The notes under the pieces: model-generated
Database searches by the model: none
What the model was told of the DNA's origin: nothing
The model's input: only the letters and a program-made list of their open reading frames with translations
Shown: positions 1 to 64,000 of the stretch, piece after piece
Layout: the number at the start of each line of letters is the position of its first letter
Numbering within the stretch: position 1 is the stretch's first letter
Made by a program: the position numbers and the translations under genes
Assembly (NCBI GenBank): GCA_020184695.1
Contig: JAANOX010000097.1
Span: forward strand, 1 to 64,000
Length of the DNA stretch: 64,000 bases
Source of the DNA: Histomonas meleagridis 2922-C6/04-290x
Lineage: Eukaryota; Protista; Parabasalia
Direction of reading: 5' to 3'

Positions 1-808
1 GTTGATGAATGTATTTTAATACTATTGCAAGTGATTTCTTCAACAAATTTGCATAAAATGTTAACTCTGAAGATCTTGAGCAATTTTGTTTAATATGTTT
101 TAAGGGTGCTGATTCCAATCCGACTTTAGAAGTATTTCATTGTGCATTACAATTTTCATAAACATTAATTTCTCAACCGAAATTTGTTTAATCTTCCCAA
201 GTTGGTAATATAACTTTGGAATTAGCTTTAGTAAAAAAACAAATTAGGAAATTAAAGTCAAAGAAAATAAATTAATTAATAAATGTATATTAATGTTTTG
301 CATATAGAAAGTTACAGAATGTTTTCCACTTAATGAAGAGAAACTTTTTACGTAATGCACGTAAATAAGTTAATGAGAATTTAAGATATAGAAATAATAA
401 AACAGATGAAACACAAAGTTTCGATGATAATGATATCAAATTGGATAATATATATGATGAAGATGGACATGGTCTAAATGATTGACGTGAAATTGTACAG
501 CAAATAATGAGACAAATGCAGAATTTAGATGACGAAGGACTCAAATTCGACAAAATATGTAACATGTATTGAAAGAAGTGCTGAAGAAAAATCAAATAAG
601 AAAAATGATGACGACTAAAGTGATGAATCAGATGGCCTGAATGAAATAGCAGAACATTTCAGAAGAGAAAATTGAAATGTATCAAAAACGCATTCGTTTT
701 GTTTAGAACAATCCATCCACACATCCACCTAATAAATCAATTATTTAACATTATTATGTTTAAAGAATCAACACATAATTATTATTTAATTTTTTGCATT
801 CGTTAATA
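1..808 (+). mobile_element. Degenerate transposase-derived repeat (possibly P-element/THAP9-like C-terminus), likely extending left of the window
   Basis: 57-155 translates NVNSEDLEQFCLICFKGADSNPTLEVFHCALQ, resembling the NQDxLExFF..GG.N.NPT motif of P-type transposases. Several stops follow. A near-identical inverted copy lies at 19516-20253. Confidence 0.45.
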
Positions 809-1290
809 ATACAATAAATTGAAATTTTAATCACGATAACGTATCCAAAAAACAAAAAAAGCTTCTTTTTATTAGAATGAGTTTTAACGGTTAATCCATT
901 TTAAAATCGAAATAAATTCAAATTGGTATACAACTTTTTGAATCAAAAATAATCGTTTGGAAAACCAAAGTCATTTTTGGTGTAATCAAAGACCAAACAA
1001 CAAAAGAAAAAATGGGAAATGAATAAAAATGGAAATATTTTTATTTTGTGTGTATAATATAGAGTATAAATAACAAAATAAGTTTAACAACATATATTCA
1101 CAATAAATATAACTTACAAACGAAATCCATGGATTGATTATGATGACTCTCTTTTCACCCGGACAGCAAGTAATGTCCATCGGCCATAATTATTAAGCGT
1201 CTATAAGCCAGTAATTTTGGCCATCTGCAACAAAAAGCTGTCCAACGTGTTTCTCCACTTTTACTGTATTTCCAACAGGGTGGTTTTTAT

Positions 1291-1310
1291 AACCGTTAAA
1301 ACTCATTTTT
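1291..1310 (+). promoter_or_regulatory. Myb-site-like (M3-type) AACCGTT plus Inr TCATTTTT upstream of the ankyrin gene
   Basis: aaccgttaaaac-tcattttt-cat-ATG(1314) matches trichomonad core promoter architecture. Confidence 0.55.
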
Positions 1311-1313
1311 CAT

Positions 1314-4040
1314 ATGCCTAATAATGATGCTACCACAAATACAGAAGATAAAAATTCGAATAATCTATCAACCAGCTTGAAATTCTTAATCGAGCTTGAG
1401 AAAACTATATTCAGTTTAACCGAAGAAAACATTCAGCCTTCCATTAAAAAAGTATTAAAATTATTTGATTCAAATAATCCCTATACATTTAATACGATTA
1501 TAAGTAGCATCGTTTATAATGCATTTTCATCACCAAAGCATTTATTTGATATTTACTTAAATTTTTTAAAAACACTTCAATCTAAAGAAGAAGAAATTAA
1601 TCAAAGTGACGTTAAACTAATTTCAATTTTTGTCAAACGTATATCTACAAAGAACGCACAAGAATCATATTATTTAATCGAGAAACTAATTGAACAAAAT
1701 TTAATTGATAAAAATATCACAAAAAATATTAATTCAAAATATTTTGCTCATTATAAAATAGAAGAAGAAAACCAAAATCAAACACACAGAGCATTTGGTC
1801 CAATCGTAAAATACTTTATGGATCATTATGAAGAGCTATCAAAGAATGATTGGAAACTTCATAAGCAATTAATTAAAGAAGGAGTTAATCCTAATGAAAT
1901 TTCGAAAATAATTCGAAATGATGAAATTGAAAAACTTCAAGAAATATCATCACTAACAAATTTTGATTTTAATCAAATAATTGAACCATCACTTTATGAA
2001 AGGTGTTCATTTATTAATCAAAAGAATGTTACATTAATTGATTATGCAGCATTTTTTGGATCTGTTAAATGTTTTAAATATTTACTTATGAATGGTGCAA
2101 ATGTAATAAATACAGGTAAATATGCAGTTGCAGGTGGAAATCTTGAAATTATTCATTTGTGTGAACAAAACAATTCATCATTTGAAGATGCATATGAAAC
2201 AGCAATTAAGTTCCATCAAAATGATATCTTTATCTATCTTTATGAAAATAAATTAGAAAAAATACAATCAATACCGAAAATGTCTGAAGATAAAACTAAT
2301 GATTTAGTAAGTTTTTGTATTGAGAAAGATAATTATAAAATTTTAACATTTTTGGAAGAAAAAGGAATTAATGTTAATGCTAATAATATAAACCAATCAT
2401 CAAGAAATGGAAATTTATATCTCGTTAAATATTTCCTTAAAAATAGTCAAATTCCAAAAAATATTTTGCCATATGCTTCAGAATCAGGAAATATCGAACT
2501 TGTGAAATATGTTTTAGAACAAGAAGGAATTGATGTTAATGCAAAATATATTCATTTAAATATTTTGGAATATGTTTTAATAATTTATAATAAGTTTTAA
2601 TGATTTGGAATATGTTTTAATAATTTGAAACAGCACTTCATATAGCAGTTAAAAATAATAATATAGAAATAGTAAAATTACTTTTAGATAAAGGAATTGA
2701 TGTTAATGCAAAAACTATTCATTTGAATAATTTTGGATATGTTTTAATAATTTAGAATATGTTTTAATAATTTTATATATGTTTTAATAATTTGAAATAT
2801 GTTTAAATAACCTGAAACAGCACTTCATATAGCAGTTAGAAATAATAATATAGAAATAGTAAAATTACTTTTAGATAAAGAAATTGATGTTAATGCAAAA
2901 AATATTCATTTTTATAATTTGAAATATGTTTTAATAATTTTATATATGTTTTAATAATTTGAAATATGTTTTAATCATTTGAAACAGCACTTCATATAGC
3001 AGTTAGAAATAATAATATTGAAATAGTAAAATTACTTTTAGATAAAGAAGGAATTGATGTTAATGCAAAAAATATTCATTTGATTAATTTTATATATGTT
3101 TTAATAATTTGGAATATGTTTTAATAATTTGAAATATGTTTTAATAATTTGAAATATGTTTTAATAATTTGAAACAGCACTTCATATAGCAGTTAGAAAT
3201 AATAATATTGAAATAGTAAAATTACTTTTAGATAAAGAAGGAATTGATGTTAATGCAAAAAATATTCATTTGATTAATTTTATATATGTTTTAATAATTT
3301 GGAATATGTTTTAATAATATTATTTATGTTTTAATAATTTTGGATATTTTTTAATAATTTGGAATATGTTTTAATAATTTGAAATATGTTTTAATAATAT
3401 TATTTATGTTTTAATAATTTTGGATATTTTTTAATAATTTGGAATATGTTTTAATAATTTGAAATATGTTTTAATAATTTGAAACATCACTTCATATAGC
3501 AGTTAGAAATCATAATATTGAAATAGTAAAATTACTTTTAGAACAAAAAGGAATTGATGTCAATGCAAAAAGTATTTATTCGAATAATTTAGAATATGTT
3601 TTAATAATTTTATATATGTTTTAATAATTTGGAATATGTTTAAATAATTTGAAATATGTTTAAATAATTTGGAATATGTTTTAATAATCTGAAATATGTT
3701 TTAACAATATTTGACTGCAATTCAAATTGCACAACAAAAAGGTTACACAGAAATAGTAATTTTACTTCTTGGAAAAAGTACAAACGAAAATTCCAATTCA
3801 GACTCTTCTTCTATAAACATCAAATCTTCATTTTCAATAAGATATGGAAATAAAGCATATATTACGAATGATCAAAATCAACTCGAAGATCAAATGTTCA
3901 CAGAAAACAATAAAAAGAAAAGTATCAAAAGTGTTGATGTAAACACTCAAACATATGAAAATCATCAAAATCACAATATACATTATAACAAATATATTCA
4001 CAAAGCAAAACGAAAATACATCAATACTTTAATATTATGA
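1314..4040 (+). CDS. DUF3447-type ankyrin repeat protein; C-terminal repeats split by 17-nt+codon arrays
   Basis: ORF 1314-2600 has DYAAFFGSVKCFKYLLMNGA and AVAGGNLEIIHLCEQ. Stop-free ankyrin cassettes lie at 2630-2716, 2817-2903, 2984-3073, 3174-3263 and 3484-3573, with a terminal segment 3714-4040 (TAIQIAQQKGYTEIV). Confidence 0.75.
2550..3713 (+). repeat. 20-nt minisatellite (ATATGTTTTAATAATTT-NNN) confined to the spacers between ankyrin cassettes
   Basis: Spacers measure 80, 100, 80, 100, 220 and 140 nt, i.e. 4, 5, 4, 5, 11 and 7 units of 20 nt. Confidence 0.9.
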
Positions 4041-4708
4041 AGTACATTACAAGAAAAATTTCAACAAAAAATTGCTGGTAAAAAAACATGTCAAAAAACG
4101 TTTTTTACGTTTGAAAATAAAGTGTTAATGTTAAAAATGAATTTTTAAATTATGCAAGAATGATGCGCTATTTGCTTCGCTTTGCTCCGCAAACAATAAG
4201 AAATTTTTAAAATAAACACATTGAGATATATTAAATATTTATTTAGTTATATTAAAAATTGTTATTTTATTTTCGAGATTTCTATTTTAGATTCAGCTTA
4301 TATCTGGTCGGACTGCAATCTTAAATCTATGAATTTATAAAAGTGTCAGTACGATACAAAACACTTTTATGTCGATTTCAATTTCAAAACGTTTTTTGTT
4401 GTTTGTAAATATTTAAACGTAAAATATAAACAAAGCACTTTTTTGAAACACGAAGAAAAACACACAAGAAAACATTAAAAATATTGTTTTGTAAAAGTAT
4501 CATTTTACTTTCAACAAAATGAATATTTTAATGACCATTAAATCATTGTATATGGAAATTTGCCTTGGATGAGCCAAAACTTTTTAACTATTTATTTGGT
4601 CAAATCTCGTCTTCACTTTCCTTTTTCTGCCAATTTTTTTCTTAAGAATAAAACTCAAATTTGAGTAAATCAATTTTATGACATGTTAAAGTTGGGCGCT
4701 ACCAACTC

Positions 4709-7054
4709 ATGAGTGCTTCATCTGCTGTAATTGACATTGATGGGCTAGAAGTAATATTTCCATACCCTGTACCATATCCAGAACAAATTAAATATATGAC
4801 ACAGCTCAAATTATCACTTGATGCAGGAGGGCCTTGCGTTTTAGAAATGCCTTCCGGAACAGGAAAAACTGTTTGTATTCTTTCCTTAATTATCGCTTAT
4901 ATGAGTGCTGTCGAAGATTCGGGTCCACTTATTTATTGTACTCGAACTGTTCCAGAACTTGATCAAGGCATAGCTGAACTTGCAAATGTCAATAGAACAC
5001 GTATCGAAACTGCTGATCTTGACTATGACAAGAATTTTTTAGGCATTGCACTTGCATCACGTGTCAATGTCTGTATAAATCCAGAAGTATCCAAATTCAC
5101 GAATCGTTCTGATGTTGATTCAGAGTGTCGAAACCGAACTTTTCCATGGGCTGAAACACGATGTGATTATTATGATCACATGCTTATGAGACCTCGCCCA
5201 GGGGTTTATGGGATTCCCGAGATGAAAGAATTCAGCATGTCCAATGGTATTTGTCCATATTTTCTTATGCGACGATTAACGATGGAAGCCCAAGTCATTA
5301 TGTGTAGTTATGCTTATATCCTTGATCCTTCTTCTGCTGAAGTCTTAATCCCATTCATCTCAACAAACGCTATAATTGTCTTTGATGAGGCGCATAACAT
5401 TGATGATGTTTGCTGTGAATTTTTGAGTAGCTTTGTCGGGAAGAAAATCCTTGATAAATCAATAATATCTTTAAATTCAGGACAAGAAATATATAATGGA
5501 ATAAGAGAAAAAGAACAAGAAAATTTACAAAATGTTTTCGATAAACTTAAAGTTGATTTAGGAAATGATGAAAATGAAGTCGTGGCTGATGACACTTTAA
5601 GTATTTTGAAAAATTCAAAAATACCTGAATATATACTTAAGAGAGCTATGCCTTCTTCTCTTAGAACCTTTAATGATGTCCTCGAAAAGGCAAGAAAACT
5701 TGTTCAATTTTTCGCAGCATTTATTCAAGGAATAGAAAAACCGCCGGAAACCGATGACGAGACCGTTAGCGACGATCAGATTAATGAATCCATAACTGAT
5801 CAACAAGATTTCGTGTTACCGCCTGAATTTCAAGATCCTTCTGATAATATTGTTGATGTTGTCGAACAAAAAGTTGAGAAGTATACTGTTCAACAAGTGT
5901 TAAATTTAATCAAGAAAAAATGTGACATTAGTCGAGATGAACTTCTTTTTTTGGCAATCCGCTTTTCCAAGTTTTTAATCCAACAAAAAGTACCAAACAT
6001 TATTGTCTTTGATCCATTACTTGAAGTATTACAATATGCGCAATTATTAGCTGAGAATGTTAATGATAGTTATTGGGTATTTGTTGACCAAAACATTTCC
6101 CTTGATGAAACGTTTTTACATTTAACATGTGTTGATTCCACTATTGCATTTAAACGAGTTGTTGATCGATTTAAACGCGTTGTTATTACATCTGGAACAC
6201 TTTCGCCATTATCCGTTTACCCACTACTTTTAGGTTTTGAGCCTGTCTCTATGGTCAATTTCACGATGAGCTTTTCGCGAAGGTGTTTGTTACCAATTAT
6301 ATGTAGTAAGGGTTACGGAAATGTTAATCTTTCATCTTCATTTAAATATCGTTCAGATGAACAAATCGCGCATAATTATTATCAACTTTTGTTGAACTTT
6401 TGTAAAATCGTTCCAGATGGAATTGCTTGCTTTTTCCCTTCTTACGTATATCTTAAGCTTGTCTTTAGCATTTGGAATGATGATGGTTTGATACAAGAAA
6501 TTTTAAAATATAAATTAATTTTTATAGAGGCAAATTCGGGTGAAGAGACTTCAACAGCTTTTGCAAACTATAGAAAAGCTATCGAATGTGGCAGAGGAGC
6601 CGTTTTTTTGGGGGTGGCCCGTGGCCGCGTTTCAGAAGGTGTCGACTTCGCAGACCAATACGGGAGATGCGTAATATTGTTCGGATTACCTGTGAGAAAC
6701 ACACAATCAATGATCGTCCAAACTAGAGCTTCATTCGTGGAAGCGAAGTATCAGTTTAATAGAAAAGATTTCCTTTTATTTGACGCAATGAGAGCAGCAT
6801 CTCAATGTGTCGGAAGATTATTAAGATCTAAAAATGACTATGGAATTGTAATACTGGCTGATAGAAGATACGCAAGACCTGCTTTAATGGCGGAATTACC
6901 AAATTGGATTACACAATTCATGAATGAAAGTCAAATTTCAACAACAATAGATGAGGCAGTAGAAAAGAGCAGACAGTTTTTAGTACAAATGGCACAGCCG
7001 TTCAAATTTGATCCAACAAAACTAATTGAAACTCCAAAAGAAATCAGAAATTAG
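4709..7054 (+). CDS. ERCC2: TFIIH helicase XPD/Rad3
   Basis: LEMPSGTGKT, DEAHNID, GRVSEGVDF, RAASQCVGRLLRSKNDYG..DRRY; four candidate Fe-S cysteines (VCIN, ECRN, RCDY, ICPY). Confidence 0.95.
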   Translation: MSASSAVIDIDGLEVIFPYPVPYPEQIKYMTQLKLSLDAGGPCVLEMPSGTGKTVCILSLIIAYMSAVEDSGPLIYCTRTVPELDQGIAELANVNRTRIETADLDYDKNFLGIALASRVNVCINPEVSKFTNRSDVDSECRNRTFPWAETRCDYYDHMLMRPRPGVYGIPEMKEFSMSNGICPYFLMRRLTMEAQVIMCSYAYILDPSSAEVLIPFISTNAIIVFDEAHNIDDVCCEFLSSFVGKKILDKSIISLNSGQEIYNGIREKEQENLQNVFDKLKVDLGNDENEVVADDTLSILKNSKIPEYILKRAMPSSLRTFNDVLEKARKLVQFFAAFIQGIEKPPETDDETVSDDQINESITDQQDFVLPPEFQDPSDNIVDVVEQKVEKYTVQQVLNLIKKKCDISRDELLFLAIRFSKFLIQQKVPNIIVFDPLLEVLQYAQLLAENVNDSYWVFVDQNISLDETFLHLTCVDSTIAFKRVVDRFKRVVITSGTLSPLSVYPLLLGFEPVSMVNFTMSFSRRCLLPIICSKGYGNVNLSSSFKYRSDEQIAHNYYQLLLNFCKIVPDGIACFFPSYVYLKLVFSIWNDDGLIQEILKYKLIFIEANSGEETSTAFANYRKAIECGRGAVFLGVARGRVSEGVDFADQYGRCVILFGLPVRNTQSMIVQTRASFVEAKYQFNRKDFLLFDAMRAASQCVGRLLRSKNDYGIVILADRRYARPALMAELPNWITQFMNESQISTTIDEAVEKSRQFLVQMAQPFKFDPTKLIETPKEIRN

Positions 7055-7462
7055 AAAAATTCGTTATGAACGATATAAAATTCAATGGCAAAATATCGTT
7101 TTTCATTGAAAACTCTATCGTTGTTTGTATTCACGTTTTTTTTATTATTCCTAATCAATAAATATTTATAATGCATTTTTCATTTGTATCATTTTCATTT
7201 TGATTAAAAATCGTAAAAATATGAATAGTGTATATATGTATATTGATATGAAATTAACAAAACGTATTTAACTGTGATGATGTGTTAGAAAAATATATTG
7301 AACGCATTCTCCAATGGATGTTAGGAACTGAAAGTGATTCAAATTTATTTGATATACTGCTTCATTAATGGGAATAACAAATTCTATTAATAAACTATTC
7401 AATTTTCACAGAAGCTTATACATGACTTAAATGGAAATATCAATAAAACATAAATTTATCTT

Positions 7463-8038
7463 TTAGCAACATTTTGAAGAGTTATCATTTGGATTTGAGT
7501 TCAATTTCATCGGAGGAGGTACATCCTTCTTTGGAAAGTCTTTGAGTAATTTTGATAATGCTGTTTGAAACATAGCATCAATACCAACACCAGTTACAGC
7601 ACTAGTTTCTGCATAAAGAGCATGATATTTTTCTGCCATTTCAACAGCATAAGAATTTCCTATTTCCCTTTCAGCAACATCGACTTTATTTCCGCAAATA
7701 ACTATAATTATTTTTTCCTCTGTGTTTTCGTGAAGCTCATTTACCCAATAATCAACTGATCTAAATGAATTTGCACTTGTTACATCAAATACAATTATTG
7801 CAATCAAGGCACTGCGGTAATACATTGGTGCAAGACCGCGGTAAACTTCTTGCCCAGCTGTATCCCAAATAAGGAGTTGGTATGCTTTATCATTGAAGGT
7901 TATATCCTTTGTGATAAATGCGGCACCAATTGTTGGCGAAACCGTATCTGGAAGTGCACCTGTTCCATACTTTGAGACAATGCTTGTCTTTCCAACACCA
8001 CTATCTCCAAGGAAAACAATTTTAATAATTTCAGCCAT
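7463..8038 (-). CDS. Rab family small GTPase (Rab5/21-like)
   Basis: GDSGVGKTS, WDTAGQE, NKVD, ETSA, C-terminal CC. First ATG is at 8038; the track start at 8047 is TTG. Confidence 0.93.
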   Translation of the reverse strand: MAEIIKIVFLGDSGVGKTSIVSKYGTGALPDTVSPTIGAAFITKDITFNDKAYQLLIWDTAGQEVYRGLAPMYYRSALIAIIVFDVTSANSFRSVDYWVNELHENTEEKIIIVICGNKVDVAEREIGNSYAVEMAEKYHALYAETSAVTGVGIDAMFQTALSKLLKDFPKKDVPPPMKLNSNPNDNSSKCC

Positions 8039-8388
8039 TATTTGCAAACGGTTTCCATTTGAAATAATTCAATAAACTTTTGAATAGATTTATCAAACAA
8101 TTCAATAACCATCTCAAAAAATTGAGTAAAATATTTTAACGTTCTACATTTTATAATTTGGAGTTATTTTTTTTAACAAGAAAAATGGAAATATAAATAA
8201 TTTCTTTTTTTATTCTTTGCTGAATAAAATATTGCAGATAGACTCATTCAAGAGAACACTCACAAAAATTATGTCTCTTGTTTTAATTGAGTTTCAAAAT
8301 ATCAACTAATTTATACATGATTTATTAAAATGATAAAGTTGTAACATGATGATATTAAATTTCTAAAATTTTTCATAAAACAAATTTA

Positions 8389-9336
8389 TTAGTTAAAGTT
8401 CACATTCTCCGAAACTTTTCCGCCTTTTCTTTTCTCCCTTGACAGTTCCGCATCTCTTTTTGCTAATACTTCATAATTCTTCTTTAGGATTGCTGTTTTT
8501 TCTCTAATTGCTTCGAGTTCTTTTCTTGCATTATCTATTTTTATGCACATTGCCACATTACGACATTCCAGAATCTGTTGGACATTTGGTCTCCTTTCTG
8601 GATTTTTCTCCAGCATTGCAGATACTATTTTCCATAGTGAATCGCTGTACCTTGAGCTAAATCTAGGAACAATATCATTTCTTATATGAAGCTTTAGATC
8701 GCCTTCACCCATACATGTAAATGGTGGTCTAAGAGCAGCCATCTCGTATATAGTACATCCAAGTGCCCATATGTCGCTTTTTTCATCATAGCGTTTACCA
8801 GCGTTGAGTTCTGGTGACATATAATAAGGTGTACCAACCATTGTACGAGCATAATCAACTAAATGACGAGCTAGACCAAAATCCCCAAGCTTTATGTGGC
8901 CACCTGAATCAATAAATATATTGCCTGGTTTGATATCTCTATGAAGAATTTTGTCTGTTCCACAATGACATTCTTGTAATGCAAGAGCCATTTCAGTTAA
9001 AACAAGCCAGATTTGTTCTTCACGAATATATGTAGAGTTGGCTCGTGTTTTAGTTATAAGAGATTGGAGATCACCTCCAGGACAAAACTCCATGATAATG
9101 TATATTTTTTGATTTGGACGATCAACAACACGATCAATATATCTGACAATATGTGGATTTTTGAGTTTACGAAGGATGTTGACTTCATTAACTATCATTT
9201 TTCTAGCAGATGAATCCATTGTTCCGTAATAAATTTCTTTGACTGCTACTGTTTTACCATCTGCTTTCCTTGTTGCTTCCCAAACAGATCCAAAGCTTCC
9301 ATGTCCAAGTCTGTTCTTTAAAATGTAATTTTCCAT
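8389..9336 (-). CDS. NEK (NimA-related) Ser/Thr kinase
   Basis: GHGSFG, VAVKEI, HRDIKPGN, DFG, GTPYYMSPE, SDIWALGC, coiled-coil tail. Confidence 0.9.
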   Translation of the reverse strand: MENYILKNRLGHGSFGSVWEATRKADGKTVAVKEIYYGTMDSSARKMIVNEVNILRKLKNPHIVRYIDRVVDRPNQKIYIIMEFCPGGDLQSLITKTRANSTYIREEQIWLVLTEMALALQECHCGTDKILHRDIKPGNIFIDSGGHIKLGDFGLARHLVDYARTMVGTPYYMSPELNAGKRYDEKSDIWALGCTIYEMAALRPPFTCMGEGDLKLHIRNDIVPRFSSRYSDSLWKIVSAMLEKNPERRPNVQQILECRNVAMCIKIDNARKELEAIREKTAILKKNYEVLAKRDAELSREKRKGGKVSENVNFN

Positions 9337-9583
9337 CTGATAATAAAATTTCTAAACGTACATTCAAGAAAAATCTAAACGTTTTTTTTTGTAAACGGTT
9401 ATTTCCGGAAGAACCTGTTCAAAACACTAAACGAAAACATTTCTGATGATGCAAAATTGAATAATATGATACCAAAAATTTACCTTTACAGCAGTCAAAT
9501 TTGTAAACTACAGGCCAAAATCATTCATTCAAATCCTTATCAAAAGTAAAATATCACTCTATCGTTGTCTATAGTTTTCGGTC

Positions 9584-10645
9584 ATGCTCGATAGCTCTGC
9601 TTTATCTACAGCTGATTTAAAGCCAATTTCAAAGAAGCCACAGTATAGTAAAACAACAGGTACAAAGAAGGTATGTGTAAAAGTTCGTCATCGAAGGAAA
9701 ACATCGAGGAAAATGTCTATCGAAGAAGAAAGTGAACCAAGCATTTCCATAAATCAAAAATATGGTTCATACTCAGGAGTCAGATTGATTCGTGAAACTG
9801 ATCCAACACCTTTTTTCACAAATATTGAACCAATTGGATCTGGATTAACATCTGAAGTATATTTAACTACATATAAATCAAAAGAAATTGCAGTCAAAGA
9901 AATTAAATTAACCAAAGACCAAAGGAAATTTGTTTTTGACGAGATAAAAACGATGCATGAATTGCACTCAAGAAATTTAGTTCGAATGATCTCAGCGCAT
10001 GTTTACAATGAAACTGCGTGGATTTTAATGCAATACATGGATGCAGGATCACTAGCTGACATCCTCAGATATGTTCAATGCGATGAATCTCAAGTTGCAT
10101 TTATAATCAAGAAAGTACTCCGAGGCCTTAAGCGTATGCATGAAAAGGGAATTGTTCACAGAGATTTGAAATGCGGAAATATATTTTTATCAAAAGCAGG
10201 ATCAATCAAAATTGGTGATTTTGGGTTCTCCACTCAGTTAAATCCGCTCAAAACGGAGACCAGATCTGATTATATTGTTGGATCGCCATATTGGATGGCG
10301 CCCGAATTATCAGATAGAACTGCATATTCATTTAGTTCTGACATTTGGTCTATTGGCATAATGTGCATAGAGATGACAACAGGAAAGCCTCCTTACTCAC
10401 AGATTCCGCCGAAGAAAGTCATGAAGTACATAAAGAAATATGGAATTCCTAAACTTAGAGGATACTCCTCAGAATTCCGTGATTTCGTTGGAAAATGTAC
10501 TCAAACAGATCCTAATGATAGACCAAGCGCAACAGAATTGTTAAAACATAACTTTTTAAAGATGAAATGCGACAAAAAATCAATTGTCGAATTCATTCAA
10601 AATGGTCTACGTGCGGCAGAAGATGAAGAACTCTTTGGTTTTTGA
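9584..10645 (+). CDS. STE20/PAK-like Ser/Thr kinase
   Basis: MQYMDAGSL, HRDLKCGN, DFG, VGSPYWMAPE, DIWSIGI..E...GKPPY. Confidence 0.9.
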   Translation: MLDSSALSTADLKPISKKPQYSKTTGTKKVCVKVRHRRKTSRKMSIEEESEPSISINQKYGSYSGVRLIRETDPTPFFTNIEPIGSGLTSEVYLTTYKSKEIAVKEIKLTKDQRKFVFDEIKTMHELHSRNLVRMISAHVYNETAWILMQYMDAGSLADILRYVQCDESQVAFIIKKVLRGLKRMHEKGIVHRDLKCGNIFLSKAGSIKIGDFGFSTQLNPLKTETRSDYIVGSPYWMAPELSDRTAYSFSSDIWSIGIMCIEMTTGKPPYSQIPPKKVMKYIKKYGIPKLRGYSSEFRDFVGKCTQTDPNDRPSATELLKHNFLKMKCDKKSIVEFIQNGLRAAEDEELFGF

Positions 10646-10839
10646 GTTAGATCACTGCATTCTCTGTAAGAAGCAGTGTATTTAATAAATTATCTTTCAT
10701 GTTGATCTAAATTTTTATTACCTACATAAAACGAATGACATAAAATTCAATGAAGAATAACATTTTATACATTCCGACTTCTTATAAGTCGATCAATACG
10801 CGTTTTTGAACTAGATGGATGCAATGGCCGTTTAAATAT

Positions 10840-12162
10840 ATGAAATAAACGGTTTCAGGCTGGAGCCAACAACAATTGGAAACAGAAAAATCAATTTTTT
10901 TTCGGAGAATTCCCGAAATATTTGAAGATGAATATAATGAAGACGAGCTGAGAACACGTTTGAAACTTCTTTTACAAGGAGATTCATCACAAATACCATA
11001 TTTTGATCAATTCTTCTTCTTACCAGAAAATCGATCTTTATCACGTTGCCAATCTATTGAACAGCTTTTTCAATTTGTTCTTGCATTGTTTTATAATCCT
11101 GAAGATTTACAACTTACTTATCAATCCTTATGTGTTTTTGATCGTCTCTTTTCTTTTCCAAAATTAGATCTAAGCTTTATCGGGAACGACATGTTTTTTA
11201 TGCGTTGTATTACACTTATGTCAAATCCCATTAAAGAACTTGCTCAAGTATCATTAAATACATTAACAAATTTTATTGACGATTACAGAGTTTTTTTCCG
11301 GCGAGCATCTGAACTTGGATTTGTTGAACATATTCCTGATGTATTAATCCAAAACAATTCTTTATATGATGAAAATATTATCCAAAAGAACATTTTAACA
11401 ATATCTTATTCATTGATCAAACTCGAACCGCTTTTATTTTCTCCAGAACAAATGGCTATATTTTGGAATTTATCTCTTGCAATAATTCAATCAAATCCTT
11501 TGAACAAATACATTCGACATGAATTTACTGTGATGCAACGTCTTGTTCGGCATGGTTTCAAACCATGTATAGATGAGGGGCTAGCTAACCTAATTTTGTT
11601 GCTTACCGATTCACCAGGAAAAGTTCTTGATTTTATGTTTTCATTCCTTTGCAGTCTTTCCGAAAGGGAAACCGTTTTCAACTGGCTTTTTGATAACGGT
11701 TTCTTCTATCGTTTGTTAAATCGAACTGCCAACGAACCAGAAATCGGGTGTTATGTATTTAAGCTTCTGAATGCTCTCCCGTTTGTTCCTGACCAGATCA
11801 ATCCAATCCTTGAGTTGATTATGATGACACTCCAAAATGGAAATTTTCAAACAAAGATATCATGTATGAAGTATATTCATACTGTGATTGTTGAGAAACC
11901 TGAATGCATATCGGAATTACTCGGAGCAGGAATTTTGGTAAAGATTGCTGAAATTCTTGAAGTTAAAGATCCATCTTACGTTACCGAATGTTTGGATATT
12001 TTGTTGAAAATGTTTCCTCTGATTGAAGCAGCAAACATTGATGTCGCAAGCATACCGGGGTCAATAGAGCTGTACGATGTGTTACTGGAATTGATGGATG
12101 AAAGCACAGATTTTTTGCAAAATAAGTTAGAAAATTTGATTTCTTATTTCCCAGAAAACTAA
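10840..12162 (+). CDS. Armadillo/importin-alpha-like helical repeat protein; start unresolved
   Basis: Leu-rich ARM-like repeats (LNTLTNF, AGILVKIAEILE..D). The only nearby in-frame ATG (10840) is followed by AAA TAA; the track start at 10876 is TTG. Confidence 0.6.
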
Positions 12163-12746
12163 TAAACTTATTTCAAAATATTTTTTATATATTATCATGT
12201 TATGACATATTAAATATTAAATATGGGTCAATAGTGTATGAGGAATTATTCTAATCATTAAAATGTTTTCATGTGATTAATATATTATCCTTTTAGTAAC
12301 AGTTGTTATTTTTTCTTACGCATGATTCTCTAAAAAATCATTTTAATACTTTCTTTATTATGTAGCATATTTTATAATGATGAAAAATAATTTTTATTTC
12401 TTGGTAGAACAAATAAAAAATTTTCTATGAAGTATTGGTTTTATTTGATCAATGAAGAAATTCAAAGAAAGCCTATACTTAACATTTAATAAATCATTAA
12501 ATAAAAATGAATTTTCGATACAACATATTCACCTAAACAGAAAATCTAAAATGATTTTTTTGTTCTCATGCAACATCATTTAAATCATTTTTTGAAGAAC
12601 GCATTCATGTTCATCTGATAGAATAACATATTGATATACAATTCAAAAATTTTATTCGCGAATATTTACGGTAAATCAAAACCATTTTCATTAAAGATTT
12701 CAAATTTCGTATTTTTTATTTTTGACAAATCAAGAAACAACCAAAA

Positions 12747-14421
12747 TCACTGTAACAAGTACAGCAGCGTATCCTGCATTGCCTTTGCTAATCCCTTTGT
12801 CAACACCAGATGTTCCTTCAACTGTTCCTTACTTTTCTCGAATATTTCTTCTTTTGGCTGATTATTTGATTCCAACTGCGCAATTATTATATCTGACAAA
12901 CCAATTCTTTCGAGGGAGTGATGCGATTTCGAAAACATGTCAATAGTTTCGATGCTATTTTCAAAGAAATTAATTCGAAGTTCGATTGCTTTCACAGATT
13001 CTTCATGAAATTCATTCAGTAATCTAATTAATGTCTCAATCATTGGTTTAACTTTAGTATATATTAAGTTCTGTGCGAGTAAAAGCGTTCGTTTTTTGTC
13101 GTCATTAATTTCAATGTTTTCGACCTCTGGGAAAACATTCATTATTTGATTCTTCTCATTTTCTAACTTTTGTTGTTCTTCAAGGATTCTATCAATGCAG
13201 AAGTTAGCAAACTTTTTCTGATTTTCTTCCGAACTTTCGCTTAATCGTTTTTGTAACCTTTCAATTGCCATGTTGCAAAATATTTTCCATTCTTCATTAT
13301 CTTTATCAAGTGCTTTGCTAAACATTTCTTTGTCTTCTGCGATTAGTGTCTTAAATAATAAGTCAAGTAATTTCATTCGTTTAGATTTAATTGTTTCTAC
13401 AATGCGCTTGGCTAATGATACAGCTTTCGCAAACGAAACATATTGTAAACGAATTTCATTAACGACGTTTGTTAATGAGTTTTTCTTGAAAACAATTTCT
13501 TTCGAGTTTATTCTTTCTCGAAGTAAATAACTTGTCTTCTCTTTAACCTCAGAGACAGAATCAGATAAATCCGAAATTTGAAGTTGGAGTTGATCGTCTT
13601 CGTTATCAAAAGGTGGATTTGAACACTTGTACTGAAAAAGTGACGATAGAGTTGATGGGGGGACTTGTGATGTGTCGACATCATCAACGTTTGCGCCACA
13701 CATGATAAGGAGAGAGACAGTACGACTATCTTTCTTTAAAAGAGCAATCTCGAGAATGCTCAGGAATTTGTCTTTAACATCTTTGGCGGGTTCTGAGAGG
13801 TTGACAATGAGATTAGGATCAGCACCTTTGCTTAGAAGAAAAGATGTCACATCAAAATGACAATACTCAATAGAGGCATATAATGGTGGAAGATGTGGTT
13901 GAATAGCAGTGAGTGGTGAGTTATATTCAATTAGTAATTTCACAAATTCAAGATGCCCAAGTGATGCGGCATGATATAAATGAAGTTGAAATATATTTAA
14001 AAAACCCCTTCAACAAACATTTGGACATTGGCTTTGTTTTCAAGTAATACTTTTCCAAATTCTAAAAGATTTTTCCGAATTGCAAGTAAAAGAGGTGTTT
14101 GACCTTTTTTCGAAAGCTCATTCACGTCGCAGCCATACTTGATTAACGTTTTAAGTGATTCTAGTTGTTGAAAAGTAACGGCTGAATGAATGAGATATTG
14201 TTTTTGACACCCTTTTTCAAGAAGAAGTGAAAGAGAATCAATACTTCCATTTTCTACGCAATGCCTTGCAAGAGTTTTAAATGAAAAAAATAAACTTTAA
14301 AAATAATAATTGAACATTAAAAAAAATATATAAACAAAAAAACAATAAAATGAACGGCTTTGTCTATGTTTCCACTGTTATTGATGTAGTTAGTAACAAA
14401 TTCCAAGTCTGTTGAGAACAT
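12747..14421 (-). CDS. Ankyrin repeat plus coiled-coil protein, interrupted by five 17-nt elements
   Basis: ATG at 14421 gives MFSTDLEFVTNYINNSGNIDKA; then 4x(17 nt+codon) at 14355-14276; then TLARHCVENGSID...KKGQTPLLLAIRKN...VEG; a 17-mer at 14005-13989; then QLHLYHAASLGHLEFVKLLIEY joining ORF 12747-13943. Confidence 0.75.
14276..14355 (-). other. Array of four 17-nt intervening elements with single-codon micro-exons
   Basis: GTTCATTTTATTGTTTT ttt GTTTATATATTTTTTTT aat GTTCAATTATTATTTTT aaa GTTTATTTTTTTCATTT aaa. Confidence 0.75.
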
Positions 14422-14619
14422 TTCGTTCCAATTTAATGTGGACCGTTAATAAGATTTATTCTTCTTGACCGTTAATGATGTGCAAGATTTATTTTGCCTT
14501 TAAACATGTAGAAAAATTTGGCTGAATATGTAAAACCTGAATCATCATCACTAAAACTTTTTTTTTTAAAATTATAATTGAATTCAAAAATCAAATTTGA
14601 AAATATTAAGAAAAAAAAT

Positions 14620-15117
14620 TTATTCGTTGCTAATGTTCAGACCGCGTAAAAAAGCTTCACATCCTTCAACAATATCATTATATGTTGCATCGAAATTTCC
14701 ACTGTACCACGGATCAGAAATGTCTCTAGAACTTCCAGCAAATTCTAGCAACTTGTGTATTTTGTGTTTTGGATCACCACCAGTAATCTTTTGCATATTT
14801 CTAATATTAAGACTATCCATTCCTATAAGATAATCATACTTTTCATAGTCTTTTTTGGTCATCTGTACAGATGTGTGAGGTACCACAGGAATACCAACTT
14901 GGCGTAATTTGTTTACTGTTCCATAATGTGGTGGATTTCCAATTTCTTCTCTACTGGTGGCAGCAGAAGCTATTTTAAATTTAGATTCCAGTCCTCTTTG
15001 TTTTACCATATGAGTGAAAACACTTTCACACATTGTGCTTCGACAAATGTTCCCATGACACACGAATAAAACTCGGATCATATTTTGGTTTGACCATTCC
15101 AGTTTTTGAATAGCCAT
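14620..15117 (-). CDS. Low-molecular-weight protein-tyrosine phosphatase, bacterial type
   Basis: VLFVCHGNICRS P-loop, DYLIGMD, DPWY; alternative start at 15081. Confidence 0.93.
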   Translation of the reverse strand: MAIQKLEWSNQNMIRVLFVCHGNICRSTMCESVFTHMVKQRGLESKFKIASAATSREEIGNPPHYGTVNKLRQVGIPVVPHTSVQMTKKDYEKYDYLIGMDSLNIRNMQKITGGDPKHKIHKLLEFAGSSRDISDPWYSGNFDATYNDIVEGCEAFLRGLNISNE

Positions 15118-15155
15118 ACAATTGGATTGAATTGTATAAACATTTTGAATATAGA

Positions 15156-15166
15156 GACCGTTTAAA
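15156..15166 (-). promoter_or_regulatory. GACCGTTTAAA Myb-site-like promoter motif
   Basis: 39 nt upstream of ATG 15117; identical 11-mer at 30016 and 51017. Confidence 0.6.
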
Positions 15167-15683
15167 TATTAAAATGATTTTATTGTTATCTTCTTGCTCA
15201 AATACATAAGGAAAATGAAATTTTATAAACTCAATAATGGCCTTATCAAATAATTTCAATTAAGTTCAATTATATGATATATGATTATGATCATTGATTG
15301 ACAAATTTTTATTTTGATAGAAAATATTTAAAACTTTTTTTCTGAAATCAATGATAAACTTAGTAAAACCCAGTATTTTATAATATTTATTTTGTTCGTT
15401 TGCAAATCAGTCCCCCAAAGTTCTAAAGTTTCGGTTTGACTAATCGAATTGACAAGGTTTATTTGACGTTTAAAATGCTTACCAAAAAAAACTTCTCAAT
15501 TATCATTAATGGTTTCATTGAAATATCAGAAACTGCTTGGCAAAAATTTTCCTGCTGTTCAACAGACACAGCTTTTTGAATATGGATAGTGTATTTAAAT
15601 GGTTTATTTTTGCTTACCCATTTTTAACACTGAAGCAATTCACTGAAGTAAACACCACAATTTCAAGTTAAACTGCCAACAAG

Positions 15684-18600
15684 ATGCAAGGTAATGGGGC
15701 AGTAACTAATGCAATTTCATCACTCAAAACATTTTGCTCAAAAATACATCCAATCTGCTCACCCATTACATTTAAAGAAAAATATGCTCATCCTTTTTCA
15801 AATGGGATTGCATACATTATTTCAAATTTTTCTGGAACACCTATTAACATCGGCCAAGTTTTTAATGAAGTAGTAGATAGTGGATTTAAACAGAAAAACC
15901 AAAATTTATATTTATTACTTGTATGTCAATATATAAAACGTTTTTCAGCTCTAAACCCAAAAAAAGTTAACATAAAAGGGAAAAAGAAATTTTTAAATGA
16001 AGTTCTTAGCTTTTTAGTTGTTGATGAAATCCAATCAAAAATATCAAATGATACAATTTTTGAATTTTCTGATACACTATCTGAATTTATGTGCACTTTC
16101 CCAAAAACAGTCAGTCATATATTAGGATTTTTCATTAAGACATCTTTAGTTAAATCATTTTTAACATTAATTTCAAATTTATCCTTACCTAAAAATATTA
16201 CTGAAGCTGATGCAAAGCTCCTTATTGAACTCTTTGAGAAGAACATGTCAAATAAACTTATTTCTCCCACAATATCAATATTTTTCATTAAATCTTTCAT
16301 AAACCCATCACTTAGCCCATACCTTAGTCAATCCGAAATTCCACTGTGCAAATTTATCTATAAATTACATAAAAATGAATTTGACTCAGAATATATTATG
16401 ACACATGTTTCAGATCTAAATGCTAAAGGACCATGTCTTTTACTTTCTAACGCTTACTTTCAAAAGCTTTATGCTCAAAATAAGGAAAAATGTCTTTCTG
16501 AGCTCATTCAATTTTTCACAATAATTTCACCGACAAATGTTTCTGAAATCAAGACAATTCAAGCAACTCTTGATCTCATTGATGACCCAAATTTCTTTGT
16601 AAAATATATTGTTGGCAAGAAACTTGATCTAAATATCATTCTTTTCTATCTAAATAAATTTAATGATCACAGTAAACTTATTCCACAAGAAAATAACAAA
16701 GCCATTCTTGTTGTTCAAACTCTTACAAAACTTTTAATTTCTAATTTACATCATAATAATCTATCTCCATTTTTCCGATATCTTAATGAATGTCTCATAT
16801 TTATAAAATCCGATGCTAAGCCAGCCGAAGAAAATGATGCCAAAGCTCTAGTTGCCTTTCTATCAAGCCCAACAGCTGAAGATGAGCCATTTGTTCCATA
16901 CAGCAAAATTGAGAGGCTCTGTTTGTATTCTTTTTTAAACGCATCACCGAGCACCCGTTTAAATGGGTATCAAACTCTTACATCGCTTGGCGACTTATTT
17001 AAAATCGAAAATCCAGATTGGAATAACTATGAACCATCAGCACAACCATTTATACAACAATTTGATTCTGATTGTAATTTTTTCATCAAATCAAATTCCA
17101 CCAAAATCTATTCTATTGAAGAACTTCTTCAAACTAATTCAACATTATTAAAAGCCATATCATTTTTAGGCAAGAAACTTCCAGTTAAACGACAAAAATT
17201 TGCATTGCATATCATCAAAGAATGTATACAATATGGAAAACGATGTCCATATTTAATGCCATTACTTGCTAGTATCCTTGATGAGAAGCTTGTTACCAAA
17301 TCTAAGCAAACATTAGATTCCATTTTTGATTATATCAAATCTTCTGGTAATTTAAGTTCATTACAATTTTTATCAGAAGAACTTCTTAAGTATTACTTCG
17401 GCAAAGAATATATTAAAACGATTTCGATATTCGAGAACTTAACAATTGGAATTTTAAATAACATTAAAACTATATCAACAGAAATAATCAACTTACAAAT
17501 TGAAACATTCGAATATATCTTTAAGAACAATGACTTAACACAACTTACGCAAATCATTAATGACATTGCTGATGAAATCCAACTCAAAACAGATTATGAG
17601 CCTACTCCATTTATATATAAATTACCAAAATTAATATTAAAGAAGTTAATCAAGAAGCCACAGCCACAACAAACGCCAATTAATTCACATATAATATATT
17701 CATTTAATCAAATAGCTAAAGTTATAATCGATAAAAACCCGAAAATTAAAATCGACATCTATAAAATGTCTGCGATTATATCGCCGAGCTTTACCTTAAA
17801 TGTAATTTTAGATGAAACATTTGACTTTTCGATGTGCGTTTTATGTTATATGTTAGAAGAGAACAAAGAAAAATGTTTCACTAAGTTCCAAAGCATATGT
17901 AAAGCTAAAGATATAACATTAGAGAAGCCAATAAGTAATAATGAAGTTATTAAACGAATGAATGAACATCAGAAGTTTGCGTTATATGGATTAGTAATAC
18001 AAATGTTTAAATATATGCGAAATATCATTAATTTGTTAAATGTATTAACATTAATATTAGAAAATAACAATGAATTGTTACGTAATAATTATAATGAATT
18101 GTTGGAAATGTTTATTGATATAACAAAGTTAATACCATTAAATTGTCAGTCATATCAAAAGTTCTTTAATATATTATATAAAGAAGAAGAATTAATGTTA
18201 CAAAACATAAATTTGTTCTTAAACAATTGGCGTAATGATTATTTAGAGTTACCACAACTAATTAAAATATTTTCGAAATTCATTTCTAACCAAGATATAC
18301 GCTCATATGTATTAAACTTAATTGCTAGAAAAAGAAACAACTTGATTTTCGGATTTTATCATATCTTTAAAACATTAAAACTTCATAACTTTTCAAGAAT
18401 ACTTTTAACAATTTATTTTAGACAAATTTTCGACACGCCGATTAAAATCAATTTAATTAAGTTTTACGATATGAATTCTATCGTCAAGGAGCTGATCGAA
18501 TGCATAGAAAATTGTAAGTCCATTGAAGAATATCCAATTTTGTTTAAGGTCATGGAAAATATTCTATTAAATGACGTTAATAATAATCAGAGCCTATCGT

Positions 18601-19340
18601 TGCGATATAAACTTCACAAATTCGGGTTAATTGGACATGTATTATCTATGATTAATATCGAATATTTTGAAAAATTAGTACCAATATTCTTTAATAACTT
18701 AGCTATGCTATTTCAAAACGATGATTTCCATGAACAAATTTATCTTGATTGTATCCAATGCGGAGTTTTATGTTTATATATAGATAATAATGAGATATCG
18801 AATTCGATATTTCAATGCATTAAAATCATTATCAGTAAATTAGAATATGTTCCTGATGAATTATTTGAAGTCATTGTTAACTTAATTATATTCCATGAGA
18901 ATTTCTTCAATTTAGTCACCGAATTCATTGATAACACAATTTATAATAGTAAACAACCTGATTCAGTCCGATTTTGGATATCACTCATCAAAAAAGATAA
19001 ATTCGAGTTAGATAGCTACCAAAACTTCGACGAAATGTTTAATGTTATTTGCGCGTCGTTAATATTCGGCTCCGTGAAGTTACGGAAATTAATTTTCGAT
19101 TTCATCGAATTGAACAAAGATAAAATCAAAAAGAATCCGAAACTATTCCAAAGAATGGCAATGTTTACGTTAATGTCGCCTGATATGGATAGTTATTACG
19201 CGTGTGTAATGTTGGACTACCTGGAGGCATTCGATAAGGAGTTGAAGGTGAATCCAGATCAAAGAGTTATAACTTTTAAGAGATCTCCAAAATCAATAAT
19301 AAGATATTTGAAGGCGAATATCATAACAAATAACAAATAA
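15684..19340 (+). CDS. Large helical (HEAT/ARM-like) hypothetical protein
   Basis: 1218-aa ORF, Leu/Ile/Phe-rich helical pattern, no catalytic motif recognised. A possible upstream extension starts at 15475. Confidence 0.8.
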   Translation: MQGNGAVTNAISSLKTFCSKIHPICSPITFKEKYAHPFSNGIAYIISNFSGTPINIGQVFNEVVDSGFKQKNQNLYLLLVCQYIKRFSALNPKKVNIKGKKKFLNEVLSFLVVDEIQSKISNDTIFEFSDTLSEFMCTFPKTVSHILGFFIKTSLVKSFLTLISNLSLPKNITEADAKLLIELFEKNMSNKLISPTISIFFIKSFINPSLSPYLSQSEIPLCKFIYKLHKNEFDSEYIMTHVSDLNAKGPCLLLSNAYFQKLYAQNKEKCLSELIQFFTIISPTNVSEIKTIQATLDLIDDPNFFVKYIVGKKLDLNIILFYLNKFNDHSKLIPQENNKAILVVQTLTKLLISNLHHNNLSPFFRYLNECLIFIKSDAKPAEENDAKALVAFLSSPTAEDEPFVPYSKIERLCLYSFLNASPSTRLNGYQTLTSLGDLFKIENPDWNNYEPSAQPFIQQFDSDCNFFIKSNSTKIYSIEELLQTNSTLLKAISFLGKKLPVKRQKFALHIIKECIQYGKRCPYLMPLLASILDEKLVTKSKQTLDSIFDYIKSSGNLSSLQFLSEELLKYYFGKEYIKTISIFENLTIGILNNIKTISTEIINLQIETFEYIFKNNDLTQLTQIINDIADEIQLKTDYEPTPFIYKLPKLILKKLIKKPQPQQTPINSHIIYSFNQIAKVIIDKNPKIKIDIYKMSAIISPSFTLNVILDETFDFSMCVLCYMLEENKEKCFTKFQSICKAKDITLEKPISNNEVIKRMNEHQKFALYGLVIQMFKYMRNIINLLNVLTLILENNNELLRNNYNELLEMFIDITKLIPLNCQSYQKFFNILYKEEELMLQNINLFLNNWRNDYLELPQLIKIFSKFISNQDIRSYVLNLIARKRNNLIFGFYHIFKTLKLHNFSRILLTIYFRQIFDTPIKINLIKFYDMNSIVKELIECIENCKSIEEYPILFKVMENILLNDVNNNQSLSLRYKLHKFGLIGHVLSMINIEYFEKLVPIFFNNLAMLFQNDDFHEQIYLDCIQCGVLCLYIDNNEISNSIFQCIKIIISKLEYVPDELFEVIVNLIIFHENFFNLVTEFIDNTIYNSKQPDSVRFWISLIKKDKFELDSYQNFDEMFNVICASLIFGSVKLRKLIFDFIELNKDKIKKNPKLFQRMAMFTLMSPDMDSYYACVMLDYLEAFDKELKVNPDQRVITFKRSPKSIIRYLKANIITNNK

Positions 19341-19515
19341 AACTGAATTTTCATTTTATTCTTTATTTAAAATATTTTAAACATTTTGCTTTTTCTATAT
19401 CAAATTTATTCGTAGAATTAAAGCAATTTGTTTTTCGATAATTTGAACATTTGTATAAAATAGATATATATCGTTATTAATTTTGATGGAAATGAGTGAA
19501 AGCAAAGATGCATCT

Positions 19516-20253
19516 TATTAACGAATGCAAAAAATTAAATAATAATTATGTGTTGATTCTTTAAACATAATAATGTTAAATAATTGATTTATTAGGTGGA
19601 TGTGTGGATGGATTGTTCTAAACAAAACGAATGCGTTTTTGATACATTTCAATTTTCTCTTCTGAAATGTTTTGCTATTTCATTCAGGCAATCTGATTCA
19701 TCACTTTAGTCGTCATCATTTTTCTTATTTGATTTTTCTTCAGCACTTCTTTCAATACATGTTACATCTTTTGTCGAATTCTATTCCTTCGTCATCTAAA
19801 TTCTGAATTTGTCTCATTATTTGCTGTACAATTTCACGTCAATCATTTAGACCATGTCCATCTTCATCATATATATTATCCAATTTGATTTCATTATCAT
19901 CGAAACTTTGTGTTTCATCTGTTTTATTATTTCTATATCTTAAATTCTCATTAACTTATTTACGTGCATTACGTAAAAGTTTCTCTTCATTAAGTGGAAA
20001 ACATTCTGTAACTTTCTATATTGTAAAACATTCATATACATGTATTTAATTTATTTTCTTTGACTTTAATTTCCTAATTTGATTTTTTACTAAAGCTAAT
20101 TCCAAAGTATTATCATATTACCAACTTGAGAAGATTAAACAAATTTCGGTTGAGAAATTAATGTTTATGAAAATTGTAATGCACAATGAAATACTTCTAA
20201 TGTCGGATTGGAATCAGCACCCTTAAAACATGTTAAAAAAAATTACTCAAGAT
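19516..20253 (-). repeat. Inverted ~740-bp copy of the element at 72-808
   Basis: Reverse complement matches throughout (e.g. ccatccacacatccacc / ggtggatgtgtggatgg) and shares the same internal stops. Confidence 0.9.
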
Positions 20254-20513
20254 TTCCCAATTTGTTTCTCAATATGATTTTTAATTATAAAGTTTTTTTT
20301 CTCTTTTCTTCTCTCTGCTCCTTTTTAATTTTCTTTTTTAATTTTTTATTTTAGAATAATTAAATGGAACAAAATACATTTATTTAATATCAAATTCGTT
20401 TTGAAATTTGATTTTCCTCAATGACCTTATCAACCACATAAATTTATATAATAATTTGTTTTTATTCTTCAATATTTATTCGACTTGTACAATTGTCACT
20501 TTATTGTGAACAT

Positions 20514-21164
20514 TTAAAACCAGCCTAAATCCTCCAATGAATCTTGAGTGAGACATCTCGAGGAAATCTCATAAATGAAGATACAGTAATAAAAGATAAG
20601 TGTCATAAAACAGAAAATACCTAAAAATATTGAAACCAAAAGATGGTATCCTTCGCATCGACCTTTGTCAAAATCATTCATCCATTCTTCTACTCTATTT
20701 AAAGGGACATTTTTTAGCTGATTGGAGATATATTCCCGATATTCTGTTGAATTTTGTCCATGCTCTGTTCCAATTTCTCTTATTAATTGACAGTTTGATG
20801 ATGATGAATAAGAAATACAAAGACCTGCAACGATCATGCAAAACAAAGAAATAACAAAAAAAGCGATTACACCAATTGAGGATACAGTTATTTCTCGATT
20901 AATACATCTAAACAACTGTAGATAGTAAAAAGCAATGGTAAATAAAGAAACAATAAGCAGAACGATAGAACCGACCCACAATATCATGGTACAAACATAC
21001 AATCTATGAGCATAATCATTGTTATTTTCGGTATCAGAATAATCATATCGAATTTTGGTCCATTCAAACACTGATGAAATCAAGAATCCTAGCAATGAAG
21101 CGGTGAGGCAGGCAGAAGCTATGGATAAGACGATTTTCGTAAGTGGGAAAGGACCGAGCCCCAT
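20514..21164 (-). CDS. Four-TM membrane protein (tetraspanin-like topology)
   Basis: Four hydrophobic segments; a Cys-containing loop between TM3 and TM4. Confidence 0.7.
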   Translation of the reverse strand: MGLGPFPLTKIVLSIASACLTASLLGFLISSVFEWTKIRYDYSDTENNNDYAHRLYVCTMILWVGSIVLLIVSLFTIAFYYLQLFRCINREITVSSIGVIAFFVISLFCMIVAGLCISYSSSSNCQLIREIGTEHGQNSTEYREYISNQLKNVPLNRVEEWMNDFDKGRCEGYHLLVSIFLGIFCFMTLIFYYCIFIYEISSRCLTQDSLEDLGWF

Positions 21165-22220
21165 TTATATGTATAGAATATTTGAAGCTGGTCAACTTCA
21201 AATGAATTCAAATAACCCAAATTTTCAAATAAACTGGCATCATGATTATAAAGAAAATTGATTTAATATTTGTTTGTTCATGATTCTATTCGTTTGAAGA
21301 TAATAAAATGAGTTTTTAAATATTTTAATATTATATTTAACATTTAATATCTGAATAATTTCCAATGTTTACACAATTGATTAATCTTATTTTTCGAGAT
21401 ATGTTTAAACATGCTAAATTTACGATCAAAATGTATAGAAAAAACCTTGAAGCAAGAAAATCGGTTTTTGAAATATATTTATCTTTTAATTATATTAATG
21501 TATTTCAATTTACAAATAATAAAATTAATTACATATATGTGTATCATATAAAAAATGAATTAAATATGAATATTTCTGAAAATGATTTTAAATTTTTATG
21601 ATTATATTTCCAATATCTCTCTATTACTTTATTTCTATTGTTTTGTTGTTAAGTTAAATGCAATTTATTTCACTTTGTCTGTTATATTCGTTTCTCTATA
21701 TTCTTTTTAAATTTTATTTTTTTTGGAATTGAATGAAATAAAATCGTTTTTAATTCAATTTTTTGCTTTATTCCTGTTTGATATTCAGTTGTTATTTAAT
21801 CATCTTAATTTTAAAACTTAGCATTAACAAATATAAAATAATGGTTATATAATAATTTAGATTGTTTAACTCTTTTTCTTTATAATTATTATTACCTCAT
21901 TTAAAGTTAACCAAACTATTTTTATCAGTAAACTCTGATTTGAAATTTCATCGCAGGTATTATTTCTTGCTACATAAAACTCCTCTAAATTGATCATGAA
22001 ATGAATTTATTTTGCTTCTTTTGTTTTTCTTCCTTTTGCTCCCATGTACACTATCGGCAAAAGTGTGTACACTAAATCTAAGCTATAGTTGAAATCATAC
22101 AAAAAAATTTTATAATATGAATTCATCGAATCAATAATAAATTGAGTATTTATCTGGTTGAATGTAATGTGATGTGAATTCGTCCGTTTTTTTTGGAATA
22201 AACGTTCACACACTGGGAAG

Positions 22221-25200
22221 ATGAAACATTCAACTCTAAAAATTCCACAACAGATTGATTTTGGATTTTGTCCTGTTGGCGAAACCACTTCCCAGGAGAT
22301 TACGGTCACAAATTTAAGTCGTGATTCGACAACATTTATTTGGCTATCGAAAGATCCATTTAAAATCAGTCCACAACATGGAACAATTTTAGGGAAAAAG
22401 CAACAACAATTTCGAGTTGATTTTTTACCTGATATTGCCACACGATTTAACGGTACTCTAGTATGTCGTTATGGAACTGAATTACTTGAAAAGTCCATTA
22501 TCGAAGTAAATGGGATCTCCAAAATTCCACACATAACACTTAGTACCAATTTTATTGATTTTGGACGAATTCCAAGCTCAGCTAAATCTATACAAACTAT
22601 CACAGTTCATAACTCAGCACCTGTCCCAGCTACAGTGACAATAACATCCGATTTCCCTCAGTTCATAGTCCAGCCCACAGTTATCCATTTGAAGCCAGAG
22701 GGAAGTTCGCTCGTCAAAATCTTATTTCATCCGACAAACTTTGATTTCTTCGCCTTTGCGAACATTACTTTTAGTACTGCTGGTGGTAACTCAGCTACGA
22801 CTCGATGTAGGGCGTATGTAACAGGGCCAACAGTTACAATTGATCGAACTACATTATCATTAGGGAGTGTTCATTTGAAATCAACATCATCAAATATATT
22901 CAACATCTCAAATCATTCTGATCGACGAATATTGTTCCAATTCTTAATAGAGCCAACGTCAGTGTTCCGATTTGATCCAATTCAAGGAATTCTTCCACCT
23001 AATTATTCCAAAGCTATTCGTGTTACTTTTTCGCCACAACATCCAATAGTTTATCATAGGCGTGTTATTCTTGTTATACATCAACATCATCCAATGGCTA
23101 TTGATGTTTTTGGTAGTGCATTTGATACATTTAATCATCCTCCAAAAATTAAAACTTCAAGTGTTGAAAAATATTACCAAGCGATTGCACAAGGGCTTGG
23201 GTCTAAACCTCCAAGAGCTATAAAAGAATTTACTCCAATTCAAATCCCTGAAATTGATTACATATCAAATGACTTGAAAAGAAACTTATGTACCTTAAAC
23301 TCTGGAGTACATATTTTTGATGAGCTTTTCATCCAGAAAGATTTGGTCACAATCTCACCAAACCATTTCGACTTCGGCGCTTGTCAAAGAGATATTTCAC
23401 CTGAGCCAAAGACGTTGACCGTTAAGAACAACACCGATAGCGCGCTGACACTTTTTTGGGAAAAGAACAGCGACGGTTTTGTAAATGTCGAGCCTGAAAT
23501 CTCAGAAATCCCAAAGAATCAAAAAGTTGATATCATTGTTAAGTTTAATCCATTGCTAGAGTTTCAATTCATGGGTACTATGTTAGAAGGTTTTGCCCAA
23601 TTTAAGGAAATGCGGAATTCAAATATTGTCAATTTCATAACATTACCATTTGTATTAACACCGTTTTGTAATGGCCATACAATGGATGATGTTACCTCAT
23701 TCATACCGACAATGTATACATCACATAAAACATTAATATTTTCAGGCGCAATAATTGGCGACTCCAAATACCAAACATTTTATGTCGAGAATCGCGGCGA
23801 TTGTGCGTTTAAATTTGATATCCGTATTATAGATCCAGAGAAACCAGATAAAGATTCGTTGAATTCATCTTCAACAGCGTTTAATGTATATCCACGAATA
23901 GGCACAATCGACAAAGGGTCATTCCAAATCTTTGTTGTCAAGTTTAATCCAACACAAAAAGGACATTATCATTCACAGATATTTGCAACGATAAATGATT
24001 CACCATTAAATTTCTTTAACTTAAACTTAAAAGGTGATTCATCAATTCCAACCATCAAATATTCAGTCAACGGGACATTATTTTTACATCCGATATCATT
24101 AGGATCATTTTCTAATCAAATCATCCAAATATTTAATGAGTCAACAATACCAATTAAAATCGAATGGAAAATACCAACAATATATAATCGATTATTAATG
24201 GTCAAACCAAATTCGATTGAGGTTCGTTCTAAAGAAGTCATTGATTGTGAATGGATCTTTCATCCGAATACAATTGGTGAATTTAAAGCAGAAGTAATAT
24301 GTAATGTTCAATCATTAGTTAATTCATCGAATACATATATATCAAAAGACTTTTTACCATTTATCATTGGTAAAGAGAATATTCATATTGAGAATTCATT
24401 AATGAATACATTAAAAAGTGTTCAACATTATCCATTAACGATTTCAACATTAGTCACTGATTGTATCATTGATTCCAAACCTAAAGAAATTGATTTTGGT
24501 TATGTTCGAATTAATTCTATTTCTTCTTCTACTTTAATCATTACAAATCATAGTGATTCACAAATGAAATTCGTATTAAGGACTAAATCCAGAAATTCGA
24601 AAATTGTTATGTTTAATCCTTCGAAAGATATATTACCAGCACGTTCATCACGAGAAATAGAAATTCGATTCCAACCAAATAGTTCCGGATTAATTACTGA
24701 TTCTATTATGTGTTCATTAATATATGAATCACTTTATCAAGAAACAGAACAAATGCAATCGAAAGCAAATGAAATATGTCTTGTAAAAGGTATTGGATGT
24801 TTTCCACATTTATCTATCATTGATATTTTTTCGACGAAATATTCACGTAATAATTCATGGATTAATTGTAACATTAATTTGATTAATGAAGAATTAAATA
24901 TATTAAAATGTGATTCATTAGTCAATAAATTAAAAACATTTGAAATCGACTTCGGTTCATATATAATAAACTCAAAGCCAACAACATATTATATCTGTTT
25001 TAAAAATGTCGGTCATATTTCATTTAATTTCTCAATTAATTTCCCAAATGATATTAATATTGATCCGGAATATTGGGCGTTACCTGATGAGATTGATAAT
25101 GACAAACTTAAACAAGATCAAATCATTCAAGCGAAGTTATTTAAAGTGAATATGAAGAAATTCTTTTTAAATCCAAATGAAACAATTACTTTACAATTAA

Positions 25201-26708
25201 CTTATTATCATAAATATATCGAATGTCATCAATTACCAATAATATTATCAATACAAAACGGAAGAATTATAAAGTTATTACTTAAAGGGAAAACTTTAAA
25301 TAAAACAAATCCTTATTTAATTCCACAATATAAATACTTCGAATTCCAACAAATGCCTATTGGATCTTTATCACCTCCAATACAAACATTAAAAATTAAT
25401 AACTTTTCAAACTTAGATGCAAATTATCAAATAGATTTAACACAAGTTAATGAATTAAATGAAAATAATCATAACTTCGAAATAATTAAATGTTTAAATC
25501 CTTTCGGTATCATCAAAAGGAAAACGTCGATTTTAATTAAATGGATTTTTAAGCCTTTAGAAGCGAAAGAATATGAAGCGCCAATATTAGTTACATGTGA
25601 AAATGGTAATAACTTTACTGTAAACTTAAAAGGAAAAGGTATTCATACCGATTATGATGAATATATCATTAATTGGCCAATTTTCCCTCCGAATTCTTTA
25701 AGTATACAAAACGTTTCTCCAATAATTTTAAGTGAACAATTTATAAATTTCGGTGATATACCAATTTTTGTGAGCACAAATAAAATTATTTATATGCAAA
25801 ACATTAGTGATAAATCGTATGAATTTATCATCAACAACAACAAACAAAATTCAAATATGTTAAAATTGGAACCTAAAAATGGTATAATTGAAGCTGGCGA
25901 AAAGTTGAAATTAATTTTGAAAGTTAATTCGCCAAATGTTCCTTTAATTAGTTTCAACACTATTCCAATAATATTTACTGAAATAAACAATGAAAATGAA
26001 ATAGATGAAAATGTTAATAACGAAGAAGTTGTCAATGAAGAAGAAGAAGAAGAATTTGTTGACGAAATTATCGCGATTGACCCTCCAATTAATAGTAATA
26101 ATCGGATTAATAACTTAAAAATGTTAAAGCAAAAAAGTGAAAATTGGGAGAGTGTAATCGATAGGACCTTCAAGAACTTGAAGAATAACACTTCGAGAGA
26201 AGCAAATTTGTTCTCTTCTCATATCGGAAAACGAGAAGAAAACGTTTTAGAAGATGAAAATCAAAATGTCATTTGCCAGTTCTGTCAGTTCATCGACGTC
26301 GTTTTTGACGCAATAACCGAAAATGACTATAGAAATGAGTTCGGTTCAGTTGACACTTTTTACTTTGATGTACAAAATCCGAAAAATGTCAACGAGAAAT
26401 ATAAAGATGAAATCGGAGGCCTGCTCATGAACGTGTTTAATGAAGCATTAGCTGACGAACAGTTAAGAAAGTACGCAATGAAAAATGCAGAGATTAGACA
26501 GAAAAACATTCCATACTTCCAACAGTTATATAAAGAAGACGAAAACGTTTCAGTGGAAAACGTGAAAGTGAATGAGACAAAAATAGCTGACGATGTGCAG
26601 TCATTCTTAAGGGATGTGATCGACGAAATTGTAGACGAGGCATGCGAAGGAAAGTTCTCTTTGGAAAACGAAATTGTCCAAATTAGCGGATTCAAAACAA
26701 ATAAATAA
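22221..26708 (+). CDS. CFAP65: Cilia/flagella-associated protein 65-like (multiple ASH/MSP Ig-like domains)
   Basis: Repeated IDFG..V.....I.N modules. YHRRVILVIHQHHPMAIDVFG and EGFAQFKEMRN...FCNGH resemble conserved CFAP65 blocks as recalled, not searched. Confidence 0.72.
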   Translation: MKHSTLKIPQQIDFGFCPVGETTSQEITVTNLSRDSTTFIWLSKDPFKISPQHGTILGKKQQQFRVDFLPDIATRFNGTLVCRYGTELLEKSIIEVNGISKIPHITLSTNFIDFGRIPSSAKSIQTITVHNSAPVPATVTITSDFPQFIVQPTVIHLKPEGSSLVKILFHPTNFDFFAFANITFSTAGGNSATTRCRAYVTGPTVTIDRTTLSLGSVHLKSTSSNIFNISNHSDRRILFQFLIEPTSVFRFDPIQGILPPNYSKAIRVTFSPQHPIVYHRRVILVIHQHHPMAIDVFGSAFDTFNHPPKIKTSSVEKYYQAIAQGLGSKPPRAIKEFTPIQIPEIDYISNDLKRNLCTLNSGVHIFDELFIQKDLVTISPNHFDFGACQRDISPEPKTLTVKNNTDSALTLFWEKNSDGFVNVEPEISEIPKNQKVDIIVKFNPLLEFQFMGTMLEGFAQFKEMRNSNIVNFITLPFVLTPFCNGHTMDDVTSFIPTMYTSHKTLIFSGAIIGDSKYQTFYVENRGDCAFKFDIRIIDPEKPDKDSLNSSSTAFNVYPRIGTIDKGSFQIFVVKFNPTQKGHYHSQIFATINDSPLNFFNLNLKGDSSIPTIKYSVNGTLFLHPISLGSFSNQIIQIFNESTIPIKIEWKIPTIYNRLLMVKPNSIEVRSKEVIDCEWIFHPNTIGEFKAEVICNVQSLVNSSNTYISKDFLPFIIGKENIHIENSLMNTLKSVQHYPLTISTLVTDCIIDSKPKEIDFGYVRINSISSSTLIITNHSDSQMKFVLRTKSRNSKIVMFNPSKDILPARSSREIEIRFQPNSSGLITDSIMCSLIYESLYQETEQMQSKANEICLVKGIGCFPHLSIIDIFSTKYSRNNSWINCNINLINEELNILKCDSLVNKLKTFEIDFGSYIINSKPTTYYICFKNVGHISFNFSINFPNDINIDPEYWALPDEIDNDKLKQDQIIQAKLFKVNMKKFFLNPNETITLQLTYYHKYIECHQLPIILSIQNGRIIKLLLKGKTLNKTNPYLIPQYKYFEFQQMPIGSLSPPIQTLKINNFSNLDANYQIDLTQVNELNENNHNFEIIKCLNPFGIIKRKTSILIKWIFKPLEAKEYEAPILVTCENGNNFTVNLKGKGIHTDYDEYIINWPIFPPNSLSIQNVSPIILSEQFINFGDIPIFVSTNKIIYMQNISDKSYEFIINNNKQNSNMLKLEPKNGIIEAGEKLKLILKVNSPNVPLISFNTIPIIFTEINNENEIDENVNNEEVVNEEEEEEFVDEIIAIDPPINSNNRINNLKMLKQKSENWESVIDRTFKNLKNNTSREANLFSSHIGKREENVLEDENQNVICQFCQFIDVVFDAITENDYRNEFGSVDTFYFDVQNPKNVNEKYKDEIGGLLMNVFNEALADEQLRKYAMKNAEIRQKNIPYFQQLYKEDENVSVENVKVNETKIADDVQSFLRDVIDEIVDEACEGKFSLENEIVQISGFKTNK

Positions 26709-27246
26709 ATGTTCTGTTAAATAAAAGATTTTGCATAACTGCAAATGAAAGCGTATGCAAACGATAACATCGAATCATTGACAAATTTTTGAAAATGTTT
26801 TTATGATTTATGCTTCTAAAATCATTTTATTCATATAGATATAAATGTTTCTAGCTCTAAATGCATAATGCACTTTGAGAAAATTAAGTTTTAAAATATA
26901 TTAGTGACCGATCAATTACAATTCAATAGCATAAAAAAGTGACTGATAATGATACATCATCACTTTTTCCTCTCACGTGAGAGGAATAGCATCTGCACTT
27001 TACTCATATTTATTTTATAATAAAAAAGTTCCAAAATATATTCTTATAGGAGAGGCTGTTTATTCTTGGTATCATACTCATATCTTATAGAAATCGCACA
27101 TAATCATTTCATCTAACTGCATCTTTAATTTGTGTACTGTTTTTACGAATTCAATATCCCAAATGATAAAAAACTATTTTTGTGTCTAATATTTTCCATT
27201 TTAGATATAATGATTGAATTTTTTATGAATTTCAAAAAAGAACATT

Positions 27247-27260
27247 AAAAAAACAAAAAA
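27247..27260 (-). terminator. Pol III oligo-T terminator of tRNA-Val
   Basis: TTTTTTGTTTTTTT immediately 3' of the tRNA on the minus strand. Confidence 0.7.
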
Positions 27261-27261
27261 T

Positions 27262-27333
27262 TGTCTCCGGGCAGGATCGAACTGCCGTCAAGAGCGTGTT
27301 AAACTCCTATTCTAACCATTAGACTACGGAGAC
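27262..27333 (-). tRNA. tRNA-Val(AAC)
   Basis: GTCTCCG TA GTCT AATGGTTA GAAT A GGAGT TT-AAC-AC GCTCT TGAC GGCAG TTCGATC CTGCC CGGAGAC A folds as a cloverleaf. Confidence 0.93.
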
Positions 27334-27437
27334 TTTCGTATTGTAAATATTATTCAAGTAATTATTTTCTAATTTCTCCTTCAATTTCTTTCATTCTCAA
27401 TTTCATCTCATTACTTACTAAAACATAAAATTTCTAT

Positions 27438-29969
27438 TTATTGAATATTTATAAACAACTTAAAACACCTTTTGACGCCTTTCATCGTTGACACGTTTGC
27501 TATTCTTTCCCTCAGCCACTCGACTTTTTCCTCGCTAACTCCCTGCAGCGCCTTCAGCACATTAATATCATTTCCGAACCTTTTGCACATTTCCATTAAT
27601 TCCTCTGCGACGAAGTCAGTGTACTGCTGCTGCTGCTGGTCCTTAATTATCGTAATGATGTCGTTCCACAGGAAAGGCAAAACATTTAAATCTTTACAGC
27701 ACGCTGCCTTAAATATGGAAACGAAGACTCTGAAGTCGTCCAAGTTCGCCCTCAGACAGTGCAGCAACACTTCGATTGTGTTATTCGAGTCCAAAAACTT
27801 TGTAACATCGCAAATCAAAATTGTGATTTTCTTTGACACGTTATTTTCTATTTGTGTAATTAAAGGAACGAAATGCAAACAAATTTTGTACGAAAAAACA
27901 GAAACATCATTTGGAACGTATTGATGTAACATTTGTAGCAACGGAATTATTAATGTTTTCAGCCATATAAATGTGCAATTAAAAAATGTGTTTGGAAATT
28001 CGATTCGATTAATTTCATTTATTATATAACTTATATAAATGTTATTACTTGTAATATATAAAATCGATTTAGATAAGTTCTGTAATGGCGTAATAAGTTT
28101 CGATGATTGATTTTCATTGTCAATGTTATTAATGATTCGAATGATGACATTATTACTCTCAAATAACAATGTAATAATGTTCGGATCAAGAACTGTCTGA
28201 ATGGTCGATATAAAATCAAATGCTCGAGAAATAGTTTGGTTGAGTCGGATTTGATGTTCAGGATCATGAAAATTAAATGACGTTGTAAACCATTGAAGTT
28301 CTTCTATCGCATTCGCAAGAGAAAACGTGTCGGAAAAAAAGAGCTTAGAGATGGTGTAATAACTTACGTTGTTGGATGGAATTTGTGCAAGTTGATCATG
28401 TGGAATATTGATACCAATATGTGAAAAATTTCCATAGAATTTAAGGAAATAATCATTGAGAAGATCAAAGGCTGTACATTGACCTGATATGTATAGGGTT
28501 AAAAGATGATTGAAATATATGTTTAAATCATTTTGATCAAATATAAGATATGGAAGGAGTTTGGTAAGTAAAACTATGGCATGGTTCTGTAGTTTTGGTG
28601 AAAGATGAATAACAATTGATAGTAAAAACATGGAAAGCTGCTTGGATTCATTTTGAATTGGAAGTTGTGGATGAAGTATGGAAGATAATATTCGAATAAG
28701 GCCATCAAGGAGTGGGGATTCTTGCGTTTGTTGAAGTATAAGTTCAATTATCTTTTGTACAATTAATGGTAAATTATACATTGAAAGGGTTTTTACAAAT
28801 GAAAAAAGATTGGAACGAACGACTTGTTGATTCCAAAGCTCATCAAAAGAAGCTCCAGGGATTTGGTCAAGTTGTGTCGATATCAAATTGATACACTCTT
28901 GAAAAAAAAGCAAAATTTGATTCATAAAAGCGGAGCGAAACTCAGCTGAATCCAAATAGCGTTGAAAAAAAGCACCTGCTAAAGAAGCAGTTTCGGAAAT
29001 AACCGATGGCGAATTTGAATGTAAAAAGTGCGATACGATTTCAAAGAGAAAAACGGTCTCCGGGTTAACGTAATTTAGTAACTGAAAAAAAATTGGTAAA
29101 CGTTCAAGAAATGAAAACAGACATTGTGAATAATTAATGTCAGAAGGAATCGATGGAACAAATAAAGCAGAATAATTCTCGAGAAAGAACTTTGATGTAG
29201 ATATTAATTGTCCTATTATAGGAACAAATGGGATTCCTGTTTCAAGAATTGAATCATAGATTTTACATATTGAATTGTTATTTGTAAATTGCCAAAGAAA
29301 TGAAGAAATTCCTGCAAAAAAATCCTGGGTTTGAGGATCAGATAGAACGATTTTAATAAATTCTGCTGATGATTGAAAAATAATTGAAACTAAATTTAAG
29401 AGATACAGAAACTCTTGACTATCAGCATTACATCTAAAAAGCGGCTCAATAATAATTATTTTTACAAATGATGTAATTTTTGTGATAAAGGAATTTGTAA
29501 AAAGTTTATTTCGTTCTTTTGGTAAAATGCTTGTGTTTAGTGACTCTAAGAAAGTTGCAAGTAACGGGGCACAGAAAAGGATATGAAAGTTTTGAAATTG
29601 ATTAAAAAAATTTATAATGTTTTCTGGTGAAGAAGCATAAGTTAAATAACATGAAGCACAATCAATAATTGTGGGAAGGAGCTGATCTCCATTAATTGGT
29701 GAATCATTTAAAAAAGGAAAATTGGAAGAAATCATATTTTTCAAATCAATTCCTAAAAAATTCCAATTTTTTTTGATGATTTCCATCAATGATTTATATG
29801 AAAAAATCCTGTATGCAGGGTGCATGGAAAAATTTGAGAATTGTAGAAAAATATTCCAATTAAAATATTCCGGAGTTTGAAATTTTTTGCATACTTCGAT
29901 TGCTTGAGCTCTTATAAGCTCATCTGAATTGTAAAGATTTTCGACTGCTTCTTTAATACTGGGAAACAT
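27438..29969 (-). CDS. Importin-beta/exportin-like HEAT protein
   Basis: N-terminal EAVENLY..IRAQA...FQ...RIFSYKSL..IIKKNW resembles an IBN_N domain. First ATG is at 29969. Confidence 0.65.
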   Translation of the reverse strand: MFPSIKEAVENLYNSDELIRAQAIEVCKKFQTPEYFNWNIFLQFSNFSMHPAYRIFSYKSLMEIIKKNWNFLGIDLKNMISSNFPFLNDSPINGDQLLPTIIDCASCYLTYASSPENIINFFNQFQNFHILFCAPLLATFLESLNTSILPKERNKLFTNSFITKITSFVKIIIIEPLFRCNADSQEFLYLLNLVSIIFQSSAEFIKIVLSDPQTQDFFAGISSFLWQFTNNNSICKIYDSILETGIPFVPIIGQLISTSKFFLENYSALFVPSIPSDINYSQCLFSFLERLPIFFQLLNYVNPETVFLFEIVSHFLHSNSPSVISETASLAGAFFQRYLDSAEFRSAFMNQILLFFQECINLISTQLDQIPGASFDELWNQQVVRSNLFSFVKTLSMYNLPLIVQKIIELILQQTQESPLLDGLIRILSSILHPQLPIQNESKQLSMFLLSIVIHLSPKLQNHAIVLLTKLLPYLIFDQNDLNIYFNHLLTLYISGQCTAFDLLNDYFLKFYGNFSHIGINIPHDQLAQIPSNNVSYYTISKLFFSDTFSLANAIEELQWFTTSFNFHDPEHQIRLNQTISRAFDFISTIQTVLDPNIITLLFESNNVIIRIINNIDNENQSSKLITPLQNLSKSILYITSNNIYISYIINEINRIEFPNTFFNCTFIWLKTLIIPLLQMLHQYVPNDVSVFSYKICLHFVPLITQIENNVSKKITILICDVTKFLDSNNTIEVLLHCLRANLDDFRVFVSIFKAACCKDLNVLPFLWNDIITIIKDQQQQQYTDFVAEELMEMCKRFGNDINVLKALQGVSEEKVEWLRERIANVSTMKGVKRCFKLFINIQ

Positions 29970-30015
29970 TTGTTGATAGAGCAGCGAAATAGAGTAAACG
30001 TTCACCCATTATGTA

Positions 30016-30026
30016 GACCGTTTAAA
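30016..30026 (-). promoter_or_regulatory. GACCGTTTAAA Myb-site-like promoter motif
   Basis: 47 nt upstream of ATG 29969. Confidence 0.55.
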
Positions 30027-30496
30027 GTGGAACAACAAAAACGATTAAAATGCGTTGAAAAAAAATCTATTTAAAATGCATTTAAAATTGCTAATAATTT
30101 TCAGAACTTTTTCCACCAATGCTTATTTATAAAGGGTAAAATTAATAAATTATTCACTAGGGTCCAGTTTATGAAGATAGGCTCGATGAGTTTTTTTGAT
30201 CCTTTTTGATATTTTTGATATCAAATAATTTCAAAAAACTAAAATATTTATCATCTACAACCACAGCAATCTAATTCTCATAGACTAGTTGGTAGCGTTG
30301 TTAGGAATTCCATTGCTTTTCATTATTCTAGGGGTTATTCACGTACATGTTCCCTTCGTGGATTTGTCACTTTTTTCCAAAAGAGTTGTAAATTAGTCAA
30401 AAAGTAGATCTACTATTTGTGAGGTAAGTTGAATGATTTCACAAAAAATTGTGTATCAATTCAATTTTCTAAATCTGTTTGAACCAAATTATTAAT

Positions 30497-32029
30497 ATGC
30501 TTTCCTTTTTGTTCGCTGCAGTTATATATATGAAAGGTATTAAAATCGACCCACTACCTGGATTGCATGCAAATCTTCAGATAGGCATTTTGAGACGTCG
30601 ACCTATAATTGAAATAGATTTATCAATACCAAAAGAACATTCATTCAAAAGCATGAACAGCTGTAAAGGCTGGGCCAATATCATGAATGAAGCACATAAA
30701 GTATTAAAGGGAGAATCAATATTACAAAGCAAATCACCCATATCAACGAAATCAACAATGCCTATATATCAAAATTCATTATATTCATCTGTCGAATCAT
30801 GGGAGCTAAATGACACAATTGGTTTATTAGTATTTTATAATAATACTTTCCTACTCGACTATTCAAACGTTCCTTATACTCTTCAATCCACTGGTATATT
30901 TATACCAAGTTTTTGGATGCCAACAGATTTTATAGAATTTGATATGATATCTTATTATCCTTATAACTCCTCGAATAATATTTTATATAAAGACACAAGT
31001 AAACAAAATTTGTCGACTCAAAGAGAAATGGATATTATGTTTGCAACCAAGGTAAATGTTTCACTTCCAATTTATGGTGATATTCAATATGAAGAATTCT
31101 TTTTTATGCATAAAATGTCTCATTTCTATTTGACTGTACATCAAAATACTAAAAGAAATTATTCAAATATTTCAATATTTTTTAATGGGCTAAAGCATAA
31201 TGGAACTTTTAATATATTAAATGGAACAGCAAATATAAATAATGATTCACTTCCACTTAATAATTGGAATATTACAAATCTTTGCAATATGAATAACTCT
31301 GAAACTATTGAATGTAAAATGATATTATTTCCACAAATGTTAAATAATGACATTGAAGTTTCAATTTTGAGTGATGAATTCATGTATAATGATACAATTC
31401 AACATGAAGAACTCGAATCAGGTTATTCATATTTTTATGAATTTTATGCTAACATTAGCACAATAACATTTACACATTCGGATTCGTATACTAAATCAAA
31501 TCCATTTTCACAAAGTAACGAATTTACTAACTCAAATACATTTTATAGAAATTTAACATGTTCCAATACCTTAACTTATAGTTACATTATCACACAAACA
31601 TATATTGTCAACAATTCATTTATAACAAATACATATTCCTTAACTTTTTTAAATTCAACAAATGTATATACGAATATTAATTATATTTATTATGAATATA
31701 CAATTGTTCAATACACATTTTATTATTCATATTATTCATTATATTATTTTAATATTAATAGTAATAACAATGATAATAATAAAACAAATAACATCGTTAT
31801 CATAATTGTTTGTGTTATAGTAATATTAATATTAATTATTATTTCTTTACTTATAATATTTTTAATTCGTCATCAAAAATCTAAAGAAAACTCCAAATAC
31901 ACTGAAAGTTCAAATATTGAAGAGATTGAAAGTATGGGTCATATTTCATCATGTCATAAACTTTCGCATATTGAAGAAGATCCATTTGCTAAAGATTTTA
32001 ATGAAGATAATATTATTGAAAGTATTTAA
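30497..32029 (+). CDS. Type I surface membrane protein with T/S/Y-rich stalk and EEDPFAKDF tail
   Basis: Hydrophobic N-terminus MLSFLFAAV, many NxS/T sequons, TM IVIIIVCVIVILILIIISLLIIFLI, short acidic tail. Confidence 0.8.
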   Translation: MLSFLFAAVIYMKGIKIDPLPGLHANLQIGILRRRPIIEIDLSIPKEHSFKSMNSCKGWANIMNEAHKVLKGESILQSKSPISTKSTMPIYQNSLYSSVESWELNDTIGLLVFYNNTFLLDYSNVPYTLQSTGIFIPSFWMPTDFIEFDMISYYPYNSSNNILYKDTSKQNLSTQREMDIMFATKVNVSLPIYGDIQYEEFFFMHKMSHFYLTVHQNTKRNYSNISIFFNGLKHNGTFNILNGTANINNDSLPLNNWNITNLCNMNNSETIECKMILFPQMLNNDIEVSILSDEFMYNDTIQHEELESGYSYFYEFYANISTITFTHSDSYTKSNPFSQSNEFTNSNTFYRNLTCSNTLTYSYIITQTYIVNNSFITNTYSLTFLNSTNVYTNINYIYYEYTIVQYTFYYSYYSLYYFNINSNNNDNNKTNNIVIIIVCVIVILILIIISLLIIFLIRHQKSKENSKYTESSNIEEIESMGHISSCHKLSHIEEDPFAKDFNEDNIIESI

Positions 32030-32789
32030 TAATGAAATAAGCAAATCAAAATACAAATTCTTAATAGTATAATAGCACTTTGAATTCCATTTCTTTAATA
32101 TGTTAACAAATAAAATATTAATAAAATAAGTTTTTTAATGAAAAATGAAAAAAAAAAAAATAAATTTATGGTTGAAAGATTGCAATTTTCTTCTGATTTA
32201 GGAATACCTAAATATTTAATATTTTTAGTATTTGATTTTCGAGGCGAAATTTGAAATTCTTTTGGAGTTTCATCTTCTTTTTTCTTGATAATCTTTTTAA
32301 GTGTTTATGATCTTTTCGATTTTTTATGAATTCTTAATTCTCCAAATTCTTATTGGGTTAATCATTTCTAATAATCGATTAAATCTATTTATAATGTCCT
32401 TCTTTTCTAAGTTTTGTTTATCATTAGGTACATTTTTAAGTATTAGATCATCTCTATTCCAGCCGAATTGATAAACGCTTAATTAAGCGATTAATCGTTG
32501 GTCATCATTGACATTCAACCATCTTCATAATCCAAAATTGGAATACTTCTTGGGAGATTTTGTGAATACTTTGCATAACATTCATTAAGGTATTTTATGT
32601 CCTAAAATTGTATCTTTAATGTTTGAAATTTTTTATCTATTTTCACTAAAAGATCTGATTTTCTTTTCATTTTAACAAAGGTACATCAGCAGAAAGAATG
32701 CAATTCATCTCCTTGTTCAACACATACATTCAAATTTGAATTCATTCACATGAATAAACATTCATATTCTTTAACTCTTTAATTATTGT

Positions 32790-33120
32790 TATTAATCATA
32801 AATAACACGTTATTACCCAGCACAATCTTACTTCCTATGACTAATTCAATTAATATTTGTTATTAGACACTCTATATTTATTATGAATATTCGATACATT
32901 TCTCTTCCACATGTTATTACGACTTTACTCTTTACGTTACAATAAAAAGTCATTCCACTGAACAAAACCAAGGCCTTTCATCAAAAACTTTAATTGGCAT
33001 TGTCTGTGGCTCAATTGGATTTGTTCTTATTTGAATTGTTATTTTCCAAGTTTGAATTATCCAAAGTACAAAAATAATGTTTCACTTACAAAATCGCAAA
33101 TACATTCTCCTTCATTAGAA
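32790..33120 (+). pseudogene. Relic of a surface-protein stalk and TM segment
   Basis: Fragments TLYIYYEYSIHFSSTCYYDF and GLSSKTLIGIVCGSIGFVLI* with stops. Confidence 0.45.
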
Positions 33121-33272
33121 GGTGTAAAATAATTTTAGACTTATTAACACTATAACTTAAATTGTTTTGAGTTCTTTGGAAACATTGGGATGAATTGGAA
33201 TCTTTATTCAAAAGTGTGCGTGTAAAATATTCAAAAAGTGGGTTTGACAAAAGTTTAACTGGAGCAATTTGG

Positions 33273-34949
33273 ATGAGTCAAACGCAAGAGCACCATCATT
33301 CAAAACATAAACACACTGAAGAAACCTCTAAAACAGAACCTGTAGATCAAATTGTACAAGAAGGAAAGACAAAAAAACGTAAGAGGAAGCATAAGACAAA
33401 GGAATCATCTGAAATTCCAGTTATTGACATAACAGAAAGCACCCAAAGTATTGTTCATGTTGATTCTGAACAATCGAAATCTGGTTTAATTTCAATTTCA
33501 CAAATTCCAAAAACAAATACCTTCTTTACACAAAGCGAGCATTCAAACATTCGCACAGGTGTTAAGGAATACCTGGAAAAAAGAGAAAAGGAGTTTCAAG
33601 CAAATTATACAAAACCTGAACAAAAACAAGAAATATTTGATACAAATGATCAAAAAACACTTCAAGAAAAACTATCCACTATCAGAGAATCCATTCAATC
33701 AAATGCAGAATCTTTTGACATCAGTCAATGTAACTTTAATGAGGTACAAATATCTGCTCCTCTTTATCAACCAGATCTTACTGGCATGGAAAACGTTTTT
33801 CTCAACACTGCTGATGGCCTTCTTATGTCTCTTGCTGGAAAGACCGCAGAAGTTACAATCGATCAAATGAAATCTGATCTCAATGCATCTTATCTAAAAA
33901 TTCAAGAAACAAAAAGCGAAAACACTTCGGCCATTGATTACTGTGCAGAAGTGTCCAATCTTTTTGAACATTCTGTTCAACACGTTTCATTTTCAGATCA
34001 AATAATCAATCTTTCACAACCAGAAGTTGCAAAAATGATTTCACTAATTGCAGAGTTCTTTGCCTTCGGAGTCAGCTGCAGCCCTAAGAAGATGTTAGAT
34101 GAAATCTTTATTTATATGACAAATAGTAAACAGACAAAACTTAACACGGCATCACTTCAGTCGTCAATTAACAGGTCACAGATGATAGAAAGAGGAGGCT
34201 TCCCATATTTTATTGATTTTGTAATTAATCTTATTCAAGATTCACAATGTTCTGCCTTTTTGAAATATATTTCTAGAAACCCAGAGCTAAAGGCAAAGTA
34301 TTACTATGCCGATGCTCCGATTCAAGATGGTTATCTCTGTAAAAGATTTTGTGATATAATTGAAAAAATTGATTGCGTTGAACTAAATGGAATATTGAAA
34401 TATGAAACATTGCCGATGAACTTACCACCCATTAGTTCCGAAAAGATGGCAATTCGAGTTGCAGGAAATGTCAATGATTACATTACCCAAAATAGAGATA
34501 ATATCTTACAAGGATTTAATGTACATGAGAAAAACACCATTATTGTATCGAAAGTCTTATTATTATTTGCTGATATAATCCTTACTAATTCCAATGGGAG
34601 CAAATCATCAACCGAATCAATGTGGACCGTTTACGAAACGGTCGCCAAAACTCCATCGGCGCATCCGGAGTACCCCAAATTTGTATCGATTGTCAAGTCG
34701 TCGACCGTTAACCAAGGATTCAAGGACGCCGTTAAAGCGTGGAAAGCCACAATTCAAATGCTTAATGACGGAATTCTTCCATATTTCCTTTTGTTTTGTC
34801 CAGGTATTAAAAACATTAAAAGTATACCAAGTCCAATGTATTATCAAGACTCATTAGCATGTTTGCGAATTTCACATGCACTATTACCACTTAATAATAT
34901 TAAGTTTAACATTGACTACGAAACAATTCACAAACAATTAAAGCAATAA
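33273..34949 (+). CDS. Hypothetical protein with two RUN-like domains
   Basis: AFLKYISRNPELKAKYYYADA and AWKATIQMLNDGILPYFLL...MYYQDS resemble RUN C-terminal motifs. First in-frame ATG is at 33273. Confidence 0.55.
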   Translation: MSQTQEHHHSKHKHTEETSKTEPVDQIVQEGKTKKRKRKHKTKESSEIPVIDITESTQSIVHVDSEQSKSGLISISQIPKTNTFFTQSEHSNIRTGVKEYLEKREKEFQANYTKPEQKQEIFDTNDQKTLQEKLSTIRESIQSNAESFDISQCNFNEVQISAPLYQPDLTGMENVFLNTADGLLMSLAGKTAEVTIDQMKSDLNASYLKIQETKSENTSAIDYCAEVSNLFEHSVQHVSFSDQIINLSQPEVAKMISLIAEFFAFGVSCSPKKMLDEIFIYMTNSKQTKLNTASLQSSINRSQMIERGGFPYFIDFVINLIQDSQCSAFLKYISRNPELKAKYYYADAPIQDGYLCKRFCDIIEKIDCVELNGILKYETLPMNLPPISSEKMAIRVAGNVNDYITQNRDNILQGFNVHEKNTIIVSKVLLLFADIILTNSNGSKSSTESMWTVYETVAKTPSAHPEYPKFVSIVKSSTVNQGFKDAVKAWKATIQMLNDGILPYFLLFCPGIKNIKSIPSPMYYQDSLACLRISHALLPLNNIKFNIDYETIHKQLKQ

Positions 34950-34985
34950 ACAAACGAAATGGTGTGTAAAAAAACAAATTTTTTA

Positions 34986-37160
34986 TTATTTACAAATGAG
35001 TGATATGATTTGTGATATTAATTTATTATGTTCATTATATTGTCGTTTAAGTTTAAGCATTGGTTGAAGTAGTTGAGTAAATGTATTAGTGTTTGGTCTT
35101 ATTAAAATGAATTGTAATATTATCAACAAATGAAATTTGAGAATTGACGTGTCACTTTTGTTCGTTAAGTTTTGAATATATAACCGAAAATATTTTGATG
35201 TGATGTAGTAACAAGAAATTGATGCGTCACCAGTGAAAATCAAATGGAATCCGCACATGAAGTCGGCTGTTTCGTGGTTGCTGTAAGTAATTTTATGGAA
35301 GACTTTCGAAAAGCATTTCAAAATTAGAATATTTCCATTATTGTCATTTAAGAAATCAGAGAAAATTTTGGAATTAGAAGAGTTAACTTTTGGTATTAAG
35401 TCCATTAAAACGTTTTTATTATTAGTTAAATACAAATTAATTGGAAAATTTTCGTTAATTTGCAAATAGGAAAAAATTTCATTGAAACATTTAATTTTGA
35501 TAAATTCATTTCGAAATGAAACGTCATTTGACTTTACATTAAGGAAATTAATGAATTCATTTACGAACATTTTAATATTTTTAATGTTATTCCAAATTTG
35601 TTCAATTGTTTCCTTATTATAAATAATAATTTTTGAATTTGAAACATTTTTAAATATTTCAATAAGTAAAACATTAATTTCATTTGAAACATTAAACAAA
35701 TTATAATTCATAAATATATAAATCATTTGCGGAATTATAATTCCATTTTGTGCGGAAACATTTATAATATTTAATGCGGCAATTAATGATTCATCAATGT
35801 AATCACCGAATTTTATAGTAAAAAAGTCGAACAATGCATTGGATCTTTTCACATTTACGTCAATCTCCAAAACATTTTTTAGTATCAAATCTTTATTATA
35901 ATCTTTTACATAATAACAAATATCGAACAAATGTTTTTCTATTTCTTTTAAATGATAATATTTATATAAAATTATAATATGAAATGGAATAACTTCTTTA
36001 TATACATCAAAATCAATTTCATCATTTATTTTCTTATAATTTATAACTAATAAATCAATTAAAATCAAAATATTAATTCGAATTATTAATTTATTTTTAT
36101 ATTTACATATAATTTCATTTAATGAATTTAGTAAATTAATAAATGGAATTTCATTCGTAAATAAAATTAATGTCTTTAATAATAATGTTCCACAACTTAT
36201 GAATCTCTCATCATTTAATTTCTTTAGAACAATCTCAATACCATTTAACTCAACAAATATATTTCGATGTATCTCAGAACTCAAAAATAATTCCGAAAGT
36301 TCAAACGAACTATTATTAAAATATGAATCCCTTTCAAGGTCATATAAATATTCTTCTGGAAACTTAACACAATATTCGTCTTTGTCATCATTAAGCCATT
36401 GATGACATAACAATTCTCTTACTGTTGGCCTATTCTCTGCTTTCGGATTCAAACATATCATCATAAACGATTGACAATTAATGGATACGTGCTCCGGAAT
36501 TTCAGGTACTTCCAAACCTTGTAATAACATTAACGCTACTGACGTTGGATGTGATGCAAATGGTGGTTTGCCTGTGAGTAACTCAATCATTAATGCGCCA
36601 ATTGACCATATGTCCGATTTGTCTGTTTGTGGAAGGCCTAAAACAGTTTCGGGTGACATCCAATACGGTGAACCTTTTAATGTGTTATCATTGATGGTAC
36701 TTGAAACTCCGAAATCACTTAGCTTTGGAACTCCATCTTTGATAAGTATGTTCGCAGCTTTGATGTCACTGTGAATGTAATTCTTTGAGTGAATTTCTGA
36801 GAGTGCTATGAGTATTGACATTATGTACTTCTTGACGACTTCTTCAGGTAATGAGTGAAACGTTTTGAGCGTGTCAAGTAATGAGCCGCCGTCGGCATAT
36901 TCCATAACTAAACATTCACCAACGCCCTCTTCTGTGAATGAACCATAGCATCGGATGATGAAGTCGTTGTATAAGTTCATGATGACGTTCATCTCGTTAT
37001 TGAACGTTTCCTGGTGTTCAACTGAGTAAACTTTGATTGCAACATCTTTTTGCGAATATATATCGTGCGCTTGATACACCGTCCCTGAGACGCCAGATCC
37101 GATCCTCTTGATGACTTGATAGCTGTGGTTTATGGTGGTGCCTGGTGAAATGCACTCCAT
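34986..37160 (-). CDS. STE11/Cdc15-like kinase with helical C-terminal domain
   Basis: IGSGVSG, MEYADGGSL, HSDIKAANIL, DFG, GSPYWMSPE; Inr TCATTTTT at 37168-37161. Confidence 0.88.
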   Translation of the reverse strand: MECISPGTTINHSYQVIKRIGSGVSGTVYQAHDIYSQKDVAIKVYSVEHQETFNNEMNVIMNLYNDFIIRCYGSFTEEGVGECLVMEYADGGSLLDTLKTFHSLPEEVVKKYIMSILIALSEIHSKNYIHSDIKAANILIKDGVPKLSDFGVSSTINDNTLKGSPYWMSPETVLGLPQTDKSDIWSIGALMIELLTGKPPFASHPTSVALMLLQGLEVPEIPEHVSINCQSFMMICLNPKAENRPTVRELLCHQWLNDDKDEYCVKFPEEYLYDLERDSYFNNSSFELSELFLSSEIHRNIFVELNGIEIVLKKLNDERFISCGTLLLKTLILFTNEIPFINLLNSLNEIICKYKNKLIIRINILILIDLLVINYKKINDEIDFDVYKEVIPFHIIILYKYYHLKEIEKHLFDICYYVKDYNKDLILKNVLEIDVNVKRSNALFDFFTIKFGDYIDESLIAALNIINVSAQNGIIIPQMIYIFMNYNLFNVSNEINVLLIEIFKNVSNSKIIIYNKETIEQIWNNIKNIKMFVNEFINFLNVKSNDVSFRNEFIKIKCFNEIFSYLQINENFPINLYLTNNKNVLMDLIPKVNSSNSKIFSDFLNDNNGNILILKCFSKVFHKITYSNHETADFMCGFHLIFTGDASISCYYITSKYFRLYIQNLTNKSDTSILKFHLLIILQFILIRPNTNTFTQLLQPMLKLKRQYNEHNKLISQIISLICK

Positions 37161-37940
37161 AAAAATGAAATTTTAACATCAAACGCACCATTGAAAAATC
37201 ACTTTTTCAGAGGAATGCATCAAGTTTCCACACACGGAACTCCAAACGGAAGAAACCGCGTTCAAACGGAACACTCGGGAAGTCACTTTTGATTACATTT
37301 CAGGTAGATTTGTAAACTTTTCAATTTCATTATACCCAAAAGAAATTCAATGATTTTAGAGATTTTTCGGGTTGTCAATCGTTAAAAAGTCGAAATAAAG
37401 CATTGAATTATAGTGTTTGTGTTTGTTGGTTGAGAGCGAGGTATGCTTCGGAATGAGCGTCTCAACAAGATTATGATCGCGCCTGGAAAAATATGTCTAC
37501 GTTAAAGTAAATACATTTAATGAACAATTAATAATATAGAAATTTCTATTTTCCAGGAAAATCTTTAAGATGAAATTAATGTTAATCAAAATTTATTTTA
37601 ATTTATACGAGATATAGACGACAATTTAATTATATATCGAATCTAAAAATCATATACAATGAATTTTCCGAGCCCATATCTTCAAGAAAAATTACCATTA
37701 ATTATATAAACCACGAAATATAGAAAATTAAGAAACATTAACGTAATGTTTAACAATGTTTAAATATTATAATTGTAGATTATTATGTGTATTTTCTTTC
37801 ACGTTTTGATGGTAATTTTTGCCAAAACCGTATATTCCACAGAAAAAACAATATCGTTATTTTATTTTGTTGTAACAACAAACCGAATTTCAGGCAAATG
37901 AAAAAGTTCATGTTTTTGAATACAACTGTGGACATTGGAT

Positions 37941-38876
37941 ATGGGAGGATTGTTCAGCTCTATGGGCAAAAAGTCCCTTCCTGAAATTTATATTGATCTC
38001 GAAAATGCAAAGCCAACCACCGAGCAGGAAGAATCTCTTTATAATGAATTTCAGGAAACAATTTTTACTCCTTCAACAGATATATTAGAAAGATTTTCGC
38101 AATATCATGATGGTCAAAAGGAAGCTGCTACCGCCCTTACCAACCCATCACCAGAAACCAAAGAAGCAGCATGGAATGCAATACTTCCCAATGTCAAATT
38201 ACAAATGGAAGTTTATGATTTTGCCAAAGAGATATCAAACAAGTTTTGTCATCTCGTTGATGTTGTTATTAAACTTTCGAATGAAAAAGCAACTGGCGGT
38301 TTTGAAACTATGCCGATTACAATCAAATGTTTTGTTAGTTGCTTTGATATCATATTGAAAATGGACGAAATTAAAATCAAGCTCCCAAAGCTTATCAATG
38401 ATTTAGCATTCTTTCGGAGAAATGCGCCTTCTCATAACTCAGACGGAGATATGGACGGTTTGACAGAAAAGTCAAACATGTCAACGGTTTTTTGGGCCGC
38501 CCCAACGCCGATGCTAACCGAAGTGATCAATTCGCTTCAATCAACATATAGAGACAAGCCAGATGGGTATACAAAATTGTTAGAACTTTTAGGCACTGTG
38601 TGTGATATTTGTACAAGTATTTTAACAAATCATCACCCTGATTCTGAACCAACAAGATTATGTTTACGTTGCATTGTAGGCGCAACATTGATATATGATC
38701 ACATTTCTCCTAATGGTGCATTTGGTGTGAAGCCAACGTTTCATGTTAAAGATGCAATGACACTATTGGTTGAATATCAACCAAAGCAAATTGAATTGAT
38801 CAATGCTATCAAATACTCATCAAAGCACTTGGGCGATGAAAGTGCTGATCCCAAAATCAAAGCATTGTTCAATTAA
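37941..38876 (+). CDS. CYRI: CYRI/FAM49 (CYFIP-related Rac1 interactor, DUF1394)
   Basis: MGGLFS myristoylation-type start, LKMDEIKIKLPKLINDLAFFRR, CLRCIVGATLIYDHISPNGAF, NAIKYSSKHL. Confidence 0.85.
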   Translation: MGGLFSSMGKKSLPEIYIDLENAKPTTEQEESLYNEFQETIFTPSTDILERFSQYHDGQKEAATALTNPSPETKEAAWNAILPNVKLQMEVYDFAKEISNKFCHLVDVVIKLSNEKATGGFETMPITIKCFVSCFDIILKMDEIKIKLPKLINDLAFFRRNAPSHNSDGDMDGLTEKSNMSTVFWAAPTPMLTEVINSLQSTYRDKPDGYTKLLELLGTVCDICTSILTNHHPDSEPTRLCLRCIVGATLIYDHISPNGAFGVKPTFHVKDAMTLLVEYQPKQIELINAIKYSSKHLGDESADPKIKALFN

Positions 38877-39705
38877 AATAATTTGACATCAAAGCCAAAT
38901 CGAATGGTAAAATTCAATAAACGGCTTTTTGTTCAAAAATAATTTAGTTGCAACTATTTGCAAATAGCGAATGTAATTTGACCAATTGGCATTCAGTAAA
39001 AAAAATTTTTTACTCACGAATTTGATTATCAGATGTGTGTACTGATTTGAACACCTTTCTATTCATTAATGTGGAGTGACAATCGGATTTGAATGGAATA
39101 TTCCATTTGAATAAACGAATCAATTTTTGTCACTTTTTATCTGCTACAAAATAACAAAAATCATTCAAAATGCCTTTTTAATAAAAATAATGAACTGGAA
39201 CTGAATGGATAAGGATTATATTCAATAGGTCTTCCATCATACCTTTAAACATTGTCCGATTCAATTTTTTTTATCGTGCATAAATGAATAGATTTTGATC
39301 GTCTGAAGATTGTAATCACCTCGATAAATGTTTTAAATGAATATTCATTAAAAGTGTAATCTCATAATAATGTATGATAATCAGGTCGCATTTTGAAGAA
39401 CAGTAATTATCTCGTTTTAAACTAAAATTTAAGAAAAAGCAATACAAAAAAGCATCACTTTCCGATACTGCCGATTTTTTCCCAGCAGTTTAGTACGTTA
39501 TTCACATAAATGGGGTTAAATTTCTGGCTGTTATTCAAATACTTTACATGGCATTTAACCGGGATTCCCCAAAAATTGAAAGGGTGTTTAACTAATTTCA
39601 GAAACGTTGCCTGGGTTTTGAAAGGGTCTATGGGTGTTTAACTTTTGAAATTCTTGTTCAATTTCAGAACCCCTTTGAATACCAATTGTTTCTTCATTTT
39701 TTTAT

Positions 39706-40836
39706 ATGAATGAACAATGCAACACTGATTATAAGCCAACTGAATACGGCATGCCTCTTGGCGATCTAACACCTGACTATGCAGCTGATAGTGCGCCAAC
39801 ATATAATCCCGAACAAAATATTGAAAATCAAAATGATTATATTAATGAAGATTCTTCAAGTAGCAAGTCTGGATCCGCATTTTCATCTGTAGGCAAAGTA
39901 TTTAAGTACTTCTTTAAATGGTATCGAATTGTTGGTTTAATTGTCACAATATTCTTTTTCTTTTATATGATATGTTTATTTGGAATTTATCATCAAGAGT
40001 ATCTAAGTGCTAAAGATGATGAGACAAAGTCAATCGTTGATGTGCCAGCTTCAGTTCCTGCACTTCATTGGTGCCTTTGGATTGTTGCTCTTGTATTAGG
40101 TATTACCTTAATTTTAGCAAATGGCCCAATCCATTGGGGATTTTCAGTTGCAGCATGCGTTGTGTTTGCAGCATTTTGGATTGCTAATAGTGTTGTTGCA
40201 AGTCAAACAGGCATTTACAAAGCAGCGCAAAACAACATGAAACCCAACGCGTATTATGAGTTAAACGAAAAAATAAGAAATAATAATCCACAAGTAACAC
40301 TCCAAGTTTCAGGATCATATACTAAATTGGAATATGTAAAAGATTCTAACGGCAAATACCACCTTGAACGAAATACATATTACTGTCATTCCAACAAAGT
40401 TACATTTAATAGTGAATCATCTGTTGATAATTCAGACTTTCCAAATATAAGTAATGTCAATGAAGAACTAATTTATGTTCAATTAGATCAAGTCGTTGAA
40501 TGGACAGATACAGCAAAACGGAATATTGACAAACTTAAAGCACAATTCTTACAAGCAATGAAAGACAAATGGTACTCACAAGTAGAAAGGTGGGATCCAG
40601 TATCAGATGTAAGTAGTGTACCTGATTACGTTGCTACTTCAGTTATTTCAGAAAATGAATTAGAAGGATTCTTATCAACAGCTTCAAGAGTTGCTTTGTC
40701 AATATTTTGGGCACCTGCAGCCTTTATCTACAAGTTGGCATCTGCAACGTATTTTATGAGAGGAGCAGTACATAAATTAGAAGCCGAAATGAATACACAA
40801 AGTTATGACTTTTCTGATTGTTATATGACTTGTTGA
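39706..40836 (+). CDS. Multi-pass membrane protein (TMEM151-like)
   Basis: Three N-terminal TMs, a large loop and a C-terminal hydrophobic segment; Inr TCATTTTT upstream. Confidence 0.55.
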   Translation: MNEQCNTDYKPTEYGMPLGDLTPDYAADSAPTYNPEQNIENQNDYINEDSSSSKSGSAFSSVGKVFKYFFKWYRIVGLIVTIFFFFYMICLFGIYHQEYLSAKDDETKSIVDVPASVPALHWCLWIVALVLGITLILANGPIHWGFSVAACVVFAAFWIANSVVASQTGIYKAAQNNMKPNAYYELNEKIRNNNPQVTLQVSGSYTKLEYVKDSNGKYHLERNTYYCHSNKVTFNSESSVDNSDFPNISNVNEELIYVQLDQVVEWTDTAKRNIDKLKAQFLQAMKDKWYSQVERWDPVSDVSSVPDYVATSVISENELEGFLSTASRVALSIFWAPAAFIYKLASATYFMRGAVHKLEAEMNTQSYDFSDCYMTC

Positions 40837-41099
40837 AGAAATTAAATAAAATATGAGTTTTTAGGTTTAATATTTTTGAGTTTCGTTGTTCAAATCCCAA
40901 CAAACTTCATCCATTTCATTCTTTACTTTTTGAATGATACTCATAGAATTTATTATATGAGTTAATGCAAATTTTGTGGACAGCCGATAGAGAATTCAAA
41001 GCAGTTAACCGTAATATCGTTTGGTAAATTTTAAGAAGACGTTAAGTCATTTGTCCAAATTAATATTAAACGTTTTCAGGCCGCCCAAAACAAATCCCA

Positions 41100-42329
41100 A
41101 TGATGAAGACAGAAACAGAAGAAATAGAAATCGTATCACTGCCCCCTTACACAGAACTACGCTTTCTTATGAATGTTAAAGATAGTGTTACAGTCGAAAT
41201 TTCTGATGGCCTTGCCTATTCCTTTTATTGGGAATTACCATACCGCCCTATTACATTTCAACAACAACCATTTCCAATAACTTCATTTGAAACAGGGTGT
41301 AAAGTCAAAATATCTGGTACATATATTTCATACTATATTTCTCCACTTCAAATACCTCAATTTCTTGAAAACGTCAAAGCAGAAGTTGACCGAAACTCTC
41401 CGCCAGTCATTTGTGTGGTGGGTGTTCCAGGTGTTGGAAAAACATCACTATGCAAAAGCATCTGTAATTTCATTTTGCGAAACACCGGTAAGTATCCAAT
41501 TTACGTAAACGCTGATCCCGATCAAGCTCTTTTTTCTCCTCCAGGCTGCATTGGTGCCTTGCCAGTTACTGATTTGATCAGTAACAAAGGTTTTACTTTT
41601 ACTGATCCACTTGTATACTTTTTTGGAAACACTGTAATTCAAGAAGATCGTCAAAAGCTTTATGTAGATCAAATGGCTGAGCTTTCAATACATATTCAAA
41701 AACGTCGGCAAAATTCAATAGGTTTTGATGGTGGGGTAATTATCGATTTTCCATCTGTTACGTCCCCGTGTATTAGTAGTAGTCTTGATTCTGTTATTGA
41801 ATCTTTTGGAGTATCATTAATTGTCGTATTAGCAAATGACAAATTACATCATCAAATTCGACGCAAATACCCACAAATTCCTATCGAAAATCTTCCAATG
41901 ATTTCTGGGTGTATACCTCTAAGCAAAGAAATGAAAAATGTAATACGCGATAATATGATAAAACAATATTTTTATGGAGATGGTTCACCTGAATTACTAC
42001 CAACGAACCATTTGATATCAAAAGAAAATGTTGGGTTATTTAGTTTAGGTCCATTGGTTAATCGACATGATCAAATATTGATGAAAATGGAAACACCAGA
42101 CCCTAAAAACCCGTCCCCAGTAGCCTTCGGCTCTAGGTTAGAAAACTGTATTTTGGCTTTGGTGGGGAATTCAACAAAAAATGAAATGTGGAAACAAAAC
42201 GCTTTGGGATTTTTACACGTCATTAACTTTACAGAGGAAGGGCAGCTGAATGTGTTGAAGCCTGCAAGAACTGCTTTGCCATCTTCGACAATAATAGCAA
42301 GTTTGATAAAATGGACAGCTAGTCAATAA
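41100..42329 (+). CDS. CLP1: CLP1 polynucleotide 5'-kinase / mRNA cleavage factor
   Basis: ELRF N-terminus, GVPGVGKTS P-loop, ADPDQ..FSPPGCIGA, LVYFFG, GGVIID, ALGFLHV. Confidence 0.88.
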   Translation: MMKTETEEIEIVSLPPYTELRFLMNVKDSVTVEISDGLAYSFYWELPYRPITFQQQPFPITSFETGCKVKISGTYISYYISPLQIPQFLENVKAEVDRNSPPVICVVGVPGVGKTSLCKSICNFILRNTGKYPIYVNADPDQALFSPPGCIGALPVTDLISNKGFTFTDPLVYFFGNTVIQEDRQKLYVDQMAELSIHIQKRRQNSIGFDGGVIIDFPSVTSPCISSSLDSVIESFGVSLIVVLANDKLHHQIRRKYPQIPIENLPMISGCIPLSKEMKNVIRDNMIKQYFYGDGSPELLPTNHLISKENVGLFSLGPLVNRHDQILMKMETPDPKNPSPVAFGSRLENCILALVGNSTKNEMWKQNALGFLHVINFTEEGQLNVLKPARTALPSSTIIASLIKWTASQ

Positions 42330-42364
42330 ATAAAAATTTTATTTACTACATTTTTCTTGCTATG

Positions 42365-42646
42365 CTAAGTGCTTTGATGAGATATTAAAAATGATTCAAT
42401 CAAATTGTTGCATTCAGTTAGATGTTGATGAGATGAAAGAGAAAGTGTTGTCATGTTGCGTATGCTATCAACAGTGTTTGAAATATGTTTAGGATTATGT
42501 GTCTTTTTAATATTAAATAAGGATTTTAATTCATCAAGTTCTGTAACAGCAGAGTTACGAACCTGACACATAGCCGAAGAGTAAGGGTTACTAATATAAA
42601 ATAATGCTTTGGAATAATCTTCGTGAGCAGATTTAAAAGAAGTCAT
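42365..42646 (-). CDS. Small hypothetical protein
   Basis: 93-aa ATG-initiated ORF with coding-like composition, convergent with CLP1. Confidence 0.5.
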   Translation of the reverse strand: MTSFKSAHEDYSKALFYISNPYSSAMCQVRNSAVTELDELKSLFNIKKTHNPKHISNTVDSIRNMTTLSLSSHQHLTECNNLIESFLISHQST

Positions 42647-43483
42647 TTCTTATTTCATAAATGGCAAAAAAATTGAATGAAAAAAATTGTGTCAAAAACG
42701 CACTTTTCTATCGTAGGTTAGCAACCATTGGAATTCATTATGGAAAAAGCTCAAGAAATAGAAAACAAAGAAAGTTCAAAACGTAAGCAAAAGGTGAGGA
42801 GCTTATCCAATAATTTCAAATGCTTCAAAATATTATATATAATTTGAAAACTTTCATTACAAGGGTTATTTCACGGTGTTTTATTTGTTTTTATGTGGAC
42901 AAAATACATAAATTTATTAAAAATAGTGTTGAATTATACCTCACAATAAGGGTTAGAATAATTATTATATAATGCTATTATTATTAATTTATACAGAACA
43001 TGTTTTATTTTTATGTGTTTGACATCAAAATGACATTGGTACTTCAAATTTAAAACGTTTTTGTGTTTTATTACTGAAAATCAATAAAGGCTTTGAGAAG
43101 GAAACCACAGAAAAATTCGTGTAAATTTTGTTTTGTATTGGGATTTTACTTTATCTTAATGTACATTAAAATTTCATATCAAAATTTTAAATAATATTAA
43201 ATGTAATGCAAAATTTGGAATATTATTAATTGCACTTTAATACTGCTAAAATAAATCTGAAATTTCGAAGCAAACATTTTTACCATATGATGCATTCGAG
43301 AAAATGTTAAATTATTTAAATATAATTCAACAATTAATGTATAATAAGATTAAAAAAGGTCGATTTTCAGTGAAGAAAAATTAATCATTTCGTATCCTGA
43401 TGCGGAACGATTTCCAATGTAAACTATATAAAATTGAGGCTTAATTTAAATCATAGCACTTTTTATGTAAATCATTAAATCAA

Positions 43484-46290
43484 ATGATCACCAATGGAAA
43501 CCAAGAAAACGAACCTTTGCATATGTTAAAAACTCTCCAAAATATCACATTAAACATGAACGAAAGAAGCAAGTTGAGTGATCTTCAAATGACCTTAGAT
43601 CTTTTTAATACTAATTTACCAATTTCTTTTAATTTTGTCTTTGTCATTCTGTTTATTCATCTTTTGTTTCTAGGATGAAAGACTTCAATATTTATTTTGA
43701 ATTTTTGCAGGCAGTTGAAGCAAAAGAAAAAGAATTATTTAAAAATGATTACAATATTTTTGATATTTTTTCACATATTCTTCTTATCAAAACAACGCAA
43801 GAAGCAGATTATCTTTTAGAAAAACTCTATGAGAAAAATATTATTAGTGATGAAATTCTTAAAGGCAAAATGTCATTTTATTTTGCACAATACAAAACTT
43901 TAGATGAGCTCAAAAATTGTCTTGTTCAACCTTATTCAAAACGGTTTTTTGAAAAATATGAAGAACTATCAAAGAATAATTTTGAACTTCATAAGCAACT
44001 AATTAAAGAAGGTGTTAATCCAAATGAAATTGCGAAAATGATGATTAAGAAAAACTTCAAGAAATATCATCACGAGATAATTTTAATTTTAATCAAATAA
44101 TTGAACCATCACTTTATGAACGATGTTCATTCGTTAACCAAGAAAATGTTGCATTAATTAATTATGCAGCATTTTTTGGATCAGTTAAATGTTTTAAATA
44201 TTTACTTATGAATGGTGCTAAAATAGATAATACAGGTAAATATGCAATTGCTGGAGGAAACATAGAGATAGTTCATATATGTGAACAAAATCATTCATCA
44301 TTTGAATATGCAGATTTACCAGCAATTGAATTCCATCGCTATGATATTATGCAATATGTTCATGAAAACGAAATTTTAGACACAAGATCTTGTGTATATA
44401 CTGGAAGAGAATGTATCATCCATAATAACTATGAACTTTTCACATATTTCAAAGATAAAGGAATGGAAAGCGATGATTCTTTTATTAATGAAGCAGCAAA
44501 GAATGGAAATATATTTCTTGTTCAATACTTTAATGAAGAAGTTCAAATACCAAATGAAGCTTTAGTGTCAGCTTCAAAATCAGGTAATTTAGAATTAGTT
44601 AAATATCTTATAACACAAAAGAAAATCAATGTAAATGTTAAAGATATTAAATATTTATATTTAATGTTAATTCCGTGGAAAATGGATTTATTTAAAATAA
44701 TTGATTTTTATTGTTATTGTTTAATACAGCACTTATAGTTGCATCTGAATATGGGAATATTGAATTAGTTAAATTTCTTCTCGAGCAAGAAGAAATTAAT
44801 GTTAATGCAAGAAATGTTTTTTAGTTATGTTTAAAATATCTTTCTAAAATTTGGTGTATTTTAATGATGTATGGAATTAATTGAGATCATTTAAAACAGC
44901 ACTTATTTGGGCATCACAACATAATAATATTGAGATATTCAAAATGCTTATTGAACAAAATGATATTTATGTTAACACAAGCGATATTTACCAAACTTTT
45001 TTACTGTTTATCTGAATGAATTAGATTTCATTTTGATATTTTTATACTGCAATTATGGATCATTTGAAACAGCACTTATCTATGCATCTTTAAATGACAG
45101 CATAGAAATAGTTAAATTACTTCTTGAACAAAAAGGAATTGATATTAATGCTAAAACTATTTATTTGTTTTATTTAAAATTTATTTTAATAATTTAATGT
45201 TTCTAAATAATATTTGGAAATTATTTAAAATATTTAAAACAGCACTTATGAAAGCATCTTGTAAAGGTTATACAAAAATAGCTAAATTACTTCTTGAACA
45301 AGAAGGAATTGATATTAATGCTAAAACTATTTATTTGTTTTATTTAATATTTATTATAATAATTTTGGGATATTTCATAATATTATTTGGAAATTATTTG
45401 AATTATTTTGGACAGCACTTATGTATGCATCTTGGAAAGGGAATATATATATAGTTAAATTACTTCTTGAACATAAAGGAGTTGATATTAATGTTAAAGA
45501 TATTTATTTGTTTTATTTAATATTTATTTTAATAATTTTCTATTTCAAAATAATATTTGGAAATTATTTAAATTATTTTGGACAGCACTTATGATGGCAT
45601 CTGAAAATGGTCATACAGAAATAGTTAAATTACTTCTTGAGCAAGAAGGAATTGATATTAATGCTAAAAATATTCGTTTGTTTTATTTGATATTTATTTT
45701 GATAATTTCAGATTTCAAAATAATATTTGGAAATTATTTGAATTATTTGATACAGCACTTATTTGGGCATCTTCAACTGGTTGTACAGAAATAGTTAAAT
45801 TACTTCTTGAACATAAAGGAATTGATATTAATGCTAAAAATATTCATTTGTTTAATTTATTATTTTTTTATCTAATTTTATATTTCAAAATAATGTTTGG
45901 AAATTATTTAAATTATTTGATACAGCACTTGTGTATGCATCTGAATATGGTCATACAGAAATAGTTAAAGAACTTCTTGAGCAAGAAAATTGATATTAAT
46001 GCTAATACTATTTATTTGTTTTATTTAAAATATTTTTTAATAATTTGATGTTTCTAAATAATATTTGGAATTGATTTAAATTATATGAAAAAGCACTTAT
46101 TAAATCTTCTTCAAAAGGTTATATAGAAATTGTTAAATTACTTCTTAAACAAGAAGGAATTGATATTAATGTTAAAAATATTTATTTGTTTTATATAACA
46201 TTTAATAATGTAAAATTTCAAAAAAAATTTGGAATTTTTTTCATAAGTCGTTTAACAGCAATTAAAATATGTAGTGTCATTGATCAATGA
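43484..46290 (+). pseudogene. DUF3447-type ankyrin gene, paralogous to 1314-4040; split by 17-nt+codon arrays and carrying frameshifts
   Basis: Frameshifts at ~43645 (1 nt), ~44040 (~10-nt deletion) and ~45989 (2 nt). Nine 90-nt-type cassettes start at 44726, 44896, 45069, 45239, 45412, 45582, 45752, 45922 and 46090; the terminal TAI repeat starts at 46255. The lesions could be assembly errors. Confidence 0.65.
44646..46254 (+). other. Ten spacer arrays of 17-nt intervening elements with single-codon micro-exons
   Basis: Spacers of 80, 80, 83, 80, 83, 80, 80, 80, 80 and 75 nt; seven of the first nine place a Gly codon in the penultimate micro-exon. Confidence 0.75.
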
Positions 46291-46447
46291 AAAGATTCAG
46301 CAAAACAGATGCTCAAAAAAATGATGAAAAACGGTCAGTTTTTATATTTACTAGAAATCGCGATTTATTCCAATAAATATTAAATGTTAATTCCTAATAT
46401 TATTTAAATTTACAATATGATACGGCGGGAAGTTTTTTTTTACCTGA

Positions 46448-46681
46448 GTACGTACAAAACAAACAGCCAGTAAATCTACTGTGGTTAGACTCCTCGTAAA
46501 TCACTCTGTCCTAATGAGATATGTAATCCAACACCAGTTATTGTAACAAGGCACTTTTTCTCTTCGTGAAATCATTGGCTTCTTTGAAGATACAAATCTT
46601 TGCGTTATTCATGCAAACCGTGTTACAATTATGGTGCGTGATATCAAACTTGCACAAAAAACTCAAGCAACTAAATCATAA
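46448..46681 (+). pseudogene. Histone H3 pseudogene with internal deletion
   Basis: RTKQTASKST..TPRKSL and [32 protein letters not shown]; frameshifted, no start codon. Confidence 0.85.
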
Positions 46682-47057
46682 GATGGGATTGTTTTTGTGA
46701 ATGAAATGAAAAGAACTTCTCAAACAATATTTAAGCATTTTTCATATATACTTATATTAGATAAAATAAACACCTTTTTTTCTTTCGATAGTATTATAAT
46801 TCTAAGTTTGGTGAGAAAATTGTTTTTTAACCACCAATTTTGGAATTCCCTTAAAACATTTTTAAACAAATATTAAATGAGTTCTATTAAAGTCGTTGAC
46901 AAGGAAAATTAAATAAAACTTAAGATACAACGTTATAATTGAAAATGGATGGTTCGTATCGACCAGATAATCACACAAAACTAAAACACGTTATGTTGCC
47001 AATACGATAAAATATTTTTCTTATGATATAAAGCATACAATTCCGACACTTTTCTCA

Positions 47058-49002
47058 TCAAAGATGAACAAAATCATCGTCATTGAAGTCATTTGCAAGA
47101 GGATCATCTACAACATAAACAAATATCGAAATTATTATTATAATAATACGATAACAACACAAACGATAATTATAATAATATTGTTGTTACTATTGTTGTG
47201 AATACTTTCATTTGAAATTGTAAAGAAATTCGAATAAAATCGGAATTCCGTAGTATATGCAAATGCTGTGTATTCATAATAAATGTAACTCATTATAAGA
47301 TAAGTCTCTTGTGAATCTATTAATGTTTGTGTGAATGAATTGATATAATAACTGTGATAAGAAAGTGTTAATGTTATTGACTCAAAAGAAGTTAAAATAT
47401 ATGAATGTGATAATATAACATTGGTTAAAACTGTAACTTCAGATAAACTTGATATTAAATCATATGACGCAGTAAATGTATTACTTTGTATGAATGCATT
47501 TGTTTCAGTATATGTATTACTTATAGTATATGTATTTGTTGGATTTATTTCCATGAAATAATGTACTGTTTCACCAATTTTTCCAAAATTATCAATTGGT
47601 GCAGCATGAATGTAAACTTCATTCATAATTTTTGATATAACTTTATTAGTTTTCAAACATTTGTTTAAATTTTCATTTGTAATTATTGTATTTTCATTTT
47701 TATAAATTATATAATAATATTCTTCTGCATATGTTTTTAATATAAATTCATTAATATTTTTCTCATATTCTTTAATTCAATCTGAATTTCTACCAATTAC
47801 TTTATAATATATTGTGTCTACAATACTATTAGTAAATAATTCAACACTTCTTTGATTATCAATACGTTGTACATAAGAAGAATTTAATATAGGAGTAATA
47901 ACAGAATTATCATACATATAAAGTAATGGAGTCCTTTAATATAAATAATATATTGTGTTTGCAAGTAATTTTCGTTCATATAATTGGGCAACACCGCCAA
48001 GATGACCAATTTGAATCATAGCTGTATTCATATAAGTTGTTGAATAATAAAAAGGATTTCCATATCTTAATTCATCATATCCACTAAGATTTAATACATA
48101 ATTCTTCGATTCAGTATAATCGGAGCTCACTTCAATGTTAAAATAAATTGGTTCACCTAATTCCATCCATACATCACCAACCGCGACATTACTATTTGAA
48201 TGTGTTATGTTAATTGTTAAATTTCCATCTGGAATTTTTATGGATAATTAGTTAATAAGCCACGTTGTATTACTCGCATTTCATCGCTATAATATCGATA
48301 CCATCGTGTTGATAATGTTCCACTTGAACAATATGATGAATCAACATTCATCAGTTCCTAATAATATACCAAATTTTTGAGAAATTTTCCATAACTATTA
48401 TCATTTCCAAAATAATATCCAGCAGTGTTATGCCCAAGTTAAACACCATTGCCAAGATCGATGTATTCTGATAGGTATTGAAGCATTTCAGCACTTGGAA
48501 CAGCTTCAACACCTCCGTTAATATCCATGAATCCAATAACAATGGTATCATATTCTTTCAGTTGTTCGAATGTGAGTTTTTTGAAATCAACTACAGGAAT
48601 TGGATCAACATGAATGATTGATTCGTTAGTATAAGGGTTATAACCTAAACCATCAACTCTATTTCCAACATTAGAACTGTAATATGTGGCACCTTCAATC
48701 CAAGCTTTCAGCATTGCATATGAAGGAAAACAGCTTTTATCAATGTCCTCTGTATCAAAATGAAATTCATAACAAGACGATTCGTCATATGGATATACTC
48801 GAATACTTGTTGTTGTATTATAATCAAATGCACTAAGAGGTCTCCAATTCAATCCATTCGGACTTGAATAAGCTGTATATGTTGAATTTGGTGGTGTTAA
48901 TGTTCCAGTCTAATTGAGAACAATATGGTTGTCTTCACATTTAACAACAAAGTCAGGAGTTTCATTTGCACTGACAAAACAAATAAAAAAGATTAAACGC
49001 AA
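47058..49002 (-). pseudogene. Type I surface-protein pseudogene
   Basis: Signal-like LRLIFFICFVSA with a TTG start, nonsense codons at 48910 and 48439, further frameshifts, T/S/Y stalk, TM and DDPLANDF tail. Confidence 0.75.
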
Positions 49003-49633
49003 CCGAGTGTGATGAATTTTTTCAAATGCTTGTGTTGCCGATCAAGCTTGCTTGCTAGCATTTTGGAAAAGTTTTGTGTTATACTGAATTGAACTTTTTC
49101 TGAAGTCAGATATTGAAAACCACCTTTTTTCAACGATTTGACCTTTTTTCAACGATTTCTCCAGAGAAATGCAACTTTTGTTAGAACTCATCATGTTGAA
49201 ATTCTTTTCACTGAAAACGATATTTCATGAAATATCGATTATTAAACCGTAACGATCATCAGCATTCATCAGTTTTACTCCAAACGAGCGACGAAAACCG
49301 GTTTGCTAAATTTCCTCAAGTGGAAAAATAGTCACAAACAGGTAGGTGCACTACATAGAGGCATATAAGCTATGTTGATTGCATTTAAATGAAGTTTCTT
49401 TCAATCTTTAAAAACCGAATTTTTCAATACAATTTGATCGGCGTCGAAACTGAGAATATGTTTGGTCTGTAGTTCTGCGGTTTTCGATTATTTCATATGA
49501 AATCGGAACTTTTCCCTTGCTAAGCACTGCACTTCAATTCCCGCAGCGGCCGTCGCTTGTCTTCTTCTTTGAAAGACAACAAAAATTAAATCAGTTTTTA
49601 TTGATGAAGATACGAAATGTTATATGAAAAACG

Positions 49634-50977
49634 TTAACGGTTTTCCTCAACGATTTGGAGCAGCCTCAAATTCAATTCAAACGTTTCGTCAGTTAACGGT
49701 ATCAGGTCGTCATCGTCCAGCAGCTCCATTATCCCCTCGCTCAGCATTGTTTGGCAGTACAAATGATAGTTATCGTAATTTAATATCTCTATGAAAACGT
49801 TAAAAACGTTTTTTATCATTTCTAAGTTTCCGTTCCATAGCATATTCATCAAATGTTTAATTGCATTAAATTCATTCACAACAACTTGGCCATTAGCGGC
49901 CGACGAATTTATGATCAGCACAAACAATTTACAAACGTTTTGTGCGAAAGAGAACGAATTTAATGTCACTAAAGATTCGACATTCACCAAAAAGTCTCTG
50001 AAGTTCATTAACACGTTAATCAACTTCGGGAACTTTTCGCACATAATAATTATAATTTGTAATACTTCGATAAAAACGTTTTCAGGTATTTCTTTGTTTG
50101 TTATTCCTATTAAATTTTCCATGAATTTGTATCTCCGTATGAAGTTAATGTCATTTATGGTTAAGATAATGTTTTTGATGATTGGAATAATCTTTTTGTA
50201 GTATGGAATGTATATGTTCCAAAACGACATTATAACTTCAATTAAATTTATTTCAGTACATAACTCATAAAAGATTGGAAATGATATTAATGATATGTTA
50301 TGGAATATATTTAAACATTGTTTGATGATAGTCATGTTCTTCGATTGTTTGAACTTATGGAATACATAAATTGTTATCTTTTTCATTTCGTCATTGTTGT
50401 GGAGAATTAATATATAGTTATGAATAAGACGAAGAAATGATTCATTTAATGTATACGTTTCTTCAATTGATAGTGTTTTAGTTTGTAAATTAATTTGTTT
50501 GTTAATTAATGAGATAACATGTTTGAATTGTGAATTAATTCCTGTGATCTTAGGTATGATTAATATCAAAATTTTTATGGAATTAATGAGAAATATATAG
50601 TTACAATTGTTTTCTAAATTAATTTCAATAAAGTTATCAATGGATTCTTTAAAAAATATGTCCAACTTTGGATATATGATTTGCATTATTTGATAAATGC
50701 AAAACATTTTTAAGTCGTTTGGCACTTCATCAGTTGAAAAATTTAAAATTTTGATAAGTAATTTTTGAAAATCAATTAGATCACATAACATTTCATTTTG
50801 CTCTTTTAACTCACTTATTTTCATTAATGCATCAATTATTTGATTCGAAAAACAAGAATCTAAATTTTGTAAGATATTGATTGATGCTTCATTTTCTTGA
50901 AAAATTGTCTCAGTATCAACGCATCGAAGTTGCTCCCCTCTGTTCTTTTTAGCTTTCGCTTTGTATCCAATTTGCAT
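49634..50977 (-). CDS. Armadillo/importin-alpha-like protein (divergent)
   Basis: Basic N-terminus YKAKAKKNR, ARM-like helices (EGIMELL), Inr TCATATT. Confidence 0.6.
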   Translation of the reverse strand: MQIGYKAKAKKNRGEQLRCVDTETIFQENEASINILQNLDSCFSNQIIDALMKISELKEQNEMLCDLIDFQKLLIKILNFSTDEVPNDLKMFCIYQIMQIIYPKLDIFFKESIDNFIEINLENNCNYIFLINSIKILILIIPKITGINSQFKHVISLINKQINLQTKTLSIEETYTLNESFLRLIHNYILILHNNDEMKKITIYVFHKFKQSKNMTIIKQCLNIFHNISLISFPIFYELCTEINLIEVIMSFWNIYIPYYKKIIPIIKNIILTINDINFIRRYKFMENLIGITNKEIPENVFIEVLQIIIIMCEKFPKLINVLMNFRDFLVNVESLVTLNSFSFAQNVCKLFVLIINSSAANGQVVVNEFNAIKHLMNMLWNGNLEMIKNVFNVFIEILNYDNYHLYCQTMLSEGIMELLDDDDLIPLTDETFELNLRLLQIVEENR

Positions 50978-51016
50978 AGCAATATGAAATTACATCAAAC
51001 AAAACAGCATCAATGT

Positions 51017-51027
51017 GACCGTTTAAA
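51017..51027 (-). promoter_or_regulatory. GACCGTTTAAA Myb-site-like promoter motif
   Basis: 40 nt upstream of ATG 50977. Confidence 0.6.
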
Positions 51028-51343
51028 TAAAGAACAATTTTCTAAACAAACTTAACGATGATTTTGAGTTATAGCATTATGTTTGTCATTACACCTTGAT
51101 GGTATTTATGTTTAAACTTAATTTTTTGAATCAATAAATACATGTATTATTAATTGTGAATATGAATATTCAATAAAAATTACCAAGATAATTCAATTGA
51201 TTGCGATCATTGAGCAATTTGATATACTAAAATGTTGTGATCTTAGCATGTTATTGTTTTGGATGATTGGAAAAAAATATTCATTTTCGGTTTTACTCAA
51301 TTTCCCACTTTTTGAAACATTTATACAGCAAATCTGTTGCAAT

Positions 51344-52258
51344 ATGGAATTAGATAAATGGATGGAAACAATTGAAAAAGGCGAATTCCTAAAGGAAAAC
51401 GAAGTACTCTTGCTTCTTGACAAGGTAGCTGAAATATTATATCAAGAACCAACTTTATTAATGCTTCCACTCCCGATTGTTATTTGTGGTGATATTCATG
51501 GGCAATTATTTGATCTCTTCGAGTTGTTCCGTGTATCTGGTGGAATTGGTTCAGGAAATAGATATTTATTCCTTGGAGATTATGTTGATCGAGGATTTTT
51601 CTCTGTTGAAACATTTTGCTATCTTGCTATATTGAAGATCAAATATCCCAACAATATATATCTTCTCCGTGGAAATCATGAATGTCGTGATGTTAATCAT
51701 GAGTATGGCTTTAACATTGAATGTCAATCAAGATTTGGCCATGAAGGACCATGGAAGCGATTCAACGAAATCTTTGATCTTCTTCCAATATCAGCCATGG
51801 TTGACACCGACATATTTTGTACACATGGAGGATTATCACCCGATATCAAATTTGTTGAACAAATTCCTTTATTAAACCGTCGAGCTGAGCTTCCAATGAA
51901 AGGTCCACTTTGTGATCTTACATGGAGTGATCCCGAAAATGTCAAAGAATGGGCTCCAAACTCACGTGGAGCTGGATACTTATTTGGGCAAGAAATAACA
52001 AATCAATTTTGTCACATTAATAACCTTCAACTTATTTGTCGTGCACATCAACTTGTTATGAAAGGTTATCAATACCATTTCAACGAGGAAAAGCTCGTAA
52101 CGGTTTGGTCCGCCCCAAATTATTCCTATCGTTCTGGGAACGTCGCATCTGTTTTGAAAATTAATGATAAGAAGGAAAGAGAATTTGTAATATTCGACGC
52201 TGTACCAGACGATAAGAGAGTCATACCTGAAGAACTTCAATCGAAATACTTTGCTTAA
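51344..52258 (+). CDS. PPP-family Ser/Thr phosphatase (PP4/PP6-like) catalytic subunit
   Basis: GDIHGQ, GDYVDRG, RGNHE, HGGLSP, RAHQ, VTVWSAPNY; ATG at 51344 (MELDKW). Confidence 0.93.
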   Translation: MELDKWMETIEKGEFLKENEVLLLLDKVAEILYQEPTLLMLPLPIVICGDIHGQLFDLFELFRVSGGIGSGNRYLFLGDYVDRGFFSVETFCYLAILKIKYPNNIYLLRGNHECRDVNHEYGFNIECQSRFGHEGPWKRFNEIFDLLPISAMVDTDIFCTHGGLSPDIKFVEQIPLLNRRAELPMKGPLCDLTWSDPENVKEWAPNSRGAGYLFGQEITNQFCHINNLQLICRAHQLVMKGYQYHFNEEKLVTVWSAPNYSYRSGNVASVLKINDKKEREFVIFDAVPDDKRVIPEELQSKYFA

Positions 52259-52474
52259 TTTTTTAGATTAAAATTAATTTTCTGTAATTATTCTTTTGTT
52301 GCATTAAATTTAAAAAAATAAAAATAAAAATAAAAATTGATGAACAATATTAAAATTAAGTTTTAAAATGATCATTTATGAAGAGTTCAATTGAATTGCT
52401 GACTATGTATTTTGAGGGTGCCCTAAATATATATATATATATAATACGTTAAATAAAAGTGCAATAACATTGGA

Positions 52475-54013
52475 ATGAATTCGGGGTATATTGGGTATCC
52501 ACCAAATTCCCAACCTGTCCAAATGAGCCCAAATGCAGTCCCACTACAGATGCAATATCCAAATCAGATGAATATGCAAAATCGTCAAGCCTCAATAAAT
52601 CCTCAACGTATTGCTTATGCTACAGTACCACCTAACCAAATTCCAGTCAATGTCCTTCAGCAACAGTATCAATATCAGGGACAACAACGTCACTCGCGTC
52701 CTATTTCACAAAATCAATATCCAATGTATTCATTTATGCATTCACAAATTCCACAGAACAAAAAGTGGTCCAAAGCTGCCCCCAAAGTTGCAAGTATTCC
52801 CATGATTTCACCACAACAAGCATCATCTCAAATGATGATGCAATCACAACAACAACCACAGCAACAGCAGCAACCACCTCCCAACCCAACTCAACCACCT
52901 AATGTAGCACCAAACAATGCAGCGTCAACTTTATTTCCAGAGAGCATACAAAAGCTTAATGCCATTTTATCTTATCTTGGGGAAGACAAAGTTGATCTTC
53001 TTTTTCGATTATTTGGGTGTCCTCATAGTAAGAAGCGCGAAGAGCGTCAAAAGCAATTTATTAAATTTGTAGTCCAATTATATTCCACAATACCAAACAG
53101 TCTTAGTTATGTGTTATATTTTGCAGAACAACTTCAATCGCCAGCGATGTGCCAAAAACTTAAAGAAGTCCCATATCCTCCCATTTTCAATCCCGCAAAA
53201 GGCTGCAAACTTGTTTATCGAAATGTTGCACTCAATTACAATGGATTTGAGTACTCATTAAGTGTCAAAGAAAAGAAATATATTGCTATTGGTACATTTA
53301 TATGTGCTAATGAAGAAATGCCGGAGCAATATCCGATATGTAAGTTGTTATTTGATAATATGGAAATACATTGTCATCAATATGGAACGAATGAACATTA
53401 TTTCATGTTAACGGATGGGAGTAATACACAACAACAAATTAATATACAATTCACTAATTTTAAGATGAATAATTTTTTAACATGGTTTGTGATTAGATTC
53501 GTTGAGTTGAAAACATCGGAAGAAATTGTGAGTGATATTGCAAAGAAAAGAAATACAATAATAGATGGACATGATCCATATGTGAAAACTGTACATTGTA
53601 AAGATTGTGCTTTTAGATTAATTGATGCCGTCGAGCAGATCATAGCAAAAGGTTATGCTAAATGTCCAATGTGTGAATCAAATGTTGTGTTTGATGAAAT
53701 AATTTTCGTGAGTATGAATGGGAATATTAATAATAATAATGAATTGATGTCGAATATTAATAATAAAAAACAAAAAAATCAAATACAAATTCAACCGAAA
53801 AAAATTATCGAGGAAAATAAAGAAGAAGCTTCGGCAAGAAATGTGATGGCTGAGCAATTGAGATTTTTGGTAAAAATGAATGTTTGTATAGATTGGGATG
53901 ATTTGGTGTTCGGCGATGACGAAGAAAATTTGGGCGTGAACGAGGATGAAGGAAATGAAAAGGATACTCTGATTGAAGAAGGTAATGATGGTAACAGTTC
54001 TTGTTTGTTTTGA
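52475..54013 (+). CDS. Q/P-rich protein with C-terminal SP-RING/MIZ-like zinc finger
   Basis: Poly-Q/P N-terminus; P.VKTVHCKDCAF...KCPMC; acidic tail. Confidence 0.6.
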   Translation: MNSGYIGYPPNSQPVQMSPNAVPLQMQYPNQMNMQNRQASINPQRIAYATVPPNQIPVNVLQQQYQYQGQQRHSRPISQNQYPMYSFMHSQIPQNKKWSKAAPKVASIPMISPQQASSQMMMQSQQQPQQQQQPPPNPTQPPNVAPNNAASTLFPESIQKLNAILSYLGEDKVDLLFRLFGCPHSKKREERQKQFIKFVVQLYSTIPNSLSYVLYFAEQLQSPAMCQKLKEVPYPPIFNPAKGCKLVYRNVALNYNGFEYSLSVKEKKYIAIGTFICANEEMPEQYPICKLLFDNMEIHCHQYGTNEHYFMLTDGSNTQQQINIQFTNFKMNNFLTWFVIRFVELKTSEEIVSDIAKKRNTIIDGHDPYVKTVHCKDCAFRLIDAVEQIIAKGYAKCPMCESNVVFDEIIFVSMNGNINNNNELMSNINNKKQKNQIQIQPKKIIEENKEEASARNVMAEQLRFLVKMNVCIDWDDLVFGDDEENLGVNEDEGNEKDTLIEEGNDGNSSCLF

Positions 54014-54379
54014 TTATGTAAATATTTTTATATGTTTTATTTATTTATACAGTTTGCTTTATTTGTTTAAAGTGTAGAACAAAAATAATTTGAAACAAAA
54101 ATGTTGATTTAAGTTCCAATGTTGATTTTTGATAAGTTTTATATGCCTTTAAGTCATATGCAGTATTTCCTATTCCATAATTATAATTTTTCAATTTTTA
54201 TTTTAATAAAATCAATGATTAGATTCTTTATAATTCGCGTTATAACATATTTTTATTCACGTGAATATGGGTGTGCTCTCGTATACTCTTCTACATAATC
54301 AACGAATTCTTGGTCTGCGTCTTTTATTGCATATTTATATGCATATTCGCTTTGATAACACCCGAATAATGTATAAAAA

Positions 54380-55116
54380 TTACTTATCACCTCTTTCCAA
54401 AAGGTATTTTACCATCATTAAATCATTATTTAACAATGCGAATGCCATTGAATTTCGATTTAAAGTAGAAAAGCCCTCGAGTATTTTAAGATCTGCATTC
54501 TTTTGTTCGACAAAATACTTTAAACAAAGCAATGACCCAGCTTTAGCAGCCCATACATGTTCTCTGTGGACAACAATACACTTTCTACTGTCTTCAGGTG
54601 GTATTCTTTGTGATATCCAAATCAGCTGTCGTAAATCATCATTAAAAATTGGTGTAAGTAATGAAAAATTATCAAACTCTTCACGATTTTCATTTTCAAC
54701 TTGTTTTGTATTCTTGCGATGTGACCTTTTTTCCTTATTTTTATTGATATGTTTGAAAAACTTGTTTTCGAGCTTCTTGCCTAGGCCATGACCAAATGTG
54801 GAAACAAGTTTGTTGCATAGATCAACATAGAAATTTGCATGGAGTATTCTTTGGTTCTTGCAAGAAAGAGAATATGTCTATATCCACAGTTTATATAACT
54901 CTCATCAAATTTGTTTTCGTCTGTTTTTTTCATAGTGAGTTCTTGAAAAAAATGTATTGCTGACCTAAAGTTACCTGTTGATAAATTATCAAGAAAATCA
55001 TTAGTTTGAATATAAGGAATAAGATTCTCTGGAATTCCTTCAAATCCAAAGGGTCTACTTATTTTGACGCCCATTTGGCATTTCATGGTTAATGTTTTGA
55101 AAGCAGCCGTCGTCAT
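54380..55116 (-). pseudogene. Ankyrin-like gene with one -1 frame break near 54870-54790
   Basis: Inr TCATTTT-ATG at 55116; the second frame encodes WAAKAGSLLCLKYFVEQKNAD and FALLNNDLMMVKYLLERG up to TAA at 54380. Confidence 0.6.
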
Positions 55117-55473
55117 AAAATGAGAATTTTTGGGCGAAATCCTTGGAATTTATTCCAGGATGGTGAGTGCGATATGTGCAATTTAGATGGTGAGTAACCT
55201 TTATTTTTTGTCATATGAAACATGTAGTACACATGTGATGATAAAATTGGAATCACATCGTAGCCAGTTCTTACTAAAATTGTGAGATTTTTGATTCTGA
55301 GGCTCCCAACATTCTTTCAGCTTATACTGAGTAATTTCAATCCTCTTCTTTATGATTTGATAACTTTTCATGTTTTAGTGTACTAGCTAACTTCTTTAAG
55401 CTCTGTTTATTTTTATTGTGAAAATTAATTTAAATGAAGAAAATTTTTTCACGCATTTTTATTTTATTATGAT

Positions 55474-57273
55474 TTACAACAAAATAGTACATAAATTACA
55501 AATAATTTTTTGTTTTCCCTTATTTATACATAAATCCTTTGGATTAATTAATTCCAGTGCGCCCCAAACTTTTCCATTTTTTCTATAAGGGAATGCAAAA
55601 GAACAATTACAATCCACATTTAAACTTTTGTACAGGTCCAAATTAAACATACTTTTAGGATTTGTTGGTGAACCAATTATTGCTTCTCTATAATTATAAG
55701 CAACCCCTGAAGTACAATTTTCGAATTTACATTTTACGTCAGTATTTTCATATTTCATAAATCGCCCATCGAAATCTGCAATGAAAAACTCATCGCAATC
55801 AAAAAGACTTTTTGCAGCTTTTTTTATAGCATTTTGTGGATTAATTTTACCATCAACGAAATCATTAATAGTTTGATTTAATATGTTCAACATGTTTAAT
55901 TCTTGTTTAATTTCATTATTTTCATTATTTTGTTTTTCGAAATATTTTGTAAGTTTTATTATATCGAAAATTATTGGCGCTAATTTATCGATTAATTTTA
56001 TATCATTGTTAGTAAAAAAAGGTAAAAAAGTTTTAGCTCTCAGTGTAATAACATAATGATTCCGATTATAAAAATAAGATTTGGAAAATATCGAATGATT
56101 TGTTTGGATTGTATCTATTTCGGATTTAAATTCGGTATTTCGATTATGTACATATTGTATTGGTGTTGAAGATGTCGCAGCATTAAATGTTATACCACCA
56201 TTTTTTGCATCAAATGTTTTATTATCATTAAGTCGTAAAAGTTGTTTCTGTCGATCATCTAATTCAAAGATTTCGATGCATTTACATTCGATTGTATCTT
56301 TAAGAAATGTTTCAATTTCATTAATTGCTTCGGAAATTGAACATTTTTTAATTCCATTAAACATTGGAATAATATTTAAATTATTATATGTTTCGGTCTG
56401 TTGAGTAAATATACGTTTTTGAATAATGTCACGAACCATTTCAAGGATATTAATATAATAAATAGAAAGTGGTTCAGTATCAATGATACATTGTAACACT
56501 GAAATTACATCAGAATTGGAATCAATGATTGGTAATAATACCATCGATTTACACCCACTAACTAATGGAAGATCATAATTAACATTAAAATTGGGATGAT
56601 CACTTGGATCATTTGTGATAAGTGTCTTTTTATTAGTAAAAGGAACAGATAAAATTGTGTTTTCCAAACTTAATGTGATTTTTAAACTTTGCGATAAAAT
56701 AAAATAAGAGCCTTCAGTTCGGGTCCAAATGATAGCTTTGGTTATTGGAATAATATGAGGGAGAGTATCTTCTATTTGTTGAATAGTAGAACATGAACTA
56801 ATAATTGAATGAATATTAACTTCAGTTGTCATGTTAAAAATAAATTGCTGGAGCTCAGGCTGAGAAAGTGAAAGTGAAATAGAACAAAGTAAATCAGGAT
56901 TTAACTGATTATCTGAAATAAGAGTTTTTAAAAAAATGGGATTTTGCTTTAAATATGAAATACATTTGTTGGGAGACATAGTTTTTAGAATTTCAAACGT
57001 AAATGAGAGCTTATCATATTCTTGAAAAAATGGCGCTCGTGAAGAAAAATTAAAAGCATACTGATAATTATTATTTTGACTCCTTGAACTTGAGAGAACA
57101 GATTCATCTTTTTCATTTATATAAAACCTTGGTGGTTGTGTTGGAAATGAAATGTTTGTATTAATTTTTTTTCTATATGTTTTACCACGAACTGTTTGAG
57201 GAAATTTCAATGATGAGCTCTTAGTCTTTCCAAATTTATCTGGAGAAATTGTAAGTGACTTCTTATTGTGCAT
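55474..57273 (-). CDS. Tandem GAF-domain protein
   Basis: CKSMVLLPIIDSNSDVISVLQC and FAFPYRKNGKVWGALELIN are GAF-type; no catalytic domain is seen. Confidence 0.65.
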   Translation of the reverse strand: MHNKKSLTISPDKFGKTKSSSLKFPQTVRGKTYRKKINTNISFPTQPPRFYINEKDESVLSSSRSQNNNYQYAFNFSSRAPFFQEYDKLSFTFEILKTMSPNKCISYLKQNPIFLKTLISDNQLNPDLLCSISLSLSQPELQQFIFNMTTEVNIHSIISSCSTIQQIEDTLPHIIPITKAIIWTRTEGSYFILSQSLKITLSLENTILSVPFTNKKTLITNDPSDHPNFNVNYDLPLVSGCKSMVLLPIIDSNSDVISVLQCIIDTEPLSIYYINILEMVRDIIQKRIFTQQTETYNNLNIIPMFNGIKKCSISEAINEIETFLKDTIECKCIEIFELDDRQKQLLRLNDNKTFDAKNGGITFNAATSSTPIQYVHNRNTEFKSEIDTIQTNHSIFSKSYFYNRNHYVITLRAKTFLPFFTNNDIKLIDKLAPIIFDIIKLTKYFEKQNNENNEIKQELNMLNILNQTINDFVDGKINPQNAIKKAAKSLFDCDEFFIADFDGRFMKYENTDVKCKFENCTSGVAYNYREAIIGSPTNPKSMFNLDLYKSLNVDCNCSFAFPYRKNGKVWGALELINPKDLCINKGKQKIICNLCTILL

Positions 57274-57387
57274 TTCGAATTAACGTATTTATTTGGTGTG
57301 CCCTAATACGTTAATCTGAAAACGAAGTTACAAAGAAATCAAAACGAATTTTCGTTATGAGAAAAAAATAATGGATCTAAATGTATT

Positions 57388-57810
57388 TTATTGCTTAGCG
57401 GCTTCGCATAACTCGAAAAGAGCTCCTAATGTTTGATCAGGATTGTAAAATTTGACTTGATCTCCGTTCCATAAGACAAGAGGATCGTTCATTGCTGTTT
57501 CAATTCCTTGGTTGGCAAGGGCATCAGTAGATGCTTTAAGATCTGGTGTTGTGAAGCAAATATGATGAATTCCACCTTTTGGATGTTCTTTCAAGAATTG
57601 TCCGTGTTCACATTCCATGTTAAGTGGGCAAATAATTTCAATTTTAGCATTTGGCAGTTCAGCAAAAGAAATCTTCACTGATAATCCGCTAAGTTCAACT
57701 GGTTCTGTTGTTGGAACTCCAAGCTTTTTAGTGTAAAGCTCACGTGCTGCATCCATGTCAGGAACAACAATTCCAACATGTCCAATTCCGGAAACGATTG
57801 GTTGAGACAT
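57388..57810 (-). CDS. Methylmalonyl-CoA epimerase-like VOC-family protein
   Basis: GHVGI, KIEII, GGIHHICF and FELCE supply His/Glu/His/Glu metal ligands. Confidence 0.8.
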   Translation of the reverse strand: MSQPIVSGIGHVGIVVPDMDAARELYTKKLGVPTTEPVELSGLSVKISFAELPNAKIEIICPLNMECEHGQFLKEHPKGGIHHICFTTPDLKASTDALANQGIETAMNDPLVLWNGDQVKFYNPDQTLGALFELCEAAKQ

Positions 57811-58080
57811 TTAAAATGTGACCACAGAAATTATCGTACATAAATCGGTTTTTTATCGGGTGCTCACAAACCAGCGAAATCAAAATATCGGCTTTTTACA
57901 ACCAGTCAAAAATCTGATTAAGTATTTGGTGTTGTAAAGCATCGATAAGTCTTTTTCTCCTTCATGAATGTTTTTTTCGGTCATGTTTTTCTTAAATTGC
58001 TTGTTTGTTTTGCTATTGTGTTCGTCTATATACAAATATGAGATATGAAATTCAAAAAAAAAGATAAATGCAAACTGATT

Positions 58081-58644
58081 TTATGAAATGTTGCAACACC
58101 CACCTTCACCTTTCTCTCCTTCGGTAGTTTCTTTGTTATCAGAAATTAAAAGTTTGAGAGCTGCTTCAAATGCACTCGTAACATTAATGTCCTTCTTTGC
58201 AGAAGTTTCGAAGAATGGGCAACCCCATTGCTTAGCAAGCTCTTGTCCTTTAGCAAATGGAACAACTCTTTCAGGTTCGATATCACATTTATTACCGACT
58301 AAAACAACCTTTGCTTTTCCATTTTGTGAAAACTGCATAACCTTGTCGCGGTACTTTTCAGCTTCATTGAAGGAGATTTGTGAAGTAATAGAATATATGA
58401 TAATAGCAGCTTGAGAGTCCTTAATACCAATATCTGTGATTCCTTGCATCTCATCTTGGCCCGCAGTATCGATGATCTTTAATGTGTAGTCCTTCCCATC
58501 AAGGGTCATATCTTTGTCGAAGTAATCTTGAATTGTAGGAATGTACTCAGGGTCGAATGTCGCGCGCGTAAGGCGAAGAATTAGGCATGTTTTCCCAACA
58601 CCTCCAGAGCCGAGTACGGAAATTTGGAAGGATTCTGTTGTCAT
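58081..58644 (-). CDS. Ras-family (Ras/Rap-like) GTPase
   Basis: GSGGVGKT, YIPTIQD, DTAGQDE, NKCD, ETSAK, C-terminal CCNIS. Confidence 0.92.
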   Translation of the reverse strand: MTTESFQISVLGSGGVGKTCLILRLTRATFDPEYIPTIQDYFDKDMTLDGKDYTLKIIDTAGQDEMQGITDIGIKDSQAAIIIYSITSQISFNEAEKYRDKVMQFSQNGKAKVVLVGNKCDIEPERVVPFAKGQELAKQWGCPFFETSAKKDINVTSAFEAALKLLISDNKETTEGEKGEGGCCNIS

Positions 58645-58925
58645 TTGATCGATGATTGACGGTTTATATGAAAAACTAACCTTAACGTCCTACAATAATA
58701 AAATAACCTGCTGCATTCAATCCACTTTTTTGATTGCCAAAACTGTTGTTAAAAGCGTGACATTCAAATTTGAAAGCGGAATTTTGACACCGGAATCATG
58801 GCGAAAATACAACAAAGATGAAAACTAGAATTGGTTAAAAAACACATACATTTTATTACGCAATATAAATTAAGAACCTATTGATATCATAATGCAATTA
58901 TATTGCACATTATAAAAAAGAAAGT

Positions 58926-60302
58926 TCATTCATTTTCAATTTGTCGATTTTTCTTTTGCTTGCTCCCATTATTTGTTCCAACTTTCAGAAGCTCTTCTAG
59001 CTTCACCACTTGCTCCTTATATTGTTTATCTTGCTCAACCATTTGAGTAATCTTTTTTTTCAGTTCGCTTCTTTTTTTCCTCATTGCTTTTATCTGTTCT
59101 TTCATTTGTTGTATAGATTCTTCCATTTCATTTGGTGTTGTTTTTGCGGCACACATTCCAACAAATACAAGATCATTATTTGTGATTTTTGCTTCTGTCA
59201 TTTTTTCATACTTCCATCTTTGCTCATTTGTTGTGTTCTTGATTGCTTTACTTTGTTCTTTCATTTCTTTAGTTTTTTGTTTATTTTCAATTATCGTTTC
59301 TTTCATTGTTTTAATTGCACTTTTAAGTCTTAAATTCCTTTGTTGACTCTTTTCTAAATCCAAGTCAAGTTCTGTTTTGCGTTTTTTTAGGAATTTTGAT
59401 TCTTCAATCTCTTCTTCACTCGCATACTCGCTTAACGGTCGTACAAACGGTTTTGAATTGAAATCGGAAATTGTGAGGTGAAGTGACTCTTTTCGTTTTT
59501 CCAAATTTTTGGTTTCTTCTTCGAGTTTTTGAATCACTGCTTCCGTGTCACCAATCTCTTCAACTTCGGCTTTCAGTGCATTTCGCGCATTTGGAAGCAC
59601 GGGGGAAACAAATTGAATCTTCTTATGAAATGATTCAAGTTTTGATCGAAGTTTTTGAACAGCTTTTTGAGATTTAGCTGTAGTTGAAATGAGTTGTTCA
59701 ATGTATTCTTGCTTCTCAATGCATTCTTGATCAAGTTTTTCCCTCATTCTAACAATTCGTCGAGCTAAAATTTGTGAATCGCCACTTAATATATCGAGAC
59801 ATAAAGAAAAATTTTCCCTTTCTTTGGAATCATAGGCAGTATCAGCCATAATACGAAGATTGGTGTATATTTTTCGAAGATCTGTGTTGTTAAAAGGACC
59901 AACCAATAAAGAATCTTTAGGAATTGGTGGATCTATTACATAAAACCGTATAAACTTATTAAGGGTTTCTTGTTTTTCTTCAATCTCCATTTCAAGTTGG
60001 TCACGATCTGCTGACATTTGAGAAATTGTTGCTTGAAGTTGAGTACATCTCCGTTCTGAAGCAGTAAAATTTGAAGGCATTGTGTCTCTAGAATTTAAAT
60101 CTGTTTTTCCTATTTGGTTTTGACTTATTGTAAGTTGTCTTGTGGTTTCAACTGATATGTTATGAATTTCTGAATTTAAAGCAGATTCTTTTTTTTGAAG
60201 CAGTTCGATTTGTTCTTTTGATAGTACGTAAAGCTCTTCTAATTTTTGTCGGTCAATTGACTCAATCCCAAGCGGACTGCCAAAGTAACGTTTCCACCAC
60301 AT
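58926..60302 (-). CDS. Coiled-coil hypothetical protein
   Basis: 458-aa E/K/Q-rich heptad ORF. Confidence 0.7.
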   Translation of the reverse strand: MWWKRYFGSPLGIESIDRQKLEELYVLSKEQIELLQKKESALNSEIHNISVETTRQLTISQNQIGKTDLNSRDTMPSNFTASERRCTQLQATISQMSADRDQLEMEIEEKQETLNKFIRFYVIDPPIPKDSLLVGPFNNTDLRKIYTNLRIMADTAYDSKERENFSLCLDILSGDSQILARRIVRMREKLDQECIEKQEYIEQLISTTAKSQKAVQKLRSKLESFHKKIQFVSPVLPNARNALKAEVEEIGDTEAVIQKLEEETKNLEKRKESLHLTISDFNSKPFVRPLSEYASEEEIEESKFLKKRKTELDLDLEKSQQRNLRLKSAIKTMKETIIENKQKTKEMKEQSKAIKNTTNEQRWKYEKMTEAKITNNDLVFVGMCAAKTTPNEMEESIQQMKEQIKAMRKKRSELKKKITQMVEQDKQYKEQVVKLEELLKVGTNNGSKQKKNRQIENE

Positions 60303-62385
60303 CTATTTCATATAGCATTTCCATGTTTATTATCATTCTAACTAAATTTAAATTTAATATTTTGCATAACTATGTTCTATATTATTTATAACGAAAACAG
60401 TTTGGATATTCATAATTATTCATGAGATATTTTAGTTTTATTAATTTTTATTTGAATGCGATCGTCAATTACGATACAAGAAATTTATTTGAGCCCAACC
60501 TTATATTGAACCCAAATTTAATTAAATATTTTGTGAATGAATTATATATTTAAGATCATCAAGATTAAAGTTTGGGAAATTTGATATAAGCAAATCATAT
60601 GATGAAAAAAAGGGTTCACAATACGTTATTTTGGAGTTTAGCTCAGTGTAATGGGCTCTTTGGAACAGTCCTCTTTCTGCTAAACAAAACTTATCAATTT
60701 TTTTAATTGAAGAATAAATTTTCACTTTTGCTTTCAAGCAAATTCTCTGAGTTTGTTGGTAGTTCTTTAAGACTTTTAAACAATGATCATCGAATCTGAT
60801 GAGGATACTGTCAATTTATAAACGGTCGCTAGAGAGCCATTTTTTCTTCGATTGTTTTAGTTATACTTCAGAAATATAATCAAAAAACTAATAATGTTAT
60901 ATTCACATGCTATATTCCAATATAATTTTATACGTCAATTATATGTAATTTGATTATACAAAAAAATTTCTTCTGAATTTTGATCGCTAATAACTCGTTA
61001 ATAAATTGGGTTTAAGTCATCAAATCATAATAAACAATCACTACATTTTATGTACTATAAATAATATTCAAATTATAGAATTTCATTAAATATTATTTTT
61101 TTTCTTCTATTTATCGAAAAATTATTAATTCATATCTCGATAACTAATCCCTAACTTAAAAATCTGTCTTTTGAAAATTTAGGAAATATGTTTAACTATT
61201 TAAATGAGAAAATTTGTCTTTAAAAAATTAATATTGATTTCTCTGAGAAAGCTTTAATTTTTAATCATTTTTTGGCGCGAAATAAACTTTTTGTATACTT
61301 TATGAACGATAGAGTGTCTTCACAACGAATATCGAAAAAATTCGACTCGAGCACGTTCAATTCTGTCGTATTATTATTAAAAAGTCGATTTTAACAGAAA
61401 AAGCTAATTATTTATATACTTTACATATTGCGGTTGGAGGTCTAACACCTATCGTGCATGTAAATCAAAAAAAAAAATTAGTCCCCCCCGCCATCATGAA
61501 ACTTCCTGACCCTGATTCATTTTTGACCCGATCAGGTTTATATGGCTTTATTCGATATCCTTGCAAGGTTTGCCATTAAAACTAACTACATAAAGATTTA
61601 ATATTAAAGTCGTTTTTATCACCTGAAATATTATAAAAATGTTGAATTCATATATAAAACTAAAAAAAATTCGTGTTTATCGATTTTATGGATAAATAGT
61701 AACTTTGGAAACTAGAAAATAAGCTACGAAAAACGTTTAGAACAGATGAATCACTTCACAAATTTGAATGTATTATGATATCATACGCTAGCTAGCGTAG
61801 CCATTTAAAAATTCAATGGGAAAATCTTTAAATAAAACATGTATATTTCATTATAAATTTGGGTTATATATTCGAAAGCATATCATTTTATACTAAAAAA
61901 TTATTGAAAATCTATTTTCAAAATATTCTATAAGAGAGAAGAAAGCTATTGACATTGTATTTCTGATGAAATTCTATAATTAAATAGTTCTAACATTTTG
62001 AGCTACGATATCAAATCTTTTTTGATCTTTTTTTTTGTCAATTCAGTATTTTTAAATTGCATAGCAATGACCATTAATAAAAACATTCATATTTTTAATG
62101 TTTTATCCGGAGAATTAAAATTCAATACAGCTCGTTGCGGTTGGTTTTGTAGTGTGCGGGGCTAAATATCTCAAAAAGTGACTCGTGCAAAAGTAAATCT
62201 CCTCCACTCAAAACAAAGTAGCTAACCAGACAAACAGAATACCCAAAAAGTGACGTTTGCAAAAGTAAATATCCAAAAAAGTGACGCGTGCATAACAAAA
62301 TAGCTTGCAAAAAAAAAAAAAAAAAAAATAAATATCCAATATTTGTGAATAAATATTAATGTATTTTTATTTTATCTGAAATTTT

Positions 62386-63265
62386 ATGTCACAAATGAAT
62401 TCGTCTGCAGAATCGACTTGGGGACCCAATGATAATTTGGAAAATGTTCCTAATGGTATTATTAATTTTGGAAACACATGTTATCTTAATTGTTTTTTAC
62501 AGATGATATTACATCGTCCTCCAATTTCAGAAACTATCAAAAAAATACCTGCATCAGATTTTAGTTCTACATTTTCAATAAAATTCAAAAAATTATTTGA
62601 AACATTGAACAATGAAAAAGATCATTCAACTGAATTATCCGATATTATTAACACAATGTCAGAAGAGTTTTCGATTAAATTAAATAGTCAGCAGATTTCT
62701 TTGAAATTTTGGATTTAATTATTGAAAAACTCTTCAAATGAATCAAAAATTTATTCATCACTTCACTTTATTCTGTTGAAAGAACAAAAAAATTAAAAAC
62801 AAATACAACAAAAAATGATATTTTAGAAATTCCATTATGCCCGAATGGAAAAAGCAAAAAAAGTGTGAAATCATTATTGAAAGAATATTTTCACACAAAA
62901 AACATAACAGCAGAAAAAAAATTTATGAAACGAAATTAATCACAACTTATTCAATAATTCAATTACTTTCTATTGCACCTTTATATCAAAATTGTAATTT
63001 TGATAATGATCCTTTTAAAATTTATATAATACTTAAAATGTCTAAATTTAGTTTATATAATTTGAAAACAATAAAATTTGTTTTACGTGGAGTTATATAT
63101 CATTCAAATAATATTAACATAGGGCATTATACAATTTTACTCCTTATTAATCACAAATGGTACTATTTTAATGATGCGAGTGTAAAACATATCAATTCTT
63201 TAAATGACATTGATGATGATGAACTAACATTACCAAGTTCGATAAAATATGTATTGTTGGTTTAA
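62386..63265 (+). pseudogene. Ubiquitin-specific protease (peptidase C19) with frameshifts
   Basis: GIINFGNTCYLNCFLQ Cys box, QQ(D) box broken by a 1-nt deletion at ~62695, His box GHY...WYYFNDASV. Confidence 0.8.
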
Positions 63266-63367
63266 TTCACGTTAAATCAAAAAATTTGGATGATTTTTAT
63301 CCAATGGTTTGGGAGTTAGAAGAATGTACTAATTCAATTCAACCAATAGATATTAATAATTCAAAAA

Positions 63368-64000
63368 ATGAAGATATATTCATTTCCACATGGAAGTCTT
63401 GAAGTATTGAATGCTGTAGTTAAAGAAAATATTCAAAGATATATTGAAAATGCGCCTTCATTAAGAAGTTTAGCAGTTCCAACCAGAGAAATTAAAGCAG
63501 TACAATTCAATCCTACACCATTCAGAAAAACAAAAAAAAGTTCAGATACAAATAAAACGAAAAAAGTAAATACAAATGGAAATGAAAGGGGAAAAAAGAA
63601 CTACAATTGAACAAAGAAAGAAATTATTGGATCTATTCGATACTTATCATGATGATCAAACTGCTTTATGATATTCTGCTAATACATGGATAAGAATTAA
63701 TAATTGTATGAGATTATTGAGAAAAATTCGACTAGGAGAGGATATAATAACTCAAGTTCATAAGGGTGGAAGAAAGAGAAAAATTGATTACGAATATGGA
63801 AAAATATTAACTTTTTCTCTCAGAAAAAATCTGTTTATGAATTTAAAAGAAATGGGTGCTGACTATAAAAAAGCTAAAAATGAAGATATTTGTCCTTCTA
63901 CTATTCAGCGATACATTAAAAAGAAAACAATAGATGATAATTTACCGATTATTTCTTTCAAAAAGGCACAGAAAAGAACACTTGCCGCGAACACACTGGA
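63368..64000 (+). mobile_element. Degenerate IS630/Tc1-mariner-like transposase N-terminus (runs off window)
   Basis: TTIEQRKKLL..., KGGRKRKI, MNLKEM, STIQRYI and SFKK..KR form an HTH-type pattern with stops and frameshifts. Confidence 0.5.

Follow-up and report, generated by a model that had tools for sequence, protein, structure and literature searches.

An RNA-absent 17-nt element and a tandem array of 17-nt units in an ankyrin gene of Histomonas meleagridis

How is a protein read from a gene whose coding frame is broken, at the hairpin of an ankyrin repeat, by a spacer of 80 nt? This question is raised by an ankyrin gene on the minus strand of Histomonas meleagridis contig JAANOX010000097.1, of which a stretch of 64,000 nt (the window) was analysed. 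The genome of H. meleagridis, a parasite of turkeys, has a GC content of 28% and contains few introns (PMC8529796), with which the window agrees. A sequence-only reading of the window had proposed that the spacer consists of four 17-nt units, each removed separately and each leaving one codon behind, and that the 17-nt unit is general rather than the by-product of one tandem duplication. Our results partly supported this interpretation as a whole.

The gene extends from 14421 down to 12747. Exon 1 (14356–14421) contains the ATG at 14421 and 21 further codons, 22 in all, encoding MFSTDLEFVTNYINNSGNIDKA. Exon 2 (14006–14275) consists of 90 codons for two and a half ankyrin repeats (TLARHCVENG...QMFVEG), of which the last is GGG (14008–14006), and its first in-frame ATG is found only at codon 86. 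Exon 3 (12747–13988), with 413 codons and a stop (QLHLYHAASLGH...LLYLLQ), encodes ankyrin repeats and then a helical C-terminal domain, and is followed by a 3' UTR of about 50 nt, since RNA contigs end near 12697 and the stop lies at 12747. The 80-nt spacer separates exons 1 and 2. A solitary 17-nt element, GTTTTTTAAATATATTT (13989–14005), located 270 nt downstream of the spacer, separates exons 2 and 3 and links open reading frames of 97 and 413 codons. In a Pfam search, exon 2 matched Ank_2 at 8e-12 and exon 3 matched Ank at 1e-8, both above the gathering score, and no DUF3447 match was found in the gene. The gene also differs from the two DUF3447 genes of the window in its C-terminal domain, and so is no close paralogue of them, as had been claimed.

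The spacer (14355–14276) can be written as four 20-nt units at offsets 0, 20, 40, and 60, each a 17-mer followed by a triplet. In the order of transcription, these are element 1, GTTCATTTTATTGTTTT (14339–14355), delimited by pattern scan and by alignment with an orthologue, with the triplet TTT (F, 14336–14338); element 2, GTTTATATATTTTTTTT (14319–14335), with AAT (N, 14316–14318); element 3, GTTCAATTATTATTTTT (14299–14315), with AAA (K, 14296–14298); and element 4, GTTTATTTTTTTCATTT (14279–14295), with AAA (K, 14276–14278). After the fourth triplet the frame resumes at ACT CTT GCA. All four 17-mers begin with GTT(C/T)A and finish with TTT. The pattern GTTYA(N9)TTT(N3), repeated four times, gave a single match in the window and no match in 100 dinucleotide shuffles, so the exact 20-nt spacing noticed earlier was borne out, and Tandem Repeats Finder (TRF) likewise reported a repeat of period 20 at the array. 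A later hairpin of the same gene, NELSKKGQTPLL, has no interruption, again as described.

Reading frame alone does not fix the register of this array. When skip lengths were compared by dynamic programming, 14, 17, and 20 nt all restored the frame, so that 17+3 cannot be told in this way from 14+6 or 20+0; in addition, a permissive element pattern spuriously prolonged paths into intergenic DNA. Composition gave no signal for the register either, since the triplets TTT, AAT, AAA, and AAA are as AT-rich as the 17-mers. The statement that the codons F, N, K, K are kept therefore held as far as the in-frame join of the two open reading frames is concerned, while the exact junctions are drawn from comparison only. 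A single GT-AG intron across the spacer was also considered. The options ending in AG (61, 91, and 79 nt) broke the frame or met stop codons; a 71-nt GT..AG option (14335–14265) kept the frame, but gave a poorer fit to the ankyrin consensus and had no counterpart in the orthologue.

Four RNA runs were placed on positions 11900 to 15700 as assembled contigs, a form of data in which minor RNA forms are lost. Three of them, X3, X4, and X5, are libraries of one RNA study, and the RNA and DNA runs come from different studies. The RNA depth was zero at the intergenic stretches 12281–12661 and 15456–15700, and loose ends with poly(A) or poly(T) were found at gene ends, which indicates that the contigs represent RNA and not DNA. 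In the contigs of X3, X4, and X5, exactly 17 nt were missing at 13989–14005, at full contig depth and with the exons joined, whereas no other difference from the genome was seen over up to 2.65 kb. The RNA removed is GUUUUUUAAAUAUAUUU, which ends GU..UU. Its position is unambiguous: with GGG in front, CAA behind, and an element that begins with G and ends with T, the 17-nt deletion cannot be shifted. The DNA runs contained 100% of the sampled words of the region, and RNA run X3 missed only about 5, roughly the number that span the solitary 17-mer. These results show that excision of 17 nt from RNA is real and does not need an AG end. They uphold the proposal that the unit is general rather than the by-product of one duplication; the view of the 17-nt unit as a general, discrete entity is well supported, and the solitary element provides the first RNA evidence for it.

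The array behaved differently. The X3 contig (12698–15369) and the X4 contig (12698–14492) cover exon 1 and keep the whole 80-nt array, element 1 included, colinear with the genome, and no joint was reported inside the array in either. Removal of the four array units from RNA, as predicted by the earlier reading, was therefore not seen; the dominant assembled form is unspliced there, even though the solitary element is fully gone. Because contigs drop minor forms, spliced isoforms of the array are possible, but not as the dominant assembled form. In X5, the deepest library, the contig stops inside the array at 14299, the last nucleotide of element 3. Computed branch points of the k-mer graph for loss of a single unit are 14338, 14325, 14299, and 14278 for units 1 to 4, so the stop falls where it is predicted for loss of unit 3 by itself; the chance of such a coincidence is roughly 1 in 20, and the agreement is only a hint. 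From the sequence we infer that the four array units are excised, at best incompletely. The contigs also speak against a start downstream of the spacer, which the sequence-only reading had named as evidence against itself: X3 and X4 begin at 14492 at the least, and the orthologue shares the first exon.

The orthologue was found by a search with the C-terminal part of the protein, which gave one specific match with 39% identity, on metagenome contigs from several samples; three independent contigs were identical at the locus. The orthologous gene begins MLGSISTDLEFIKKYLAQGGNINEA and continues as GCA TTT [GTTTGTTTACTCCTCTT] AAT [GTTTTTTTAATTATTTT] AAT [GTTTATTTTCTTTTTTT] AAA ACA CTT (TLARYCAESG...), where the brackets enclose the 17-mers. 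A MAFFT alignment placed a single gap of 17 columns, corresponding to Histomonas unit 1, and left the remainder of the array free of gaps; GCA and TTT are contiguous in the orthologue, so that unit 1 is exactly absent. Its spacer of 63 nt contains an in-frame TAA, and exactly three 17-mers must go, against four in Histomonas. In both species a loop of four codons would then be left, FNNK in the relative and FNKK in Histomonas: TTT, AAT, and the last AAA are shared, and the third codon is AAT (N) instead of AAA (K). The solitary element is shared as well, since the orthologue has a 17-mer, GTTTATTTATTATTTAG, at the same codon. The discreteness of the unit, another part of the earlier proposal, is thus supported by a distant orthologue that keeps 17-nt units and differs by exactly one of them.

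The comparison further bears on what is selected. Between Histomonas and the relative, exon 1 is 52% identical, and exon 2 is 60% identical and 80% similar with 0 gaps, its differences being distributed 30/20/60 over the three codon positions. As judged from this alignment, exons 1 and 2 are under purifying selection at the protein level. Exon 2 lacks a start of its own: the first in-frame ATG is found at codon 86 in Histomonas and, in the relative, at codon 68. In both species, the reading frame must therefore continue across the array. The 17-mers have diverged: 47 of 68 positions are identical between the species (11/17 in the units orthologous to element 2, 14/17 in those orthologous to element 4), which is near chance for T-rich composition. 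Every unit shared by both species is nevertheless exactly 17 nt long although silent sites are saturated, which points to a constraint on length. We scanned JGI metagenome contigs for two sequences of the relative, the spliced junction and exon 2, and obtained no match, which indicates that its organism is absent from that collection.

The 17+3 design recurs in other genes, with the ankyrin glycine codon among the kept triplets. Two DUF3447 ankyrin genes on the plus strand of the window contain 36 elements (gene at about 1314–3960, arrays at 2550–3713) and 26 elements (gene at about 43675–46260, arrays at 44816–46090), respectively. Their 62 kept triplets include no stop codon and have a GC content of 36%, against 7% in the 17-mers. 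In the gene at about 43675–46260, the loops read NAK-T-K-N-G-K-TAL, NVK-D-N-S-G-W-TAL, and NAK-N-D-Q-G-D-TAL, always with the Gly codon two residues before Thr, as in the ankyrin hairpin consensus. Removal of the 17-mers gives ankyrin repeats of 34 aa, and removal of whole spacers repeats of 30 aa. Two metagenome relatives show the same arrangement, D-[17]-R-[17]-A-[17]-G-[17]-Y-TAL in L005 and D-[17]-H-[17]-D-[17]-G-[17]-S-TPL in L006. In the two DUF3447 genes, most elements begin with AT or AA, so a GT start, in which the earlier reading saw a hint of U1/U6-type 5' recognition, is not universal.

Several further observations were made on such inserts. In the gene at about 1314–3960, the 17-mer ATATGTTTTAATAATTT is near-invariant over about 30 copies (2550–3713, plus strand), while the kept triplet varies (GAA, GGA, TAT, TGG, AGA, ATA), the variation being concentrated in exactly the 3 nt required by the frame; one loop of this gene has 11 units. 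At 45139–45240 (plus strand), skipping 17 nt once leaves the remainder of each spacer free of stops in the frame that follows it (LFKIYFNNLMFLNNIWKLFKIFK). For the gene at about 43675–46260, a single element followed by a long hydrophobic loop is accordingly compatible with the frame, which alone does not exclude it. Only one other site in the window joins sizeable frames (141 and 47 codons) when a 17-mer is removed (ATAAAATATGTATTGTT, 63242–63258, plus strand); its composition is unlike that of the T-rich elements, and it may be due to chance. In Tritrichomonas musculus (L007:3765-3825), a T-rich, frame-shifting spacer of 50 nt that starts with GTTTTT lies at an ankyrin hairpin and is not divisible into 17+3 units. 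T. foetus (L009:4240-4860) has T-rich, GTTTTT-starting, frame-shifting spacers of about 55 to 250 nt at hairpin positions, and annotated Tritrichomonas ankyrin/DUF3447 proteins end inside such spacers.

On this evidence we consider it probable, though by no means assured, that the 80-nt spacer represents four separate 17-nt intervening elements of the same class as the solitary element, each with one retained codon. We strongly infer, from comparison of sequences, that the four units would be spliced to leave FNKK. They would be removed from the pre-mRNA one by one, giving ...NIDKA-FNKK-TLARH...; the predicted protein over the joined array would span NIDKAFNKKTLAR, and the tryptic peptide predicted over the solitary junction is ANVQMFVEGQLHLYHAASLGHLEFVK. 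With the boundary of unit 1 falling within a T run, the 3' cut would be set by distance from the 5' end, as by a 17-nt ruler, and not by AG. Removal from the tandem array may be slow or incomplete because neighbouring units lie just 3 nt apart, and this would explain the dominance of the fully unspliced form in the assembled RNA. Slow sequential removal and regulated retention would each account equally well for an array that persists in the main contigs.

Alternatively, the spacer could be removed otherwise than as four 17-mers, either as one larger piece (14355–14279, 77 nt, or all 80 nt) or with mixed outer boundaries, leaving a loop that varies or has fewer residues than FNKK. The frame survives any loss of 3n+2 nt, the array contigs contain no 17-nt joints, and the indivisible 50-nt hairpin interruption of T. 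musculus is a single piece. What makes this reading unlikely is that the orthologue differs by 17 and not by 20 nt while all four triplets are kept, that the unit length has stayed constant against saturated silent sites, and that excision of whole spacers leaves repeats four residues short. It would also make the coding-like GC content and the hairpin glycine of the paralogue triplets pointless.

Somewhat less likely still is that the array is never removed in Histomonas. Exon 1 would then belong to an upstream open reading frame of 34 codons, the gene would make no full-length protein or a shorter one from the internal Met at codon 86 of exon 2, and the array would be regulatory or decaying. 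Such a view agrees with the main contigs of X3 and X4, which retain the array while losing the solitary element fully, and with unit 1 being an extra insert relative to the orthologue. It is contradicted by the conservation of both exons as protein, gap-free and with a third-position bias in exon 2, and by the internal Met codons, whose positions differ between the species.

We regard it as very unlikely that the array stays in the mRNA and that the ribosome hops over each 17-mer during translation. Retention in the RNA contigs, a fixed length, and conserved kept codons would suit such a decoding rule; however, the solitary element, a member of the same class, is cut out of the RNA, no take-off and landing codon pairs or stimulatory structures were found, and four successive bypasses would be very inefficient. 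Least credible is an artefact, in which the 17-nt gap in RNA is a strain difference in DNA or an effect of assembly and the 20-nt period a neutral minisatellite in a dead gene: RNA and DNA do come from different studies and only contigs were available, but the gap is identical in three libraries, with no other difference over 2.65 kb, a distant relative has the same frame-breaking 17-mer at the same codon, and the exons are under purifying selection.

Returning to separate 17-nt elements, we considered what could remove them. A GT 5' end is present in every element of this gene and of its orthologue, and all of them (5/5 and 4/4, respectively) begin with GTT. An AG 3' end is absent from the gene, its solitary element and the four array units all ending in TTT; the solitary element of the orthologue is the only one that ends in TAG. 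The parabasalid branch/3' motif (ACTAACACACAG or TCTAA) is absent from all the elements; the window contains it about as often as expected by chance (3 matches, 3.1 expected), and never at an element. No bulge-helix-bulge was found at the solitary element, where the z-score of folding was −0.75 in Histomonas and −0.03 in the relative and pairing was not conserved, and RNA folding gave no structure within the 17-mer. Scanning the window with Rfam and for tRNAs revealed no snRNA or guide-like RNA, but only a tRNA-Val(AAC) gene (27262–27333, minus strand). With no AG, no ACTAAC-type branch motif, and no conserved fold, the elements point to no known machinery. The machinery would most likely be a short-intron pathway, strongly reduced, that goes back to the type B introns of trichomonads, which are T-rich and 23–25 nt long; an endonuclease-ligase route is possible. 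As a more tentative proposal, Histomonas and its relatives might possess a system dedicated to such excision from RNA, whether a non-spliceosomal one or a spliceosome that has been altered radically, which would cut out 17 nt precisely, counted from a weak (G/A)TT start, without needing AG or a branch motif and would act repeatedly on units 3 nt apart. Ankyrin hairpin loops would then be written codon by codon, and loop length would evolve in frame-neutral steps of 20 nt.

The closest likeness is to the type B spliceosomal introns of Trichomonas vaginalis and T. stableri, which are 23–25 nt long, 23 nt being the shortest reported in Trichomonas (PMC12316389). They occur in the same phylum, begin with GT, have a body that is largely poly-T, vary very little in length, and are found in genes for repeat proteins, including ankyrin and armadillo proteins; however, they end with AG, keep a (T)CTAA branch motif, and occur singly (PMC12316389). 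The Histomonas elements, in contrast, are 17 nt long, end with TT(T), contain no branch motif, start with GT, AT, or AA, and form arrays with 3 nt between units. Minimal introns of 15–16 nt in Stentor coeruleus and of 18–21 nt in the Bigelowiella natans nucleomorph are known (sizes cited in PMC12316389). These resemble the elements in being AT-rich and in having a near-fixed length close to the physical lower limit. Both have canonical GT..AG ends, a branch A, and exons of normal size. A single codon kept between two removed segments is also seen in the 3-nt micro-exons of animals (Drosophila homothorax; PMC7392893) and plants (PMC8831610). Those micro-exons are isolated, however, and flanked by ordinary long GT-AG introns. 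To our knowledge, they never occur in tandem runs of up to 11 single-codon exons.

Splicing without a spliceosome is carried out by the tRNA/bulge-helix-bulge endonuclease with a ligase, or by IRE1 on HAC1/XBP1. It resembles the present case in its short introns (11–26 nt class) and non-GT-AG ends, but depends on a bulge-helix-bulge or on paired stem-loops, whereas folding around the solitary element and its orthologue gave nothing significant or conserved. In programmed translational bypassing, known from T4 gene 60 and from the mitochondrial 'byps' of Magnusiomyces, short non-coding inserts likewise break an open reading frame without canonical splice signals; bypassed inserts remain in the mRNA, whereas the solitary 17-mer is absent from it. 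The literature that we searched contained nothing on 17-nt elements or on runs of single-codon exons in parabasalids. The precise loss of the solitary insert from RNA suggests that the 17-nt inserts are extremely short introns of a kind not yet described, which lack the usual AG. Should the arrays be processed in the proposed way, this non-AG class would occur in tandem with single-codon exons; the usual choice of 3' site and exon definition could not work there, so no current splicing model would explain the arrays, and they would make it practicable to study how a 3' cut site is chosen by distance.

Annotation of these genes is affected. The protein nearest to the ankyrin gene product in the databases is an NCBI model of H. 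meleagridis (P0001, 481 aa, window positions 13820–15117, minus strand), in which an upstream low-molecular-weight (LMW) phosphotyrosine phosphatase runs on into the C-terminal portion encoded by the ankyrin gene. In RNA, a contig has the phosphatase mRNA ending in poly(A) at 14604; the two genes are therefore separate, and the model has wrongly fused them. A search of protein collections for spliced products returned only this mis-joined model and proteins cut off at arrays, and a separate LMW phosphatase product was not on record in them. Published gene models thus truncate or mis-join such genes in Histomonas, and probably in Tritrichomonas, and as a consequence the annotation is wrong for a large family of ankyrin genes in a poultry pathogen. 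Elsewhere in the region, X3 has a 2-nt deletion at 15294, in an intergenic repeat (15271–15294), which X4 lacks and which probably reflects microsatellite variation between cultures or an effect of assembly. The window also contains, at 22221–26708 on the plus strand, an intronless gene for a CFAP65-like flagellar protein of 1495 aa.

What the first reader, a model, noticed from the sequence alone, without database searches (positions are those of the whole stretch)
13989..14005. Solitary 17-nt element repairs a frameshift in the same gene
Seen: frame ...MFVEG-VF-stop. Deleting GTTTTTTAAATATATTT (17 nt, GTT...TTT, between codons) gives VEG-QLH-LYHAASLGHLEFVKLL. That has exact G-x-x-x-L-x-x-A-A ankyrin spacing and is in frame with ORF 12747-13943. 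Inference: the elements can occur singly, so isolated 17-mers may hide in many genes annotated as frameshifted.
Basis: partly seen in the sequence, partly recalled or inferred. Interest (0 to 1): 0.75.

Follow-up and report, generated by a model that had tools for sequence, protein, structure and literature searches.

The report
Lone 17-base insert in ankyrin gene
One ankyrin-repeat gene of the poultry parasite Histomonas meleagridis is broken by a single AT-rich 17-base insert that has to be skipped to give the protein all its relatives encode, so the odd 17-base "micro-introns" of this genome can also occur singly; I could not check its removal from RNA here.

Summary
On the minus strand, GTTTTTTAAATATATTT (13989-14005) lies between a 99-codon and a 420-codon open frame of one ankyrin gene. 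Deleting it joins ...MFVEG to QLHLYHAAS....

Evidence that these 17 bases are skipped:
- **Homologues:** in 7 of 7 homologues with uninterrupted ORFs, the last residue before the insert and the first after it align to adjacent residues. A T7 read-through would add 6 residues that none of them has.
- **Paralogue:** a paralogue in the same genome carries three 17-mers in the same loop, the last at the same residue position.
- **Frame-restoring deletions:** of 32 possible 17-base deletions that restore the frame, only this one resembles the window's array elements.
- **Position in the repeat:** it sits after the loop Gly, where the last array element sits in array-bearing genes across the genome.
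- **Assembly quality:** no long ORF in the window shows a homopolymer frameshift.

The five-insert model gives 529 aa; homologues have 517-543 aa.

Not shown here: removal from RNA. Earlier notes of this scan on the same genome report RNA removal, including for this insert; I did not verify that. "Many hidden singletons" is not supported: this is the only one in 64 kb, with a few candidates genome-wide.

The parts
14356..14421 (-). Exon 1, 22 codons from ATG (MFSTDLEFVTNYINNSGNIDKA)
   Evidence: Aligns to the N-terminal region of homologues P0050 and P0092.
14279..14355 (-). Array of four 17-mers (all starting GTT), separated by the single codons TTT, AAT and AAA (F, N, K)
   Evidence: Homologues P0092 and P0065 have exactly 3 residues (FGE, YGK) between the stretches that align to exon 1 and to the next exon.
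14006..14278 (-). Exon of 91 codons (KTLARHCVENG ... ENKANVQMFVEG) with ankyrin repeats
   Evidence: Pfam Ank_2 E = 1e-11. Alignment scores of 71-203 to homologues.
13989..14005 (-). The lone 17-nt insert GTTTTTTAAATATATTT, in phase 0 between the codons GGG (Gly) and CAA (Gln). It contains the in-frame TAA.
   Evidence: At protein level the boundaries are fixed only to about 1 nt: a shift of -1 also gives E-G-Q.
12747..13988 (-). Last exon: 413 codons plus stop. One and a half ankyrin repeats followed by a conserved C-terminal domain of about 330 aa with no Pfam family.
   Evidence: 39% identical to P0002 and 23-33% identical to P0013, P0016, P0019, P0050 and others over nearly its whole length.

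Best explanation
The 17 bases at 13989-14005 (minus strand) are a solitary member of the 17-nt AT-rich intervening elements that interrupt ankyrin genes of Histomonas meleagridis. They are not part of the protein. The functional message joins GGG (Gly) directly to CAA (Gln). With the four-element array upstream this gives one 529-aa protein: ankyrin repeats followed by a conserved C-terminal domain. The most likely route is excision from the pre-mRNA as an ultra-short intron. Its 5' end (GTTTTT) fits the degenerate 5' splice motif GTWYWD of the short 'type B' introns of Trichomonas. It has no branch-site/AG 3' motif, so the 3' cut would be set by distance (17 nt) and a U-rich end. Shown here: the insert, its position, its likeness to the array elements, and that only skipping it reproduces the conserved protein. 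Inferred: that the skipping happens at RNA level, and by what machinery.
For: (1) Exon-by-exon alignment to seven homologues with uninterrupted ORFs (P0050, P0019, P0092, P0136, P0034, P0113, P0065). The last residue before the insert and the first after it align to adjacent residues in all seven, for example ...MAIDG|KTVLYHAA and ...LNVKG|QNMLSHAA.
(2) The paralogue on contig C268 (L002) has three 17-mers, all starting GTTTATTTT, separated by the single codons N and K in the same loop. The third lies at the same residue position as the lone insert. The two loops are equal in length (19 residues) only if every 17-mer is removed.
(3) It is the only one of 32 frame-restoring 17-nt deletions with a positive element score, which falls in the top 0.28% of window 17-mers.
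(4) The site is Gly|x, at Ank_2 profile position 30. 35 of 150 listed Ank_2 matches genome-wide start exactly there. A genome pattern for Gly-codon + RWT..TTT + x-T-A-L with a free spacer of 5-17 gave 213 matches against 0 control matches, and all 100 listed matches are consistent with a 17-nt element. With an Asn codon before Gly, 22 of 36 matches have L = 17 and no other length has more than 4.
(5) Closer relatives known only from metagenomes (P0177, P0179, and P0013, P0016, P0002) have a T-rich insert, or an ORF that starts, at this same loop. Contigs of one 90% cluster read the downstream exon in all three frames. The interruption is therefore old, yet both flanks have stayed open and conserved.
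(6) The model gives 529 aa; homologues have 517-543 aa.
(7) No frameshift at any of 85 homopolymer runs of at least 6 bases in 20 intact ORFs of at least 300 codons in the window.
(8) Earlier scan note s1-298679 says this insert is missing from RNA. I did not verify that.
Against: Three word-index protein searches found no product spanning the junction. The published assemblies differ by 21,822 raw indels, of which the authors accepted only 2 as real, so homopolymer errors do exist in these assemblies, and the insert contains a T6 run. The element score (6.3 bits) is at the bottom of the range of the training elements. The insert lacks AG and any trichomonad branch-site motif, so no known splicing rule predicts its removal. 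No significant RNA structure was found (z = 0.07). Protein comparison fixes the boundaries only to about 1 nt.
Confidence: 0.8

Rival explanations
1. Assembly error or real in-frame insertion. The T6 run is really T7, so the frame runs on as EGVFLNIFQLH and the 18 bases are translated as a six-residue loop insertion.
For: The hybrid ONT/Illumina assemblies of this species differ at 21,822 raw indel sites, nearly all judged to be errors. The insert holds a T6 run. Gene callers read a T-rich insert through in frame in one relative's contig (P0177).
Against: None of seven uninterrupted homologues has any residue at this point. The paralogue's loop has the same length only if the insert is absent. 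Other contigs of the relative's cluster put the downstream exon in the other two frames, so that insert is not consistently in frame. There are 0 frameshifts at 85 coding homopolymer runs in the window. The Pfam match does not extend into the RGFLNIF stretch.
Confidence: 0.06
2. Pseudogene or split gene. The insert is a true disabling lesion. Only a 125-aa ankyrin fragment is made, or nothing, and the downstream ORF is a relic or a separate gene.
For: No transcript-derived protein of this gene is in the databases searched. The public annotation has no model for the ankyrin part.
Against: The 413 downstream codons are free of stops in a genome of about 30% G+C and are 23-39% identical to relatives over their full length. 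The upstream exon is equally conserved. Homologues carry both parts in one protein of 517-543 aa. The only 'lesions' are five inserts of exactly 17 nt at loop positions. Relatives carry an interruption at the same loop.
Confidence: 0.08
3. Recoding during translation or transcription. Either a -1 slip of tRNA-Phe on the T6 run before the TAA stop, or polymerase slippage, which would give EGVFLNIFQLH; or a 17-nt ribosomal hop, which would give EG-QLH.
For: The downstream frame is the -1 frame. TTT TTT followed by a stop codon is a plausible slippery site (sequence). A hop would give the conserved protein.
Against: The slip product has six residues that no homologue has. There are no matching take-off and landing codons for a hop (GGG and CAA). 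The four array elements in the same gene have other sequences and leave single codons, so each would need its own event. There is no stimulatory structure. Earlier scan notes report the elements missing from RNA, which I did not verify.
Confidence: 0.05

Closest known systems
Ultra-short spliceosomal introns of mikrocytids (16-17 nt; PMC10245619) and Stentor coeruleus (15-16 nt)
   Same: Same extreme, almost invariant length. AT-rich. They interrupt coding sequence and are invisible to standard gene finders.
   Different: Those introns are described as spliceosomal with highly conserved sequences. This insert ends in TTT, has no AG, and shares only a loose R-T-T...T-T-T pattern with other elements. 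In this genome such inserts also stand in tandem around single codons.
Type B short introns of Trichomonas vaginalis and T. stableri (23-28 nt; PMC12316389)
   Same: Same phylum (Parabasalia). The 5' hexamer GTTTTT fits the published degenerate 5' motif GTWYWD, as do the other eight GTT-type elements of this gene and its paralogue. The interior is T-rich.
   Different: The insert is 17 nt, not 23-28 nt. It lacks the fused branch-site/3' motif TCTAACH(1-2)AACAG and the terminal AG that all 63 validated T. vaginalis introns have.
17-nt element arrays in H. meleagridis ankyrin genes
   Same: Length 17, purine-T-T start, TTT end, phase 0, ankyrin loop position Gly|x. Found in a gene that also has a four-element array.
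   Different: It stands alone between exons of 91 and 413 codons, instead of being flanked by one-codon exons.
Translational bypass elements (T4 gene 60; mitochondrial byps of Magnusiomyces), from my own knowledge
   Same: A short non-coding insert inside an ORF that is absent from the protein.
   Different: Those elements stay in the mRNA, are 27-55 nt long, and need matching take-off and landing codons. There are none here.

Membership tests
H. meleagridis 17-nt intervening elements (class defined by this scan) | Exactly 17 nt, between codons, starting R-W-T and ending T-T-T (or TTH) | tested here: met
   GTT...TTT, 17 nt, phase 0. The matrix score is positive only in this register.
H. meleagridis 17-nt intervening elements (class defined by this scan) | Sits at a canonical ankyrin loop position, and removal restores the repeat | tested here: met
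   Between the loop Gly and Ank position 3 / Ank_2 position 30. This is the site of the last array element. There are 0 residues between the flanks in 7 homologues.
H. meleagridis 17-nt intervening elements (class defined by this scan) | Absent from mature RNA | not testable with these tools
No junction-spanning protein is in the databases.
Canonical U2-type spliceosomal intron | GT at the 5' end and AG at the 3' end | tested here: not met
   The 5' GT is present. The 3' end is TTT, and there is no AG anywhere in the 17 nt or the next 12 nt.
Trichomonad type B intron (PMC12316389) | 5' motif GTWYWD | tested here: met
   GTTTTT fits. The other elements of this gene and its paralogue (GTTCAT, GTTTAT, GTTCAA) fit too. 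In T-rich sequence this is a weak test.
Trichomonad type B intron (PMC12316389) | Length 23-28 nt with the 3' motif TCTAACH(1-2)AACAG | tested here: not met
   The insert is 17 nt and has no CTAA and no AG.
Programmed -1 ribosomal frameshift | Slippery site plus a downstream stimulatory structure; the product contains the residues that were read through | tested here: inconclusive
   A T6 run before TAA could slip. There is no significant structure (z = 0.07). The six extra residues are absent from all homologues.
Translational bypass (gene 60 / byp type) | Matching take-off and landing codons flanking the gap | tested here: not met
   The take-off codon would be GGG. The codon after the gap is CAA, and there is no GGN nearby downstream.
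Ankyrin-repeat protein (Pfam Ank, Ank_2) | Repeats score above Pfam cut-offs | tested here: met
   Upstream exon: Ank_2 45.7 bits against a cut-off of 27.3. Downstream exon start: Ank 34.7 bits against 21.1.

The most novel reading that the evidence does not exclude
H. meleagridis has an RNA excision system that measures out 17-nt U-rich pieces without a 3' AG. It could be a strongly altered spliceosome or a separate machinery. This lone insert between two long exons would show that one element is a self-sufficient unit, needing neither neighbouring elements nor one-codon exons. If so, the class could sit in any gene, and the gene catalogue of this parasite and its relatives is systematically wrong wherever such elements occur.
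Probability: 0.4. Interest if true: 0.9.

Novelty: new variant of a known kind. Interest (0 to 1): 0.74.

Why it matters
If the insert is cut from the RNA, it is an intron at the lower length limit known for any eukaryote, it lacks the AG that every described trichomonad intron has, and it works as a single unit. That gives a simple substrate, one element between two long exons, for RT-PCR, minigene and mutagenesis work on how such pieces are recognised; the tandem arrays are much harder to analyse. It also shows a practical problem. The published annotation states that introns are scarce and that no gene has more than one. It has no model for the ankyrin part of this gene and fuses the gene's tail to the neighbouring phosphatase gene. 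Protein catalogues and proteomics databases for this poultry pathogen are therefore wrong at such loci.

Tried and rejected
- **RNA evidence.** Word-index searches with the whole last exon, the upstream exon and the first 130 aa of the last exon found no junction-spanning product.
- **DNA of orthologues.** A metagenome scan returned only generic ankyrin loci. A scan of prokaryotic genomes returned one bacterial ankyrin gene.
- **Bulk genome sampling for an unbiased count of singletons.** One call was wasted on a contig that is only 33 kb long. I did not try to extract genome sequence by pattern walking.
- **ORF-pair scan of the window.** With a minimum of 50 codons it was too noisy. With 40 flanking codons the length-control version was dominated by the arrays.
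- **Candidate second singleton at 38080-38096.** Rejected, because the CYRI domain continues in one frame across it.
- **Requiring a non-T base before the Gly codon** does not pick out singletons. Those hits are arrays whose third element ends in TTC or TTA.
- **RNA structure and Rfam.** Neither gave anything.
All comparisons were made exon by exon.

Full report
**What the window is.** The window is AT-rich (about 30% G+C) and gene-dense, with long uninterrupted ORFs. The last exon of the gene in question matches an NCBI protein of Histomonas meleagridis, identical over the shared part (P0001). The assembly holding the window has 43,133,364 bases in 281 contigs. Those are the figures published for the attenuated strain (PMC8529796).

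**The observation.**
- On the minus strand, an open frame of 99 codons (14296-14000) reads ...LLENKANVQMFVEG-VF-stop.
- A 420-codon open frame (14009-12750) follows, in the frame reached by deleting 3n+2 bases.
- The 17 bases at 13989-14005 read GTTTTTTAAATATATTT. They lie between the codons GGG and CAA.
- Removing them gives VEG|QLHLYHAASLGHLEFVKLL.
- Both flanks are ankyrin repeats (Pfam). The first residue after the insert falls on Ank position 3 and Ank_2 position 30, which is the residue right after the loop glycine.

**Chance.**
- I parsed the tandem arrays elsewhere in the window (2550-3170 and 45159-45918, plus strand). They gave 33 elements, 20 of them unique. Their consensus is ATTTATTTAAATAATTT, with a purine at position 1, T at 2-3, A at 14 and TTT at 15-17.
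- There are 32 possible 17-nt deletions that restore the frame at this break. Only the proposed register scores positive: 6.3 bits, in the top 0.28% of all window 17-mers.
- It is the only place in the 64 kb where removing an element-like 17-mer joins two open frames of at least 90 codons.
- With 60 codons one more site appears, at 38080. It is a false positive, because a CYRI domain runs through it in one frame.

**Comparative evidence, which is the main result.** I searched the 413-aa last exon against 1.84 billion representative proteins. This found full-length relatives, all from unnamed metagenome or Logan assemblies.
- Seven have a continuous ORF across the equivalent point: P0050, P0019, P0092, P0136, P0034, P0113 and P0065 (444-543 aa).
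- I aligned the upstream exon and the downstream exon separately to each. In all seven, the last residue before the insert and the first after it fall on adjacent residues, with zero residues between. Examples are ...AIDG|KTVLYHAA and ...NVKG|QNMLSHAA.
- A read-through with one extra T would put six residues (VFLNIF) where no relative has any.
- The same test on the upstream array gives three residues in P0092 (FGE) and in P0065 (YGK), where this gene keeps the three single codons F, N and K.
- The five-insert gene model codes for 529 aa, within the 517-543 aa range of the full-length relatives.
Every comparison was made exon by exon.

**The paralogue in the same genome.** Contig C268 (L002) holds a 22%-identical paralogue with the same architecture.
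- In the same loop it has GTTTATTTTTAATTTCT, then codon N, then GTTTATTTTATTTTTTT, then codon K, then GTTTATTTTTTACATTT.
- With all 17-mers removed, both genes have 19 residues from the 'GA' of the loop to the 'AS' of the next helix.
- The lone insert sits at the residue position of the paralogue's third element.
- The lone insert therefore looks like the survivor of an array, or the one member gained at an array site.

**Closer relatives.**
- P0013, P0016 and P0002 (30-39% identical) are ORF calls that begin at or just after this point.
- Longer members of their 90% clusters (P0177, P0179) read 12-15 F/L/I/Y-rich residues between the aligned flanks.
- Shorter members (P0174-P0176) run from the upstream exon into the two other frames of the downstream exon.
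- So relatives also carry a T-rich interruption in this loop, and its length is unstable between contigs.
- The interruption is old, yet both flanks have stayed open and conserved. That argues against both a pseudogene and a local assembly slip.

**The class of elements, genome-wide.** All pattern searches below ran on the window's own genome.

| Pattern | Matches | Control | Result |
|---|---|---|---|
| Gly codon + RWT...TTT + x-T-A-L, spacer free (5-17) | 213 | 0 | all 100 listed matches consistent with a 17-nt element |
| Asn codon before Gly | 36 | 9 | 22 of 36 have L = 17; no other length has more than 4 |
| D-x-x-G before the element | 141 | 74 | 22 of the 100 listed have L = 17; other lengths 8-16 each |
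| Strict lone-element pattern D-x-N-G\|17\|x-T | 9 | 5 | 2 element-like hits (C81:289850, C230:45514) |

- In addition, 35 of 150 listed Ank_2 matches start at profile position 30. That is where the exon after the last array element starts.
- At C230 an Ank_2 match inside a 495-aa open frame begins on the first base after the candidate 17-mer.
- Lone elements therefore exist beyond this window, but they look far rarer than array members.

**Assembly error.** The genome paper reports 21,822 raw indel differences between the two strain assemblies, of which only 2 survived read validation. So indel errors are present in these assemblies. In this window, 20 intact ORFs of at least 300 codons (35 kb) hold 85 homopolymer runs of at least 6 bases, none of them broken. 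That sample is selected for being intact, so it gives only a rough bound of about 3.5% per run. Together with the homologue spacing, I put this rival at about 6%.

**Mechanism.**
- I found no RNA evidence myself.
- Earlier notes of this scan on the same genome state that such inserts, this one included, are missing from RNA assemblies. I treat that as an unverified lead.
- The sequence itself gives one hint. The 5' hexamer GTTTTT fits the degenerate 5' splice motif GTWYWD of Trichomonas type B introns, as do those of the eight other GTT-type elements of this gene and its paralogue. The fused branch-site/AG motif of those introns is absent, and the length is 17 nt rather than 23-28 nt.
- There is no significant RNA fold and no Rfam match.
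- My reading is excision from the pre-mRNA, probably by a spliceosome-derived process in which the 3' cut is set by distance and a U-rich end. Excision is inferred, and the machinery is unknown.

**Literature.** Searches for Histomonas with intron or ankyrin, for parabasalid short or non-canonical introns, for Dientamoeba introns, and for 17-nt introns found no description of these elements. The nearest published cases are:
- the 16-17-nt introns of mikrocytids (PMC10245619);
- the 15-nt introns of Stentor;
- the 23-28-nt type B introns of Trichomonas (PMC12316389).

The genome paper states that introns are scarce and that no gene has more than one.

**Verdict.** The reading 'a solitary element that must be skipped' is strongly supported by protein comparison, at about 0.8. 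Removal at RNA level is still to be shown. 'Many hidden singletons' is not shown.

Noticed in passing
window 12747-15117 (minus strand): The public protein P0001 ('low molecular weight phosphotyrosine protein phosphatase', 481 aa) is a mis-joined model. It fuses the phosphatase gene (14620-15117) to the last exon of the ankyrin gene from ...GADPNLIV onward, and skips all the ankyrin exons and the five inserts.
   Followed up: yes
L002 about 2400-2520 (minus strand; G000:C268): The paralogue has a three-element array in the loop where this gene has the lone insert. Its first element ends in TCT, not TTT.
   Followed up: yes
Genome-wide, (e.g. G000:C2:402516-402550): When the base before the loop Gly codon is not T, the upstream neighbour is still an array element, ending ...AATATTC or ...AATATTA. 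The 3' end of the elements is therefore TTH rather than strictly TTT.
   Followed up: partly
Proteins P0174-P0177 (one 90% cluster, ENA metagenomes): Contigs of an uncultured relative read the exon after this loop in all three frames. From the translations I inferred T-rich inserts of 39, 40 and 41 nt. The cause is either length variation or assembly errors in T runs inside the insert.
   Followed up: partly
G000:C230:45519-45535 (minus strand) and G000:C81:289862-289878: Two further candidate lone 17-mers after a contiguous D-x-N-G. At C230 an Ank_2 match inside a 495-aa open frame starts on the next base. I did not examine the flanking sequence.
   Followed up: partly
window 43633-44735 (plus strand): Open frames of 155 and 229 codons overlap by 49 nt, in the frame relation that a 17-nt deletion would fix. 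This is upstream of the array-bearing ankyrin gene at 44.1-46.3 kb. No 17-mer with RTT...TTT ends fits there, so it may be two genes or a different kind of break.
   Followed up: partly
window 2550-3713 (plus strand): An ankyrin gene whose loop arrays have expanded to as many as 10 near-identical units of 17+3 nt (ATATGTTTTAATAATTT plus GGA, GAA or TAT). It looks like a minisatellite.
   Followed up: no
window 12750-13700 (minus strand): The C-terminal domain of this protein, about 330 aa, has no Pfam family. It is conserved at 23-39% identity in about a dozen proteins of 370-543 aa from unnamed metagenome and Logan assemblies. It appears to be a lineage-specific domain attached to a short ankyrin module.
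   Followed up: partly

What the first reader, a model, noticed from the sequence alone, without database searches (positions are those of the whole stretch)
44646..46254. 17-nt intervening elements alternating with single codons rebuild the ankyrin hairpin: candidate novel micro-splicing or bypass system
Seen: each ankyrin cassette encodes 30 aa (TAL...AKx) and lacks the 4-residue x-x-G-x hairpin. In its place is an 80-nt spacer that parses as 4x(17 nt + 1 codon). Example 45502-45581: atttatttgttttattt AAT atttattttaataattt TCT atttcaaaataatattt GGA aattatttaaattattt TGG, giving KD-NSGW-TAL. Others give RN-KGGK, KT-KNGK, KN-DQGD, KN-IYGD and NT-KDGE. The 83-nt spacer at 45329 has one extra codon (NWDGW). 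Gly is penultimate in 7 of the first 9 spacers, matching the established ankyrin G-x-T-(P/A)-L motif. The first three spacers are strongly diverged in sequence yet keep 80/80/83 nt. The 17-mers start mostly ATT/GTT/ATA/AAT and end mostly TTT. They have no AG acceptor and no trichomonad ACTAAC branch motif, and they always fall between codons. Inference: they are removed or skipped, by non-canonical ultra-short splicing, RNA editing, ribosomal hopping or DNA excision. I know of no description of such a system.
Basis: partly seen in the sequence, partly recalled or inferred. Interest (0 to 1): 0.97.

Follow-up and report, generated by a model that had tools for sequence, protein, structure and literature searches.

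The report
Tandem 17-nt micro-introns in ankyrin genes
In the poultry parasite Histomonas meleagridis, the loop of each ankyrin repeat is encoded as single codons separated by AT-rich 17-base inserts that are present in DNA but missing from RNA: an undescribed, extremely short and non-canonical kind of intron in a lineage thought to be almost intron-free.

Summary
At 44646-46254, 90-nt ankyrin cassettes alternate with 80/83-nt spacers that parse as 4 x (17 nt + 1 codon). Register 0 is the best of 20 registers for diversity (3.9x) and for GC (35% in the codon slots, 7% in the 17-mers).

The window is Histomonas meleagridis. A second strain's independent assembly is identical across the array.

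- **RNA evidence.** Assembled contigs from three runs labelled 'RNA?' skip the spacers and carry 11-15 letters in their place (for example K-D-Y-F-G-R-TAL). The DNA run has none of these junctions. One exact-match RNA-run contig lacks exactly 17 nt.
- **Comparative evidence.** In an uncultured relative, an orthologous gene keeps the single codons (F-N-N/K-K) and a solitary element at the same codon, there GT..AG, and lacks one element exactly. Homologues on three other metagenome contigs have mutually diverged spacers of the same layout, with Gly in slot 3 in 4 of 4.

Best reading: fixed-length (17, perhaps 18 nt) phase-0 micro-introns, R-T-W-Y-R-T-T…A-T-T-T, without a 3' AG. They are removed from RNA, probably by a derived spliceosome that sets the 3' cut by distance.

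I found no published description. First readers flagged the same architecture on at least eight other pieces of this genome; none was followed up. This particular gene copy also carries two frame defects that no 17-nt removal repairs.

The parts
43675..44100 (+). Upstream ORF (141 aa), the N-terminal region of the same gene family. It overlaps the next frame, which opens at 44049, with a -1 offset at about 44047-44051.
   Evidence: Homologue P0023 is contiguous across this point (...EIAKILRNDDLEKLQEISS...). The window switches frame after EIAKMMIK. No plausible 17-mer sits here, so this is a frame defect rather than an element.
44208..44645 (+). Uninterrupted exon holding a DUF3447 domain and two ordinary ankyrin repeats. 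It ends ...NVNVKD.
   Evidence: Pfam DUF3447 at 1.9e-8 and Ank_2 at 5e-7; ORF list.
44646..44725 (+). Spacer 1, 80 nt and diverged. The last element ends at 44722 and the final codon AAT (44723-44725) is kept. The internal parse (NWDN or NVDN) is uncertain.
   Evidence: RNA-run contig X4 record 22 matches 44722-44815 exactly and departs from the genome on both sides. Parse scores are weak.
44726..44815 (+). Cassette 1 (TALIVASEYGNIELVKFLLEQEEINVNARN).
   Evidence: An exact RNA-run contig ends exactly at 44815.
44816..44895 (+). Spacer 2: elements at 44816, 44836, 44856 and 44876 (17 nt each); slots AAA GGT GGA AAA (KGGK).
   Evidence: The four-element parse scores 12.2, against 0.7 for the next best.
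44896..44985 (+). Cassette 2.
44986..45068 (+). Spacer 3, 83 nt and diverged. The length fits four elements plus five codons. The parse (TRYTE) is uncertain.
45069..45158 (+). Cassette 3.
45159..45238 (+). Spacer 4: elements at +0, +20, +40 and +60; slots AAA AAT GGA AAA (KNGK).
   Evidence: RNA-only joints run from 45155 to 45236.
45239..45328 (+). Cassette 4.
45329..45411 (+). Spacer 5, 83 nt: elements at 45329, 45349, 45372 and 45392; slots AAT, TGG GAT, GGA, TGG (NWDGW).
   Evidence: Best parse scores 55.8, against 40.0 for the next. A 3-nt shorter variant is seen in contigs at 45366.
45412..45501 (+). Cassette 5.
45502..45581 (+). Spacer 6: slots AAT TCT GGA TGG (NSGW).
   Evidence: RNA-only joint 45502 to 45582 with 11 letters in between.
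45582..45671 (+). Cassette 6.
45672..45751 (+). Spacer 7: slots GAT CAG GGA GAT (DQGD).
   Evidence: RNA-only joint 45672 to 45750.
45752..45841 (+). Cassette 7.
45842..45921 (+). Spacer 8: slots ATT TAT GGA GAT (IYGD).
   Evidence: RNA-only joint 45838 to 45922 with 15 letters in between.
45922..46009 (+). Cassette 8, 88 nt. A 2-nt deletion puts a TGA in frame at 45991-45993, so the conceptual ORF ends ...ELLEQEN*.
   Evidence: The other strain's assembly is identical here.
46010..46089 (+). Spacer 9: slots AAA GAT GGA GAA (KDGE). It now lies downstream of the stop.
46090..46179 (+). Cassette 9, out of frame with the ORF.
46180..46196 (+). Single element ATTTATTTGTTTTATAT. This is the best candidate for the exact 17-nt gap seen in RNA (boundary ambiguous by up to 2 nt).
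   Evidence: X4 record 24 is 613 nt with 0 mismatches and 17 gap letters over 46153-46782. X3 record 16 and X6 record 32 start at 46195, the branch point expected between the forms with and without this element. DNA contig X1 record 7 runs through it. The position of the gap is inferred, not read.
2550..3713 (+). Second ankyrin gene. Its six spacers of 80/100/80/100/220/140 nt are made of 4 to 11 near-identical 20-nt units (ATATGTTTTAATAATTT plus a codon).
   Evidence: Every spacer length is a multiple of 20. RNA was not examined for this locus.
14276..14355 (-). Third ankyrin gene: an 80-nt spacer of four GTTYA...TTT elements; slots TTT AAT AAA AAA (FNKK).
   Evidence: The orthologue in a relative (L001) has TTT+17+AAT+17+AAT+17+AAA, 63 nt.
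13989..14005 (-). Solitary element GTTTTTTAAATATATTT between ...FVEG and QLHLYHAAS... It joins a 90-codon exon to a 413-codon exon.
   Evidence: The orthologue has a 17-nt GTTTATTTATTATTTAG at the same codon.

Best explanation
The 17-mers are intervening sequences that are transcribed and then cut out of the RNA. Each one sits between two codons (phase 0). Removing the four in a spacer joins the single codons between them into the x-x-G-x beta-hairpin that links one ankyrin repeat to the next.

They form a lineage-specific class of fixed-length micro-introns: 17 nt, possibly sometimes 18, AU-rich, with the consensus R1-T2-W3-Y4-R5-T6-T7 ... A14-T15-T16-T17. The class occurs in Histomonas meleagridis and in related uncultured organisms known from metagenome contigs.

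Most likely a derived spliceosome removes them. It would read the 5' motif and place the 3' cut by distance rather than by an AG.

The 20-nt unit (intron plus codon) duplicates in tandem and spreads together with the ankyrin cassette. Each copy-number change therefore adds or removes exactly one loop residue without breaking the frame.

**Shown:**
- the architecture and its non-randomness;
- presence in DNA (two assemblies and DNA-run contigs);
- absence of the spacers from abundant RNA-run contigs, which carry 4-5 hairpin codons in their place;
- conservation across species of length, position and retained codons.

**Inferred:** that every element of this particular array is removed one by one; that the machinery is a spliceosome; and the ruler mechanism. 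I put the core claim (RNA-level removal that keeps the codons) at about 0.9, and the spliceosomal part at about 0.55-0.6.
For: **1. RNA against DNA.**
- In runs X3, X4 and X6 (labelled 'RNA?') many contigs jump across the spacers. Examples are 45502 to 45582, 45672 to 45750 and 45838 to 45922.
- They carry 11-15 letters in between, which read in frame as hairpins: AAGGAGGAAGA gives D-KGGR-T, and GATTATTTTGGACGA gives K-DYFGR-T.
- DNA run X1 shows depth 0 at 14 of the 15 listed joints.
- At one and the same position (before 45597) the RNA consensus is GAT AAA AAT GGA AAA | ACAGCACTT, while the DNA consensus is TTTAAATTATTTAAA | ACAGCACTT.
- X4 record 22 matches 44722-44815 exactly and departs from the genome at the last element of spacer 1 and at the first base of spacer 2.
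- X4 record 24 (613 nt, 0 mismatches) lacks exactly 17 nt. X3 and X6 contigs begin at 46195, the expected branch point.
- GGA is kept intact in RNA, which fixes the register. A shift of -1 would give GGT, and a shift of +1 would destroy the glycine codon.

**2. Comparative evidence.**
- The orthologue of gene 12747-14421(-) in a relative (39% protein identity) has three elements where Histomonas has four, with the codons F-N-N-K against F-N-K-K.
- The intervening exon is 270 nt in both, and a 17-nt element sits at the same codon in both.
- L046, L045 and L050 are homologues at 42-54% identity on other metagenome contigs. They show 90-nt cassettes, 80-nt spacers and the hairpins DLGN, SDGR, NDGC, NNGK, NSGR and K-YGK.
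- Histomonas paralogue L049 has hairpins with only two elements, for example NALDNR[17]G[17]W-TAL.

**3. Statistics.** The slots are 3.9x more diverse and 5x more GC-rich than the 17-mers, and register 0 is the best of 20.

**4. Conceptual product.** With the elements removed, one ORF runs from 44208 through seven full repeats.

**5. For a spliceosome.**
- The 5' end R-T-W-Y-R-T-T is colinear with the T. vaginalis type B 5' motif, where positions +3/+4 are A/T and C/T and +8/+9 are T (PMC12316389).
- 9 of 60 elements start with GT.
- The orthologous solitary element in the relative is GT...AG.
- Fixed 16-17-nt spliceosomal introns exist in mikrocytids (PMC10245619).
- The spacer has no RNA structure of its own (z = +0.8), which argues against structure-guided endonuclease splicing.
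Against: - No read-level or full-length cDNA sequence was seen for this gene. The RNA evidence is assembled contigs, mostly from paralogues at 90% likeness or more.
- The tool warns that for X1 and X4 some joints were not counted, and the run kind is itself a guess ('RNA?').
- The position of the 17-nt gap in X4 record 24 is inferred, not read.
- The elements fail the defining features of spliceosomal introns. Position 1 is A in 50 of 60 contexts, the last base is T in 60 of 60, and there is no AG and no ACTAAC.
- On diverged homologues the 3' ends vary (TT, AA, TA, TC), so no sequence rule yet explains single-nucleotide precision.
- Three-nucleotide exons between 17-nt introns are without precedent for a spliceosome.
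- The gene in the finding has two frame defects, so selection on this copy is doubtful.
Confidence: 0.62

Rival explanations
1. RNA-level excision by machinery other than the spliceosome. Candidates are a dedicated endonuclease-ligase pair or a guide-RNA-directed system that recognises U-rich 17-mers or the exon junctions and removes a measured length.
For: Both termini are non-canonical: A at +1 in 50 of 60 contexts, T at the last base in 60 of 60, and variable 3' ends on L046 and L049. Length is the most conserved feature. The exons between elements are only 3 nt. No parabasalid branch motif is present.
Against: The 5' motif resembles trichomonad type B 5' splice sites, and some copies are GT...; one orthologue is GT..AG. 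The spacer has no stable structure of the kind that tRNA-endonuclease or IRE1 substrates need. No candidate enzyme or guide is known.
Confidence: 0.22
2. The joined RNA contigs come from other, uninterrupted ankyrin genes, and the interrupted arrays are untranslated decaying repeats. The 17+3 pattern would then be a by-product of a 20-nt minisatellite.
For: Most RNA contigs laid at 90% likeness are from paralogues. Counts for X1 were truncated. This gene has two frame defects. Locus A does behave as a 20-nt minisatellite.
Against: The listed joints have zero depth in the DNA run. DNA loose ends at the same positions show 17-mer sequence. An exact-match RNA contig has a 17-nt gap. Single codons and element positions are conserved between species at 39% protein identity, and diverged non-repetitive spacers on L046 keep 80 nt with Gly in slot 3. 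Slot diversity and GC behave like coding sequence.
Confidence: 0.06
3. Programmed DNA elimination: the elements are excised from the genome in a subset of nuclei or life stages, as ciliate IESs are.
For: The elements are short, AT-rich and precisely bounded, which superficially resembles IESs.
Against: Two independent assemblies and the DNA-run contigs keep every element, and no joined form appears in DNA. RNA libraries hold both forms. No TA boundaries are present. Parabasalids have no known germline/soma split.
Confidence: 0.03
4. Translational bypass or frameshifting: the mRNA keeps the spacers and ribosomes hop over each 17-mer.
For: The elements are small and fall between codons. Known bypass elements are 27-55 nt.
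Against: Abundant RNA contigs already lack the spacers. Four consecutive hops per repeat would be extremely inefficient.
Confidence: 0.02

Closest known systems
Mikrocytid (Mikrocytos mackini) 16-17-nt spliceosomal introns (PMC10245619)
   Same: Extremely short introns with an almost invariant length (16 or 17 nt), sequences conserved among copies, and removal confirmed against transcriptome data.
   Different: In mikrocytids 224 introns lie in 179 genes, so they are mostly solitary, and the genes are largely housekeeping. Here the elements are concentrated in ankyrin hairpins, usually in tandem with 3-nt exons between them. They mostly start with A, never end with AG in this window, and occur in an unrelated lineage (Parabasalia).
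Trichomonas vaginalis / T. stableri type B short introns, 23-28 nt (PMC12316389)
   Same: Same phylum and uniformly short. The 5' motif G-T-W-Y followed by T-rich sequence is colinear with R-T-W-Y-R-T-T here, and the filler is poly-T.
   Different: Type B introns keep GT/AG and the fused TCTAAC...ACAG branch/3' motif. There are at most one or two per gene and only dozens per genome. The Histomonas elements are 6 nt shorter than the shortest of them, lack AG and CTAAC, and occur up to 30-40 per gene.
Stentor coeruleus 15-16-nt and Bigelowiella natans nucleomorph 18-21-nt introns (as cited in PMC12316389; otherwise from my own knowledge)
   Same: Tiny introns of fixed size. This implies a spliceosome with tight geometric constraints.
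   Different: As far as I recall, those keep GT-AG. They are not arranged as tandem arrays around single codons.
U12-type (AT-AC) introns (own knowledge)
   Same: Either A or G is accepted at +1. The 5' motif RTATCCTT partly resembles RTWYRTT. The 3' terminal nucleotides are known to be flexible, and the 3' site is chosen by distance from the branch point.
   Different: No TCCTTAAC branch motif and no AC end. U12 introns are not this short. A minor spliceosome is not established in parabasalids.
Animal and plant 3-nt microexons (PMC7392893, PMC8632122, PMC8831610; listed, not read)
   Same: Single-codon exons can be spliced.
   Different: From my own knowledge, those are isolated and flanked by long canonical introns. 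They are not runs of 3-nt exons between 17-nt introns.
Translational bypass elements (T4 gene 60; mitochondrial byps of Magnusiomyces) and ciliate IESs (own knowledge)
   Same: Short insertions that interrupt coding sequence and are ignored in the final product.
   Different: Bypass elements stay in the mRNA, and IESs are removed from DNA. Here the elements are in DNA and absent from RNA.

Membership tests
Spliceosomal U2-type (GT-AG) introns | GT at the 5' end | tested here: not met
   Position 1 is A in 50, G in 9 and T in 1 of 60 distinct contexts. Position 2 is T in 55 of 60.
Spliceosomal U2-type (GT-AG) introns | AG at the 3' end | tested here: not met
   The last base is T in 60 of 60 in-window contexts, and positions 15-17 are TTT. 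Only the orthologous solitary element in the relative ends in AG.
Spliceosomal U2-type (GT-AG) introns | Parabasalid branch/3' motif ACTAAC...ACAG | tested here: not met
   The motif is absent. Only A-rich positions 10, 11 and 14 are seen (a possible YNAAT at positions 8-12).
Spliceosomal U2-type (GT-AG) introns | Present in DNA and precisely absent from mature RNA | tested here: met
   Joints occur in the RNA runs only. There is an exact RNA contig with a 17-nt gap. DNA contigs and two assemblies retain the elements. The evidence is at contig level and partly at family level.
Spliceosomal U2-type (GT-AG) introns | Lariat formation and dependence on snRNPs | not testable with these tools
   This needs branch mapping or a functional perturbation.
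Fixed-length ultrashort introns (mikrocytid / Stentor type) | Narrow length distribution below 20 nt | tested here: met
   Length is 17 nt in all confidently parsed elements of the window and in L001, L045, L046 and L050. Three elements in paralogue L049 parse best as 18 nt.
Fixed-length ultrashort introns (mikrocytid / Stentor type) | Canonical termini retained | tested here: not met
   See the two rows on GT and AG above.
U12-type AT-AC introns | 5' RTATCCTT, branch TCCTTAAC and 3' AC | tested here: not met
   Only R-T-W-Y at positions +1 to +4 and T-T at +7/+8 agree. There is no CC at +5/+6, no branch motif and no AC.
Structure-guided splicing (tRNA endonuclease BHB, IRE1/HAC1 type) | Stable stem-loops or bulge-helix-bulge at both cut sites | tested here: not met
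   A 140-nt fold across spacer 6 gives -15.7 kcal/mol, against -18.2 for shuffles (z = +0.83). 160 of 200 shuffles fold at least as well.
Ciliate-type internal eliminated sequences | Removed from somatic DNA; TA boundaries | tested here: not met
   The elements are present in both assemblies and in the DNA-run contigs. The joined forms have depth 0 in DNA.
Translational bypass elements | The gap is retained in mature mRNA | tested here: not met
   The dominant RNA contigs lack the spacers.
Ankyrin repeat proteins (host gene) | 33/34-residue repeat with x-x-G-x-T-[AP]-L hairpin and helix motifs | tested here: met
   The uninterrupted N-terminal part hits Pfam DUF3447 and Ank_2. The cassettes read TAL..AS..G..EIVKLLL...G.DIN. 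The conceptual product has 34-residue repeats with D/N-x-x-G-x-TAL. The conceptual product itself was not scanned against Pfam.

The most novel reading that the evidence does not exclude
The elements are not removed by a conventional spliceosome. An excision system would measure about 17 nt from a short U-rich 5' signal, with no 3' sequence signal at all. It might be a radically modified spliceosome acting as a molecular ruler or a separate RNA cut-and-rejoin machine. The 20-nt intron-plus-codon unit would then be an evolvable module that lengthens, shortens and diversifies the target-binding loops of a very large ankyrin family without ever shifting the frame.
Probability: 0.3. Interest if true: 0.95.

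Novelty: new variant of a known kind. Interest (0 to 1): 0.86.

Why it matters
- **Intron counts.** Parabasalids are textbook intron-poor eukaryotes. The H. meleagridis genome paper reports at most one intron in about 5% of genes (PMC8529796). If each ankyrin hairpin holds up to four or more 17-nt introns, the genome may contain very many unannotated introns.
- **Annotation.** The ankyrin family, one of the largest in these parasites, would be systematically mis-annotated. In this window the interrupted gene 12747-14421(-) is fused to a neighbouring phosphatase in the public model (P0012).
- **Mechanism.** Introns of 17 nt with A or G at +1, no 3' AG and 3-nt exons between them test the limits of splice-site recognition. 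They make the question of how short and how signal-poor an intron can be directly testable.
- **Evolution.** The intron-plus-codon unit offers a frame-neutral way to vary a binding loop.
- **Reach.** Related contigs in gut metagenomes, including human-gut samples, suggest the feature extends to relatives of Histomonas.

Tried and rejected
- **A single canonical intron per spacer.** No register gives GT..AG. A 68-nt single intron would leave no contiguous x-x-G-x. RNA keeps GGA next to the last codon, although the two lie 17 nt apart in DNA.
- **One element per 80-nt spacer with 21 retained codons.** For S1 this is refuted by the RNA contig boundary at 44722.
- **Other registers.** A shift of -1 predicts GGT and a shift of +1 destroys Gly. 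RNA shows GGA.
- **Search for solitary elements that join ORFs in the window.** Only 13989-14005(-) is real. The hit at 38080 is false, because the CYRI gene is one ORF from the ATG at 37942.
- **A 17-nt element to join ORF 43675-44100 to the ankyrin ORF.** Rejected: comparison with P0023 shows a plain frame defect.
- **A 17-nt removal to repair the H3-like ORF at 46451-46690.** The frames do not fit (reasoned).
- **Protein searches for RNA-derived products.** The database holds only genome-derived models for this organism. The query 44208-44735 found nothing.
- **Metagenome scan with alignment A1.** It returned only generic ankyrin hits.
- **Synteny with the relative around the Clp1 gene.** The ankyrin array is not syntenic there.
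- **Generic Viterbi and greedy parsers with 17/18-nt elements.** They over-cut AT-rich coding DNA and were discarded.
- **Rfam on the window.** Only a tRNA was found.
- The second sequencing-run search was not used, because no design would have been decisive without another read-laying run.
Full report
**1. What is in the sequence**

Region 44646-46254 (+) is the repeat part of an ankyrin gene. Its uninterrupted N-terminal part (44208-44645) hits Pfam DUF3447 and Ank_2. Tandem Repeats Finder reports a 170-nt period.

Parsing gives ten cassettes. Nine of them are 90 nt and encode 30 aa (TAL..AS..G..EIVKLLLEQ.GIDINAKx). They are separated by spacers of 80/80/83/80/83/80/80/80/80/75 nt.

Each 80-nt spacer splits into four 17-mers, each followed by a 3-nt slot. 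The slots read NWDN, KGGK, KNGK, NSGW, DQGD, IYGD and KDGE. The 83-nt spacer at 45329 has one extra codon (NWDGW).

**2. Is it more than chance?**

- **Diversity.** Among the recently duplicated spacers S4-S9, pairwise diversity is 0.43 in the slots and 0.11 in the 17-mers. Register 0 is the best of 20 registers, although the GGA slot never varies.
- **Composition.** GC is 35% in the slots, similar to the coding cassettes (28%), and 7.4% in the 17-mers. Register 0 is again best.
- **Distribution.** A position matrix built from the elements finds such arrays only at three ankyrin loci in the 64-kb window. These are 2550-3713 (+), 14276-14355 (-) and this one. It finds none in the AT-rich intergenic DNA. 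The matrix was trained on these loci, so this shows only that AT-rich DNA in general does not mimic the pattern.
- **Consensus.** Over 60 distinct contexts the element reads R1 (A 50, G 9), T2, W3, Y4, R5, T6, T7, then A14, T15, T16, T17 (T in 60 of 60).

**3. Organism and reality of the DNA**

A neighbouring Clp1-like ORF has Tritrichomonas foetus as its best named relative, at 48% identity. The public protein that overlaps the minus-strand ankyrin gene is labelled Histomonas meleagridis. [quoted passage not shown]

The other strain's independent assembly is 100% identical to window 35103-48329. That span includes every 17-mer and the 2-nt-short cassette 8. A paralogous array is also identical in both assemblies (L047 = L048). 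The elements are therefore real DNA.

**4. RNA evidence (the only read-laying run)**

The data are Logan contigs, not reads. The run kinds are guesses ('RNA?', 'DNA?').

- **Joints.** In X3, X4 and X6 many contigs jump over the spacers: 45155 to 45236, 45502 to 45582, 45672 to 45750 and 45838 to 45922. They carry 11-15 other letters in between, which read in frame as hairpins. Examples are GAT-A + AAGGAGGAAGA + ACA, giving D-K-G-G-R-T, and AAA + GATTATTTTGGACGA + ACA, giving K-D-Y-F-G-R-T.
- **DNA control.** The DNA run X1 has depth 0 at 14 of the 15 listed joints.
- **Loose ends.** Before 45597 the RNA consensus is GATAAAAATGGAAAA|ACAGCACTT. The DNA consensus at the same place is TTTAAATTATTTAAA|ACAGCACTT.
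- **Source of the contigs.** Most of these contigs come from paralogues at 90% likeness or more, so this is family-level evidence.

Two records are locus-specific:
- X4 record 22 (160 nt) matches 44722-44815 without a mismatch. It leaves the genome at the last element of spacer 1, keeping the final codon AAT, and at the first base of spacer 2.
- X4 record 24 (613 nt, 0 mismatches) spans 46153-46782 with exactly 17 missing letters. X3 record 16 and X6 record 32 are gap-free and begin at 46195. That is the point where a form lacking 46180-46196 and a form retaining it would converge, because both have AT just before 46197. DNA contig X1 record 7 runs straight through.

Spacer-bearing contigs also occur in the RNA runs, at much lower depth (about 50-100, against thousands for the joined forms). 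That fits precursor RNA or DNA carry-over.

The intact GGA in RNA fixes the register of excision to the 17-mers as parsed.

**5. Comparative evidence**

*The minus-strand gene.* Gene 12747-14421 (-) has an 80-nt spacer after codon 22 and a solitary 17-mer 270 nt further on. Its orthologue (P0013, 39% identity) lies on contigs from several gut metagenomes. One of them is a human stool sample, judging from the record name (L042), so the relative may be Dientamoeba; that is an inference.

| Feature | Histomonas | Relative (L001) |
|---|---|---|
| Spacer | 80 nt: 17+TTT+17+AAT+17+AAA+17+AAA | 63 nt: TTT+17+AAT+17+AAT+17+AAA |
| Exon between spacer and solitary element | 270 nt | 270 nt |
| Solitary element, same codon | GTTTTTTAAATATATTT | GTTTATTTATTATTTAG |

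The retained codons are conserved as amino acids, the 17-nt length is conserved while the sequence is not, and one element is present or absent exactly.

*Homologues of this finding's N-terminal domain on other metagenome contigs:*
- **L046** (48% identity) has four mutually diverged 90-nt cassettes and a longer C-terminal repeat. Its five spacers are 83/80/80/80/80 nt and the slots read DLGN, SDGR, NDGC and NNGK.
- **L045** (54% identity) gives NSGR.
- **L050** (42% identity) gives NAKN-K[17]Y[17]G[17]K-TAL. Here the first hairpin codon is fused to the exon.

With G at roughly 8% in these spacers (my estimate), GGN in slot 3 of four unrelated spacers is far beyond chance.

*Histomonas paralogue L049.* It has hairpins with two or three elements, for example NALDNR[17]G[17]W-TAL. 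Three elements parse best as 18 nt, which gives the canonical D-F-A-G-R-TPF. A homopolymer error inside an element could not be excluded.

**6. The conceptual product and the state of this copy**

Removing the elements yields one ORF from 44208 through seven complete 34-residue repeats. The copy is nevertheless damaged:
- Cassette 8 lacks 2 nt, which puts a TGA at 45991-45993.
- The family's N-terminal region (43675-44100) is out of frame with the rest, at about 44047-44051, relative to the contiguous homologue P0023.

Both defects are in both assemblies, and no 17-nt removal repairs either. RNA depth over the unique part of the gene is low. This locus is therefore probably a truncated or decaying member of a very large family. 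It still displays the architecture, and at 46180-46196 apparently the processing too.

**7. Mechanism**

What is shown is removal at the RNA level, in phase 0, with the codons in between kept. The machinery is not shown.

*For a derived spliceosome:*
- The 5' motif R-T-W-Y-R-T-T is colinear with the 5' motif of T. vaginalis type B introns (PMC12316389).
- Some copies start with GT.
- One orthologue is GT..AG.
- Uniform 16-17-nt spliceosomal introns exist in mikrocytids (PMC10245619).
- A possible YNAAT lies at positions 8-12. It would put a branch A about 7 nt from the 3' end, similar to the spacing in trichomonads. This is an inference.

*Against a conventional spliceosome:*
- A at +1 in most copies.
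- No AG, and variable 3' ends in diverged homologues.
- 3-nt exons.

Because length is the best-conserved property, I infer that the 3' cut is set by distance. Structure-guided endonuclease splicing is unlikely, because the spacer folds no better than shuffles. DNA elimination and ribosomal bypass are contradicted.

**8. Evolution (inference)**

The 20-nt unit behaves as a minisatellite at locus A. There the spacers hold 4, 5, 4, 5, 11 and 7 near-identical units, giving loops such as GIGE, WRYEE and YGYWGEYWGEE. Every gain or loss of a unit changes the loop by one residue without shifting the frame.

Within the array of this finding, framework codons and 17-mers are nearly identical between copies. 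The hairpin slots and the surface positions of the helices differ. That is the pattern expected for recent duplication or homogenisation combined with diversifying selection on the binding surface.

**9. Novelty**

Seven full-text searches found no description of 17-nt introns, single-codon exon arrays or unusual splicing in Histomonas or Dientamoeba. The genome paper reports scarce introns, at most one per gene. The T. foetus 2026 paper treats its predicted introns as unvalidated.

First readers of this scan flagged the same architecture on at least eight other pieces of this genome and at two other loci of this window. None of these had been followed up. I verified the in-window ones.

I class the finding as a new variant of a known kind (ultrashort introns). 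It departs from every defining sequence feature of that kind.

Noticed in passing
window 12747-15090 (-): The public gene model P0012 ('low molecular weight phosphotyrosine protein phosphatase [Histomonas meleagridis]', 481 aa) fuses the phosphatase ORF at about 14620-15090 to the C-terminal part of the ankyrin gene. It skips the exons that are interrupted by 17-mers. This is probably an annotation artefact caused by the elements.
   Followed up: partly
window 44040-44060: The family's N-terminal ORF (43675-44100) and the ankyrin ORF (open from 44049) overlap with a -1 frame offset. Homologue P0023 is contiguous there (…EIAKILRNDDLEKLQEISS…). This is a frame defect rather than a 17-nt element.
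   Followed up: yes
window 45985-45993: Cassette 8 lacks 2 nt (GAAGGAATT has become GAAAATT), which creates an in-frame TGA at 45991-45993. The other strain's assembly is identical here.
   Followed up: yes
window 46417-46690 (+): A short histone H3-like ORF reads RTKQTASKST…LL, then an in-frame TAA at 46543-46545, then [37 protein letters not shown]…. About 10 residues of the fold are missing, and the nearest ATG is in another frame. It looks like a degenerate H3 or CenH3-like copy. RNA contigs from canonical H3 paralogues pile up on its conserved end.
   Followed up: partly
window 2550-3713 (+): The intron-plus-codon unit ATATGTTTTAATAATTT+NNN has expanded as a 20-nt minisatellite, with up to 11 units and a 100-nt higher-order duplication at 3264-3483. 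It predicts ankyrin loops of 4-11 residues rich in G, E, Y and W. RNA was not examined.
   Followed up: partly
window 45239-45841 (cassettes 4-7): The framework codons of the cassettes are identical at the nucleotide level. Codons 4-5, 8-9 and 11-13 differ at nearly every copy.
   Followed up: partly
L049:4340-4694 (Histomonas paralogue, other contig): Three elements parse best as 18 nt (for example GTTTTTTTAATATTATTT), giving the canonical hairpins D-F-A-G-R-TPF and D-G-K-G-W-PPI. Either the length class is 17-18 nt, or homopolymer errors sit inside the elements.
   Followed up: partly
window 37942-38873 (+): An intact CYRI/FAM49-type Rac1-binding protein gene (Pfam PF07159, 2e-59). My ORF-joining scan flagged it falsely.
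   Followed up: yes
window 27262-27333 (-): A tRNA gene, the only Rfam hit in the window.
   Followed up: no
L001, L042-L044 (metagenome contigs): An uncultured parabasalid has 59% identity in Clp1 and 39% in the ankyrin gene to Histomonas, with about 29-33% GC. It recurs in several gut metagenomes, including one labelled as a Hadza/Nepal human stool sample. It may be Dientamoeba fragilis, and it carries the same 17-nt elements.
   Followed up: partly
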